Part shown: positions 1-32,000 of the stretch, one piece after another
Numbering within the stretch: the stretch's first letter is position 1
Layout of the letters: each line of letters starts with the position of its first letter
Translations under genes and position numbers: made by a program
Source: an uncultured Bacteroidales bacterium
GTDB lineage: Bacteria; Bacteroidota; Bacteroidia; Bacteroidales; Paludibacteraceae
Length of the DNA: 32,000 nt
Direction of reading: 5' to 3'
Assembly: GCA_902774185.1 (NCBI GenBank)
Contig: CACYHE010000001.1
Location: forward strand, 108,332 to 140,331
Notes under the pieces: generated by a model
What the model saw: the letters and a program-made list of their open reading frames with translations, nothing else
The model's database searches: none
Told to the model about the DNA's origin: nothing

Positions 1-100
1 CGGTGTTGAACTGCGCGTGGCAAGTTGAAAATTGAAAATTGAAAATTGAAAGGAAGATGAATAGGAATAATCCTTTCACCTTTAACCTTTCACCTTTCAT
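1..100 (-). CDS. N-terminal end of a secreted protein or lipoprotein gene that runs off the left edge; only the signal peptide is visible
   Basis: ATG (minus) at 98-100 opens MKGERLKVKGLFLFIFLSIFNFQFSTCHAQFNT..., which is open to position 1. It has a basic n-region, a hydrophobic h-region and a C/AxA-like cleavage context. It is absent from the ORF track because it is under 60 aa in the window. Confidence 0.5.
   Translation of the reverse strand, partial: MKGERLKVKGLFLFIFLSIFNFQFSTCHAQFNT
25..52. repeat. Heptamer tandem array ttgaaaa x4 (sense/minus strand ttttcaa)
   Basis: Read directly: ttgaaaa ttgaaaa ttgaaaa ttgaaag. It encodes the h-region LSIFNFQFS of the partial CDS. About 30 nt match array 16228-16255 with 1 mismatch. 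Confidence 0.95.
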
Positions 101-130
101 CCTATGTGTCCTTTCACCTTTCACCGTTCA
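72..130. repeat. Heptamer array cctttca, 4 + 3 units split by a 10-nt spacer (sense tgaaagg)
   Basis: cctttca cctttaa cctttca cctttca / tcctatgtgt / cctttca cctttca ccgttca. The start codon of the partial CDS sits at the spacer edge (98-100). Confidence 0.95.
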
Positions 131-132
131 AC

Positions 133-2445
133 TTACTTACATCCTTCATTGGGGTCGAACCATGCCGGGATATTGAAGTTCTCTTCGGGATCGTATCCTA
201 AATCGGGGTCATTGAGCACTTTCTGCAGATAGATCGCACAGATAGGCAGGGCAGAGTTGGCACCCTGACCGTATTTCATGGCGTCGAAGTGGATCTGATA
301 GTCCTCTCCGCCGCACCATGCACCGGAGACGAGAGACGGGGTGAAGCACATGAACCATCCGTCCGCATTCTCATTGGACGTACCAGTCTTACCACCCATC
401 GGCGCTTTGATACCGTATTTATACCGCATACGGATACCCGTTCCGACGGTATTGGTGACGCTGTCTTTGCCTAAGACGGACTGTAACATATAGGTCATCT
501 TATAGGCGGTCGTCTCGCTGATGATCTCATGCGTCTTGGGCGTGAAGGAGGCTATGACGTTTCCGTTACTGTCTTCAATACGCGTCACGTAGAGCGGTTC
601 GGTTCGGATACCTTTGTTGGCAAAAGTGGTATATGCGTCCACCATCTCTTCCACACTCACCTCACACGGACCCAGACAGAGCGACACGACGGGGTCTATC
701 TGCCCTTTGATACCGAAGGACCGCATCAGTTTGACTAACTGCTCGGGCGTGTAGAGGGACATGATATAAGCAGACATCCAGTTGGATGATATCTGAAGAC
801 CCCATTTGAAGTCATGTATCTCGTACTGGTGTTCGGCGTGCGTGTCCGCCGGGGTCCATATACTGTCGTTTGGCAGCACGAAGGAGACGGAGTCATAGAC
901 CATCGAGTCGCAGGGCCACATGCCTTCGTCCATCGCCAGAGTGAAGAGGTAAGGCTTGACGGTAGAACCGATCTGACGACGACCTTTGGTGGTCATGTCG
1001 TACTGGAACTGCTCGAAGTTAGGTCCGCCCACATAGGCTTTGACGTGACCCGTATGGGGATCCATCGACATGAATCCGCAGCGCAGGAAACTCTTCTGCC
1101 AACGGATCGAGTCGTAGGGTGTGAGCATGGTGTCCACCATGCCTTGGTAAGTGAACATCCGCATCGGACGGGGTTCGTAGAACGTGCGCAGGATCGAGTC
1201 ATGGGCAATGCCGGCTTTCTTCATGAGGCGGTACCGGTCGGTCTGCTTCATGGCTTTCTCCATCGTTGCCTGCATGTCGAAGGCATGGGCTCCTTTGCCT
1301 AACTGTTTCCGGGAGGGTTCGGAGAAAGGTGCATAGCGTTTGCGTTTCAACTCATTGTCGAAGTCTTTCTGCAGCGCACTCATGTGTTCGTTCACCGCCT
1401 CCTCGGCGTAACGTTGCATACGCGAATCGATGGTGGTGTAGATCTTCAAACCATCCTGGTAGATATCGTATTTGGAACCGTCGGGTTTGCGGTATTTCTC
1501 GCAAAAACCATAGAGCGGATTATTCTCCCATTGCTGCTTATCGATGCTGTACTGCAACTTGTTCCAAGACGGATAATCGCTCTCACGCGGTTCTTTGGCT
1601 GTAAGTGTAAGTCGCAGATACTCACGGAAATAAGGCGCGATACCTTGTTTGTGATCGACGGAACTGAAATGCAACTCCAGCGGTAAGGCAGACACGGAAT
1701 CACGGGTTGCTTCGTCGATATAACCGTACTTCGCCATCTGACTGAGGACGGTGTTCCGACGGTTCTTCGCCCGCTCCGGATGACGACGGGGGTTGTAGTA
1801 CGAAGGGTTCTTACACATGCCCACTAACATTGCCGATTCTTCGATCTTGAGGTTCTTGGGCGTGGTGTTGAAGTAGATCTTGGCCGCCGACTGGATACCT
1901 ACGGCATTATAGAGAAAGTCGAACTGGTTGAGGTACATCAGCAGGATCTCATCCTTGGAGTAGAGTCGTTCCAACTTGGTAGCGATGACCCATTCGATGG
2001 GTTTCTGCATGGCGCGCTCCATGGTGTTGTTGGCACGCGGTGACCATAACTGCTTGGATAACTGCTGGGTAAGCGTACTGCCACCACCGGCTTTACCCAT
2101 CTTCATGATGGCACGGAACATGGATTTGAAGTCGATGCCGGTATGGGTGTAGAAACGGGCGTCTTCGGTAGCGATGAGCGCCATGATGAGCGTGTCGTTC
2201 AGGTCACTGTACTGCACGCCGACACGGTTCTCGTACCGGTAATAACGACCCAAGGACTGATGGTCCGACGAGATAATCTCGCTGGCGAAGGTGTTCTTCG
2301 GGTTCTGTAACTCCTCCAAGGGCGGTAAGTAACCCAATGCGCCTTTGGTGATGAGCCACATGATGAGCCAGACGGCCACTATTCCTACTACGAAGATACT
2401 CCAGAACCAAATCAGGAATTTCTTATACCACGGTTTCTTCTCCAT
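133..2445 (-). CDS. mrcA: Class A penicillin-binding protein 1A (bifunctional transglycosylase/transpeptidase)
   Basis: GT51 motifs EDARFYTHTGID, GGSTLTQQ and RKxxE-like are present, as are transpeptidase motifs STVK, SSN and KTGT. I chose the start at MEKKPWYKKF (ATG 2443-2445) ahead of the TM helix. The 2446-2610 extension in the ORF track overlaps hemW and has no PBP-like sequence. Confidence 0.93.
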   Translation of the reverse strand: MEKKPWYKKFLIWFWSIFVVGIVAVWLIMWLITKGALGYLPPLEELQNPKNTFASEIISSDHQSLGRYYRYENRVGVQYSDLNDTLIMALIATEDARFYTHTGIDFKSMFRAIMKMGKAGGGSTLTQQLSKQLWSPRANNTMERAMQKPIEWVIATKLERLYSKDEILLMYLNQFDFLYNAVGIQSAAKIYFNTTPKNLKIEESAMLVGMCKNPSYYNPRRHPERAKNRRNTVLSQMAKYGYIDEATRDSVSALPLELHFSSVDHKQGIAPYFREYLRLTLTAKEPRESDYPSWNKLQYSIDKQQWENNPLYGFCEKYRKPDGSKYDIYQDGLKIYTTIDSRMQRYAEEAVNEHMSALQKDFDNELKRKRYAPFSEPSRKQLGKGAHAFDMQATMEKAMKQTDRYRLMKKAGIAHDSILRTFYEPRPMRMFTYQGMVDTMLTPYDSIRWQKSFLRCGFMSMDPHTGHVKAYVGGPNFEQFQYDMTTKGRRQIGSTVKPYLFTLAMDEGMWPCDSMVYDSVSFVLPNDSIWTPADTHAEHQYEIHDFKWGLQISSNWMSAYIMSLYTPEQLVKLMRSFGIKGQIDPVVSLCLGPCEVSVEEMVDAYTTFANKGIRTEPLYVTRIEDSNGNVIASFTPKTHEIISETTAYKMTYMLQSVLGKDSVTNTVGTGIRMRYKYGIKAPMGGKTGTSNENADGWFMCFTPSLVSGAWCGGEDYQIHFDAMKYGQGANSALPICAIYLQKVLNDPDLGYDPEENFNIPAWFDPNEGCK

Positions 2446-2459
2446 ATAATTGTTGTTTT

Positions 2460-3536
2460 TTAGTCTCTCATTAAATCTTCTATAATGCGGTTGAGCAGAT
2501 GGATCCCTTGCTGCGTAGCGATGACGCGGTTGTTCTTTATTTGCAACAAACCGGCTTCCAATAGGTCGTCGATGTCCCCGTCTATATCTTCCCTTGCCAC
2601 ACCTTGGCATGTTCGTAAACCCAACATTATGTGTTCGTTATAGCGGTCGGTTTCGGTGAGGGTCTCTTGTTCCCGAATGAGTGTCCCGTCTTCGATGCCG
2701 CGTATGTAAGCATCCAAGTCATCGGGGTTCCAACTGCGTACATTCCTTATATAACTATGCGCGCCTGCGCCCACGCCTACGTAGGGGGTGTTGTTCCAAT
2801 AACTGCCGTTATGCTGCGAGGCGTATCCGGGTAAGGCGAAGTTACTCACCTCATAATGGACGAATCCCGCCTGCTGTAAGCGCTCACACAGATAGTCGTA
2901 CATCGCATTCTCCGTGTCCTCGTCGATCGCCTTAATTCGTTCATTCATTAATTCATTATACAAGGCCGTACCGGGTTCGTACATCAAGCCGTAACACGAT
3001 ATATGTCGGATGCCGAGTGTCAATGCGGTCTCGATGTCCGCTTTCCATTGGTCCATCGTCTGCGTAGGCAAGGCGTATATCAGGTCGATGGATATATTGT
3101 CCAAGCCTGCTTCCTGTGCCATATGTACGGCATCGATGGCTTGCTGTGCATTATGTCTTCGTCCAATCAGTGTCAGCAAGTCATCTTGGAAGGACTGTAC
3201 GCCCATTGAGAGACGGTTGACACCCAAAGCACGCAAACCCTGCAGGTATTCCTTCGTGACATCGCCCGGGTTGACCTCCACCGTATATTCCGCTACCTGA
3301 TCCCTATTCAGCACGTGGTTAATACGGGTCATCGCTTCCAAGGACAAGGTGCTTGGCGTTCCGCCGCCTATATAGATCGTGCGGATCGGTTCGCCTGCTT
3401 CGTCCTGCCGTGCTTTTATCTCTTGGACCAATGCCGATACATACGCGTCCTGCCGCTCCAACCGGGTGGTGGAGAAGAAATCGCAATACAAGCAGCGCTT
3501 CTTGCAGAACGGAATATGTATATACAGACCGGACAA
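2460..3536 (-). CDS. hemW: Radical SAM heme chaperone HemW (HemN-like, coproporphyrinogen III oxidase family)
   Basis: The N-terminus MSGLYIHIPFCKKRCLYCDF carries the CxxxCxxC radical SAM motif, and a HemN_C-like tail follows. The start codon at 3534-3536 is TTG, the first start after an in-frame TAA. Confidence 0.9.
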   Translation of the reverse strand: MSGLYIHIPFCKKRCLYCDFFSTTRLERQDAYVSALVQEIKARQDEAGEPIRTIYIGGGTPSTLSLEAMTRINHVLNRDQVAEYTVEVNPGDVTKEYLQGLRALGVNRLSMGVQSFQDDLLTLIGRRHNAQQAIDAVHMAQEAGLDNISIDLIYALPTQTMDQWKADIETALTLGIRHISCYGLMYEPGTALYNELMNERIKAIDEDTENAMYDYLCERLQQAGFVHYEVSNFALPGYASQHNGSYWNNTPYVGVGAGAHSYIRNVRSWNPDDLDAYIRGIEDGTLIREQETLTETDRYNEHIMLGLRTCQGVAREDIDGDIDDLLEAGLLQIKNNRVIATQQGIHLLNRIIEDLMRD

Positions 3537-3570
3537 TTTATGATTTATGATTTATGATTTATGATTTGTG
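3536..3570. repeat. Heptamer array atttatg x5 (sense cataaat)
   Basis: atttatg x4 followed by atttgtg. It fills the hemW-rarA junction and contains the rarA TAA stop (3559-3561) and its last 3 codons. It abuts the hemW TTG start. Confidence 0.95.
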
Positions 3571-4782
3571 CCAAAACTCTGTGCCGACGAGTTCATCGGG
3601 TAAGTACTGCTGCGCTACCCAATGGTTCGGGTAATCATGCGGGTACAAGTACCCGTCGGCGTACCCGAGATCTTTCATCAAACTCGTCGGAGCGTTACGC
3701 AGGTGTAAGGGAACGGGTAGGTTACCCGTCTCACGCACTTTAGCCAAGGCATCGTCGATGGCCAAATAAGCGGAGTTATCTTTCTTGCAGGTAGCCAGAT
3801 AGATGGTTGTCTCTGCCAAGGGGATACGTCCTTCGGGCCAACCGATCTTATTCACCACATCGAAGCAAGTGTTGGCGAGTAACATCGCATTGGGGTTCGC
3901 CAAACCGATATCTTCGCTTGCCAGAATGACGAGTCGCCGTGCAATGAACTTCGGATCCTCCCCGCCTTCTATCATGCGTGCCAACCAGTAGATGGCAGCT
4001 TGCGGATCGCTACCCCGAACGGACTTGATGAAGGCAGAGATGATGTCGTAGTGCATCTCGCCGTCCTTGTCGTACGCGACGGGGTTCTGTTGTAACTGTT
4101 TGGTGACCGTCTCATTATCAATGATTTTCGCACCGCTGTTACTTACCAGTTCGATGATATTGAGTAGCTTGCGTGCGTCACCTCCACTATACCGCAAGAG
4201 TGCCTCGGTTTGTTTGACTTCGATATGAAGCGAACGGATGATCTCATCTTTGGTGAAGACGCGGTTGAGCAGTTCCATCAGGTCCTCTTTGTCGAGCGAC
4301 TTGAGGACATAGACCTGACACCGGCTGAGGAGCGGGGTGATCACTTCGAAAGACGGGTTCTCGGTCGTGGCACCGATAAGGGTGATCGTTCCTTCTTCCA
4401 CCGCACCCAAGAGGCTGTCCTGTTGGGATTTGGAGAAACGGTGGATCTCATCGATGAAGAGGATGGGGGAACGACTGTCCGCAGGCGCAAAGAGACCGCT
4501 GTTGATGGACGCAGTGCGTTTGGCTTTGTCAATGACGTCCCGTACTTCCTTCACGCCGCTCGTGACCGCACTGAGGGTGTAGAAAGGTCGTTGCAGTTGG
4601 TGCGCGATGATACGGGCAAGGGTTGTCTTACCTACACCCGGAGGTCCCCATAAGATGAAACTGGCGATATTTCCGCTCTCTATCATCTGACGAAGGATGG
4701 CTCCTTGTCCCACCAAATGGCGTTGACCTATGTATTCGTCCAGCGTCTTCGGACGCATGCGTTCTGCTAATGGCAAACTCAT
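3559..4782 (-). CDS. rarA: Replication-associated recombination protein A (AAA+ ATPase RarA/MgsA)
   Basis: Walker [10 protein letters not shown], Walker [11 protein letters not shown] and an MgsA_C-like C-terminal domain. ATG at 4780-4782. Confidence 0.93.
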
Positions 4783-4815
4783 TTATGATGTACGATTTAC
4801 GATGTACGATTTAAT
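4781..4815. repeat. Heptamer array with a 14-bp super-unit (atttacg atgtacg)
   Basis: atttatg atgtacg atttacg atgtacg atttaat. It contains the rarA ATG (4780-4782), the recN TAA (4797-4799) and the recN C-terminal residues LNRTS. Confidence 0.95.
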
Positions 4816-6377
4816 AATTCCTTGGCGGTGCTAAGCGCAGCTTCTGTGGTTTGTTTTCCACTCAGCATGGTTGCTATCTCTGTGATACGTTCTTCGTTAC
4901 TGAGACGGCTTATGTGGGTCTCGGTACGTTTATCGGTATCGGCTTTATATACTTTGTAATGGTGGTCACCGAGTGCCGCTATCTGCGGCAGATGGGTGAT
5001 GGCGATGATCTGTCTGTGTCCCGCCATCTCCCGCATGATCGATGCCATCTGGGTGGCGATGTCGCCGCTCACACCGGTGTCTATCTCATCGAAGATGATA
5101 GTCGGCAGACCTTTGGTTCCGGCTATCAGTGCTTTGACACAAAGCATGAGTCGGCTTATCTCACCGCCGGATGCCACTTCGCTGACGTTGCGCAGGCTCT
5201 GGTTGAGGTTGGCGGCAAAGAGCAGTTGTACTTCGTCGCAACCACGTGGTGTAAAGTCTTCGGTGGCAAGGATGGGGATCTCCACTTTGGCATGCGCTAC
5301 ACCCAAACGGGTCAGACCGTTTATAAGACTCTTGCATATCTGCGGTACAACGGCTTTCCGACTCTTGGTCAAGGCATCCGCTGCTTTGCGCAAGGCGTTC
5401 TTCTCTTTCTCCACCTGTTTCTGTGCCTGCTCGATATCGAAATCGAAGGAGTCAAGTCGGTTGACCTGTTCCGCCAATTCATCCCGCATGGCGATGAGTT
5501 CGTCGATCGTCTGCGCACCGAACTTATGCAGCAGGTCTTCCAGTTGCCCGATACGCTCTTCCACCCATTGGAGTCGGGCAGGGTCCATCTCGATATGATG
5601 TAACTTCCGCTCTGCCTCCTCGGCGATGTCTTGCAGTTCGATCCGGGCACTGTCGATTCGTTCCTGCAGGTCATTTGCCGCTTCGTCCAACCGACAGGCA
5701 CGCAGTGCTTCGATGGCGCTTCCTTGTTCGCCGTTCAAGGCAGAGATAGCCGTCTCTAAGGCGGCACGGATCTCTTCCGCATGACTGAGCGTGTATTGCT
5801 CTTGCTCCAGTTCTTCCAACTCGCCGCTTTGCAAGTCGGCATCGCTCAATTGCTGGAACCGATACTGGATATAATCGGCATCGGTCCGGCTTTTCTTTGC
5901 CAAGTCCTGCAGATGTCGCAAGGCTTCGCATGCCTTTGTATAACGCTCGTATTGCGCCGAATAAGTATCTACAAGCGCTTCGTTCTGCGCGATAGTATCT
6001 ACGATATCCAACTGAAAATCAGCATTCTCGATGAGCAGGTTGGCATGCTGCGAATGGATGTCAATGAGTCGGGTAGCCAGCACTTTGAGTTCCTGCAATG
6101 TCACAACGCTGTCATCAACGAAGGAACGACTCTTGCCGTTACTGTACAATTCCCGACGGATGATACAATCGGAGAATTCCGCCTCGATGATACATTTGTC
6201 TTCGCCGTCGGTGATGACCTTACTGTCCGCCCGGGCACCCAAGACCAATGCCAAGGCACCAAGAATGATACTCTTACCGGCTCCGGTCTCACCTGTCATG
6301 ACGGAGAAGCCATCTTCAAAATCAATATTCAGATGACTTATCAGCGCGTAGTTCTGTATGTGTAAATGCTTAAGCAT
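4797..6377 (-). CDS. recN: DNA repair protein RecN
   Basis: Walker A GETGAGKS, a long coiled-coil middle, SGGE signature and Walker B IIFDEIDTG. I chose the start at MLKHLHIQNYALI (ATG 6375-6377). The track start at 6386 is a TTG inside the repeat array. Confidence 0.92.
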   Translation of the reverse strand: MLKHLHIQNYALISHLNIDFEDGFSVMTGETGAGKSIILGALALVLGARADSKVITDGEDKCIIEAEFSDCIIRRELYSNGKSRSFVDDSVVTLQELKVLATRLIDIHSQHANLLIENADFQLDIVDTIAQNEALVDTYSAQYERYTKACEALRHLQDLAKKSRTDADYIQYRFQQLSDADLQSGELEELEQEQYTLSHAEEIRAALETAISALNGEQGSAIEALRACRLDEAANDLQERIDSARIELQDIAEEAERKLHHIEMDPARLQWVEERIGQLEDLLHKFGAQTIDELIAMRDELAEQVNRLDSFDFDIEQAQKQVEKEKNALRKAADALTKSRKAVVPQICKSLINGLTRLGVAHAKVEIPILATEDFTPRGCDEVQLLFAANLNQSLRNVSEVASGGEISRLMLCVKALIAGTKGLPTIIFDEIDTGVSGDIATQMASIMREMAGHRQIIAITHLPQIAALGDHHYKVYKADTDKRTETHISRLSNEERITEIATMLSGKQTTEAALSTAKELLNRTS

Positions 6378-6379
6378 TT

Positions 6380-6409
6380 CTTTCAACTTTCAACTTTAAA
6401 CTTTCAACT
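6380..6409. repeat. Heptamer array ctttcaa x4 (sense ttgaaag), recN leader
   Basis: ctttcaa ctttcaa ctttaaa ctttcaa ct. Positions 6379-6409 are identical (31 nt) to 9024-9054 inside aroE. Confidence 0.95.
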
Positions 6410-6410
6410 G

Positions 6411-6436
6411 ACAGAATCAATTTCCGTTGATTCTGT
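6411..6436 (-). terminator. Perfect 10-bp stem / 6-nt loop hairpin spanning the DUF4835 stop codon
   Basis: acagaatcaa (6411-6420) and ttgattctgt (6427-6436) are exact reverse complements. The TGA stop at 6417-6419 lies inside the stem. There is no U-tract. Confidence 0.35.
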
Positions 6437-7343
6437 CATACGTTGCCTGCCGGGTGGCATCGATATCCATCAGCAGGTCATACACTGTTTTCTTCTCTTT
6501 GTCCGTTCCTTTGCTGAAGATATCCACCAACTCATCGGCTTTGGCGTCCAGGAAAGTGTTGATGACGTAGGTAGCGGGACGGGAACGATAGGCCTCTTTG
6601 AGCACCGGAATGCCTTCGGCGATACGTGCTCTGCCGTTGGTGGCATTGGCACTCATCTCGTCCAAACCCAAACGGTGGTACTCGTAATAGAAATTGCGGT
6701 ATTTCTTGAAAGACTCATCCAAGAGGTTATTAATCAGCGCGTAACGGTTTCGGTTACTGTTAAACGCCGTCCATCCTTTCTGTTCCTTATCGTCCATGCT
6801 CACACCTTGGCAGAGGGTGACGATCTGTTCGCATTGCTGGAAGAACGGGGTGCCGCCTAAACGCTGAAAACTATCGCAGTCATGCCCGATGATGAGATAA
6901 CAGTAGTACGCCAACATCGCCGTGAGGTTGGTAGAGAATGTGTTCTGCTGCCACTCGATGCGGTCAAACTCCTCGTACGTGAAATTGAAGTTTTCATCCC
7001 GGAAGTTGAGGAGCGGGGTGGTGTAGGTCGTGCCAAAGACGGGACGACGGCTCTGTAGTGTCATCTCGCAAAGGTACAGGTTGTCCTGCACGGCTTTTAC
7101 AACAAGTAACATGCTGCACTCGATTTTCTCATGCTCCGCAAAGGTCATGTTGGTCCATCGGTTCTGGTTCATGTACTCTTCGATGGCGGTCTTGAGGGTG
7201 GCAAAGGCCTGTTTGTTCGAACCCTCTATCTGATCCGAGTTCACCGTGACCGTGCATTTGAGTTCCTGGGCATGAAGGGGAGCACAGAACACAGAACACA
7301 GAACACAGACCGATAATGCTATGTATCTAAATTTTAAAATCAT
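6417..7343 (-). CDS. DUF4835 family protein (PorD-like), secreted
   Basis: Signal peptide MILKFRYIALSVCVLCSVFCAPLHA/QE followed by a VTVNSDQIEGSNKQAF...NQNRWT block typical of DUF4835. Its position next to recN is the usual Bacteroidota synteny. The family name is from memory. Confidence 0.8.
   Translation of the reverse strand: MILKFRYIALSVCVLCSVFCAPLHAQELKCTVTVNSDQIEGSNKQAFATLKTAIEEYMNQNRWTNMTFAEHEKIECSMLLVVKAVQDNLYLCEMTLQSRRPVFGTTYTTPLLNFRDENFNFTYEEFDRIEWQQNTFSTNLTAMLAYYCYLIIGHDCDSFQRLGGTPFFQQCEQIVTLCQGVSMDDKEQKGWTAFNSNRNRYALINNLLDESFKKYRNFYYEYHRLGLDEMSANATNGRARIAEGIPVLKEAYRSRPATYVINTFLDAKADELVDIFSKGTDKEKKTVYDLLMDIDATRQATYDRINGN
7283..7310. repeat. Heptamer array cacagaa x4 (sense ttctgtg)
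   Basis: cacagaa x3 followed by cacagac. It encodes VCVLCSVFC, the h-region of the DUF4835 signal peptide. Confidence 0.95.
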
Positions 7344-7366
7344 AAATCTAAAATCTCAAATATCAA
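7325..7366. repeat. Degenerate heptamer array atctaaa-type x6
   Basis: atctaaa ttttaaa atcataa atctaaa atctcaa atatcaa. It spans the DUF4835 start (7341-7343) and the junction to the DUF4831 stop. Confidence 0.8.
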
Positions 7367-8440
7367 TTACTTAGTAATTGATTCAATGTTTCCGGTTCGT
7401 TCGTTAAAGAGAATGACGGGCAGTTGATCGCCGGTAAAGAGTTCTTTGGGCAGCGGTACGTCGATCCCTAACTGGGCGATGGAGATGGTGCGTTGTGCCA
7501 ATTCGTTCTCATTATAACGAACGGTCACGACACCGTTTCCCGGCAGGTTATACACGATCTGCGAGAGGGCAGGAGCCGTTTCTCCTTTTTTCTTCTTCTT
7601 GTCAAGGGGTTCCGGTGCCGGTTTGGCATATTTCTGTGGTTGGAGCGCTACCTGCACGCGAATAGGCAGGGCTTCGAGATTCTCGGCATCGGTGAAACCG
7701 TTCTCAGGAGAGAAGAACCATACATGCTCGGTGCTATCGGGCAGGAAGCTTACTTCTTTATGGATGGTTCGGGTGGTCTTTTTGCCGATGAACAGTTCGG
7801 TCAGTGCCTGTTCCTGTTGGTCCAGTTCTTCCAACACCCGTTTCATCGCTGTGCCATCCGCAGGTGCATGTTCCACTTCGCCGCTCAGCAGGTACATACG
7901 GGTCTCCCGCAGATGGAAGATCTGCTGGGCGATCGCATTGGCTTGCGCCAAAGGAGACGCCGCTTTGAGTACTTCTTCGGGGTACGGCGCGACCTTGATG
8001 GAAGGCTGTTTCTTGCTGCACTCGTCTTTGGACGTATTACCCTTCACCCGTTCACCGTTCATCTTTTCATCCTTGTTCTGCGGCAAGTTATATCCGACCA
8101 GCAGTCCTTTCTCGTTGATGGTCAGAACCATCGGAACCTCGGACTCATGGGTCACCTTGTGCGGACGTGTACGGTCGGCATTGGTACGGGTCAAGACACG
8201 GGCACCGGTGAGGGTGTAGGTCGTCTTTGTCTCCTCAACGGCATTCGTGGCACCGATGAGGTCCGCTGCGAATGCTGCATAGGGACCTGCTTCTTGGTTC
8301 TCTACCTGATACGTGAAGTCAATGACCACTGTTGTCTGCGGTGCATAATACACCATCGCCGACTCATTGGGTGCCAGCACTTGTGCGTGGCTAGTACTGA
8401 TCATTACTGCTCCAAGGAGCACTAAAAAGAATTTTTTCAT
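7367..8440 (-). CDS. Secreted hypothetical protein, DUF4831-like
   Basis: 357-aa ORF with signal peptide MKKFFLVLLGAVMISTSHA/Q. The family assignment is from memory and is less certain than the CDS call. Confidence 0.75.
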   Translation of the reverse strand: MKKFFLVLLGAVMISTSHAQVLAPNESAMVYYAPQTTVVIDFTYQVENQEAGPYAAFAADLIGATNAVEETKTTYTLTGARVLTRTNADRTRPHKVTHESEVPMVLTINEKGLLVGYNLPQNKDEKMNGERVKGNTSKDECSKKQPSIKVAPYPEEVLKAASPLAQANAIAQQIFHLRETRMYLLSGEVEHAPADGTAMKRVLEELDQQEQALTELFIGKKTTRTIHKEVSFLPDSTEHVWFFSPENGFTDAENLEALPIRVQVALQPQKYAKPAPEPLDKKKKKGETAPALSQIVYNLPGNGVVTVRYNENELAQRTISIAQLGIDVPLPKELFTGDQLPVILFNERTGNIESITK

Positions 8441-8453
8441 ATATTTAGCAAAA

Positions 8454-9170
8454 TCAATTATTCCAAATCTTCCAAGCTTCTTTGGCTTGACCTGTTAACA
8501 TCTCTATTCCGTTCTGCGTTCGGACACCTTGTGCTTTGCCTTTACGCAAGAAGAGGGTCTCTTCGGGGTTGTAGATACAATCGTACAACAAATGTTGTGC
8601 CGAAAGGTGTTCGTAGGGTATCGGCGGACAAGTATCGATATCCGGATACATGCCTAATGGCGTACAGTTGACGATGACCGTATGGCGGTTCATGATGTCG
8701 GAATCCAAATCGTCGTACGTCAAGGTTCCTTCTGCAGCATGCCTACTGACAAGGGTAGGGACGATCCCTAACAGCCGTAACGCATAGCACACGGCTTTGG
8801 CGGCACCGCCAGTACCTAACACCAAGGCCTGTCGGTCTTGTTTGTGCAACAATGGTCTTATCGATTCCATGAATCCGATATAGTCGGTGTTGTAACCGGT
8901 TCGTTGATACACCACGTTTACGGCGCCTATCGCTTGTGCCGTCGGGTCGATACGATTCAGGTACGGGATAATCGCCTGTTTATACGGATACGTCACATTA
9001 AACCCGTCCAAATCGGACAAAAGTCTTTCAACTTTCAACTTTAAACTTTCAACTCTCGTTGGGTACAACGAGTACTCCGCCTCTATGCCTTCTGTCGCAA
9101 ATTTCTGATTGAAGAACTGCGCAGAGAACGAGTGTTCCAATGGAAATCCTATGATACCGAAGTGACGCAT
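8454..9170 (-). CDS. aroE: Shikimate dehydrogenase
   Basis: MRHFGIIGFPLEHSFS, GFNVTYPYK, GAVN and the NADP-binding GTGGAAKAV motif. It contains a translated heptamer array at 9025-9054 (RVESLKLKVER). Confidence 0.9.
   Translation of the reverse strand: MRHFGIIGFPLEHSFSAQFFNQKFATEGIEAEYSLYPTRVESLKLKVERLLSDLDGFNVTYPYKQAIIPYLNRIDPTAQAIGAVNVVYQRTGYNTDYIGFMESIRPLLHKQDRQALVLGTGGAAKAVCYALRLLGIVPTLVSRHAAEGTLTYDDLDSDIMNRHTVIVNCTPLGMYPDIDTCPPIPYEHLSAQHLLYDCIYNPEETLFLRKGKAQGVRTQNGIEMLTGQAKEAWKIWNN
9025..9054. repeat. Heptamer array ctttcaa x4, translated inside aroE
   Basis: ctttcaa ctttcaa ctttaaa ctttcaa ct. It is read in frame as RVESLKLKVER. Confidence 0.95.
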
Positions 9171-10030
9171 AATTTTCCTTTCTTAATTCGTGCCTGATGG
9201 GTCTTGGAAGTAAAAACCTTACCCCCTTTACCCTTCTGCAAGGCATCATACATCTTGTCTATTTCCGCAAAATCATAGGCGCGAAGTTCTTCGTAAAGTT
9301 TAGTGATACCCGCTTCGCGTGTTTGCTTGCCCTCTAACAGATCAATATAACCCTGCATGGTTTCTGCCGTCTGCGCCATATGTTCGATTTCTGCCTTGGT
9401 GTACGAACGCAGTTGTTGGCGGATGGCATTGCGGGTGATAGAGGTATCGGTATTGGTACTGTCTTCCACCCATTGCAGCCCTCTTTTGTCCCGCAGATAA
9501 TGTTCAATATAGTCATGCGTGGTACAGAGCAGCGGACGTACGACGGGTACGCTTTCCGGTGCCATCGGGTTCTTACTGACGGGACGCATACCGGCTAATC
9601 CCCGGATACCCGTTCCTCGACGCAGGTTGAGCAAAATCGTCTCTGCTTGATCGTTCTGATGATGGGCGACGCAGATAGCTTGGCAGGCATGCTTGGTTGC
9701 CATCTCATCGAACCAACGGTACCGTAGTTCGCGTGCTGCCACCTCTATACTCACGTGATGCGCCTGTGCGTACGCGTGGGTATCGAAACGGCTGACTTCC
9801 AGGGGAACGTTCAGCTGTGCGCAAAGGTCCCGCACAAAAGCTTCATCCCGGTCACTCTCTGTGCCCCGTAACGCAAAATTACAATGCGCAGCGATACAGG
9901 TGTAACCGGCACGAACCAACACGTCCAACAAGGACACGCTGTCCGCTCCTCCGCTTACTGCCACCAACACCGGTTTATCTTTGCTTAACAACCCGTGTTT
10001 GCGGATATATGTACTTACCCTGCGAAGCAC
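9149..10030 (-). CDS. tilS: tRNA(Ile)-lysidine synthetase, short form
   Basis: PP-loop motif SGGADS in VLVAVSGGADSVSL and a TilS-like N-terminal domain. GTG start at 10028-10030, the first start after an in-frame TAG. It overlaps aroE by 22 nt. At 293 aa it lacks the long C-terminal domain of E. coli-type TilS. Confidence 0.85.
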   Translation of the reverse strand: MLRRVSTYIRKHGLLSKDKPVLVAVSGGADSVSLLDVLVRAGYTCIAAHCNFALRGTESDRDEAFVRDLCAQLNVPLEVSRFDTHAYAQAHHVSIEVAARELRYRWFDEMATKHACQAICVAHHQNDQAETILLNLRRGTGIRGLAGMRPVSKNPMAPESVPVVRPLLCTTHDYIEHYLRDKRGLQWVEDSTNTDTSITRNAIRQQLRSYTKAEIEHMAQTAETMQGYIDLLEGKQTREAGITKLYEELRAYDFAEIDKMYDALQKGKGGKVFTSKTHQARIKKGKLCVTSVS

Positions 10031-10032
10031 CT

Positions 10033-10055
10033 CTAATCCACTAATCCACTAATCC
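10033..10055. repeat. Octamer array ctaatcca x2.9 (sense tggattag)
   Basis: ctaatcca ctaatcca ctaatcc. It lies at the tilS-ettA junction and contains the ettA TAG stop (10041-10043) and its last residues. Confidence 0.9.
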
Positions 10056-11717
10056 TCTGTACTTAACTCGTTTGGGTTCGCAAGCTTCTTCACCTAAGCG
10101 CATTTTCTTGTTCTCTTCGTATTCCGAGTAACTGCCTTCGAACCAGAACACTTTTCCGTCGCCTTCGTACGCCAAGATATGCGTGCAGATACGGTTGAGG
10201 AACCAACGGTCGTGACTGATCACCACGGCGCAACCGGCGAAATTCTCCAGACCTTCTTCCAATGCACGCAAGGTATTGACGTCGATATCGTTCGTCGGCT
10301 CGTCGAGTAAGAGCACGTTCGCTTCCGATTTGAGCGTTAGCGCTAAATGGAGACGGTTTCGTTCACCACCGGACAGCACACCGCATTTCTTCTCTTGGTC
10401 AGCACCCGTGAAGTTAAAACGACTCAAGTATGCACGGGCGTTGATCTCACGACCTGCCACACGGATGAATTCCGTACCTCCGCTGATGGTCTCGAAGACG
10501 GACTTATTGGGGTCGATATCGGTGTGTTGCTGATCGACGTAACCGATCTTTACGGTCTCGCCTACGCTGAACGTGCCCTTGTCGGCTTTCTCCGAACCGA
10601 TGATCATACGGAAGAGGGTGGTCTTACCGGCGCCGTTCGGACCGATCACACCGACGATACCGTTCGGCGGTAACATGAAATTGAGGTCCTCGAACAACAG
10701 ACGGTCACCAAAGGACTTGGCAACGCCCTCTGCATTGATGACCTTATTACCCAAACGCGGTCCGTTCGGGATGAAGATCTCCAGTTTCTCTTCCCGTTCC
10801 TTCTGTTCCTCATTCAACATGCGGTCATAGGACTCGAGACGGGCTTTCTGCTTTGCATGACGGGCTTTCGGTGCCATGCGGATCCATTCCAACTCCCGCT
10901 CCAAGGTCTTACGACGTTTGGATGCCTGTTTCTCTTCCATCGCCATGCGGTTCGTCTTCTGCTCCAACCAACTGGAGTAGTTTCCTTTCCAAGGAATACC
11001 TTCACCTCGGTCAAGTTCGAGAATCCAACCGGCTACGTTATCCAGGAAATAACGGTCGTGTGTGATACAGATCACCGTTCCTGCATACTGCTGTAAGTGT
11101 TGCTCCAACCAGTCGATGGACTCAGCGTCCAAGTGGTTCGTAGGCTCGTCGAGAAGCAGTACGTCCGGTTGTTGCAGCAACAGACGACACAAGGCTACAC
11201 GACGACGTTCACCTCCGGAAAGGGTAGTGACATTGGCATCATCGGGCGGACAACGAAGGGCGTCCATCGCTCGGTCGAGTTTCTGGTCGATGTTCCAAGC
11301 ATCGGCTGCATCTAACTTGTCTTGCAGTTCCGCCTGACGCGCCAAGAGTTTGTCAAAATCGGCATCGGGTTCCGCAAAAGCCATGTTGATATCATCGTAC
11401 TCTTTGAGCATGTCCATGATGGGTTGCACACCTTCCTGTACAACCTCCCGAACGGTCTTAGTGGGATCCAGTTTAGGGTCCTGCTCCAAGTAACCGACGG
11501 AGTAACCGGGACTCCATACCACCTCACCCTGGTATTCTTTCTCAATACCGGCGATGATCTTCAACAGGGTTGATTTACCGGCACCGTTCAGACCGATGAT
11601 ACCGATCTTGGCGCCATAGAAAAAACTAAGGTAAATGTTTTTGAGTACCTGTTTCTGGGGACCGAAACTCTTGTTCAAGCCCACCATCGAAAAAATAATC
11701 TTCTTATCGTCTGCCAT
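10041..11717 (-). CDS. ettA: Energy-dependent translational throttle protein EttA (ABC-F ATPase)
   Basis: Two ABC cassettes: GLNGAGKST/LSGGERRR/LLLDEPTNHLD and GPNGAGKTT/LSGGERNR/LLLDEPTNDID. I chose the start at MADDKKIIFSM (ATG 11715-11717). A TTG at 11745-11747 inside the array would add MKVESLKLKE. Confidence 0.92.
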   Translation of the reverse strand: MADDKKIIFSMVGLNKSFGPQKQVLKNIYLSFFYGAKIGIIGLNGAGKSTLLKIIAGIEKEYQGEVVWSPGYSVGYLEQDPKLDPTKTVREVVQEGVQPIMDMLKEYDDINMAFAEPDADFDKLLARQAELQDKLDAADAWNIDQKLDRAMDALRCPPDDANVTTLSGGERRRVALCRLLLQQPDVLLLDEPTNHLDAESIDWLEQHLQQYAGTVICITHDRYFLDNVAGWILELDRGEGIPWKGNYSSWLEQKTNRMAMEEKQASKRRKTLERELEWIRMAPKARHAKQKARLESYDRMLNEEQKEREEKLEIFIPNGPRLGNKVINAEGVAKSFGDRLLFEDLNFMLPPNGIVGVIGPNGAGKTTLFRMIIGSEKADKGTFSVGETVKIGYVDQQHTDIDPNKSVFETISGGTEFIRVAGREINARAYLSRFNFTGADQEKKCGVLSGGERNRLHLALTLKSEANVLLLDEPTNDIDVNTLRALEEGLENFAGCAVVISHDRWFLNRICTHILAYEGDGKVFWFEGSYSEYEENKKMRLGEEACEPKRVKYRGLVD

Positions 11718-11719
11718 TT

Positions 11720-11749
11720 CTTTCAACTTTAAACTTTCAACTTTCAACT
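11720..11749. repeat. Heptamer array ctttcaa x4 (sense ttgaaag), ettA leader and folA 3' end
   Basis: ctttcaa ctttaaa ctttcaa ctttcaa ct. The flanks catttc...ctg are identical to those of array 6380-6409. Confidence 0.95.
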
Positions 11750-12234
11750 GCTTTCACGTATTCAGCAAACGTGAAAGCATAGGGGTTATTTTCGTCTGCA
11801 GAGTGCCGTTCTGCACTGAGTTGTTTCCAAATAGCCGGGTCTATCTCCGGAAAGAAGGTATCGGCGTCCGGCCAGGAATGATGAATATGGGTGATATAGA
11901 GTTTATCCGCAAACTCCATCGCCTGGCGATACACCATGCCGCCTCCAATGACAAAGGCTTCCTCTTCACCATTGATACATTTCACCATTTCATCAATACT
12001 ATATACCGTCTCGGCCCCTTCGAAGGTCTTACCCTTCACGTCCGTCAACACGATATTACGACGGTTGGGTAGGGGATGTTTGGGTAAGGACAGGAACGTC
12101 CGTTCCCCCATCATGACGGTGTGACCGCTTGTGATGGTTTTGAAATGCTTCAAGTCCGCCGGCATGTGACACAACAGGTCACCTTTCTTGCCGATGGCAT
12201 AATTCTCAGCTATTGCTACAATAATACTTATCAT
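11737..12234 (-). CDS. folA: Dihydrofolate reductase
   Basis: MISIIVAIAENYAIG..., MGERTF, a VIGGG-like motif, and 165 aa. Its TGA stop at 11737-11739 lies inside heptamer array 11720-11749. Confidence 0.9.
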   Translation of the reverse strand: MISIIVAIAENYAIGKKGDLLCHMPADLKHFKTITSGHTVMMGERTFLSLPKHPLPNRRNIVLTDVKGKTFEGAETVYSIDEMVKCINGEEEAFVIGGGMVYRQAMEFADKLYITHIHHSWPDADTFFPEIDPAIWKQLSAERHSADENNPYAFTFAEYVKAVES

Positions 12235-12281
12235 GTTTTACTTTTCAATTTGGGTGTTTTAAGAAAAAAACCTAAATGACA

Positions 12282-12402
12282 CTTTTGAATGATTAAGCGT
12301 TTCACGCTTCCCGTGCTTTGCAGCTAAAAAATCCTTGTAAATAAATTTCCAGATATTTTTTATCACCAAATCACGCCTCTATCGAGTTCAATCATTCAAA
12401 AG
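12282..12402. repeat. 121-bp element bounded by a perfect 13-bp inverted repeat (MITE-like, E1)
   Basis: cttttgaatgatt (12282-12294) and aatcattcaaaag (12390-12402) are exact reverse complements. By eye, the interior resembles the reverse complement of element 13169-13291. Confidence 0.5.
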
Positions 12403-12422
12403 ACATATACATAAAAAACAAT

Positions 12423-12689
12423 TTATTTCTTTTTACGTTGAATAAAATAAATTATGGTTGAAATGATAGCAACCGGAGCACCTACAAATATGCCTATGAA
12501 TCCACACGTACATGCGAAATAGACACAGCCACGTATCCATTTCGGGGCAAATCCCAAAGCATCTGAGGAATCATACCCAAGCACGACGCTAGCATAGGTT
12601 CCTATTCCTACGTATAGTAGAATACAAATAACAGTAACTACCCAAGAGGTAATCAATACTCGTTTTGCTATTTGTAGAGACTCGCTCAT
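12423..12689 (-). CDS. Small hypothetical membrane protein (88 aa, 2-3 predicted TM helices, KKK tail)
   Basis: The ORF has hydrophobic segments VLITSWVVTVICILLYVGIG and GFIGIFVGAPVAIISTIIYF. It sits 7 nt downstream of the GxxExxY gene, is visibly AT-rich, and has no family I recognise. Confidence 0.55.
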   Translation of the reverse strand: MSESLQIAKRVLITSWVVTVICILLYVGIGTYASVVLGYDSSDALGFAPKWIRGCVYFACTCGFIGIFVGAPVAIISTIIYFIQRKKK

Positions 12690-12696
12690 AATTGCA

Positions 12697-13140
12697 TCAA
12701 AACATATACATTACGCCATCCTTGGTATCCAAGTAGTAGTGTTCCGCTTGGTCCATGGGAGGGGCAAAGTTCCACAAAATACCGATCTGCTTGCCGGTCA
12801 GGCGCATGTAGTTCCACAGTTGCTGACGATGCTCCGCTACCAGTTTGTCCACCGCCTTGCACTCTATAATGACCTCATCATTAATCAGGAAATCTACGAA
12901 GTGCTTATGCTGTATGGGCTTGCCGTGAAAGACTACCGAGAAGTAGTACTCACGCTGGTAAGGTATCTGTTGCTCGTCCAGTAGAATCTGCAATGCTTCC
13001 TGATACATATACTCATTCAAGAAAGGTCCAAGCTCGCGGTGTACAGCAGCGCACGCACCATTGATGGCGTAGCATTTAGCCTTTAGTTGCTCGCACAACT
13101 CCGGGTGCTTGTCTATCAATCTTTTCAGCGTATATTGCAT
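12697..13140 (-). CDS. GxxExxY family protein (TIGR04256-like, PD-(D/E)XK nuclease-like fold)
   Basis: 147 aa. The HRELGPFLNEYMYQEAL segment followed by ...DFLINDEVIIECKAV... matches my memory of the multi-copy Bacteroidota GxxExxY family. Confidence 0.75.
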   Translation of the reverse strand: MQYTLKRLIDKHPELCEQLKAKCYAINGACAAVHRELGPFLNEYMYQEALQILLDEQQIPYQREYYFSVVFHGKPIQHKHFVDFLINDEVIIECKAVDKLVAEHRQQLWNYMRLTGKQIGILWNFAPPMDQAEHYYLDTKDGVMYMF

Positions 13141-13168
13141 AATCGAAAAATGTTTTTTGTGTTTATGT

Positions 13169-13291
13169 CTGATTATTGATTTTTAATTCGAAGAATTTGG
13201 AAGATTATTTTGATAAAATGATTTGCAAATTTATTTGTGAAAGCAGTTTAGCAAAATAAGATTCGTATTGTCAAATAAAATCAATAATCAG
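13169..13291. repeat. 123-bp element bounded by a perfect 15-bp inverted repeat (MITE-like, E2); carries the likely GxxExxY promoter
   Basis: ctgattattgatttt (13169-13183) and aaaatcaataatcag (13277-13291) are exact reverse complements. The interior holds a minus-strand TTTG-N18-TAAATTTG. Confidence 0.5.
13226..13255 (-). promoter_or_regulatory. Probable promoter of the GxxExxY / small-membrane-protein pair
   Basis: The minus strand reads TTTG (13252-13255), N18, TAAATTTG (13226-13233), about 85 nt upstream of the ATG at 13140. Confidence 0.4.
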
Positions 13292-13353
13292 GGTTTTGTA
13301 TGTTTTTTTCTTAAATTATCAATCAGTGTTTTATATGTTTTTTTCCTTCAAAT
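13281..13353. repeat. Tandem imperfect duplication of about 37 bp just downstream of the thyA stop
   Basis: tcaataatcagggttttgtatgtttttttcttaaatt versus tcaatcagtgttttatatgtttttttccttcaaat. The first copy includes the right inverted-repeat arm of element 13169-13291. Confidence 0.7.
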
Positions 13354-13354
13354 T

Positions 13355-14149
13355 TTAAACGCTTACAACGCCCGCTATATGAGGGTGCGGGTCGTACCCT
13401 TCTAAAGTAAAGTCTTCGTATTGGAACCCGAATAAGTCTTGCACTTCGGGGTTAATAATCATCTTCGGTAACGCTCTGGGTTCACGTGTCAGCTGCAACT
13501 TGACTTGCTCCAAATGGTTGAGGTAGATATGTGCGTCACCAAGCGTGTGTACGAAATCGCCGCATTGGAGACCCGTCACCTGCGCCATCATCTGCAGGAG
13601 TAGGGCATAAGAGGCGATATTAAACGGTACGCCCAAGAAGATATCGGCACTGCGCTGATAGAGTTGCAAACTCAACTTACCGTCCGCCACATAGAACTGA
13701 AACAGACAGTGACACGGTGGCAACGCCATCTTCTCCACCTCGGCTACATTCCAGGCACTAACCAGCAGGCGTCGGCTGTCGGGGTTTTCCTTAATCGTCT
13801 TCACGATATTGGCTATCTGATCGATGGTACCTCCGTTATAGTCCGGCCAAGAGCGCCATTGATGACCATAGACAGGACCAAGTTCACCGTTCTCGTCTGC
13901 CCATTCGTTCCAGATACGGACACCGTGGTCCTGCAGGTACTTGACGTTCGTGTCGCCGTTCAGGAACCACAATAACTCATAGATGATGGACTTGAGGTGC
14001 AGTTTTTTGGTGGTCAAGAGCGGAAAACCGTCTTCCATCTTAAACCGCATTTGATGACCGAACACGGATATCGTTCCCGTTCCTGTCCGGTCTTGTTTGA
14101 CGGTGCCTTCCTCCAGCACCCGCCTGCATAAGTCTAAATACTGTTTCAT
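13355..14149 (-). CDS. thyA: Thymidylate synthase
   Basis: MKQYLDL..., RTGTGT, active-site LPPCH, and 264 aa. Confidence 0.95.
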
Positions 14150-14152
14150 ATA

Positions 14153-14203
14153 TCTGTATTCTGTCAGCGTAGCGGTCTGTGTTTTGTCAGGCCGCAGGCC
14201 GGT
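14153..14203. repeat. Imperfect tandem duplication of about 23-27 bp (2.3 copies) at the thyA / OmpA-family junction
   Basis: tctgtattctgtcag cgtagcgg / tctgtgttttgtcag gccgcaggccgg / tctagtatag. The 15-nt cores differ at 2 positions. Confidence 0.6.
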
Positions 14204-16294
14204 CTAGTATAGTTTATACGTTGTTTTGAGTACCTTGAACTCGGTACGACGGTTGATCTGGTTGCAGATCTCTTGTTTGTCAATCGGCAGACTGTTGATG
14301 AACGTCTCGTCCAGCACTTGCTCAACCGGTATCCACGGATATTGCTTGTTAAGCGCCTTGTCTGCCACCACCGGTTTGGTTTTACCGTATCCTACCGGCG
14401 TCAGACGTTCTTTCTCAATACCGTGTTGGATGAGGTAGTCACAGCAACTCTGTGCACGTTTCTGACTTAACTCGTTGTTGAACTCGTCCGTACCCTTCAA
14501 GTCCGTATGGGCACTGAGCTCAATGGTGATATTGGGGTTGTCGTTAAGCAGTTTAACCAATTTCTCCATCTCTTTCTCCGAGGCCTGCGTCAACTCCCAT
14601 CGACCGAACTCATAGAACACATTCTCCATCGTGACGGGTCGGCTAATCGGTTGCAGCACAAAGTCCATCGTGTAGGTCTTGCTGTCCTTCAAACCGAAGG
14701 TGTTCCATTGCTCTTTGGCGTTCAGATAACCTCTGGCGGTGACTAACATGACGTACTTGACGTCTTGTTGCAGTTTGATCTTGTACTTACCGTCCCGACG
14801 GGCGTTGAGTTTACTGTTCGTGCCGTCGGATCCCACAATACGCAACATGGCGTCGGCGATAGGATTGCCCAAACCGTCGTTCACCGTCCCTTGTGCTATG
14901 AACTCCATCTCAGGCAAGGTAAACTGGTAGATCTTATCCATCCCTTTCTTATCGCCTCGGTTGGAGGAGAAGAAACCGTTCTGACTGTTTCCGGCAAAAG
15001 TGATACCGAAGTCATCGCCGGCTCCGTTGAAGGGCGCCCCCATGTTAAACAGGATCCACACGACGCTGTCTTTGTAGGTCGTGTCACGTGTGGCTTTGAA
15101 GATATCCAGACCTCCGTAACCCGGATGACCGTTCGAGGCAAAATAGAGCGTACCGTCAGCGTGTACATAAGGGAACATCTCATCGGCACTCGTGTTGATT
15201 CCGGCTTCCAAAGGATGCGCGTTCACCCATTGGTTTTCTGCCAACTCCGCCATCCAGATATCTTTTCCTCCTTGACCGCCCGGTGCATCACTGGCGAAAT
15301 AGAGCGTGTCACCCATCGGACTGAGCGCAGGATGACCCACCGTGATCGTACTGTCGGTAAATAGTTTGACTTCCTGTGCTTCGCCCCATTCACCGCTTGC
15401 CCGTTCACTACAGTAGATCTTAGCACCCAGATCCTGACCGTTGATAGGCTTGGAGTAAGTGAAATACATCATCCTGCCGTCCTTGGTAAAGCAGCACGCA
15501 CCCATCTCTGCGTTCGCTCCGCCTTTACCACTGGTCGAGTCATTCTGTTGTTCCTCTTCCTCTTGATCCCCGTACAAACCCTCTGCCGGTTCTATCTCTT
15601 CCCATTCTCCGGCTGCGTTCTTGCGTGTCTGGTAGAGTTGGAAAAGCTGTTGACCCGTCACGTTACTGGCGCGTTTGAGTTTTTTCGTTCCCTTCTCTTT
15701 GGACTCCTGCCGGTTTGATGTGAACATGAGTGCGTCGTTTTGATCACCGATGAACATCGGGGCGAAGTTACTGCTGCGTTTCTTGTTAAACATCTTCGCT
15801 TCGCTTACCTTGTACCGGCTGGTCTCTTTCTTCCACTCGTCCATCTTCGTGCAAGCGTACTTGCCGGCCTGCGCTACATAGTCATCGGGATGGGCTTCCA
15901 GATAGGAATCGTAGTGCTTGATGGCATCTTTGTATTTACCTTGGTTCTGCAGCACTTGTGCGGCATGCAGGTAAATCGTCGAGTCCTGTAACTGGTACTT
16001 ACAACGCAATGCACTCTGGTAAGCATTAGCAGCACGGGGATTATTGATATAGCGGTAACACTCCGCCTGACGGTAAGCGACGTAGCCCTTCAAGTCCCGT
16101 TGCTTCTGCGTACTGAGCCGACTATAACAGGACTTGTAGATCTCTCCGGCCGCATAGTACTCCCCGATGGCGTATTTCTTATCCGCCCGCTTGATACGTT
16201 GCTGGATAGAGCACCCGCTCAGAAGAATTGAAAATTGAAAAATGAAAATTGAAAGGAGAAAACCTTTCACCTTTGACCTATCACTTTTCAACAT
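14204..16294 (-). CDS. OmpA-family lipoprotein with TPR, TolB-like beta-propeller, CarboxypepD_reg-like and OmpA C-terminal domains
   Basis: Lipobox LLSGC, TPR-like AECYRYINNPRAANAYQSAL, WD40-like repeats (YFASD/YFASN), and a C-terminal OmpA motif (LSAHTDLKGTDEFNNELSQKRAQS). I chose the ATG at 16292-16294 (MLKSDRSKVKGFLL...). The track start at 16315 is a GTG inside a repeat. Confidence 0.88.
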   Translation of the reverse strand: MLKSDRSKVKGFLLSIFIFQFSILLSGCSIQQRIKRADKKYAIGEYYAAGEIYKSCYSRLSTQKQRDLKGYVAYRQAECYRYINNPRAANAYQSALRCKYQLQDSTIYLHAAQVLQNQGKYKDAIKHYDSYLEAHPDDYVAQAGKYACTKMDEWKKETSRYKVSEAKMFNKKRSSNFAPMFIGDQNDALMFTSNRQESKEKGTKKLKRASNVTGQQLFQLYQTRKNAAGEWEEIEPAEGLYGDQEEEEQQNDSTSGKGGANAEMGACCFTKDGRMMYFTYSKPINGQDLGAKIYCSERASGEWGEAQEVKLFTDSTITVGHPALSPMGDTLYFASDAPGGQGGKDIWMAELAENQWVNAHPLEAGINTSADEMFPYVHADGTLYFASNGHPGYGGLDIFKATRDTTYKDSVVWILFNMGAPFNGAGDDFGITFAGNSQNGFFSSNRGDKKGMDKIYQFTLPEMEFIAQGTVNDGLGNPIADAMLRIVGSDGTNSKLNARRDGKYKIKLQQDVKYVMLVTARGYLNAKEQWNTFGLKDSKTYTMDFVLQPISRPVTMENVFYEFGRWELTQASEKEMEKLVKLLNDNPNITIELSAHTDLKGTDEFNNELSQKRAQSCCDYLIQHGIEKERLTPVGYGKTKPVVADKALNKQYPWIPVEQVLDETFINSLPIDKQEICNQINRRTEFKVLKTTYKLY
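16228..16255. repeat. Heptamer array ttgaaaa x4 (sense ttttcaa)
   Basis: ttgaaaa ttgaaaa atgaaaa ttgaaag. It encodes LSIFIFQFS of the OmpA-family lipoprotein signal peptide. Confidence 0.95.
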
Positions 16295-16328
16295 ATATTT
16301 CCTTTCACTTTTCACCTTTCACCTTTCA
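16263..16328. repeat. Heptamer array cctttca, 4 + 4 units split by a 10-nt spacer (sense tgaaagg)
   Basis: cctttca cctttga cctatca cttttca / acatatattt / cctttca cttttca cctttca cctttca. The spacer carries the ATG at 16292-16294. The last unit carries the DUF1015 TGA stop (16326-16328). Confidence 0.95.
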
Positions 16329-17615
16329 ATTTAGCTCGTGGATTACCAATCCCGAGCGTAACTTGGGTTCAAACCATGTGGTCTTGGGCGGCATGATATT
16401 GCCGCTATCGGCGATGTCGATGATCTGCTGCATGGTAACGGGGTAGAGCGCCAAAGCCACTTTCATCTCTCCGCTATCCACTCTCTGCTTCAACTCGCCC
16501 AGACCACGGATACCGCCTACGAAGTCGATTCGTTTGTCCGTACGCAGATCTTTGATGCCAAGGATCTTATCCAGAATAAGATTACTCGATATCGTAACAT
16601 CCAGCACACCTATCGGGTCCGCATCATTATAGCGTCCCTCCTTAGCGGTCAACGAGTACCACTTCCCGCCCAGATACAGGCTGAAGTTGTGCAGCGCTTT
16701 GGGTTTTACATCATTAAGCACGGAGGATTGCCTGTGGCCATCCGAATCGAGCAAGTCACCATTATAACATTCAACAATGAAGTCCTTATTAAGGGCTTCG
16801 AGGAACTCCTCCTCGCTAAGTCCGTTCAGGTCTTTTACCACACGGTTATAATCGATGATATTGAGTTGATTATCCGGGAAACAAACGGCTAAGAAATACT
16901 CGTACTCAGGAACCTTAATTTTTAATTTTTCATTTTTAATTTTTAATTCCTGTCCTACGCCAGCCGCCGCAGCTGAACGATGGTGTCCGTCAGCGATGTA
17001 CATCGCCGGAATCTCCGCAAAGATCTCGGTGATACGATCAATCGTCTTTTTGTCCTCAATGATCCAGAACGTGTGACGGAATCCTTCCGGAGCGGCTACG
17101 AAGTCATACTCCGGTGTGCCCTTGGTTACTTCTGCAACGATAGCATCAAGGTCGTCCCGGTGAGGGTAGGCGAAGAATACCGGTTCCATGTTCGCGTTCA
17201 GCGTACGTACATGTTTCATGCGGTCTTCCTCTTTGTCCTTACGCGTCAACTCATGTTTCTTAATGCGTCCCTCCAGATAGTCATCTACCCAAGCGCCGAC
17301 AACCAAACCATACTGCGTCTTGCCAAAACCCGTTTGCGCGTAAACGTAGTATTTCTCCTCTTGGTCTTGTTCCAACCAACCTTTGACACGAAAACGCTTG
17401 TATTGTGACAACGCCTCCTGATACACACGAGGGTCATGCTCATCGGTACCGGGTTCAAAATTGATCTCCGGCTTGATGATATGATACAGACTCATCTCGT
17501 TGCCTTCCGCTTCCTGACGTGCCTCCTCGGAGTTCAATACGTCATACGGCCGACTACTCACTTTGGTCACCAACTCTTTCGGTGGCCGTATTCCCTTAAA
17601 TGGTTTTATCTTCAT
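16326..17615 (-). CDS. DUF1015 family protein
   Basis: MKIKPFKGIRP..., the ADGHHR motif, and 429 aa. It contains a translated heptamer array at 16915-16949 (ELKIKNEKLKIK). Confidence 0.88.
   Translation of the reverse strand: MKIKPFKGIRPPKELVTKVSSRPYDVLNSEEARQEAEGNEMSLYHIIKPEINFEPGTDEHDPRVYQEALSQYKRFRVKGWLEQDQEEKYYVYAQTGFGKTQYGLVVGAWVDDYLEGRIKKHELTRKDKEEDRMKHVRTLNANMEPVFFAYPHRDDLDAIVAEVTKGTPEYDFVAAPEGFRHTFWIIEDKKTIDRITEIFAEIPAMYIADGHHRSAAAAGVGQELKIKNEKLKIKVPEYEYFLAVCFPDNQLNIIDYNRVVKDLNGLSEEEFLEALNKDFIVECYNGDLLDSDGHRQSSVLNDVKPKALHNFSLYLGGKWYSLTAKEGRYNDADPIGVLDVTISSNLILDKILGIKDLRTDKRIDFVGGIRGLGELKQRVDSGEMKVALALYPVTMQQIIDIADSGNIMPPKTTWFEPKLRSGLVIHELN
16915..16949. repeat. Heptamer array ttaattt x5, translated inside the DUF1015 gene
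   Basis: ttaattt ttaattt ttcattt ttaattt ttaattc. The sense strand reads ELKIKNEKLKIK. Confidence 0.95.
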
Positions 17616-17620
17616 CGTTT

Positions 17621-17686
17621 GATTTACGATTTTATGATTTACGATTTTACGATTTATTAGACGATTTCGATAAATTTAACGATTTG
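17621..17686. repeat. gatttac/gattttac array (alternating 7/8 bp, 15-bp super-unit) grading into degenerate copies
   Basis: gatttac gattttat gatttac gattttac gatttattagac gatttc gataaatttaac gatttg. It lies directly upstream of the DUF1015 ATG. Confidence 0.9.
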
Positions 17687-17709
17687 TAGAAGACAATGGT
17701 CCAATTCTG

Positions 17710-17766
17710 TCAATTGATCAATTGATCAATCAATCGTCCAATCGTCAATCGTCCAATCGTCAATTA
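17710..17766. repeat. tcaattga x2 followed by a caatcgtc/caatcgt array (7/8 alternation, 15-bp super-unit x2)
   Basis: tcaattga tcaattga tcaat caatcgtc caatcgt caatcgtc caatcgt caatta. It ends at the bactofilin TAA (17764-17766). Confidence 0.9.
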
Positions 17767-18126
17767 TTTCGTCGGCGCAGCCTTTGGCTGACCCATAGCG
17801 CATGTTCCGTTGAACTGTGCACCCGGTTCTACGATCAAAGTCTTTGTCTGTACATCGCCTTGGATCTTACCGCTTGCACGCAGACTCAGCTGTTGACTGC
17901 AGTTGATCTTGCCGTCCAGAAGACCCATGATCTCGGCGTTCTGACAGTTAACCGTACCTTTGATACGACCCGATTCGCCGATTACTACTTTACCCGAACA
18001 ATTTAATTCACCTTCGATCAAACCATCGATACGGTAATCGCTATCCGCCGTGATGGTTCCTACGATTTTACTTCCTGCGGTCAGCGCATTGAACATCAAA
18101 CCGCTTTGTTGTCTCTCATTTGCCAT
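17764..18126 (-). CDS. Bactofilin (polymer-forming cytoskeletal protein, DUF583)
   Basis: Repetitive beta-helix pattern: IVGTITADSDYRIDGLIEGELNCSGKVVIGESGRIKGTV... Start chosen at MANERQQ (ATG 18124-18126). Confidence 0.85.
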   Translation of the reverse strand: MANERQQSGLMFNALTAGSKIVGTITADSDYRIDGLIEGELNCSGKVVIGESGRIKGTVNCQNAEIMGLLDGKINCSQQLSLRASGKIQGDVQTKTLIVEPGAQFNGTCAMGQPKAAPTK

Positions 18127-18140
18127 AATATAATTATTTA

Positions 18141-18161
18141 TCAATTGTCAATTATCAATTA
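18141..18161. repeat. Heptamer array tcaattg/tcaatta x3
   Basis: tcaattg tcaatta tcaatta. It lies at the bactofilin-esterase junction and contains the esterase TGA stop (18155-18157). Confidence 0.85.
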
Positions 18162-18901
18162 TTGAAAAGTTTCGGCAAGAAACGTTTCAAATACTCTTGC
18201 CAATTCGGCCATACATGACCGTCCGTACTCTCGTAATACGTGTACTCCACATGCTCTTTTTCAAGCCATTTGCGGTACTCCTGAAAACTATCCCACAGAA
18301 AATCCTCCGTACCGATACCCAACCAGAACACTTTCGCGTCTTTCGGAGCATTATGAACGAACGTAGCCGGCGAGAACATTCCTACATACGCAAATTGTCC
18401 TTCCAACACATAGGACACCCGCATCGTGTGGTAACCACCCATTGAGAGACCGGCGATCGCGCGTTGCTCGGGATCCGTGCAGATACGGTATTTCGACTCT
18501 GTCTCCTTCATGAAAGCACCGAAGTTCGCTTCCCATTGACCGTTGGACGCGTTCTCTCTCTCTTCCTCCGAAGTAGGCCTGCTCGGACAGTTATCCGGCA
18601 TCACGACAACCATCTCACGTATCTCGCCTGCGCGTAGAAGGGAGTCCATAATAGGCACTAATCGACCCTGTGTGGTCCAGTCGAACTCATTTCCCCACAT
18701 CCCGTGTTGCAGATAGAGCACCGGAAAGACCTCCGTACGTGCTGCGTACTGATCCGGCAGATAGACACAGCAGGGCACGCCGTTCAAGGTGTCTTGTACC
18801 ACCGTACCGGCCTGTAACGGCCTGTCTTCCACCTGTTTCGCACATGCTATACTCATGCACGCGATACCTATCAGATAGGCACTAAAAATCCATTTCTTCA
18901 T
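18155..18901 (-). CDS. Esterase family alpha/beta hydrolase, lipoprotein or secreted
   Basis: Signal peptide MKKWIFSAYLIGIACMSIAC, the GLSMGG nucleophile elbow, and a PF00756-like layout. Start at ATG 18899-18901. The upstream track extension reads through the promoter. Confidence 0.85.
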   Translation of the reverse strand: MKKWIFSAYLIGIACMSIACAKQVEDRPLQAGTVVQDTLNGVPCCVYLPDQYAARTEVFPVLYLQHGMWGNEFDWTTQGRLVPIMDSLLRAGEIREMVVVMPDNCPSRPTSEEERENASNGQWEANFGAFMKETESKYRICTDPEQRAIAGLSMGGYHTMRVSYVLEGQFAYVGMFSPATFVHNAPKDAKVFWLGIGTEDFLWDSFQEYRKWLEKEHVEYTYYESTDGHVWPNWQEYLKRFLPKLFNN

Positions 18902-18922
18902 ATATGCACACAAATTTGGGTG

Positions 18923-18954
18923 CAAAGGTACGACTTTTTTTTGACATACGCAAG
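18923..18954 (-). promoter_or_regulatory. Bacteroidota sigma-A type promoter of the esterase gene
   Basis: The minus strand reads cTTGcgtatgtcaaaaaaaagtcgTAccTTTGc. The -7 box TACCTTTG (18923-18930) lies 21 nt upstream of the ATG. Confidence 0.7.
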
Positions 18955-19110
18955 CACGCGCGTACTTTTTTATGATTTTTATTACTTTTTCCTTCTTCCA
19001 AATTCGCATAGTTCAAAATTATTTGTTCCTTAATATCCTATGTATCGAACTCAACCATCGATACCTGTGTAATCCATGTAAAATAAAGGCTTGCCACGTA
19101 TGCGTATTGG

Positions 19111-19150
19111 GTGATTATAGGGAGATTATTGCGTGATTATTGCGTGATTC
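19111..19150. repeat. 11-bp period tandem repeat gtgattattgc x3.6
   Basis: gtgattatagg gagattattgc gtgattattgc gtgattc. It lies in the spacer between the FGE stop and the esterase promoter. Confidence 0.85.
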
Positions 19151-19205
19151 AACACAATATTCATAGAACATAAATCAATTAAAAACCACAAAATCATAGT
19201 GTTAT

Positions 19206-19220
19206 GGTAAGAGGCTTACC
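19206..19220 (-). terminator. Small hairpin just after the FGE gene stop
   Basis: ggtaag agg cttacc, a 6-bp stem with a 3-nt loop. This is weak evidence. Confidence 0.2.
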
Positions 19221-19223
19221 GGC

Positions 19224-20534
19224 TTATCGAACGGGGATGACTAACCGAAGAGGGCGAGACTCGTCGTCGGCTTGTTTGAATTGCAAGAGTACCGGGTCGT
19301 CAGGTTTAGGCAGGCGTACTCCAACTAATTCCGTCAAGGGAGAGAGTTTGTCGGCAACTCTCCGTTTACGTTGGATAGAACGGATTGATTCCTTCTTGTG
19401 GCTCACGTTCGGTTGATACGCTTCGATAATATGTTGCTGCTCTGCCAATACAATCTGTTCGGCAGACGCGACTAACAGAGCCTCTTTGGCTGACCGACTG
19501 CAATATTCGGCAAAACGAGTACGGTCGGACTTATTCATTCCGAGCGCTATGCTTTTGCATCGATCCGGTGGATCTTTCTGCATCATTTTCTTCCATAGCG
19601 AACACTCTACTTCTTCTGAGATATAATACGGTTGTTCTGCCGGCACATAGACAAAGCGCAACTTCTTGCTCTTGATACGTATAGAGCGAATAAGCGGCGG
19701 TTCTTCCTCTTGCTGTATTTGCTGCATGGGATCGTTCGGCAGCGTCAGCGCCACACGGAAACCGATATACTCTGTAGCTGTCTCCGGTAAGTGCCAACGA
19801 CGCACGGAGAGATGGCTGTTTGCCACACATTCGTCGTAACTTCCGCCACGTACAATACGGTAACTCCCCGTATCGGCGCCACATGGATCGGGCTGTGTGC
19901 TAAGCGTGTAAGGACCATAGATATCCTGACACCATTCTGACACGTTGCCGGTCATGTCGTACAAGCCCAATTCGTTCGGTTGCTTGCGTCCTACAGGATG
20001 TTTCCAATCTCCCGAACAGGGATAGGTCCAACCGACACTATCTGCTTCATTTCCGCCTGCAAAACGATAGGCTTTGCTCTTTGCTCCGCCTCGTGCCGCA
20101 TATTCCCATTCGGCTTCTGTCGGCAAACGAAACGGAAGACCTGTGATGCTATCCAACCGCCGCACAAACTCCTGACAATCAAACCATGACACGTATGAGA
20201 CAGGTACGGTCGGATAACCTTCCGGGTTGATAATCTCCCGTTCGGGCATCAAGGCACGCCATAGTTGAACGGTCACCTCTGTAGTGGCAATATAGTAGGG
20301 AGAAAGAAAAACGAGGTGAGCCGGTTTGTCAGTATAGGTATCTTTGTCCGTCTGGTCGAGCGTGGCACCCATCATAAACGATCCGCCTTCGACCCGTTGC
20401 ATGGAAAATTCGATACCGTTGATCTGCATTTCCAGGCGTTGCAACGAATCGGGAACAATCGGTTTATGCTTACGCGCACAAATCGGTAATACGCAAACGA
20501 TGGAGATAAATAATATGATGCCTCTTACATGCAC
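19224..20534 (-). CDS. Formylglycine-generating enzyme (SUMF1/FGE-sulfatase) domain protein with an uncharacterised C-terminal extension of about 150 aa
   Basis: GGSFMMG, WEYAARGG, NVSEWCQD and RGGSY motifs after a signal peptide. GTG start at 20532-20534. Confidence 0.82.
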   Translation of the reverse strand: MHVRGIILFISIVCVLPICARKHKPIVPDSLQRLEMQINGIEFSMQRVEGGSFMMGATLDQTDKDTYTDKPAHLVFLSPYYIATTEVTVQLWRALMPEREIINPEGYPTVPVSYVSWFDCQEFVRRLDSITGLPFRLPTEAEWEYAARGGAKSKAYRFAGGNEADSVGWTYPCSGDWKHPVGRKQPNELGLYDMTGNVSEWCQDIYGPYTLSTQPDPCGADTGSYRIVRGGSYDECVANSHLSVRRWHLPETATEYIGFRVALTLPNDPMQQIQQEEEPPLIRSIRIKSKKLRFVYVPAEQPYYISEEVECSLWKKMMQKDPPDRCKSIALGMNKSDRTRFAEYCSRSAKEALLVASAEQIVLAEQQHIIEAYQPNVSHKKESIRSIQRKRRVADKLSPLTELVGVRLPKPDDPVLLQFKQADDESRPLRLVIPVR

Positions 20535-20688
20535 GCCTTGTCCCTAACAAATACTGTGCCATATATAAAATGTGATATTTTCTTATTTTGCGTGTTTTTT
20601 GGGGAATGGAGAAGATGAGGAATGAAAATCGAGGGGGTGTCGAAAAATGAATAAAAATCGCTTAAAATGCAAAAAAATGGGCAAAAAA

Positions 20689-20720
20689 CTTGCGTATGTC
20701 AAAAAAAAGTAGTAATTTTG
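20689..20720 (+). promoter_or_regulatory. Bacteroidota sigma-A type promoter of the SIMPL gene
   Basis: cTTGcgtatgtcaaaaaaaagtagTAatTTTGc. The -7 box TAATTTTG lies at 20713-20720. The 22-nt core is identical to the esterase promoter. Confidence 0.7.
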
Positions 20721-20738
20721 CGCAAAATTTGGAAAGAT

Positions 20739-21425
20739 ATGAAAAATAATGTTTTTGCGGGCGCGTTGGTAGCGCTGGGTTTATGTCTTGGAGGTTTGTT
20801 CATTAACCTCGGTATTAATAAGTTTGCCTCGAAAGATCGGGCGGTGACGGTGAAGGGTCTGAGTACCCGTGAAGTGGAAGCGGACTATGCCGTTTGGCCT
20901 TTGTCGTTTGCATGGAGCGGAAATGATCTGCCGGCACTCTATACGAAGTTGGAACAAGTGACCGAGCGGGTGAAGAACCATCTGCAGTCCCTGGGCTTTG
21001 AGGAAGCCGATATCCGGCAGGGTAGTGTGTCGGTTAGCAATAACTGGGACGGATACTACGGTAATCGTCCGGAATTCAAATATACGCTGAGTACGTCGCT
21101 TATCGTTTCGACCGATAAAGTGGCGTTGGTTGTGGCGAGTCAAGGAAAGGAATCCGCTTTGCTCAAAGAGGGAATCATCGTGACTACAGAGAAATGGAAT
21201 CTGGATTACCAGTTCAACGGTCTGCCTGAGTTGAAGCCGTCGATGATCGAAGAGGCAACGCGTAATGCCCGTGCGGTCGCACAGAAATTTGCGGACGATG
21301 CCCAATGTAACTTGGGTTCGATCCGTCAAGCCAGCCAAGGACAGTTCTCCATCGAGTCCGACCAGTACCAGCCTTGGCGCAAACATGTACGCGTCGTGAC
21401 GACCGTTGATTATTATCTCAATTAA
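20739..21425 (+). CDS. SIMPL domain-containing protein (DUF541)
   Basis: MKNNVFAGALVALGLCLGGLFINLG (TM anchor) followed by DRAVTVKGLSTREVEADYAVWPL, typical of Bacteroidales SIMPL proteins. ATG at 20739, 19 nt after a TAATTTTG -7 box. Confidence 0.85.
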   Translation: MKNNVFAGALVALGLCLGGLFINLGINKFASKDRAVTVKGLSTREVEADYAVWPLSFAWSGNDLPALYTKLEQVTERVKNHLQSLGFEEADIRQGSVSVSNNWDGYYGNRPEFKYTLSTSLIVSTDKVALVVASQGKESALLKEGIIVTTEKWNLDYQFNGLPELKPSMIEEATRNARAVAQKFADDAQCNLGSIRQASQGQFSIESDQYQPWRKHVRVVTTVDYYLN

Positions 21426-21454
21426 GAATTAAGAATTACGAATTAAGAATCAAA
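21420..21454. repeat. Heptamer array aattaag x5, gyrA leader
   Basis: aattaag aattaag aattacg aattaag aatcaaa. It contains the SIMPL TAA stop (21423-21425) and ends 11 nt before the gyrA ATG. Confidence 0.95.
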
Positions 21455-21465
21455 TAATTATACAA

Positions 21466-24063
21466 ATGGAAGAAAACAACGAGATTATTAAGAATGATCA
21501 CATTATTCCGGTGAAGATCGATGAGGAAATGAAGTCCTCGTATATCGATTACTCGATGTCTGTGATCGTTAGTCGTGCGCTGCCTGATGTGCGCGACGGT
21601 TTCAAACCCGTACACCGCCGTGTGCTGTTCGGAATGAACGAGTTGGGTAACACCTCGGATAAGCCGACCAAGAAGAGTGCACGTATCGTAGGTGAGGTGA
21701 TGGGTAAGTATCACCCGCATGGTGACAGTTCGATCTATGGTACGTTAGTTCGTATGGCGCAACCCTGGGCAATGCGTTATTGCTTAGTGGACGGTCAAGG
21801 TAACTTTGGTTCGGTCGATGGTGACGGCGCAGCTGCTATGCGTTACACCGAGGCACGTCTGAGTAAACTTGCCGAAGAGATGTTGCGCGATATCGAAAAG
21901 GATACCGTAGATATGCAGAATAACTTCGACGACAGCTTGAAGGAGCCGGTTGTGTTGCCTTGCCGTTTCCCGAACTTGTTGGTGAACGGAGCGAGCGGTA
22001 TTGCCGTAGGTATGGCAACGAACATGCCGACGCATAACTTGAGCGAGGTAATCGACGGTTGCTGTGCGTACATTAAGAATATCGTCGCGCGTATGCACGA
22101 CCAGTTCGTAGAGGAGATCACGGTTGAGGAACTCATGGAGCATGTGAAGGCTCCGGACTTCCCGACCGGCGGTACGATCTACGGTTATCAGGGTGTGAAG
22201 GACGCTTACGAGACCGGTCGTGGACGTATCATCATTCGTTCGAACGCCGATATTGAGACCGATGATAACGGTCGTGAGCATATCGTGATTACCGAACTGC
22301 CGTACGGTGTTGTGAAGAAAGACCTGGTTCAGAACATTGCTGAGTTGGTTAGCGACAAGAAGATCGAGGGTATCGCCGACATCAACGACTATTCGAAACG
22401 CGATATCCGTATCGTAGTAGAGGTAAAACGTGACGCGAATGCACAGGTGGTTCTGAACAAGTTGTATAAATTCACGGCGCTGCAGTCTAGTTTTGCAGTT
22501 AATAACATCGCCCTTGTGAAAGGACGTCCGATGCTCTTGAACCTCAAGCAACTCATCGGTAACTTCATCGAACACCGTATGGAGATTGTGGTTCGCCGTA
22601 CGAAGTTCGAACTCAAGAAAGCCGAAGAGCGTGCGCATATATTGGAAGGTTTGATCATCGCTGTCGATAATATTGACGAGGTGGTTCGTATCATCCGTGC
22701 CAGCCGTACGCCGGCTGACGCACAAGCAAACCTGGAGGCTCGTTTCAACCTCGATAACCTGCAGTCGAAGGCGATCGTCGATATGCGTCTGAGCGCCCTC
22801 ACCGGTCTGCGTATCGATGAGTTGAAGAACGAGTATGCCGAGATCGAGAAGTTGATTGCGCATTTGAATGAGTTACTCAATAACGAAGAGATGCGTTATG
22901 AACTGATTGAGAATGAGTTGATTGAAGTAAAAGAGAAATACGGTGACGAGCGTCGCACGAAGATCGTGAAGATGGCTACCGAGTTCAACCCGGAGGATAT
23001 GTACGCCGATGACGATATGGTGATTACCATTTCGCACCTCGGATATATCAAACGTACGCCGTTGGCTGATTTCCGTCAGCAGACACGCGGTGGTGTTGGT
23101 TCGAAAGCCGGTTCGGCTCGTGATCAGGACTTCATTGAATACGTTCACCAGGCTTCTATGCACTCGACGATGATGTTCTTTACGGAGATGGGGCGTCTGT
23201 ACTGGCTCAAGGTGTATGAGTTACCGGAAGGCAACAAGCAGTCCAAGGGTCGTGCTATCCAGAATATGATCAACCTGCAGAAGGGCGATAAGGTTCGTAC
23301 CTGCATCAACGTGAAGGGTCTGAATGATGCTGAGTATGTAGAGAACCACTTCCTGATCTTCATCACGAAGAACGGACTCATGAAGAAGACCACGTTGGAG
23401 GCTTATTCCCGTCCTCGTGCCAACGGTATCATTGCACTCGGTCTGCGTGAAGGCGACGAACTGATCGGTGTTACGTTGACGGACGGACAGAGCGAGATGT
23501 TAGTGGCTTCGTACAACGGTAAGGTCGTTCGTTTCAACGAAGGCGGCGTACGTCCGATGGGTCGTTCGGCAACCGGTGTGAAGGCCATTACGTTGGAAGA
23601 AGACGGTCAAGATCGCGTAATTGGCACGGTTTGTGTAGAGAAGAATACAGACAAAACCATTTTGGTGATCTCGGAGAACGGATTCGGTAAGCGTACACCT
23701 GTCGATGACGAGAACGGCGAACCGATTTATCGTATCACTAACCGTGGCGGTAAGGGTGTTAAGACCATCGAGATCACCGAGAAGACCGGTCACCTCGTAG
23801 GTATCGAAGCCGTTACCGATGCCGATGACCTGATGCTCATCACGAAGTCCGGTACAGCTATCCGCATGGATATCTCGACCATTCGTCAGACCGGTCGTGC
23901 CGCACAAGGCGTCAAACTGATAGACCTCCAGAAACGTAACGACAGCCTTATGAGCGGTTGTATCGTTCCGAAGGACGAAGAGGAGAGCGAAATGAGCGCG
24001 GAAGAACCGCTCAATGATGAGAATGGTGAAAATGCTGAAAACAATAACGAAACAAACGAATAA
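21466..24063 (+). CDS. gyrA: DNA gyrase subunit A
   Basis: SYIDYSMSVIVSRALPDVRDGFKPVHRR, QRDR HPHGDSSIY, catalytic AAMRYTE, a GyrA-box beta-pinwheel CTD and an acidic tail. Confidence 0.97.
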   Translation: MEENNEIIKNDHIIPVKIDEEMKSSYIDYSMSVIVSRALPDVRDGFKPVHRRVLFGMNELGNTSDKPTKKSARIVGEVMGKYHPHGDSSIYGTLVRMAQPWAMRYCLVDGQGNFGSVDGDGAAAMRYTEARLSKLAEEMLRDIEKDTVDMQNNFDDSLKEPVVLPCRFPNLLVNGASGIAVGMATNMPTHNLSEVIDGCCAYIKNIVARMHDQFVEEITVEELMEHVKAPDFPTGGTIYGYQGVKDAYETGRGRIIIRSNADIETDDNGREHIVITELPYGVVKKDLVQNIAELVSDKKIEGIADINDYSKRDIRIVVEVKRDANAQVVLNKLYKFTALQSSFAVNNIALVKGRPMLLNLKQLIGNFIEHRMEIVVRRTKFELKKAEERAHILEGLIIAVDNIDEVVRIIRASRTPADAQANLEARFNLDNLQSKAIVDMRLSALTGLRIDELKNEYAEIEKLIAHLNELLNNEEMRYELIENELIEVKEKYGDERRTKIVKMATEFNPEDMYADDDMVITISHLGYIKRTPLADFRQQTRGGVGSKAGSARDQDFIEYVHQASMHSTMMFFTEMGRLYWLKVYELPEGNKQSKGRAIQNMINLQKGDKVRTCINVKGLNDAEYVENHFLIFITKNGLMKKTTLEAYSRPRANGIIALGLREGDELIGVTLTDGQSEMLVASYNGKVVRFNEGGVRPMGRSATGVKAITLEEDGQDRVIGTVCVEKNTDKTILVISENGFGKRTPVDDENGEPIYRITNRGGKGVKTIEITEKTGHLVGIEAVTDADDLMLITKSGTAIRMDISTIRQTGRAAQGVKLIDLQKRNDSLMSGCIVPKDEEESEMSAEEPLNDENGENAENNNETNE

Positions 24064-24080
24064 TATGAAGGTTCGTGATA

Positions 24081-24111
24081 GTCGAGTGTAAGCTCGCTTA
24101 CGCAACTCGAC
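24081..24111 (+). terminator. Hairpin downstream of gyrA (possible intrinsic terminator, no U-tract)
   Basis: gtcgagt gtaagc tc gcttac gca actcgac. The outer 7-bp stem and an inner 4-6-bp stem are separated by a 3-nt bulge. It starts 18 nt after the gyrA stop. Confidence 0.4.
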
Positions 24112-24141
24112 GAAGACGAAGCTACAGAAATTAACAAATTT

Positions 24142-25383
24142 ATGAAAAAGAGTTTGATTTTGGCAGCTATTGTGCTCATGAGTGCAGGCTGCATGGCTCA
24201 GAAGAACCCCTTGGTTAAGAAAGCCAAAAACTACATGATGGCATCGGAGAACGCTGATTTCTCTGCTGCACGTGCCGCTATCGGCGAAGCTATCGAGCAG
24301 GAACCTACTGCAGAGACCTATTACTGGGCCGGTATGATCGGTTATCAGGAGTTGCAGCAGGAGAACTACAACCAGATGCTGGGTAAGGGCGCTAACCAAG
24401 CTAAAGCCGGTGCTGCGGTAGAAGAGAGTTACGCATATTGGGTTCATGCTGATGAGTTGGCAATGATTCCGACAACCGACAAAAAAGGTCGTGAAGTAGT
24501 GGATACGAAGACCCGTAACAACATCGCCAAGAAGATGCTGGAGTACTACAAGAACCAAGAGTTGGTGAAGTACGGTATCTATCTGAACGAGCAGAAGGAC
24601 TACGAGGGTGCTTTCCGTGCATTCAAAATGCATATCGACATGCCGGATCTGGACATGATGCAGAATGCTAAGATGCAAGACGAGATGCCGCGTGACACTA
24701 TCTACGAGCAGTATAAGTACTACGCAGCTATCTTCGCTGTTCAGGCTGAACTGCATGAGGATGCGATTCTCTTGTTGGAGCAGATGAAAAACGGTTCGTT
24801 TGAGGCTATCTCTATCAACCAGTTCCTCTATCAAGAGTACCTGGCTCTCAAGGATACGGTTAGTTTCGTTCGTACGCTTCAAGATGCTACCGTTCGTTTC
24901 CCGGGTGAGCCTTGGTTCCTGCAGAACCTGATCAACTTCTATATCTACTCCGGTCAGGAGCAGACGGCAGTTGAGTACCTGGCACAAGCTATCGAGCGCG
25001 AACCGAATGTAGCGCAGTATCATCATATCAAGGGTAACCTGGATGAGAACTTAGGTAACTACGAAGAGGCACTCAAGGACTTTGATAACGCATTGGCACT
25101 CGACCCGACACTGGCTGACGCCATGGCTGGTAAAGGACGTGTTTATTACAACCAAGCCGTTAAAATGAACGAAGCAGCTGCGATGATCTCCGATAACAAG
25201 GAGTATAAGAAAGCATTGGCTGAAATGACTGAGGTATTCCGTCAGTCGCTGCCGTTCTTCGAGAAAGCACACGAGATGGATCCGACAGACCGTCAGTATC
25301 TGGTGATCCTCAAAGGATTGTACTATCGTTTCGGAATGGAGGCAAAGTACAATGAAGTATCCGAGAAACTGAATAACCTCTAA
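24142..25383 (+). CDS. Tetratricopeptide-repeat lipoprotein
   Basis: Lipobox LMSAGC and several TPR-like helices (for example YEEALKDFDNALALDP). A gene of this kind downstream of gyrA is usual in Bacteroidales. Confidence 0.85.
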   Translation: MKKSLILAAIVLMSAGCMAQKNPLVKKAKNYMMASENADFSAARAAIGEAIEQEPTAETYYWAGMIGYQELQQENYNQMLGKGANQAKAGAAVEESYAYWVHADELAMIPTTDKKGREVVDTKTRNNIAKKMLEYYKNQELVKYGIYLNEQKDYEGAFRAFKMHIDMPDLDMMQNAKMQDEMPRDTIYEQYKYYAAIFAVQAELHEDAILLLEQMKNGSFEAISINQFLYQEYLALKDTVSFVRTLQDATVRFPGEPWFLQNLINFYIYSGQEQTAVEYLAQAIEREPNVAQYHHIKGNLDENLGNYEEALKDFDNALALDPTLADAMAGKGRVYYNQAVKMNEAAAMISDNKEYKKALAEMTEVFRQSLPFFEKAHEMDPTDRQYLVILKGLYYRFGMEAKYNEVSEKLNNL

Positions 25384-25805
25384 TGGGTCGCATTCTCGCA
25401 ATAGATTACGGTCGTAAACGCACAGGATTAGCCGTTACGGATATTCTCCGCATAACGGCTAATCCGTTGCTTACGATTGAGACGAAGGATTTGATAAACT
25501 GGTTGACGGGCTACTTCGCTAAAGAAGCTGTTGACGAAGTGGTTATCGGTCATCCGACCCAGATGAACGGTACAGAATCGGAGTCGATGAATTATATCCG
25601 ACCGTTCATGGGCGTATTTAAAAAGACGTTTCCAGACAAACCTATAACTATGTATGACGAGCGCTTCACGTCGGTATTGGCGCACAGGGCAATGATTGAC
25701 GGGGGAATGAAGAAAAAAGACCGACAGGACAAAGCGGTAGTGGATAAGATCGCCGCATGTATCATCCTCGAGGGTTACCTCGAGAAGTTGAAAGTTGAGA
25801 GTTGA
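25383..25805 (+). CDS. ruvX: Holliday junction resolvase-like protein RuvX (YqgF)
   Basis: MGRILAIDYGRKRTGLAV and DERFTS motifs. TAATG overlap with the upstream gene. Its TGA stop at 25803-25805 lies inside array 25788-25815. Confidence 0.9.
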   Translation: MGRILAIDYGRKRTGLAVTDILRITANPLLTIETKDLINWLTGYFAKEAVDEVVIGHPTQMNGTESESMNYIRPFMGVFKKTFPDKPITMYDERFTSVLAHRAMIDGGMKKKDRQDKAVVDKIAACIILEGYLEKLKVES

Positions 25806-25815
25806 AAGTTGAAAG
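25788..25815. repeat. Heptamer array ttgaaag x4 on the plus (sense) strand
   Basis: ttgaaag ttgagag ttgaaag ttgaaag. It encodes the ruvX C-terminus KLKVES plus its TGA stop. This is the same unit family as 6380, 9025 and 11720, again in sense orientation. Confidence 0.95.
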
Positions 25816-25852
25816 AAGTTATATAGTATATATAGTAGAAAGTTATTAGAGT

Positions 25853-26401
25853 ATGATTTTACCAATATATTTGTACGGTCAGCCGGTACTGAGAAAAGAG
25901 GCTGAGGAAATTGAGAACACGCCGGAGTTGAAGCAACTTATTGCGGACATGTACGAGACCTTGACGCAAGCGGAGGGTTGTGGTTTGGCGGCTCCGCAGG
26001 TGGGCAAACCCTGGCGTCTGTTTGTAGTGGACGGAAATGAGTTAGCCGAAGATTATCCGGAGTGCAAGGGTTTCAAACGGGCGTTCATCAATCCGGAGTT
26101 ACTGGAAGAGAGTGAAGAGACTTGTACGTATTCGGAAGGATGTCTCTCATTGCCGGGTATCAGTGAGAATGTCGTCAGACCGACTACGATCACGATGCGT
26201 TACTTGGACGAGGACTTTAATGAGCACACGGAGACCTTCGCCGGTTTTCAGGCACGTATCGTGCAACATGAGTACGACCACTTGGAAGGACACGTGTTCA
26301 CCGATCGTATCTCACCCATCCGTAAGACCTTCGTTCGCAACAAGTTAGTCTCTATTGCCAAAGGCAAAACCGTAGCTCGATATAAATATAGAAGGAATTA
26401 G
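25853..26401 (+). CDS. def: Peptide deformylase
   Basis: Motifs GCGLAAPQ, EGCLS and QHEYDHLEG. Confidence 0.95.
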   Translation: MILPIYLYGQPVLRKEAEEIENTPELKQLIADMYETLTQAEGCGLAAPQVGKPWRLFVVDGNELAEDYPECKGFKRAFINPELLEESEETCTYSEGCLSLPGISENVVRPTTITMRYLDEDFNEHTETFAGFQARIVQHEYDHLEGHVFTDRISPIRKTFVRNKLVSIAKGKTVARYKYRRN

Positions 26402-26404
26402 GGA

Positions 26405-26962
26405 ATGGATTGGATTAATGTCATCATAATGGCTATCGGTTTGGCGATGGATTGCTGTGCGGTATCGGCCGTACAAGGTCTGATGCAACGCCAATGGCAC
26501 CCTAGGGCTTTGCTGATGGCAGCTATCTTCGGTTGCTTCCACATGGGCATGCCGATCATTGGGTACTATGCCGGTAACTTGTTGGTGGATTTCATGCGGG
26601 TGTATGCCCCTTGGATTGCTCTCGCTTTATTAGGATTCTTGGGTATTAAGATGATTTTGGAAGCGTATCATGAGAAAGAAGAGGCGCAGAAGTGTGCCAA
26701 CTGGCATGTTATGAACCTCTTGTTTTTAGCCATAGCTACCAGTATAGACGTGTTAGTAACAGGTTTGCTCTTTGTACCGTATCCGGAGTGGTTATATCCG
26801 TCAGTGCTTACGATAGGCGGTATTACGGCGCTCTTTTCTTTAGGAGGTTACTTAGTGGGCGTGTTTGTGGGAAAACTGAAGATCAAAATGGAACTGATAG
26901 GCGGACTTGTCCTTATCGGTTTGGGTATTAAGATCTGGGCGGAAGGATTTTTTGGATTGTAA
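26405..26962 (+). CDS. mntP: Manganese efflux pump MntP
   Basis: A 185-aa polytopic membrane protein with the duplicated DUF204 pattern (GLAMDCCAVS / ATSIDVLVTG). Confidence 0.85.
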   Translation: MDWINVIIMAIGLAMDCCAVSAVQGLMQRQWHPRALLMAAIFGCFHMGMPIIGYYAGNLLVDFMRVYAPWIALALLGFLGIKMILEAYHEKEEAQKCANWHVMNLLFLAIATSIDVLVTGLLFVPYPEWLYPSVLTIGGITALFSLGGYLVGVFVGKLKIKMELIGGLVLIGLGIKIWAEGFFGL

Positions 26963-27531
26963 TGTTTGTAATCGGCAATAACACATTAGTCAGTCTGGAC
27001 GTACTTGAAAAAGAGTTCTGCTGTGACCTGGATACCTGTCGGGGGTGTTGCTGTATCGAAGGCGATGCCGGTTGTCCTATTACCGATGAGGAAGTAGTAC
27101 AGATAAAGCAGATCTTACCGCAACTGTTGCCGCAGATGACCAAAGAAGCACGGGAAGTAGTTGAACAACAGGGACTTAGTTATCTGGACCCTTCCGGAGA
27201 ACAAGTGCTCTCTATCGTGAACGGAAAGGATTGTGTTTTTGCCCGTATCGATCATCAAGGCTGGTGTTACTGTTTGATAGAGAAAATGGGATTTTCCAAA
27301 CCGATATCGTGTCATCTGTATCCGATACGGCTGACTAAAGTAGGAGACTATACTGGCGTGGAGTACCATCGTTGGGATATCTGTCATTGTGCCCGGCTGA
27401 AAGGAAAAAAACTGCATTTGCCGCTCTATCAGTTCTTGAAAGAACCACTAATACGTCGTTTTGGGCAGGCATGGTATGATGAATTGGAACTAACGGCTAA
27501 TGAATGGAAAAAACAATGCGCGCAGAGATAA
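26962..27531 (+). CDS. DUF3109 family protein (Cys-rich)
   Basis: FCCDLDTCRGCCCIEGDAGCP is characteristic of DUF3109. TAATG overlap with mntP. Confidence 0.85.
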   Translation: MFVIGNNTLVSLDVLEKEFCCDLDTCRGCCCIEGDAGCPITDEEVVQIKQILPQLLPQMTKEAREVVEQQGLSYLDPSGEQVLSIVNGKDCVFARIDHQGWCYCLIEKMGFSKPISCHLYPIRLTKVGDYTGVEYHRWDICHCARLKGKKLHLPLYQFLKEPLIRRFGQAWYDELELTANEWKKQCAQR

Positions 27532-28748
27532 TTACGATAGGAGATGAACTGCTGATCGGTCAGGTGGTGGACACCAACTCCGCTTGGATGGCCCAGCGAT
27601 TGAATGAGCAAGGTATTGAACTATACCGGATTACGTCCGTTCATGACGATAAGGCACAGATCATAGATGCCTTAGATGCTGCATTTAACGAAGTGGATAT
27701 CGTGTTGACGACCGGCGGTTTGGGTCCGACCAAAGATGATATCACCAAGCAGGTGTTATGCGATTATTTCCATACGCACCTTATAGAAGATACGCGTGTG
27801 CGTACGCATATAGAGGAACTCTATCGTGATCGTCCGGACGTGTTGAACCGACTGACCGCTACGCAATGGCAAGTGCCTGCTTGTGCCGAGATTCTGGAGA
27901 ATCGGGTAGGGTCCGCTCCGCTGATGGTTTTTAAGAAGGATGACAAGCTGCTTATCACTATGCCCGGTGTGCCTTACGAGATGAAGATCGCGATGGAGGA
28001 ACAAATTCTGCCGTTTATAGAGTCGAAAGTCGAAAGTCAAAAGTCGAAAGCCATTATCCATAAGACGCTGCAGGTGACGGGTATCGCAGAGAGTTCGTTG
28101 GCGATCTTACTGGAGGACTTTGAGAACCGAATGCCTTCGTCCTTGCACTTGGCGTATTTACCCAAAGACGGGGTGATCCGTTTGCGTTTGTCGAGTTACG
28201 GCGATATGACAGAAGAAGAGGTGACACGTTGGTTTGATGAGTTGAAACAGTTGACGGCTGATTATCTGATCGCCGATACCGATGAACCGCTTGAAGTGAT
28301 TGTAGGCAATGTGTTAAAAGCCAAAGGCATGACCATCTCCACTGCCGAGAGTTGTACAGGCGGTAAACTGGCTTCATTACTCAATAAGCATGCCGGTTCG
28401 TCTGCTTTCTATTGGGGTTCGGTCATCAGTTATGACAACTCCGTCAAGGTGCAGGTCTTAGGCGTTCCGGCAGAACTGATAGAAAAGTACGGCGTAGTAA
28501 GCGAAGAGGTGGTACGTGTGATGGCACAGTCTGTTCGCAAACTAACCAATACTACTTGTAGTATTGCTACATCCGGTATCGCAGGACCATCCGGTGGTTC
28601 GAAAACCAAGCCGGTTGGTACCGTTTGGATGGCTTGGGACACGCCTAAAGGGACGTTTGCGGAGTGTTTTCATTTAGGCAAACTGCGTGAACAGGTAACC
28701 GACAGAGCATGCCAGAAAGCATTGATAGGATTATTAAAACATATTTAA
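27516..28748 (+). CDS. cinA: CinA family protein (competence/damage-inducible; NMN deamidase-type C-terminal domain)
   Basis: MRAEIITIGDELLIGQVVDTNS (MoCF_biosynth domain) and a C-terminal ESCTGG CinA domain. An alternative ATG at 27504 would add MEKT. It contains a translated array at 28021-28048 (ESKVESQKSK). Confidence 0.9.
   Translation: MRAEIITIGDELLIGQVVDTNSAWMAQRLNEQGIELYRITSVHDDKAQIIDALDAAFNEVDIVLTTGGLGPTKDDITKQVLCDYFHTHLIEDTRVRTHIEELYRDRPDVLNRLTATQWQVPACAEILENRVGSAPLMVFKKDDKLLITMPGVPYEMKIAMEEQILPFIESKVESQKSKAIIHKTLQVTGIAESSLAILLEDFENRMPSSLHLAYLPKDGVIRLRLSSYGDMTEEEVTRWFDELKQLTADYLIADTDEPLEVIVGNVLKAKGMTISTAESCTGGKLASLLNKHAGSSAFYWGSVISYDNSVKVQVLGVPAELIEKYGVVSEEVVRVMAQSVRKLTNTTCSIATSGIAGPSGGSKTKPVGTVWMAWDTPKGTFAECFHLGKLREQVTDRACQKALIGLLKHI
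28021..28048. repeat. Heptamer array agtcgaa x4, translated inside cinA
   Basis: agtcgaa agtcgaa agtcaaa agtcgaa. It reads ESKVESQKSK. The unit differs by one base from gttgaaa (TGA becomes CGA). Confidence 0.95.
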
Positions 28749-28760
28749 AATAAACAGATA

Positions 28761-30284
28761 ATGAAAAAATCGATTTTTACACTTTTGGTTCTTGGTTTGT
28801 TGTGTACTCTTCCTATGCGTGCACAGGAACGTATCATGCTGTTTGCTGACCCGCATGTGTATCCGCAGGCGCTTATTGAGGCAGATCCGGATTTTGACAC
28901 TTACATGGAAGGGCAGCGTAAAATGGTGGACTTGAGTGAACCCATCTGGCATGCCTTGATGGACACGGCGAAGAAGTACAAACCGTCTTTGGTTCTTATC
29001 CCGGGTGACTTGACGCGTGACGGAGAGGCAGAGAGTCATGCACTTGTCTCGCAATCTCTCAATGAATTACAAGAACTGGGTATCCGTACATTGGTCATTC
29101 CGGGTAACCATGACCTGCCGGGTGCCAATTGGGAGACGCTTTATCCGGGTACGTATCAGGATGCTGTTCGGGATGAAGACTCGCATACCTATGCCGTAGA
29201 ACCGCTGCCCGGACTGACTGTCATCGGTATCGATGGTACGGATGATAAGGCCGGAATAGGTAAGATGTCCAAAAAGACATTGGCTTTTGTTTTGGCACAA
29301 GCTGATAGTGCTAATGCTAAAGGGAATAGTATCATCGCTATGTGTCACTGGCAGATCTTGGAGCATTTTGACAAACAAGGTACGCTGGAGAGTTCTTGTC
29401 GTATGAAAGAGGCAGACGCCTTGCGAGACAGCTTGATGCATCATGGTGTACACCTTGTGCTGACAGGACATTTTCATGTGAACGGAATCACTACTTTCCG
29501 GGACACGACAGGTCTGACGCAAGACAGTCTTGTGGAGATCACAACCGGTTCGCCGATCACCTATCCTTGTCCTTACCGCTGGTTGACGTTTGCCAAAAAT
29601 CAAGCGGATATCGCTGTGAGTACCGATTATATCACTTCGCTGGAAAATATTCCGGATATGTACACCTATAGTCGGGAATGGATGACAGAACATGCGCAGA
29701 ATATGTTACCGGCTTTGACCCTTAGAGCATGGGCAAAAGCAGAGAGTATGACGGACAAATTGGCAGAACAATTTGGAGGAACTGTAGCTGCTGTTGTAAA
29801 GGCATGTCTGCCTACGGATGATGCTACCAAGATTGCCTTGACAGAGAAGTATTTCGGTTCAACCGTTATTGAACTCTATCTCTTCCATAGCGATGCCAAT
29901 GAGAACGAGCGCCCCGAGTTGGGTGATTCTTTGGCTCAGGAGGTCTATAAAGGTATGGACGGTATGATGCATGAACTGACGGACGAGAAGATGGATAATG
30001 TTATCATGCGTAGTTTCCAAGAGCTTCTGATCAACACGGCGATGGACGTAGCAGAGGAACCGGTTCAGTCCTTGGTAGAAGATATTACCGGATGGAAGTC
30101 AAATTATCCGGATAGGACAGATGATCTGCGCCCGACACTGCGTATCGGTACACCGAAAGAGGTAGAAGCAATTCCGGAATTGATACCGGAGGATACCAAC
30201 TGCCGCAAACGTTTGGTGAACGGTCAACTGTTCATCGAGCGAAACGGCGCTATCTATAATGCGGAAGGTAAACGAATCCGTTAA
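28761..30284 (+). CDS. Secreted metallophosphoesterase (calcineurin-like) with a C-terminal extension
   Basis: Signal peptide, ADPH, GDLTRDG, GNHD and GHFH motifs. Confidence 0.85.
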   Translation: MKKSIFTLLVLGLLCTLPMRAQERIMLFADPHVYPQALIEADPDFDTYMEGQRKMVDLSEPIWHALMDTAKKYKPSLVLIPGDLTRDGEAESHALVSQSLNELQELGIRTLVIPGNHDLPGANWETLYPGTYQDAVRDEDSHTYAVEPLPGLTVIGIDGTDDKAGIGKMSKKTLAFVLAQADSANAKGNSIIAMCHWQILEHFDKQGTLESSCRMKEADALRDSLMHHGVHLVLTGHFHVNGITTFRDTTGLTQDSLVEITTGSPITYPCPYRWLTFAKNQADIAVSTDYITSLENIPDMYTYSREWMTEHAQNMLPALTLRAWAKAESMTDKLAEQFGGTVAAVVKACLPTDDATKIALTEKYFGSTVIELYLFHSDANENERPELGDSLAQEVYKGMDGMMHELTDEKMDNVIMRSFQELLINTAMDVAEEPVQSLVEDITGWKSNYPDRTDDLRPTLRIGTPKEVEAIPELIPEDTNCRKRLVNGQLFIERNGAIYNAEGKRIR

Positions 30285-30925
30285 CGCACCTTACGAATAA
30301 TCGTAAGACCGTCACGAATAGGGAGGATGACTTGCTCAAAGCGGTCATCCTCTTTGATTTGATCATTGAAAGCACGAAGTCCCAGGGTCTGTTTGTCCTT
30401 ATCGTACGCCGGATCAATAATATGACCGTCCCAAAGGGTGTTGTCCGCCAAGATGAACCCGCCTATAGGCACCAGGGGATAGACCAATTCAAGATAGGCG
30501 CAGTACTCCCGTTTGTCGGCATCGATGAAGACAAGATCGAATAATGGGTGAACGGTTGAATGGATGAAGGTTGAAAGGATATCCTTTGCATCGCCGATGA
30601 TCAATTCGATACGGTCGGATAGGGGAGACCGGGACAGATTACGTCGTATCGTCTCTTCCAACTCATCGTTATGCTCGATGGTCACTACTTTGCCTCCTTC
30701 TGCCAAGCCTTCCGCCAGACAGAGCGCACTGTAACCGGTGAACGTACCGAGTTCCAGAATGCGCTGCGGACGAATCATATGACTGATCATACTTAATACC
30801 CGTCCTTGCACGTGACCACTAAGCATATGTGGATTGAGTATATGTACATAGGTATCACGTGTGATGGCTTCCAATGCGGCATTTTCGGGTGTCGAATGAG
30901 ACGAAATATATTCCTCAAGTGTCAT
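30281..30925 (-). CDS. Class I SAM-dependent O-methyltransferase (caffeoyl-CoA OMT family)
   Basis: ILELGTFTGYSALCLAEGL SAM motif and FIDADK. Start chosen at MTLEEYI (ATG 30923-30925). Convergent 4-nt overlap with the metallophosphoesterase gene. Confidence 0.85.
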   Translation of the reverse strand: MTLEEYISSHSTPENAALEAITRDTYVHILNPHMLSGHVQGRVLSMISHMIRPQRILELGTFTGYSALCLAEGLAEGGKVVTIEHNDELEETIRRNLSRSPLSDRIELIIGDAKDILSTFIHSTVHPLFDLVFIDADKREYCAYLELVYPLVPIGGFILADNTLWDGHIIDPAYDKDKQTLGLRAFNDQIKEDDRFEQVILPIRDGLTIIRKVR

Positions 30926-30943
30926 AATGTTACAAAATTTGTG

Positions 30944-30975
30944 CAAAATTAGTGAAAAATTTCTTATTTTACAAA
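30944..30975 (-). promoter_or_regulatory. Probable promoter of the O-methyltransferase gene
   Basis: The minus strand reads TTTG (30972-30975), N20, TAATTTTG (30944-30951), 18 nt upstream of the ATG at 30925. Confidence 0.5.
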
Positions 30976-31000
30976 TAAAAACGATTATTTTTCACAAAAT

Positions 31001-31032
31001 TTTGCACATATCAAAAAAAAATTGTAATTTTG
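31001..31032 (+). promoter_or_regulatory. Bacteroidota sigma-A type promoter of the Lrp/AsnC gene
   Basis: TTTGcacatatcaaaaaaaaattgTAatTTTGc. The architecture is the same as the two promoters above: TTGC-N2-AT-N-TCAAAAAAAA-N2/3-GTA-N2-TTTGC. Confidence 0.65.
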
Positions 31033-31061
31033 CAGTCAAATTTAAGCATTTTATTACAGTA

Positions 31062-31520
31062 ATGGAAAAGATAGACGAATTAGATCGTAAAATTCTTAGA
31101 ATTATCACGCAGAGCGCCCGTATTCCGTTCAAGGATGTAGCGGAGCAATGTAACGTAAGTCGCGCCGCAGTACACCAGCGTGTGCAGAAGATGTTTGACA
31201 ACGGTGTCATCACCGGTTCCAGTTACCATGTAGAGCCGGCTGCTTTGGGATATCACCTGTGTGTGTATATCGGTATCACGATGGAGAAAGCATCGATGTA
31301 CAACAAAGTCATTGCTGCACTGAAGGAGATTCCGGAGGTAGTGGAGGCACAATATACCTTAGGTGCTTTCGGTCTGCTTGTCAAAGTGTTTGCACATGAT
31401 AACGAGCATCTGCTGCAGGTGTTGAATACGAAGATCCAAGAGATACCAGGTGTTGCCAATACGACTACGTTAACGGCACTTGCACAACCTATCTATCGTC
31501 AGTTACCGATTGAGGTTTAA
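31062..31520 (+). CDS. Lrp/AsnC family transcriptional regulator
   Basis: MEKIDELDRKILRIITQSARIPFKDVAEQCNVSRAAVHQRV is the HTH_AsnC segment, followed by an RAM/ACT-like C-terminal domain. ATG lies 30 nt after a TAATTTTG box. Confidence 0.88.
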   Translation: MEKIDELDRKILRIITQSARIPFKDVAEQCNVSRAAVHQRVQKMFDNGVITGSSYHVEPAALGYHLCVYIGITMEKASMYNKVIAALKEIPEVVEAQYTLGAFGLLVKVFAHDNEHLLQVLNTKIQEIPGVANTTTLTALAQPIYRQLPIEV

Positions 31521-31558
31521 GGAATTAGGGTTTAGAGAATTAGGGAATTAGAGAATTT
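31516..31558. repeat. aattaggg/aattagag array (period 7-8, roughly 16-bp super-unit), trpS leader
   Basis: tttaagg aattaggg tttagag aattaggg aattagag aattt. It starts at the Lrp-family gene stop codon and ends at the trpS ATG. Confidence 0.9.
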
Positions 31559-32000
31559 ATGGAAAGAGTTATTAGTGGTATACGACCGACGGGTAATTTG
31601 CATTTGGGCAATTATTTCGGTGCGGTGAAGAGTTTTGTGAAAATGCAGGACGAATATGACTGTATGTTCTTCATTGCAGACTGGCACTCCTTGACCACCC
31701 ATCCGACGCCGGAGAATATCAAACGTTCGGTCAAGACGATCTTAAGCGAGTATCTGGCTTGCGGTATTGATCCTCAGAAGGCACCTATCTATGTGCAGAG
31801 CGATGTGAAACAGGTGCTGGAGTTGTATCTGTATCTGAATATGAACGCGTATCTGGGTGAATTGGAGCGTGTTACGTCATTCAAGGAGAAAGTGCGCAAG
31901 CAGCCGGATAACGTTAATGCCGGTTTGCTGACTTATCCTTGTCTGATGGCAGCGGATATCTTAATGCACAAGGCAGACAAAGTGCCGGTTGGAAAGGATC
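31559..32000 (+). CDS. trpS: Tryptophan--tRNA ligase, 5' part; continues past the window
   Basis: MERVISGIRPTGNLHLGNYFGAVKSF carries the HIGH-type motif, followed by ADWHSLTT. The frame is open to the window end. Confidence 0.9.
   Translation, partial: MERVISGIRPTGNLHLGNYFGAVKSFVKMQDEYDCMFFIADWHSLTTHPTPENIKRSVKTILSEYLACGIDPQKAPIYVQSDVKQVLELYLYLNMNAYLGELERVTSFKEKVRKQPDNVNAGLLTYPCLMAADILMHKADKVPVGKD

Follow-up and report, generated by a model that had tools for sequence, protein, structure and literature searches.

Cyanobacterial STRR heptamers and the LSSR5–11 class of Mrazek are repeat classes comparable with the heptanucleotide arrays described in this work. The Rickettsia palindromic elements (RPEs), reportedly presented by Ogata and co-workers in 2000, are said to be 100–150-bp palindromes of unique sequence, inserted in frame within protein-coding genes, to which they add peptide segments. 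The PARCEL palindromic coding repeats are described as dispersed and lying in frame inside genes (PMC2996958). In Haemophilus influenzae, the 5'-UTRs of hmw1A and hmw2A carry (ATCTTTC)n heptamers, with a hairpin that is cut by RNase III (PMC12721329), while in Neisseria the leader-peptide coding region of opa contains CTCTT repeats (PMC3745409). Finally, MacGregor (2015, PMC4679880) described TAACTGA heptamers as intergenic direct repeats not only in Beggiatoaceae and cyanobacteria but also in some Bacteroidetes, Paludibacter among them.

The window analysed here is a 32,000-nucleotide stretch of contig CACYHE010000001.1, derived from an uncultured Bacteroidales bacterium (Paludibacteraceae). 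On its minus strand, a block of about 100 bases with three runs of 7-base repeats (copy B, 16228–16328) connects a DUF1015 gene, the upstream neighbour (16326–17615, minus strand), with the gene of a 696-aa OmpA-family lipoprotein carrying PD40, CarboxypepD_reg, and OmpA domains (14204–16294, minus strand). The block begins with an upstream, non-coding purine array, (TGAAAGG)x4 (16301–16328; units TGAAAGG, TGAAAGG, TGAAAAG, and TGAAAGG). It is followed by the 10-nt spacer AAATATATGT (16291–16300), which contains an ATG (16292–16294) and, together with the last upstream unit, gives AAGGA-N5-ATG. Then come a second purine array (16263–16290; TGAAAAG, TGATAGG, TCAAAGG, and TGAAAGG), encoding the basic n-region LKSDRSKVKG, a 7-nt linker, TTTTCTC (16256–16262), i.e., the loop of a short hairpin, and a T-rich array (16228–16255; CTTTCAA, TTTTCAT, TTTTCAA, and TTTTCAA), which is imperfectly reverse-complementary to the purine arrays and encodes the hydrophobic h-region LSIFIFQFS. 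The lipobox L-S-G-C (CTG AGC GGG TGC; 16211–16222) is shared by orthologues whose signal peptides are different and was therefore assigned to the gene and not to the cassette.

This tripartite layout had been proposed in the first-pass annotation, and its units and spacer ATG were confirmed to the base on the minus-strand reading. The same applies to the claim that the upstream units place TGA in each of the three frames and terminate the preceding gene, as the DUF1015 ORF ends in the TGA of the first unit (16326–16328), and to the claim that the only in-frame stop was removed: TCAAAGG is the sole copy B unit whose TGA would share the frame of the ATG, and in it TGA is changed to TCA (in copy A, TTAAAGG occupies this position). 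The motif TGAAAGGTGAAAGG, searched with at most 2 mismatches, gave 19 matches versus 0.25 expected, and TTTTCAATTTTCAA gave 13 versus 0.46; neither count was reached in any of 100 shuffles. The Rfam scan of the whole window returned no family at the gathering threshold, and our literature search found nothing on the unit sequence or on tandem repeats of Paludibacteraceae.

All in-frame start codons of the OmpA-family lipoprotein gene fall within the copy B block. The sequence 3' of the arrays offers no start codon, and the h-region must therefore be encoded by the T-rich array; this bears out the earlier proposal that purine units specify the n-region and T-rich units the h-region, export itself being inferred. 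Public gene calls place the start at ATG 16294 (696 aa), and we infer the same, although this start is not proven and in-frame alternatives exist (GTG 16315, TTG 16291, and GTG 16268–16270). In both copies, AAGGA is located 5–8 nt upstream of the start; it resembles a Shine–Dalgarno motif by sequence only and its function is untested. Translation of copy B gives MLKSDRSKVKGFLLSIFIFQFSILLSG followed by a Cys at exactly the position at which over 100 orthologues have that of their lipobox. The peptide consists of MLKSDRSKVKG (net charge +3), FLLSIFIFQFSILL (mean Kyte–Doolittle value of about 2.5), and LSGC, and thus meets the sequence criteria for a Sec/SPII substrate (charged n-region, h-region of about 7–22 residues, and lipobox [LVI][ASTVI][GAS]C). 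That it acts as a functional signal peptide is an inference, with neither experimental nor SignalP/LipoP evidence of export or cleavage.

A second member of the same module family (copy A, 25–130, minus strand) precedes the gene of a TPR protein, which runs off the window. It comprises an upstream array (110–130), a spacer (100–109), the ATG (98–100), a second array (72–99), a linker (53–71), and a T array (25–52), all on the minus strand; it encodes a start MKGERLKVKG...LSIFNFQFSTCHAQ and the signal peptide MKGERLKVKGLFLFIFLSIFNFQFSTCHA, followed by Q, and the mature TPR protein is predicted to begin with pyroGlu-LNTDR. The architecture of copy B had been said to recur here, which holds for the layout and the reading frame but not for every detail: the upstream array has three units and not four, and the preceding PBP1a gene ends outside the array, with a TAA (133–135) located 2 nt ahead of it.

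The scan of 185,579 species genomes with a DNA pattern yielded 42 module matches in 40 loci, versus about 0.5 expected. All but two of them were found in rumen Bacteroidales/Paludibacteraceae metagenome-assembled genomes (MAGs), with up to 9 copies per MAG. About 25 copies share the LSIF reading frame, in ORFs of 160–790 codons, and precede about 15 different envelope-protein genes. The products, all of the envelope type, are the OmpA-lipoprotein, Omp85/POTRA, DUF5686, two TPR proteins, M23, a weak Wzi-like match, DUF6048, two OMP beta-barrels, FKBP, S41/PDZ, and three proteins without Pfam hits. Their module-derived signal peptides end either in a lipobox or in C-x-A↓Q, the latter fitting the Q-rule of Bacteroidetes (PMC5837995). 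Among 24 distinct coding copies that were aligned, the stop-removing TTAAAGG is present at the same position in 18, and TTAACGG, TTAATGG, or TCAAAGG in three more, while the remaining three (L006, L039, and L026) have no stop-removing unit there. The T array has four units in 22/24 of these copies, the fourth being degenerate in L008 and L033. Non-coding copies, detected mainly in MAG Tb.RUG.288, form (TGAAAGG)n-loop-(CCTTTCA)n hairpins 3' of genes. Hence, the further copies whose absence would have counted against the first-pass annotation do exist, and its term "portable cassette" is justified as a description of distribution; a mechanism was not demonstrated.

It should be stressed that this census is ascertained and incomplete, because the pattern search detects only copies that keep the GGTGAAAGG...CCTTTCAATTTTCA junction, and that all comparison data are MAGs and metagenome contigs. 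An assembly artefact was nevertheless rejected, as the same junctions occur in independent assemblies (ENA, JGI, and GenBank MAGs). A profile search of a 5.8-billion-protein set with the alignment of module signal peptides provided no census, since all it returned were 36 ORFs, short and spurious, without a single long protein. The metagenome scan with a copy-B-specific 25-mer recovered only three contigs, all from the window's own species and from the same locus, without copy-B T-array length variants; because all of them represent one locus, there is no evidence that the exact copy-B variant jumps between loci.

The comparison of orthologues revealed how quickly this segment is exchanged. 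In 120 clusters of OmpA-lipoprotein orthologues there are 75 distinct signal peptides before a conserved mature start, CSIQQRIKRADKK. The signal peptide of copy B is not shared by the orthologues, and thus all three conditions under which the first-pass annotation would have been refuted turned out in its favour. The mature OmpA of the module-bearing P0003 is 100% identical to those of P0022 and P0023, and 99.7% identical to that of P0033, yet these three carry three signal peptides other than the module of P0003. Similarly, the mature OmpA of L010p shows 99.1% identity with P0038, whose signal peptide is different again. For the copy-A gene, the module is present in 15 of 120 clusters, among which 76 distinct signal peptides were distinguished. 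Vertical descent of the module together with the gene was rejected, because the module is missing from the closest orthologue (85%) as well as from strains with 100% identity.

At the nucleotide level, four species carry modules of 100% identity, whereas flanking DNA is about 75% identical. Along the 16 kb in which the window and L002 are syntenic, the exact matches reach at most 162 nt (the module plus 48 nt upstream), the second longest being 41 nt; for L010 the corresponding values are 120 and 42 nt, and for L005, 102 and 28 nt. Moreover, over a 4.6-kb stretch L002 hardly differs from L048 except in the patch and in one short substitution cluster. The copy-B variant was seen at this locus only and crosses species by short-patch recombination, although nucleotide-level constraint, and not transfer alone, could partly explain the perfect conservation between species. 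The module is also not a unique device, but one family among many heptamer-array alleles sharing this architecture, which is built from other units in L054, L052/L053, and at 7283–7361 of the window.

The reading that we consider probable regards this region as a single allele in a hypervariable gene-junction slot, occupied by a recruited module family which spreads in short patches. It rests on the anatomy of the block, the distribution of its copies, the allele swapping, and the recombination patch, all of which are observed. In this slot of the uncultured rumen Paludibacteraceae host, the allele is built from (TGAAAGG)n and (TTTTCAA/CCTTTCA)n arrays, imperfect reverse complements of each other. 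The block ends the upstream DUF1015 gene with TGA in three frames and then supplies an A-rich leader and a start codon; its purine array, with the lone in-frame TGA mutated away, encodes a Lys/Arg-rich n-region, and its T-rich array a hydrophobic h-region whose frame continues into LSG↓C, the lipobox of the gene itself. The predicted product is a normal Sec/SPII lipoprotein precursor with an unaltered mature part. Because the complements of the K, E, R, and G codons (F, L, I, and S) are hydropathic opposites, a palindrome of purine and pyrimidine arrays reads "charged then hydrophobic", an order that corresponds to the layout of a signal peptide. On this reading, the family has been recruited before about 15 different envelope-protein genes, by a route to new loci that is not established, and at each locus it spreads between strains and species via short-patch recombination and competes with other heptamer-array alleles sharing this architecture.

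One possible, though doubtful, alternative is that the module is primarily an expression rheostat or RNA switch, in which a hairpin of the purine leader arrays and the T-rich array controls mRNA processing, stability, or translation, its length being set by the number of upstream units and its coding capacity being secondary. Such a role would be compatible with the hypervariable slot as an additional function. In the predicted fold of copy B (−32.1 kcal/mol, z = −3.7), the stem joins the upstream and T arrays and leaves the ATG in a 46-nt loop; copy A gives −40.3 kcal/mol (z = −4.9) and three further full copies z of about −3.3 (full copies overall, −3.2 to −4.9). In this pairing, the TGAAAAG and TTTTCAT variants of copy B turn a would-be G-U pair into A-U and a would-be G-A mismatch into G-U. 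The upstream unit number varies from 4 (window, L002, and L049–51) to 9 (L010), with upstream block duplications in L018, L021, and L022, the non-coding copies are plain hairpins after genes, and the hmw unit is one base from ACCTTTC, the complement of GGTGAAA (PMC12721329). The first-pass annotation had suggested that the mRNA folds across the n/h boundary at a 7-bp inverted repeat, TGAAAGG/CCTTTCA, with a 6-nt loop; this repeat is present, but pairing between the upstream array and the T array is favoured in the prediction. It has to be added that folds were computed copy by copy, that tandem units pair in several registers, and that linker lengths vary. A requirement for the hairpin is argued against by coding copies with decayed purine arrays (L029, L043, L039, and L006): they fold like shuffles (z from −0.2 to −0.9), but keep the T array and the frame. 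Furthermore, sister strains entirely lack the module, complementarity follows automatically from purine-rich and T-rich coding, and no transcript or RNase data stand behind a regulatory reading.

Equally tentative is the view that the module is neutral debris of a slippage-prone genome, i.e., the commonest tolerated array pair, without a selected cassette function, in a background where heptamer arrays arise and turn over wherever the genome tolerates them, be it at junctions, in signal peptides, or in surface loops. Most gene junctions in these genomes have heptamer arrays, about 30 nt long (4–5 units), which also occur in signal peptides and, without breaking the frame, within cytoplasmic enzymes; of the 380 tandem arrays in 369 kb, 210 have a period of 7 (mode, 4–5 units), and the arrays differ at nearly every junction between relatives. 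Genes of the PDDEXK_3 and four-helix-bundle types were seen beside arrays. In the window, (GGATTAGT)x3 was born in place from a single GGATTAG, and one-unit changes occur between strains. A general expansion tendency was also invoked for 5–11-nt repeats by Mrazek in 2007, according to the summary given in PMC4679880. Stop-containing units (164/183 versus about 152 expected with shuffled units) offer no convincing excess among the heptamer arrays, given the ascertainment. What neutral slippage does not explain is that copies at different genes have spacer, TTAAAGG unit, and linker subfamilies in common; because these irregular features are shared, the copies are homologous, and the independent birth of each by slippage was rejected. 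That a patch of 162 nt is the same in different species points to transfer, accompanied by a selective or drive advantage. In addition, 7-nt slippage inside ORFs is impossible without frameshifts, slippage cannot swap unit sequences between 99–100% identical strains, and in one equal-length replacement an array overwrote non-repeat coding DNA.

A classical non-autonomous transposable element (MITE- or REP-like), with the arrays as terminal inverted repeats for a transposase, seems improbable. The 42 homologous, dispersed copies and the imperfect palindrome would suit it, as would L010, where a 38-nt core flanked by (AATGAAT) arrays was inserted into pre-existing arrays at four sites. L010 also contains a four-helix-bundle gene between inverted arrays, a further observation that a mobile element would accommodate. 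For the module itself no transposition-like mobility was seen: neither terminal repeats with target-site duplications, nor a transposase in the neighbourhoods inspected (whole genomes were not covered), nor a donor locus was found, and no target-site duplication appeared when the filled copy B site was compared with its alternatives. Copy boundaries differ, array numbers vary, and replacement, not insertion, was observed. Least credible of all is a phase-variation locus in which (TTTTCAA)n slippage switches a surface protein on and off: repeats with a unit length that is not a multiple of three do lie inside the leader-coding region of envelope proteins, and opa provides a precedent (PMC3745409), but all of the roughly 27 coding copies and 7/7 copy B sequences are in frame with no frame-shifted allele (in assembled sequences, not reads), the T array is almost invariably of four units, a short run for frequent slippage, and BamA-like, Ctp, and FKBP genes are housekeeping envelope genes, unlikely to be contingency genes.

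Returning to the hypervariable slot filled by alleles of one recruited family among many, we infer that the arrays originate by slippage or template switching. It is conceivable, if rather speculative, that an undescribed active process writes or copies cassettes of about 30 nt (4–5 heptamer units) into fixed slots. Such slots are proposed to lie at gene junctions, in the regions of signal peptides, and in the surface loops of cytoplasmic enzymes; writing would often be an equal-length overwrite that draws on a genome-wide pool of array families, and the candidates are a polymerase that switches templates, a retroelement, and a recombination system with arrays as its substrate. The signal-peptide module would then be the most visible product of this process. 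If this were true, bacteria would possess localised genome editing of a new kind, with a dedicated mechanism, and not ordinary slippage plus selection, continually rebuilding signal peptides and intercistronic regions.

The data point to a concrete route by which functional signal peptides could arise and be exchanged from repetitive, palindromic non-coding DNA, and not through gradual divergence of leaders. They also document that gene starts and junctions are replaced very fast, block by block, between strains with otherwise identical proteins. Such turnover is invisible to protein comparisons based on mature domains and has consequences for gene calling, for the annotation of start codons, and for strain typing in rumen MAGs. 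The heptanucleotide-repeat phenomenon (cyanobacterial STRR, TAACTGA, and H. influenzae hmw) is thereby extended to an abundant gut and rumen clade, and these little-understood repeats gain a clear molecular readout.

Among the described systems, the TAACTGA repeats share with the module 2–6 forward heptamers just 5' of start codons, three-frame stops that sometimes overlap the upstream stop, the heptamer as the dominant unit length, and, through Paludibacter, the bacterial family. Our arrays meet the corresponding criteria (few units, orientation toward a nearby start, and stops in three frames) with a unit other than TAACTGA. The systems differ in that one unit dominates each genome there, versus dozens of units here, and in that paired purine/T-rich arrays, signal-peptide coding, and strain-level swapping are absent from that description (PMC4679880). 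The hmw-type criterion, a variable-number heptamer array 5' of the start, is met as well; in both cases a heptamer array of variable unit number precedes an envelope or adhesin gene, and the transcript, in the module by inference from sequence alone, has this array as one arm of a long hairpin with a complementary region. In the module, however, the second arm codes for the signal-peptide core, the arrays are short (4–9 units versus 11 or more in hmw), the same element is reused at many genes, and there are no RNase III or expression data. With REP/BIME elements the non-coding copies have in common that they are intergenic hairpins downstream of genes, but the module stems are tandem heptamers and no RAYT-like transposase was identified. 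As in opa, repeats with a unit that is not a multiple of 3 nt encode a hydrophobic part of the signal peptide of an outer-membrane protein; in place of copy-number variation or out-of-frame alleles, neither of which was seen in the coding array, the module undergoes whole-block replacement. Lastly, RPEs and PARCELs resemble the module as dispersed palindromic DNA that is in frame in protein-coding genes, while the module differs from RPEs in being composed of heptamer arrays that provide an N-terminal export signal together with a stop and a start.

Copy B, the heptamer-repeat module at 16228-16328 between a DUF1015 gene and an OmpA-family lipoprotein gene, consists on the minus strand of an upstream array TGAAAGG TGAAAGG TGAAAAG TGAAAGG (16328-16301), a spacer AAATATATGT (16300-16291) holding the ATG at 16294-16292, a second array TGAAAAG TGATAGG TCAAAGG TGAAAGG (16290-16263), a linker TTTTCTC (16262-16256), and a T-rich array CTTTCAA TTTTCAT TTTTCAA TTTTCAA (16255-16228), directly followed by TTCTTCTGAGCGGGTGC. 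The TGA of the first unit is the stop of the DUF1015 ORF (16326-17615; Pfam E = 5e-108), translation from the ATG gives MLKSDRSKVKGFLLSIFIFQFSILLSG followed by C, and TCAAAGG is the sole unit in which a TGA would be in frame. The description in the first-pass annotation was base-exact here; its claim of the same architecture for copy A (25-130, minus strand, before a TPR protein gene) stood for the layout but not for the upstream array, which has three units instead of four. In copy A, the in-frame unit is TTAAAGG, the peptide is MKGERLKVKGLFLFIFLSIFNFQFSTCHA followed by Q, and 2 nt separate the upstream array from the stop of the PBP1a gene that precedes it. Array matches numbered 19 (0.25 expected) for one array type and 13 (0.46 expected) for the other, both far above chance.

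The gene 3' of copy B encodes a 696-aa OmpA-family lipoprotein (PD40, CarboxypepD_reg, and OmpA domains), and the identical protein and close relatives are present in rumen metagenomes and Paludibacteraceae-named MAGs. Relatives keep the gene order bactofilin, DUF1015, OmpA, ThyA, DHFR, ABC-F, TilS, AroE, DUF4831, DUF4835, RecN, and MgsA. In the window (12423-13354), ThyA and DHFR are separated by a PDDEXK_3 (GxxExxY-type) gene and an 88-aa hydrophobic ORF, which are adjoined by a 35-nt direct repeat (13286-13354); as ThyA and DHFR are adjacent in the related loci L002, L003, and L047, this segment is an insertion. The motif TGCRYATRTCAAAAAAAA occurs three times (0 expected), at 18935-18952 (minus strand), 20691-20708 (plus), and 31003-31020 (plus), each copy heading a transcription unit and having behind it GTAnnTTTGC, similar to the -7 promoter element of Bacteroidetes, TAnnTTTG. 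L047 and L052 have similar sequences. The motif is probably a conserved promoter cassette.

More than 100 orthologues of the OmpA-family lipoprotein share a common mature start, CSIQQRIKRADKK (about 80% identity), and all of them carry an SPII-type leader with the lipobox Cys at the same position. Between the T-rich array of copy B and this Cys there is no in-frame ATG, GTG, or TTG in the window, and therefore the h-region must be array-encoded and the start cannot lie 3' of the arrays, in agreement with the earlier reading of the module as a signal peptide. The candidate starts are ATG 16294 (chosen by public gene calls), GTG 16315, TTG 16291, and GTG 16270; the loss of the in-frame TGA from the third unit favours a start upstream of that unit, which is an inference and not a proof. 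In (GGTGAAA)n, each frame meets a TGA, then a GTG one unit on and the next TGA two units later, so that a single TGA to TTA substitution leaves exactly four units open for reading, MKGERLKVKG. K, E, R, and G codons stand opposite F, L, I, and S codons, and this sense/antisense hydropathy relation accounts for the signal-peptide reading of a purine/pyrimidine array palindrome.

The genomes of 185,579 species (one genome each) were scanned with the pattern GGTGAAAGG-N3..30-CCTTTCAATTTTCA, for which we estimated, from the pattern length, about 0.5 chance matches. The scan returned 42 matches at 40 loci (up to 9 per MAG), all except two in rumen Bacteroidales or Paludibacteraceae MAGs. Some 25 matches have the frame C CTT TCA ATT TTC (LSIF) and continue into ORFs of 160-790 codons, representing 15 different genes, which bears out the suspected reuse of the module before other genes. 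The products are envelope-type proteins throughout: the OmpA-lipoprotein, Omp85/POTRA, DUF5686 with CarbopepD_reg, M23 peptidase, DUF6048, FKBP, S41/PDZ protease, two distinct TPR proteins, two OMP beta-barrel proteins, a Wzi-like protein (weak match), and three groups without Pfam hits. Most module peptides end in (S/T)(T/I)C-x-A before Q, consistent with cleavage by SPI and with the Q-rule of Bacteroidetes (PMC5837995), the others in a lipobox. The copies have in common a spacer not demanded by the peptide, GGAC-A(C/T)ATA-(A/G)G, a stop-removing TTAAAGG at the third position (18 of 24 distinct coding copies; three others have a variant unit at this position), and two subfamilies of linker, which go with the FNFQFS and FIFQFS variants; as such irregular features serve no peptide need, the copies are homologous, not convergent. 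Of the 24 distinct coding copies aligned, 22 have a T array of four units, and in every coding copy this array is in frame. Non-coding hairpins of the form (TGAAAGG)n-loop-(CCTTTCA)n, placed 3' of genes, make up the rest of the scan copies, most of them in MAG Tb.RUG.288.

The rival explanations are taken here in the order of the weight we give them, beginning with a regulatory hairpin of the hmw type, which remains possible as an added role. Copy B is predicted to fold at -32.1 kcal/mol (z = -3.7 versus shuffles), a structure that pairs the upstream array with the T array and leaves the start codon in a large loop; copy A reaches -40.3 kcal/mol (z = -4.9), and three further full copies z of about -3.3. 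Four coding copies with decayed purine arrays fold no better than shuffles (z from -0.2 to -0.9) yet keep the T array, so the coding use does not need the hairpin. The predicted hairpin is thus a property of the element, possibly with a modulating role.

The module and the gene behind it are not inherited together. The expectation that orthologues carry unrelated signal peptides was borne out: leaders are extremely diverse, with 75 distinct ones among 120 OmpA clusters; for the copy-A TPR protein, 120 clusters gave 76, and 15 of these clusters have the module. The mature part of the module-bearing orthologue P0003 is 100% identical to those of P0022 and P0023 and 99.7% identical to that of P0033, and these three have three leaders, all other than that of P0003; L010p and P0038 are 99.1% identical, with a different leader again in P0038, and P0002 (86%), the nearest differing orthologue of the window's OmpA protein, lacks the module. 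Conversely, four species-level lineages have copy B module DNA with 100% identity next to coding DNA with about 75%. The longest exact match between the window and L002 (16 kb of synteny) is 162 nt, comprising the module and the last 48 nt of DUF1015 (next 41 nt); with L010 and L005 it is 120 nt (next 42 nt) and 102 nt (contig-limited; next 28 nt), both in the module region. Over 4.6 kb, L002 differs from its sister strain L048 by five isolated substitutions, one short substitution cluster, and the module patch, and as the two are otherwise near-alike, copy B came into the L002 lineage as a short recombination patch, whose donor may have been either window-like or a third party. The variant specific to copy B turned up at this locus alone, and its upstream array mostly has four units, with nine in L010.

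Of the readings considered, the best is that a family of heptamer-array palindromes has been co-opted as a 5' gene cassette, which would supply the stop for the upstream gene, leader, start codon, n-region, and h-region, spreads at orthologous loci by short-patch recombination, and is one family among the many array alleles of hypervariable slots.

Such arrays are widespread: period 7 was found in 210 of 380 arrays in 369 kb of the clade (mode 4-5 units, 27-33 nt), and most gene junctions of the window have short tandem arrays. Nearly all junctions between co-oriented genes have a tandem array of about 30 nt, whose period is 7 or, at times, 8 (3536-3567, 4781-4813, 6380-6409, 10033-10055, 11720-11749, 17620-17764, 18138-18162, 21420-21450, and 25785-25815), and the units (AAATCAT, ATCGTAA, TTGAAAG, GGATTAGT, AAATCGTA, AATTGAT, and AATTAAG) vary from one junction to another; most of the arrays give a stop in each of the three frames, and the same junctions in relatives have different arrays or none. 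Some arrays were born in place, as (GGATTAGT)x3 of the window is a single GGATTAG in relatives, and one-unit changes were found between strains. Within one species, the same array family is met at several slots: TTGAAAG has four sites in the window, TTGACGATTRGACGA is shared by the window and L054 (the window's own species), and L010 and L052 have AATGAAT at five or more sites. Relative to L052/L053, L010 (about 2788, 3273-3900, and 7269) has a 38-nt core TTTTGCGATGCCGATACATGTTTCGCGAGATAGTC, with AATGAAT units on either side, inserted at four places into pre-existing AATGAAT arrays, and a gene between (AATGAAT)n and inverted (ATTCATT/ATTAATC)n resembles, by eye and without a Pfam search, the four-helix-bundle proteins of 23S rRNA intervening sequences; arrays may be landing sites or ends of small mobile elements.

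At the same slots, other alleles have the module architecture built from other units. The copy-A slot of L054 has (TTGACGA/TTAGACGA)x4, giving stops, a TTG start, and the n-region TIRR, and then (TGTGTTC)x4 encoding SVCVLCSVLCV; L052 and L053 have (AATGAAT)x4 and then (TCTTTGC)x3, and the window has (ATTTTAG)x5 and then (TTCTGTG)x4 before DUF4835 (7283-7361). The DUF4835 gene starts inside (ATTTTAG)x5, its signal-peptide core SVCVLCSVFC comes from (TTCTGTG)x4, and the L002 orthologue has (TTGGCTG)x3.7 instead. The bactofilin-DUF1015 spacer (17620-17764) is an array palindrome, (TTGACGA TTGGACGA)x2, centre TCAATTGA, and a (AATCGTAA)-type array that is the imperfect reverse complement of the first; its TTGACGATTRGACGA array fills the copy-A slot in L054. 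A comparison of residues across 151 distinct leaders gives an identity of 0.122 at offset 7, against 0.075 and 0.076 at offsets 6 and 8, though offset 2 is as high (0.122); the raised offset-7 identity is the protein trace of the 7-nt DNA period. Further h-region motifs that derive from arrays recur in leaders of both unrelated genes (P0001-P0120 and P0157-P0276): (TGTACTC)n gives CTLYSVLC, (TTCTGTG)n gives LCSV(F/L)C, and (CCTTTCA)n, in another frame, gives SPFTxHLSP. Hence several T-rich array families act as shared signal-peptide building blocks.

Cytoplasmic enzyme genes also have in-frame arrays, with different arrays at the same position between strains. The aroE alleles are (TTGAAAG)x4 in the window and L002, (GGATGAAT)x4 in L003, and an ACGATT-type array in L047; those of an RluD-like gene are (GGTGAAA)x4 (L002), (ATTCAGC)x4 (L046), and (GATTGAA)x4 (L047). 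Window arrays lie at 9025-9054 (aroE), 16915-16948 (DUF1015, where the in-frame unit has lost its stop, TAA to GAA), 28021-28050 (ORF 27504-28748), and about 2925-2965 (HemN-like ORF 2460-3536, which in L054 has ordinary coding sequence of equal length at this position). These four encode the K/E-rich segments VESLKLKVER, ELKIKNEKLKIK, ESKVESQKSK, and LYNELMNERIK, and would-be in-frame stops of in-gene arrays are mutated. Neutral slippage debris explains the background arrays, but it leaves the shared irregular features, the cross-species patch, and the equal-length overwrites unexplained. Phase variation of the opa type, with repeats coding in the leader peptide, is disfavoured because no frame-shifted alleles were seen, and a classical MITE because a target duplication is missing at the copy-B site and a transposase from the neighbourhoods examined.

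Heptamers are the commonest long-unit SSR in bacteria, and TAACTGA heptamers with three-frame stops are known upstream of start codons in Beggiatoaceae, cyanobacteria, and a few Bacteroidetes, including Paludibacter (PMC4679880). In the literature we found no description of one array module serving many genes as a signal-peptide cassette, of array-allele swapping between strains at fixed slots, or of equal-length array overwrites within enzyme genes; the origin of the arrays and their copying mechanism could be the more novel question. Functional precedents are provided by the hmw 5'-UTR heptamer hairpin of H. influenzae (PMC12721329) and the opa leader-peptide repeats of Neisseria (PMC3745409).

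Follow-up and report, generated by a model that had tools for sequence, protein, structure and literature searches.

A stop-bearing heptamer repeat that probably replaced a connector in a conserved DUF1015-family protein of an uncultured Bacteroidales bacterium

The window analyzed here is a 32,000-nucleotide stretch of a contig from an uncultured Bacteroidales bacterium (Paludibacteraceae). The gene of interest lies in a housekeeping neighborhood and encodes a conserved, cytoplasmic, enzyme-like protein (Table 1). It can be assigned to the DUF1015 family, as an earlier note on this DNA had done, because the Pfam match is full length, spanning residues 3 to 341 and including the ADGHHR motif, in which A208, G210, H211, and R213 are invariant and D209 and H212 are at least 90% conserved among 99 sequences. 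The AlphaFold2 model of the protein (mean pLDDT, 95.9) has a fold similar to those of the free serine kinase SerK and SbnI (Foldseek E of ~1e-7). These ParB/Srx-like kinases were the only matches in the fold search, which informs the host protein and not the repeat considered below, and a PDB sequence search with the protein gave no match. In the model, residues 223 to 227 close a helix (211 to 227), and residues 228 to 236 link it to a strand (240 to 247). The protein has a second hypervariable segment, ECYNGDLLDSDGHRQSSVLNDV, which is modeled with a pLDDT of 68 to 79 and is 30 nt longer than the CYNGDA(S/L)LNDV form of three relatives (L016, L017, and L024).

Table 1. Positions in the window of the DUF1015-family gene, its variable segments, and nearby or comparable arrays
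Feature	Position	Strand	Basis or remark
DUF1015-family gene, 429 aa, host of the array	16326..17615	-	ORF; Pfam PF06245, E 5e-108
Second hypervariable segment of the same protein	16707..16772	-	Ancestral state 8 aa (E-x-K-G-x-E-I-Y)
88-nt divergent patch, array plus flanking codons	16884..16971	-	Alignment with L081/L082
Five-unit heptamer array	16914..16948	-	Sequence; TRF score 61; codon-choice probability 1.3e-6
Odd third unit, AATGAAA	16928..16934	-	G at 16931 makes the codon GAA (Glu229) instead of the in-frame TAA of a canonical unit
Two adjacent arrays, AATTGAA x4.1 and ACCTTTC x9.1	16226..16328	.	Fill the junction from the DUF1015 stop to the OmpA/TPR start
Arrays of period 7-8 and 15	17620..17764	.	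Fill the spacer upstream of the DUF1015 start codon
Array AGTTGAA AGTTTAA AGTTGAA AGTTGAA AG = VESLKLKVE	9025..9054	-	Shikimate dehydrogenase gene; predicted translation
Array AGTCGAA x4.3 = SKVESQKSK	28021..28050	+	CinA gene, interdomain linker; predicted translation

Within this gene, five 7-nt units stand in tandem over 35 nt of the minus strand, AATTAAA AATTAAA AATGAAA AATTAAA AATTAAG. The unit sequence was as the earlier note claimed, and only its interval, 16915 to 16949, was off by one base, taking in the G of a GAA codon at 16949 and omitting the final G at 16914. With G16949, the units make up the 12 codons of ELKIKNEKLKIK (16949 to 16914; E223 to K234), and the sense strand reads ggcgtagga cag GAA TTA AAA ATT AAA AAT GAA AAA TTA AAA ATT AAG gtt cct. 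ADGHHRSAAAAGVGQ directly precedes the array-encoded segment in the protein. From the intact and conserved reading frame, we infer that the array is translated. The peptides that would span it are SAAAAGVGQELK and IKVPEYEYFLAVCFPDNQLNIIDYNR, and the tract is Lys rich. The array is not a product of chance. TRF recovered it with a period of 7, 4.9 copies, and 92% matches. The 14-mer AATTAAAAATTAAA, allowing up to 2 mismatches, had 11 matches in the window versus 0.30 expected, and a strict period-7 detector found nine arrays in the window versus none in 100 second-order Markov simulations.

The frame of the array determines where a stop could arise. Units 1, 2, and 3 begin at codon positions 2, 3, and 1, respectively, and an in-frame TAA is possible in unit 3 only (as well as in hypothetical units 0 and 6). 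The claim that the third unit is the sole one with TAA in frame and that it reads GAA was thus correct. That the odd unit falls exactly at the would-be stop is further supported by sister species (L010, L011, L013, and L015), which open the same position with TCA (Ser) via AATTCAA or AACTCAA. GAA does occupy the stop position, but to describe it as a TAA converted to GAA is to give the change a direction that goes beyond the sequence evidence. The G may mark the one position that was never permitted to homogenize, or it may have come with a copy that was already open.

Codon usage indicates that the periodicity resides in the DNA itself and that the peptide is a by-product. The genome has a G+C content of ~48%, and the array codons are minority choices in it (TTA, 11% of Leu; ATT, 22% of Ile; AAT, 34% of Asn). 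Given the peptide, the probability of this codon choice is 1.3e-6. Pairwise comparison of 11 array codons among 10 species showed identity in 495 of 495 cases, whereas flanking codons that specify the same residue in both species were identical in 868 of 1,638 (53%). Nucleotide identity between species was 89 to 100% for the array versus 75 to 86% for the gene. On these grounds the tract is probably a translated copy of a DNA-level repeat and not an evolved protein motif.

A search for strain-level alleles, which the earlier note had proposed, found that conspecific strains (L081 to L083) carry a plain loop at this site. The plain loop lies within an 88-nt divergent patch in an alignment that is otherwise ~98% identical to the window. 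The 3' flank of the window array matches that of L002 at 58 of 60 positions and that of L012 at 56 of 60, in comparison with 77 to 86% for the rest of the gene. Such a pattern is the signature of short-patch recombination. Relatives at 76 to 78% identity have the loop NEKKLQNPNHTGKEEYN or AEKQKATGDKNAEFN with normal synonymous variation, and in other species the site is occupied by AAATCAA, GAATACA, GGTTACG, or CGATTAG arrays or by GC-rich hairpins. Placed on the backbone tree, the loop states form a mosaic, and the second loop of the protein shows similar hotspot behavior.

Alignment with 98 DUF1015 representatives at 36 to 64% identity revealed a different, nonperiodic, 17-amino-acid connector of the type K(R/K)RExNPxHTGxEEYN; the same K/E-rich segment encoded without periodicity was not found in these orthologues, and LKIKNEKLKIK was present in none of the 98. 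The loop is 18 amino acids with the array and 15 to 17 amino acids in array-free alleles. The array loop of 54 nt, compared with 45 nt in a conspecific strain and 51 nt in more distant relatives, indicates that the native connector was replaced, not added to, in agreement with the view that a 35-nt array could not be a clean in-frame insertion.

Similar arrays are common in this rumen Paludibacteraceae lineage. Among 487 tandem arrays detected in 975 kb of sequence from 81 related genomes, 221 had a period of 7. The heptamers belong to 68 unit families, with AATTAAA the most common unit type, and copy number peaks at 4 to 4.5. Arrays of ~30 nt occur lineage-wide at ~0.5 per kb, or about once per 2 kb, and most of them lie directly against stop and start codons. 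Outside the DUF1015 gene, array density was 0.42 to 0.53 per kb in genomes with a derived second loop, 0.26 per kb where loop 1 alone is derived, and 0.16 per kb in those with two ancestral loops (P = 4e-6 for derived versus ancestral, in a test that ignores phylogeny). Most arrays (178 of 262) lie outside genes and usually end 0 to 10 nt ahead of a start codon; about one-third lie within open frames, where some are predicted to be read as protein. Both flanks of the DUF1015 gene are examples of the intergenic class. The arrays at its stop junction are kept in a conspecific strain, and the spacer upstream of its start codon is wholly swapped for unrelated sequence in L081. Conspecific intergenic arrays also differ by whole units (7 nt near 18160 and 14 nt near 21440).

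AATTAAA arrays were found at more than 15 further sites in related genomes, two of them within other ORFs. These two read AATTAAA AATTAAA AATGAAG AATTAAA, with the same G and in the frame of the DUF1015 array, whereas intergenic AATTAAA arrays in these genomes retain TAA. All 17 stop-bearing arrays within ORFs are in a frame needing the fewest changes, and a five-unit array can be opened by a single change only in the frame whose stop falls in unit 3. A single odd unit in the middle of an array is also usual in noncoding arrays, which in part reflects detection bias. The shikimate dehydrogenase array has TTA in place of an in-frame TGA, and its 30-mer recurs, identical and noncoding, at 6380-6409. 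L035 has identical copies of an irregular 33- to 37-nt array at two unrelated sites, and in L042 an 83-nt composite element is present in both loops with 94% identity. The evidence for copying is restricted to these two elements, the multivariant one in L035 and the 83-nt one in L042. Shared 28-mers with a single variant were set aside because a family of 12 would yield ~0.7 coincident pairs by chance alone.

The explanation that we consider probable is that a DNA-level repeat replaced a connector, was kept open by the geometry of its frame, and was moved by recombination. An AATTAAA array would have taken over the native 15- to 17-amino-acid connector between helix 211-227 and strand 240-247, arriving perhaps by templated copying from another array copy through ectopic conversion or template switching. 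No donor copy for the window array was identified. The array could persist in a segment that tolerates change while selection purges versions with in-frame stops, and the allele would spread between strains and species via short-patch homologous recombination. Templated copying and selection against stops may together keep the array nucleotides frozen, and the peptide would have no function of its own.

A different reading is that ELKIKNEKLKIK is a selected amphipathic helix-turn-strand element whose nucleotide periodicity is incidental. Hydrophobic and charged residues do alternate in the peptide, the modeled pLDDT of the segment is 88 to 93, and the peptide is kept in about half of 56 close homologues. 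However, neither the improbable codon choice nor the complete lack of synonymous differences is expected of a protein motif, and the segment is missing from a strain that is 97% identical, is replaced by unrelated peptides in sister species, and is missing from all 98 distant homologues. This reading is largely refuted, and we give it very little chance of being correct. Equally remote is the prospect that the array is a contingency locus, at which slippage of the repeat would shift the frame and so switch the gene off and on. Its unit length is not a multiple of 3, and the whole-unit variation of conspecific intergenic arrays would suit such a switch, but no more than two identical units are contiguous, with the third unit differing, and no frameshifted alleles were found among the array-bearing homologues and loci examined (intact predicted proteins and assembled contigs only). 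The sole length variant seen for the coding array, +21 nt in another species (P0080), is in frame, and the conserved host in its housekeeping neighborhood also argues against a switch. Truncated DUF1015 sequences considered as frameshift alleles (P0170, P0136, P0239, and P0223) either belong to other genera, whose loop is of the plain NPNH kind, or are chimeric or partial predictions. A MITE or transposon remnant was rejected because the flanking bases are not duplicated; the only symmetry in the flanks is a 6-nt CAGGAA/TTCCTG pairing that is not kept in other species. A diversity-generating retroelement was rejected because no reverse transcriptase was found with Pfam in the 20 window ORFs or in the gene table of the syntenic strain and because the loop variation is not adenine specific. 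An Rfam scan of the window at the gathering threshold gave no match, and RNA folding of the array region revealed no significant structure (z = -1.15; 30 of 200 shuffles fold equally well).

Two further possibilities concern how the array was built. One, which we regard as unlikely, is that a native K/E/N-rich connector became 7-nt periodic in place, without import. Nascent strands would repeatedly have misaligned by 7 nt, copied a few bases from the neighboring unit, and realigned, leaving the length unchanged, and the G would be the one position where homogenization would make a stop. The near-equal lengths of array and native segments (18 versus 17 amino acids) fit this scheme, as do those in AlaRS, RecR, TrmD, and GDH of other phyla, where an array stands in place of a native segment that it resembles in length and hydrophobic pattern. 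Buildup in place accounts for such equality better than simple insertion, which does not predict it. Arrays also sit at a natively K/L/I-rich helix end, turn, and strand, AATTAAA arrays are widespread in AT-rich DNA, and heptamers are the most common long simple repeats in many bacteria, for which polymerase slippage has been proposed as the cause (Mrazek 2007, as summarized in PMC4679880). Against buildup in place stand the ~48% G+C genome that avoids TTA, ATT, and AAT and the GGTTACG and CGATTAG arrays and complex hairpins at the site in close relatives, which share no common native source. Identical irregular arrays and the 83-nt composite element at unrelated sites point the same way, as does the conspecific difference, which is a recombination patch with no substitution gradient.

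The other possibility, which strikes us as more doubtful still, is that ~30-nt arrays are products of an active cross-phylum process that writes templated tracts at look-alike sites, including coding ones, in a single step with little change in length. Candidates would be an oligonucleotide derived from single-stranded DNA or reverse transcription and incorporated at the replication fork, or a dedicated template-switching repair polymerase. The G of unit 3 would then belong to a propagating master sequence that is open in one frame and would not be a local repair. The 28-mer AATTAAAAATTAAAAATGAA(A/G)AATTAAA occurs in 116 distinct metagenome contexts on contigs of 18 to 70% G+C, about two-thirds of them within ORFs of at least 100 amino acids that encode unrelated proteins, and it forms inverted pairs in high-G+C contigs. 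A Sulfurovaceae AlaRS has the 28-mer at a hairpin that is hypervariable; at this position a relative carries a GAATTAG array built in the same way, with GAG at the would-be TAG. An exact scan of viral contigs found 76 stretches of four pure AATTAAA units, mostly in giant-virus bins, and the G variant in only 2 stretches; a degenerate scan (AATNNAA x4) was dominated by AATATAA and poly-A-like arrays of giant-virus bins. The 76 pure stretches indicate that the array is common in AT-rich DNA, which makes independent origins plausible.

If connector replacement by a DNA-level repeat is correct, a simple repeat that carries stop codons appears able to displace a stretch of a conserved protein and still be translated, with frame geometry setting which single base must differ. 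The alleles are polymorphic within a species and seem to be borne by recombination. Takeover would have occurred at several sites and in many proteins of the lineage, and an identical tract is present in unrelated proteins of other phyla. Heptamer arrays might then quite generally give rise to hypervariable, length-neutral segments in bacterial proteins, a source that has been overlooked, and might yield misleading "conserved" low-complexity peptides in protein databases. They might also offer a way to approach the question of why bacterial heptamer repeats favor about four units.

Several known repeat systems invite comparison. The cyanobacterial STRR (short tandemly repeated repetitive) heptamers, which PMC4692102 mentions, form dispersed tandem arrays with several unit families per genome and are treated as intergenic markers. 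The lineage studied here likewise has several heptamer families dispersed in one genome, but phylum, unit sequences, and G+C content differ, and the STRR descriptions that we found include no translated copies with stop avoidance. The heptanucleotide class of long simple sequence repeats (LSSRs) in prokaryotes consists of 7-nt tandem units with an excess at period 7, a mostly intergenic location, and a sporadic distribution among lineages (Mrazek et al. 2007, as summarized in PMC4679880 and PMC4692102). The arrays described here are similar in their head-to-tail units of 5 to 11 nt and in a genome-wide excess in which period 7 dominates. Their copy number peak also resembles the preference for about four units of the GGGAATC repeats of Xanthomonas and Nostoc (PMC4692102). 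The G-quadruplex account of that preference cannot apply here because the units are A/T rich. Unlike LSSRs with one dominant unit, the arrays belong to many unit families, and the third of them in open frames includes many that are predicted to be read as part of conserved proteins.

TAACTGA direct repeats of Beggiatoaceae, cyanobacteria, and some Bacteroidetes (MacGregor 2015, PMC4679880) comprise 2 to 6 units located a few nucleotides upstream of starts or overlapping stops, with occasional copies in ORFs and placement limited by the stop codons of the unit. Junction placement, occasional ORF copies, and stop-limited positions are all shared by the arrays studied here. In the TAACTGA system, however, a single unit dominates and repeats of related heptamers are rare, and its ORF copies are mostly at protein ends or in hypothetical proteins, in contrast to the conserved enzyme interior here. 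For that system there is no description of a substitution that opens a stop-bearing orientation within a conserved enzyme (MacGregor 2015). Rickettsia palindromic elements are dispersed both between genes and in frame in unrelated conserved proteins, where copies are read through as an extra, tolerated peptide (Ogata et al. 2000; reviewed in PMC10969869). The AATTAAA repeat is similarly found both between genes and in frame within unrelated proteins. Yet the Rickettsia elements are ~150 bp, palindromic, and true insertions, whereas the array consists of 35 nt of direct repeats with no significant hairpin and would replace a native connector instead of adding residues by insertion.

The array lies within a DUF1015 gene of the window (see the table). 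The earlier note had described five heptamers read in the DUF1015 frame, with GAA at the sole position where TAA would be in frame, and this description was confirmed. The array was also correctly located, except for a shift of one base in its position. The first bases of units 1, 2, and 3 are at codon positions 2, 3, and 1, respectively, so that TAA would fall in frame in unit 3 only, where a G at window position 16931 yields GAA. The array (TRF score, 61) is far beyond chance: near-matches to the 14-mer AATTAAAAATTAAA number 11 in the window, versus 0.30 expected, and a strict detector found nine period-7 arrays in the window but none in 100 Markov simulations. The intact conserved frame is the basis on which we infer that the tract is translated. 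In an AlphaFold2 model of the protein (mean pLDDT, 95.9), residues 223 to 227 are the end of a helix (211 to 227) and residues 228 to 236 link to a strand (240 to 247). The predicted structure (16326-17615) resembles the free serine kinase SerK and SbnI, with a ParB/sulfiredoxin-like fold (Foldseek E of ~1e-7); the protein had no sequence match among PDB chains.

Table. Coordinates of features in the window and, where named, in contigs L042 and L043
Feature	Position	Strand	Details
DUF1015 ORF	16326..17615	minus	429 aa; full-length PF06245 match, E 5e-108
Array codons GAA TTA AAA ATT AAA AAT GAA AAA TTA AAA ATT AAG	16949..16914	minus	residues E223-K234, ELKIKNEKLKIK
Five units AATTAAA AATTAAA AATGAAA AATTAAA AATTAAG	16948..16914	minus	overlay the array codons
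Loop 2 of DUF1015	16707..16772	minus	ECYNGDLLDSDGHRQSSVLNDV
83-nt composite element	L042 6675-6760 and 6903-6985; L043 ~1971		read in frame in both L042 loops
PD-(D/E)XK nuclease family gene	12697..13140	minus	PF13366; within ~1.1-kb window-only segment
35-nt-period repeat	13286-13354		within ~1.1-kb window-only segment
Junction arrays, period 7-8	25-134, 3536-3567, 4781-4813, 6380-6409, 7283-7361, 11720-11749, 16226-16328, 17620-17764, 18138-18162, 21420-21450, 25785-25815

The closest homologues came from rumen and gut Paludibacteraceae genome bins. Across 56 close homologues the protein was nearly invariant outside two segments: loop 1, the array site, after ADGHHRSAAAAGVG, and loop 2, after EEFLEAL..DF.VE. 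In species representatives at 76 to 78% identity, loop 1 is NEKKLQNPNHTGKEEYN or AEKQKATGDKNAEFN, with ordinary synonymous variation and no periodicity. In the 98 representatives of the wider family (36 to 64% identity), the modal connector is 17 aa long and of the K(R/K)RExNPxHTGxEEYN type. The earlier note had raised the prospect of the same K/E-rich segment occurring without periodicity in unrelated genera; LKIKNEKLKIK was found in 0 of these 98, so that the reading in the note withstood this check. The comparison indicates that a semiconserved native connector was overwritten by the array at nearly equal length (18 aa).

The tract uses minority codons of the genome (TTA, 11% of Leu; ATT, 22% of Ile; AAT, 34% of Asn), and its exact codon string has a probability of 1.3e-6 given the peptide. 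Ten species share the array, and its 11 codons were identical in 495 of 495 comparisons (all 45 pairs), versus 868 of 1638 (53%) for 40 flanking codons, counted where both species encode the same residue. Across species, nucleotide identity was 89 to 100% for the array and 75 to 86% for the gene. Periodicity is a property of the DNA, not of the peptide. The reading in the earlier note, of a stop-bearing array with a single enabling substitution and of an event other than a clean in-frame insertion, was supported.

Stop avoidance is general among coding arrays. Among 46 distinct heptamer arrays in open frames of at least 250 codons, 29 have units without a stop in any sense frame, and all 17 stop-bearing arrays are in the frame needing the fewest changes (one versus two in 7, ties in 9, two versus three in 1). 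In a five-unit AATTAAA array, two changes are required when the stop falls in units 1 and 4 or in units 2 and 5, and one change suffices only when it falls in unit 3. For example, AATTAAA arrays in two other ORFs (L001 3218-3246 and L035 11018-11045; L-numbers are the contigs compared) have AATGAAG as unit 3 and read LKIKNEEL, and TAA is kept in the intergenic AATTAAA arrays of these genomes. Four species with the AATTAAA array have a TCA Ser codon via AATTCAA or AACTCAA in unit 3. In-gene AGTTGAG and AGTTGAA arrays have TTA or GGA at the would-be TGA; the arrays with this position replaced include one in the shikimate dehydrogenase gene (window 9025-9054; VESLKLKVE, N-terminal domain). The 30-mer AGTTGAAAGTTTAAAGTTGAAAGTTGAAAG at that site recurs at 6380-6409, noncoding and upstream of a RecN-like gene, with a rearranged copy at 11720-11749. 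At 28021-28050, AGTCGAA x4.3 is read as SKVESQKSK in the CinA linker between the MoCF and KH domains, and related arrays occupy one site of a 706- to 726-aa protein in L032 and L079.

Arrays of period 7 or 8 occur at almost all gene junctions of the window. Junctions carry one or two arrays of differing units with ~4 to 5 copies, often overlapping one gene's stop codon and ending a few bases before the next start; the SIMPL gene stop (21423-21425) comes from the first unit of an AATTAAG array. In 975 kb (the window, 80 related species, and one conspecific strain), TRF detected 221 arrays of period 7, 81 of period 11, 41 of period 8, 32 of period 14, and no more than 23 of any other period. There were 68 unit families, AATTAAA being the commonest (31 arrays), and copy number peaked sharply at 4 to 4.5 units (28 to 34 nt). 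The 262 period-7 and -8 arrays were in genes (84), in stop-to-start gaps (73), just past a stop (64), just ahead of a start (21), or elsewhere (20); arrays usually end 0 to 10 nt upstream of ATG, and the sense strand was A-rich in 69% (P = 7e-5). Period 11 is a second peak, with arrays at window 19105-19149 and 30933-30962 and at related loci; one example is TATTGGGTGAT x4.1, between the esterase and sulfatase-maturase genes.

Loop 1 is a hotspot. Its contents in other species are the heptamer arrays AAATCAA x5 (L009), GAATACA (L018), CGATTAG (L029), and GGTTACG x4 (L028 and L053), an 8/16-mer (L016), a 30-nt direct duplication (L004, L021, and L047), and in-frame GC-rich hairpins, CCCCTCC-ataaa-GGAGGGG, read SLPQPLHKGGEIP (L003, L023, L031, L032, L034, and L043 to L045). 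Loop 2, ancestrally 8 aa, behaves likewise, with arrays, hairpins, and composites as derived states, and loop states are mosaic on a tree of 388 loop-free columns. Array density outside the DUF1015 gene was 0.42 to 0.53 per kb with loop 2 derived, 0.26 with only loop 1 derived, and 0.16 with both ancestral (derived versus ancestral, Mann-Whitney P = 4e-6, uncorrected for phylogeny). Compared with the CYNGDA(S/L)LNDV form in other species, loop 2 of the window has 30 additional nt (10 codons), and the added DSDGHRQS part is similar to the core of the composite element in both L042 loops.

Strain-level alleles, which the earlier note had sought, do exist at the array site. Syntenic contigs L081 to L083, ~97 to 100% identical to the window per 200-nt block over 13 kb, encode homologue P0003 (97% protein identity) with AEKQKETGNKNAEFN as loop 1. 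The loop 1 difference is limited to an 88-nt patch (16971..16884), which reaches past the array to three synonymous differences in the YFLAVC codons. In the 3' flank, the window sequence agrees with L002 at 58/60 and with L012 at 56/60, versus 77 to 86% for whole genes. Because of this patch and these flank matches, the array allele, present on at least 23 contigs (proteins P0001 and P0002), is read as having probably moved between lineages by short-patch homologous recombination. The remaining differences from the conspecific strain are also at repeats: one 7-nt unit near 18160, 14 nt near 21440, a 42-nt TTGAAAG array at 11720-11760 in the window only, and a wholly replaced array-filled spacer (17620-17770). 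A segment of ~1.1 kb (12259-13458) is absent from L081.

The same tract occurs outside the lineage. A metagenome scan for AATTAAAAATTAAAAATGAARAATTAAA returned at least 120 stretches in at least 116 distinct contexts, on contigs of 18 to 70% G+C, but because the G and the reading frame are both specified by the search pattern, the scan alone cannot separate convergence from copying. Among the matches listed, DUF1015 was the host only in L142 and L171, and about two-thirds were in ORFs of at least 100 aa encoding unrelated proteins, read (K/E/Q)LKIKNEKLKI, including AlaRS, topoisomerase I, LepA, RecR, KsgA, TrmD, Fmt, and glutamate dehydrogenase. The listed copies have a sharp 5' edge with T depleted at -1, as expected if an extra unit would put TAA in frame, and a 3' edge after AATT. 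Another 105 heptamer arrays, from different unit families, are present in the matched contigs (765 kb). AlaRS of Sulfurovaceae (Campylobacterota) is among the hosts, and its relatives are hypervariable at exactly the array-bearing beta-hairpin; one has GAATTAG GAATTAG GAATGAG GAATTAG GAATTAA, the same design with GAG at the would-be TAG. This hairpin follows PFYAESGGQxGDxG (L154, L194, and L392) and in close relatives holds five-unit AATTAAA or GAATTAG arrays or longer unrelated inserts. L182 glutamate dehydrogenase (37% G+C contig) has three separate AATTAAA-derived segments, ELKNKNLKLKKNE, KLKIKNEKLKI, and EKLKIKNEKLDI. On high-G+C contigs the tract is noncoding, sometimes in inverted pairs; those at L091 1516-1592 and L180 1780-1852 (63 to 69% G+C; AATGAAG as unit 3) are 10 to 13 nt apart and would form a ~31-bp A/T hairpin. 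Viral contigs had 76 stretches with four pure AATTAAA units, mostly in giant-virus bins, and only 2 of the G form; the pure array is therefore a common simple repeat of AT-rich DNA.

For the DUF1015 locus we favor a history in which the array would have reached loop 1 by copying from another array, its allele then spreading by recombination. Several observations count for copying. A 33- to 37-nt irregular array is identical at two unrelated L035 sites, one of them DUF1015 loop 2; the 83-nt composite element is in both L042 loops (94% identity), with a related copy in L043; and GC-hairpin elements are common to loops and intergenic sites. The composite element consists of a GC-rich outer hairpin and a ~50-nt inner insert, and at another locus the inner part recurs in a different outer hairpin. 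The alternative is that periodicity built up in place through transient misalignment by 7 nt, which better explains arrays that replace native segments of like length and pattern. In close relatives, completely unrelated arrays and complex elements hold this site, and the codon usage of the genome argues against a native AT-rich seed; for these reasons copying with recombination is favored. Some ongoing process is needed to keep the synonymous sites frozen; most simply, this would be concerted evolution with the numerous AATTAAA arrays elsewhere, held in check by selection against the stop. The tract may have a function in DNA or RNA.

No account was found in the literature searched of heptamer arrays with stop-bearing units whose frame a single substitution opens in conserved enzymes, of loop hotspots like DUF1015 loops 1 and 2, or of an identical heptamer tract common to several phyla. 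What is visible in the DUF1015 array is a single instance of a broader and apparently undescribed pattern. Rickettsia palindromic elements (PMC10969869), which are palindromic insertions of ~150 bp, are the classical example of repeats that conserved proteins carry in frame. Among the long simple repeats of many bacteria, heptanucleotide repeats are the most frequent class (Mrazek 2007, cited in PMC4679880 and PMC4692102). In Beggiatoaceae, cyanobacteria, and some Bacteroidetes, TAACTGA repeats are located immediately 5' of start codons, with occasional copies in ORFs (PMC4679880). The preference of GGGAATC repeats for four units in Xanthomonas and Nostoc has been ascribed to G-quadruplexes (PMC4692102). 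The present arrays have the same four-unit preference in A/T-rich units, which argues that four units is a general property of bacterial heptamer arrays.

Follow-up and report, generated by a model that had tools for sequence, protein, structure and literature searches.

A seven-base tandem array read in frame in the inter-domain linker of a rumen Paludibacteraceae cinA gene

The literature on prokaryotic heptanucleotide arrays goes back to 1990 (the STRR sequences), and such arrays are usually regarded as intergenic curiosities. Mazel et al. reportedly described STRR heptanucleotide sequences of heterocystous cyanobacteria in that year, and we know of no description for STRR of in-frame loop arrays replaced between close relatives. 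The STRR of Calothrix, Nostoc and Anabaena resemble the arrays presented here in being tandem 7-nt units, with several families per genome and many short dispersed arrays, mostly intergenic (PMC4692102). Our arrays differ in belonging to Bacteroidota (rumen Paludibacteraceae), in their A-rich units, and in that many of them lie in frame in protein loops, where they are replaced at the same site between close relatives. More generally, heptamer repeats are over-represented in prokaryotes, lie at most 50 bp from ORF ends, at times over stop codons or in ORFs, and usually count about four units; an intragenic minority, as with the cinA array analyzed below, has been described in the same papers (PMC4692102, PMC4679880). 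Nothing specific on heptamers is found in a 2025 tree-of-life survey of short tandem repeats.

TAACTGA direct repeats occur in marine Beggiatoaceae, cyanobacteria and five Bacteroidetes including Paludibacter propionicigenes (MacGregor 2015, PMC4679880), and S1, Csp or CsrA-type binders have been proposed for them (PMC4679880). As in our lineage, 2-6 heptamer units lie just upstream of start codons with stops in three forward frames, and rare intragenic copies in variable surface loops are read as a heptad-like peptide (LSVINYQLS) (PMC4679880). That system has one dominant unit, whereas dozens of units occur here, none of them TAACTGA at the cinA site; the unit of the cinA array is AGTCGAA, the array begins 505 nt into the coding sequence rather than just upstream of the start and, unlike the TAACTGA repeats, it is stop-free in all sense frames. 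The GGGAATC and GGGGA(T/C)T repeats of Xanthomonas and Nostoc, according to Rehm et al. (2007), also count about four units within 50 bp of ORF ends, sometimes cover a stop or lie in ORFs, and keep the same position in related species with variable length and sequence; polymerase slippage is the origin proposed there. Those repeats are G-rich and quadruplex-forming, whereas the present arrays are A-rich with no predicted structure, and coding-loop hot-spot turnover, as seen here, is not reported for them in that source. The 57-bp VNTR of M. tuberculosis leuA (PMC2704214) is likewise an in-frame tandem repeat tolerated in an enzyme, the extra peptide lying probably at the surface. Its unit is a multiple of 3 and its copy number is freely variable; here the unit has 7 nt, so that only the whole array preserves the frame, and it is the sequence, not the copy number, that varies between lineages.

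We analyzed a 32 kb stretch of Paludibacteraceae DNA (hereafter the window), whose features are collected in Table 1. The letters at 28021-28048 read agtcgaa, agtcgaa, agtcaaa and agtcgaa, exactly as the first-pass annotation had reported, and TRF described 28021-28050 as a period-7 repeat with 4.3 copies and 91% matches. The expectation for GTCGAAAGTCGAAA at no more than 2 mismatches was 0.38 per dinucleotide shuffle, and none of 100 shuffles attained the observed count, so that the head-to-tail copies exceed chance by far. Across the window, 17 period-7 TRF rows scored at least 30 and 13 at least 45, against 0.64 and 0, respectively, in second-order Markov simulations. Chance low complexity was therefore excluded as the source of the array by the DNA periodicity and the shuffles. 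The in-frame codons, TCG AAA GTC GAA AGT CAA AAG TCG AAA GCC, are translated as SKVESQKSKA, and both the frame and the Pfam order confirmed that the array is read as ESKVESQKSK in the linker behind the MoCF-type domain. A perfect GTTGAAA array has a TGA in each of the three sense frames; the frame check agreed with the earlier statement that the AGTCGAA array has none.

Table 1. Features of the window discussed in the text
Positions	Strand	Feature	Basis or comparison
6380..6409	-	30-mer identical to 9025-9054 but intergenic, ends 2 nt before recN-like ATG	sequence match
9025..9054	-	GTTGAAA array with one GTTTAAA unit, in frame inside aroE (RVESLKLKVER)	TRF, frame check
11720..11749	-	GTTGAAA array containing the folA (DHFR) stop, ends 2 nt before ettA-like ATG	frame check
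16915..16948	-	AATTAAA array with one ATGAAAA unit, in frame (ELKIKNEKLKIK) inside DUF1015 gene	frame check
25785..25815	+	GTTGAAA array giving the last codons and TGA stop of ruvX	absent (ATGA stop/start overlap) in closest relative
27516..28748	+	cinA gene (COG1058/MoCF-type domain, KH-type domain, CinA/PncC domain)	Pfam, public gene call, solved homologues
28017..28055	+	hypervariable inter-domain linker, residues I171-I183 of 414-aa ORF	orthologue alignment, structure
28021..28050	+	heptanucleotide tandem array (AGTCGAA)x4.3, in-frame product (E)SKVESQKSK(A)	sequence, TRF, shuffles, translation
28038..28040	+	in-frame CAA (Gln) codon in variant unit AGTCAAA	CGA (Arg) or AGA (Arg) in same-array orthologues
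30543..30580	-	short-repeat patch encoding O-methyltransferase loop	TRF, comparison with closest relative

The host gene is a three-domain cinA. Pfam placed MoCF_biosynth at residues 8-173 (E-value 4e-36), CinA_KH at 186-247 (3e-8) and CinA at 261-412 (7e-51) of the ORF product, in that order and all above gathering scores. The public assembly starts the gene at 27516, while an upstream ATG at 27504 is likewise open; look-up of the resulting 414-aa ORF gave no match, the public gene call beginning at 27516. The array sits exactly where the N-terminal COG1058/MoCF-type domain meets the KH-type domain. Solved homologues are 6mr3 and 4ct8, and 6mr3 is 5 residues shorter precisely at the linker site. 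In the AlphaFold model, residues 172-182 form the end of helix 157-175 and a loop, followed by a strand (184-192), with pLDDT below 50 at residues 177-181. The array is thus translated as a hydrophilic low-complexity connector, comprising the last helix turn and a poorly ordered loop. Its effect on cinA itself is probably small, this connector being variable in sequence and about 7-18 residues long.

Alignment of CinA orthologues showed that the flanks of the linker, ILPY[IL] and I[IL]H[KR]TLQV, are almost invariant. Between them lie 7-18 residues encoded by 7-base arrays (units AGTCGAA, AATTGAA/AATTAAA, ATCAGCA, GCATTCA, AATTCAA, AATCAAA, AATCACC, AATTACG, GGACAAA and AGGTTAA) or repeat-free, the repeat-free alternative among rumen relatives being IGRATAS. 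At this one site, rumen Paludibacteraceae carry at least 10 distinct 7-base array types or a short repeat-free linker. The linker therefore lacks protein-level conservation across genera, as the first-pass reading required: it is hypervariable in the rumen clade and differs in the Paludibacter outgroup, which has an ordinary, conserved linker (LQKQFKTPA). These data show that the cinA linker is a hot spot for 7-base arrays and that the GTCGAAA type is inherited by, or common to, a subset of species. The type present in the window was found in 9 sequences (CinA identity 72-100%), with the frame kept in 9/9; eight are of equal length and L039 has one codon more. In L205, at 92% nucleotide identity, the array is identical to that of the window.

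An unexpected result was the swapping of linker alleles between nearly identical genes. The cinA genes of L001/L003 and of L006 are 97-100% identical in most 60-bp windows, yet carry unrelated linker arrays. Conversely, L001 and L005 have 43 of 45 linker bases in common but cinA genes that are only 73% identical. Substitutions are grouped in mosaic tracts. The neighbour-joining tree of cinA was poorly resolved and star-like within the inner clade, and was not used for counting independent gains at the linker, which are for this reason not countable.

We compared synonymous sites inside and outside the array, again with an unexpected outcome. Between the window and L202, all 10 array codons were identical, while the 24 flanking codons gave 9/20 and the remainder of the gene 50% (p=0.001). 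Array codons were also identical between L004 and L072 (10/10) and between L203 and L204 (9/9), and the conservation of the array's synonymous sites stopped sharply at the array boundaries. It exceeds what simple inheritance and protein-level selection predict, and an extra process is therefore needed: conversion within or between arrays, a function at the nucleotide level, or array-specific copying. Recombination tracts would fit the comparison of L001 with L006, but not that of the window with L202, where codons differ on both sides of the array.

The first-pass annotation had rightly pointed out that the variant unit is the one in which the CGA triplet is in frame, and CAA was indeed found there. 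The special meaning attached to this coincidence found no support. Orthologues with the same array keep CGA (L048, L004, L072) or AGA (L203) at this codon. GTCAAAA is the commonest variant in GTCGAAA arrays whatever the frame or unit position; the top variant units in metagenome arrays were GTCAAAA (52) and GTTGAAA (14), the two CpG transition products. Of the two CpG transitions open to a CGA that is read in frame, one yields TGA, which would leave CAA as the sole viable product.

The cinA array belongs, as a class, with the other 7-base arrays of the genome, as the earlier reading had grouped it. Strict tandem repeats comprised 80 arrays of period 7, 42 of period 11 and at most 10 of any other period. 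Although 90% of the DNA is ORF, 54 of the 80 period-7 arrays lie at or between gene ends, a preference to which the cinA array is an intragenic exception. Period-7 arrays are most densely packed in the window (406 per Mb); the inner clade has 55 per Mb, and Paludibacter-like genomes have 16 per Mb. Arrays dispersed in unit families were found among the 17 rows of the 32 kb (GTTGAAA x4, GGTGAAA x3, AATTGAA x2, ATTTA[CT]G x3), the GTCGAAA unit itself being represented there by one array. These results show that 7-base arrays of about 30 bp form a lineage-wide population in rumen Paludibacteraceae, mostly at gene junctions, and that they also occupy tolerant protein loops and linkers when the unit is stop-free in the frame used or the in-frame stop is mutated. 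The parallel that had been drawn between the cinA peptide and those of aroE, ettA and ruvX holds for aroE only, whose array is internal and translated; the ettA array lies just upstream of the ATG, and the ruvX stop is inside its array. The recN array is likewise just upstream of an ATG, its open frame (6380-6409) matching the frame of neither neighbouring gene, and the folA stop lies inside its array.

Two further candidates were tried and rejected. An alternative code in which TGA is a sense codon does not agree with the normal gene lengths obtained under table 11, nor with the ending of ruvX and folA at a TGA inside arrays. An in-frame expansion from one unit by three (a 21-nt gain) does not explain the size of about four units, as filled and empty SufS sites differ by 27 nt and intergenic arrays also measure about 30 bp.

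The cinA array is thus probably best described as an in-frame heptanucleotide repeat of about 30 bp in the inter-domain linker, one of a lineage-wide population of arrays shaped by copying errors, filtering and recombination. Arrays would be born when 7-nt units are copied with strand slippage or template switching, a bias proposed in published work on prokaryotic heptamer repeats. Their persistence would be filtered by stop codons and by what the protein tolerates, and homologous recombination may then spread the arrays between lineages as linker alleles. Local slippage alone, however, accounts neither for the same idiosyncratic arrays in different genes nor for the presence of one 30-mer twice in the window.

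These observations bear on a tentative reading, clearly less probable than the preceding one, in which the array of about 30 bp was copied from a same-family array elsewhere, via short-homology template switching or ectopic gene conversion, the arrays acting as very small dispersed repeats by which tolerant sites are seeded and overwritten. An identical 32-base sequence, AGAGTCGAAAGTCGAAAGTCAAAAGTCGAAAGC, is present in the same frame in the window cinA and in a Paludibacteraceae SufS gene (L153), for which the empty allele is GGAGAAGC. It was likewise unexpected that hot spots in different genes have array variants in common. Thus cinA of L001/L005, SufS of L207 and the DUF1015 gene of the window all have an AATTAAA array that contains the ATGAAAA fix, and the peptides HNSQCT, SRVKSQESR and KVESRKTKD occur at both hot spots, in CinA and in SufS. 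The 30-mer present at both 6380 and 9025 has the TTA variant where no frame requires it. The sharp edges of the array's synonymous conservation and the occurrence of a 43%-GC array inside contigs of 60-73% GC also favour copying. On the other hand, no pair of GTCGAAA copies was demonstrated within one genome, and selection for hydrophilic stop-free peptides, together with a general preference for NNNGAAA units, could produce convergence. Some units are clearly of local origin: outgroups and the closest relative have an ATGA overlap at the ruvX-def junction, which elsewhere carries arrays whose unit incorporates the local stop codon (for example cgttaa followed directly by ACCGTTAAATCGTTAA). 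Thirty bases are moreover close to the lower length limit of RecA-dependent exchange, and no enzyme or element is associated with the arrays. It is conceivable, if doubtful, that in rumen Paludibacteraceae, and perhaps widely, such arrays act as dispersed cassettes, smaller than any known, with a restricted number of families, each with idiosyncratic variants, being copied between unrelated sites through ectopic conversion or through template switches at microhomology of the GA(A/G) type. Copies would then seed or overwrite gene junctions and tolerant loops (cinA, sufS, DUF1015, aroE, O-methyltransferase, Rv0495c-like), and loops and linkers would turn over fast and locally in housekeeping proteins otherwise 92-99% identical.

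We next consider the relation of GTCGAAA to GTTGAAA, from which it is one position apart. The cinA array could once have been GTTGAAA, the commonest unit of the genome with 4 arrays in the window, and have been converted one unit after another (T to C, TGA to CGA) via concerted evolution for read-through. In favour of this reading, 31% of same-locus array pairs are within 1 mismatch, against 12% of pairs from different loci (for cinA-linker arrays, 8/34 of the pairs with other arrays of their own locus, against 120/1010). Variants have also spread in L208, where AATTAAA gives way to AATTCAA x3 past the position of the would-be in-frame TAA; the AGTAGAA unit occurs twice in the L203 array, and 7/120 metagenome arrays mix GTCGAAA and GTTGAAA. 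However, all four cinA units have C instead of T, which sets the array outside the GTTGAAA ('TTGAAAG') family, and neither a GTTGAAA nor a mixed array was found at the cinA site in 57 orthologues and 4 extra relatives. The species that share the cinA array have loci without nearby GTTGAAA arrays. TGA would be in frame in only one unit of three, and a single substitution suffices for read-through, as in the TGA to TTA change of aroE, so that conversion of all four units is unnecessary. CpG decay, an established mutational bias, runs in the opposite direction, from GTCGAAA to GTTGAAA, as does the variant-unit pattern. Conversion is therefore unlikely.

The alternative that had been raised, a distinct GTCGAAA family, is favoured. 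In metagenomes, GTCGAAA arrays were found in more than 120 stretches (GC 0.33-0.73), none of them cinA and many in frame in SufS, GlmM, RibD, RlmN, PolA or MurG homologues; they are abundant in unrelated taxa and genes. Viral contigs contained 45 GTCGAAA triple repeats, whereas permuted control units gave 0 and 8. Among relatives, 1.44 Mb of sequence had GTCGAAA arrays in cinA only. The first-pass reading would have been refuted by such arrays being equally frequent between genes and within them, and the answer was intermediate: about 55-64% lie in long ORFs, below the coding density of about 90% but well above the value for stop-containing units. Taken with the 32 bases common to cinA and SufS, these data suggest that GTCGAAA is an independent, widespread unit family and no conversion product of the GTTGAAA arrays of this genome.

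The array could also be a functional DNA or mRNA binding site for a protein that recognises 7-nt direct repeats, with cinA merely tolerant of it. Synonymous sites are kept inside the array and not in adjacent codons, and the intergenic arrays end 2 nt before starts with stops in all frames, as proposed for the TAACTGA repeats. But other species have unrelated units or no repeat at the cinA site, and the ruvX-def array is wholly absent in the closest relative, which argues that no sequence-specific role is conserved. An Rfam search of the whole window gave 0 covariance-model matches at gathering score, and no candidate binder was identified, making such a role improbable.

Non-triplet simple-sequence repeats are the classical substrate of phase variation. 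A contingency locus, in which a change by one 7-nt unit puts cinA in or out of frame and thereby on or off, would agree with a unit that is not a multiple of 3 (PMC4692102), but is highly improbable here, as unit-number differences that change the frame between close relatives were not found among the 9 same-array sequences, no frameshifted linker allele was seen in the orthologues compared, and four units are short for efficient slippage.

The cinA, sufS and ruvX-def sites are empty or differently filled in genomes otherwise 92-97% identical. They provide a natural experiment in which the junctions of insertions, the direction of change and the part played by recombination are directly readable. 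In our data, some inter-domain linkers and surface loops owe their sequence to a repeat process at the DNA level and not to selection on the protein, which is relevant to annotation, to alignment-based phylogeny of these MAGs and to the origin of low-complexity linkers. The O-methyltransferase of the window is, outside its repeat-encoded loop, nearly identical to that of the closest relative, which has another repeat at the position of this loop.

The array within cinA was scored by TRF as a period-7 repeat with 4.3 copies and 91% matches. A two-unit pattern with at most two mismatches was expected 0.38 times in shuffled sequence, and at a TRF score of at least 45 the real window contained 13 period-7 arrays versus none in second-order Markov simulations. 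The array-bearing ORF, whose start lies at 27516 in the gene call of the ENA assembly holding the window sequence, encodes the three CinA domains (MoCF_biosynth 8-173, CinA_KH 186-247, CinA 261-412). The codons read across the array are TCG AAA GTC GAA AGT CAA AAG TCG AAA GCC. All three sense frames are free of stops, whereas each of them contains TGA in a perfect GTTGAAA array. The first-pass annotation had described a translated, stop-free array, and the sequence, TRF, ORF and frame checks confirmed this description in full.

The array is a member of an already known kind of repeat, the prokaryotic heptamer arrays. The window (GC 48.6%), from an uncultured rumen Paludibacteraceae bacterium, gave 17 period-7 TRF rows, with arrays of about 30 bp and units including GTTGAAA (four arrays), GGTGAAA, AATTGAA, ATTTATG/ATTTACG, CACAGAA, TTAATTT and AATTAAG. 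No Rfam family matched over the whole window. For comparison, 81 loci (1.44 Mb) of related genomes were fetched via CinA. Their strict tandem repeats comprised 80 arrays of period 7, 42 of period 11 and at most 10 of any other period. Fifty-four of the 80 period-7 arrays were intergenic or spanned a gene end, in DNA of which about 90% is ORF. Array density per Mb was 406 in the window, 55 in the inner clade and 16 in Paludibacter-like genomes. One GTTGAAA array contains the folA stop and runs to two bases 5' of the ettA-like ATG, the recN-like ATG is preceded in an identical way, and the last six codons of ruvX together with its TGA are array sequence. The folA-ettA-like spacer array may serve, in an organism without Shine-Dalgarno use, as a leader or as a stop/restart element between cistrons. 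The sequence GTTGAAAGAAATG was identical 5' of the recN-like and ettA-like starts.

Positions of arrays and related sites in the window and in fetched loci of relatives (L numbers; L205 is the closest relative of the window)
Feature	Position	Strand	Description
Compound arrays	window 72-134 and 16262-16328		about nine units CCTTTCA/ACCTTTC (GGTGAAA on other strand)
CTTTCAACTTTCAACTTTAAACTTTCAACT, first copy	window 6380-6409		intergenic, ends 2 nt before recN-like ATG
CTTTCAACTTTCAACTTTAAACTTTCAACT, second copy	window 9025-9054		in frame in aroE (RVESLKLKVER)
GTTGAAA array	window 11720-11749		entire folA-ettA-like spacer; folA TGA in first unit
AATTAAA array, one ATGAAAA unit	window 16915-16948	-	in frame as ELKIKNEKLKIK in DUF1015 protein
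Period-11 array	window 19105-19149		TATTGGGTGAT x4.1
ruvX-def junction	window 25785-25852		GTTGAAA array plus 47-nt spacer; ATGA stop/start overlap in L205 and outgroups
ruvX-def junction without array	L205 1316-1350		ancestral ATGA overlap, divergent 25-nt flank
cinA array	window 28021-28050		AGTCGAA AGTCGAA AGTCAAA AGTCGAA AG
O-methyltransferase (PF01596) loop	window 30543-30580	-	coded by 7-8-nt repeat patch (DILSTFIHSTVHPL)
41-bp indel relative to L205	window 30933-30993		flanked by CAAAATTTGTG-type 11-nt repeats
Rv0495c-like (PF11307) hot spot	L010 9666-9692; L027 3451-3484		same site in L011, L050, L037, L034

Among the long simple repeats of prokaryotes, heptameric ones are reportedly over-represented (Mrazek et al. 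2007, cited in PMC4692102). Three known systems come closest to the present arrays. STRR families are described in Calothrix and Nostoc, and GGGAATC arrays of Xanthomonas as mostly of about four units, no more than 50 bp from ORF ends, sometimes overlapping stops and differing among related species (PMC4692102). TAACTGA arrays occur in Beggiatoaceae, cyanobacteria and five Bacteroidetes including Paludibacter propionicigenes, where they sit just 5' of start codons, although a few are found within genes, in variable loops, and are translated as LSVINYQLS (PMC4679880). The cinA array works like these and shares those of their defining features that were tested. The present arrays differ from all three systems in the multiplicity of their units, in the frequency of in-frame copies and in being replaced repeatedly at the same hot spots of housekeeping proteins, and we found no description of these three properties.

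The hot-spot behaviour around the cinA array is a new variation on this known kind, and deserves genome-wide follow-up. The linker is hypervariable: across CinA homologues with 60-96% identity, its 7-18 residues varied between two nearly invariant flanks, ...EEQILPY[IL] and I[IL]H[KR]TLQVTG. Depending on the species, the linker was built of AGTCGAA, AATTGAA/AATTAAA, ATCAGCA, GCATTCA, AATTCAA, AATCAAA, AATCACC, AATTACG, GGACAAA or AGGTTAA units; some other species had a short, repeat-free linker of IGRATAS type, and Paludibacter-like outgroups a conserved ordinary one (LQKQFKTPA). Conservation of the linker at the protein level across genera, named beforehand as a refuting observation, was not what we observed. 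Units containing a stop were altered where it would be in frame, for example AAT TAA to AAT GAA in LKIKNEKLK arrays, as an intact gene requires. In an AlphaFold model (33-sequence alignment, mean pLDDT 80), residues 172-182 lie at the end of helix 157-175, followed by a loop with pLDDT below 50 at 177-181 and a strand at 184-192, and the solved CinA 6mr3 is five residues shorter exactly at the array-encoded site. On this model and structure, the array encodes a surface connector between domains.

Comparison of individual loci indicated how linker alleles are distributed. The cinA genes of L001 and L003 are 97-100% identical to that of L006 over most of their length, with unrelated arrays in a 70-nt patch, and their other differences cluster in tracts, as expected for recombination. 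L001 and L005 are 73% identical overall, yet have 43 of 45 linker bases in common; between L002 and L016, 13 of 13 linker codons were common, versus 47% elsewhere. L205 (92% nucleotide identity to the window over 7.3 kb) was compared with the window at three repeat-related places, namely the cinA array, the ruvX-def junction and the O-methyltransferase loop. Its cinA array was identical, its ruvX-def junction had no array, and its O-methyltransferase, a near-identical protein apart from this loop, had the loop coded by a different 15-nt repeat (CKLEIVNLHDS). Across 57 species the ruvX-def junction was either an ATGA overlap or filled by arrays, whose units were of at least eight kinds. The sequence of the local stop codon is often part of the unit, which argues for local growth of the arrays at this junction.

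We then considered whether GTCGAAA, the same unit in another register, forms its own family or derives from GTTGAAA, both of which had been proposed. In the 1.44 Mb of relatives, the 16 GTTGAAA arrays were mostly at gene ends and the GTCGAAA arrays were in cinA only (5/5), all of these being orthologous. When JGI metagenome contigs were scanned for three GTCGAAA units, at least 120 stretches were returned. Among the matches listed, GC ranged from 0.33 to 0.73, none was in cinA, and about 55-64% lay within long ORFs. Many were read in frame, in one orientation or the other, within identifiable housekeeping genes, among them SufS, GlmM-type mutase, RibD, RlmN, the PolA 5' nuclease, MurG and RimO-like genes. 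In viral contigs (L210-L334), triple units numbered 45 for GTCGAAA, 48 for GCAGAAA and 24 for GTTGAAA, while two permuted control units gave 0 and 8. These viral counts were strongly unit-dependent. NNNGAAA-type heptamers seem to be favoured as tandem arrays well beyond the Paludibacteraceae lineage, and the metagenomic and viral abundance shows GTCGAAA to be a common and separate array unit. Conversion of the cinA array from GTTGAAA would fit the 7 of 120 listed metagenomic arrays in which the two units are mixed, and the greater likeness of arrays within one locus (31% of pairs) than between loci (12%). However, no GTTGAAA or mixed array was found in orthologous cinA linkers, relatives with the GTCGAAA allele had no GTTGAAA arrays in their loci, and GTCGAAA is common elsewhere; conversion is both unnecessary and unsupported, and at most a slight possibility.

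The array type SKVES[RQ]KSK was present in eight related loci of 72-96% CinA identity (L048, L004, L072, L039, L202, L203, L204, L205) and in several further database proteins. At the variable codon, the window shares CAA with L205, L202 and L204, while L048, L004, L072 and L039 have CGA and L203 has AGA; CAA is therefore a plain Arg-to-Gln change of one sub-lineage and not stop avoidance. The commonest variant units among the 120 metagenomic arrays listed were GTCAAAA (52, a count inflated because the search pattern accepted either A or G there in the third unit) and GTTGAAA (14), which arise from GTCGAAA by the two possible transitions at its CpG. Only CAA can survive at an in-frame CGA because the other transition gives TGA, so the in-frame variant is accounted for without a special mechanism. 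The variant unit had been correctly placed as the one with that triplet in frame; the special meaning attached to it was not supported, as relatives carry CGA or AGA and GTCAAAA occurs in every frame and every unit position. Overall, the first-pass interpretation was borne out in part: translation, absence of stops, a distinct unit family and a hypervariable linker were supported, descent from GTTGAAA and a special role of the variant unit were not.

Three sets of results do not fit simple local slippage with subsequent inheritance. First, synonymous sites within GTCGAAA arrays were conserved, and this conservation had sharp edges. Between the window and L202, 10 of 10 array codons were identical, versus 9/20 for the 24 flanking codons and 50% for the rest of the gene (p=0.001); identity was 10/10 for L004-L072 and 9/9 for L203-L204. 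By our reasoning, ten identical codons are very unlikely from codon usage alone. Second, arrays recurred between genes. The 32 bases AGAGTCGAAAGTCGAAAGTCAAAAGTCGAAAGC are identical, in the same frame, in the window cinA and a Paludibacteraceae SufS, the site being empty (GEA|F) in 51 of the 81 SufS homologues in which it could be parsed, and homologues 92-97% identical to L153, a rumen Paludibacteraceae SufS locus, had other arrays or none. The AATTAAA array with its ATGAAAA fix was common to cinA (L001/L005), SufS (L207) and the window DUF1015 gene, and the peptides HNSQCT, SRVKSQESR and KVESRKTKD to the cinA and SufS hot spots. Third, the 30-mer CTTTCAACTTTCAACTTTAAACTTTCAACT occurs twice in the window. 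Its TTA variant serves no frame in the intergenic copy; only aroE requires TTA in place of TGA, and this suggests that one 30-mer was copied from the other. Taken together, the three sets hint at arrays being copied or converted from one another, a reading that we rate as less likely than not.

In the SufS genes of L153, L208 and L209 (89-95% DNA identity), one site is occupied by a GTCGAAA array, by an array passing from AATTAAA to AATTCAA, or is empty (GGAGAAGC). The switch to AATTCAA in L208 comes precisely at the unit whose TAA would be in frame, and every later unit has the C. A second hot spot was seen in the Rv0495c-like protein encoded 5' of cinA, where some species have an array-encoded or otherwise variable peptide in place of the conserved loop AYNAGKIDF, and the window has lost this loop by deletion. 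The RibD homologue of metagenome contig L114 has two array-encoded patches, VESRKSKVES between the deaminase and reductase parts and QSAVSNQQSD in the deaminase hairpin; peptides of the latter type are also found in cinA linkers.

At two gene ends of the window, related units are inverted relative to each other: each of the two longer compound arrays adjoins an array of AATTGAA/TTGAAAA that lies on the opposite strand. Period-11 arrays, the second over-represented class, are placed unlike the 7-nt arrays: 35 of 42 were intergenic and none was in Paludibacter-like loci. They may lie in promoter regions. The 41-bp indel relative to L205 falls in the divergent intergenic region of the O-methyltransferase and an AsnC-type regulator.
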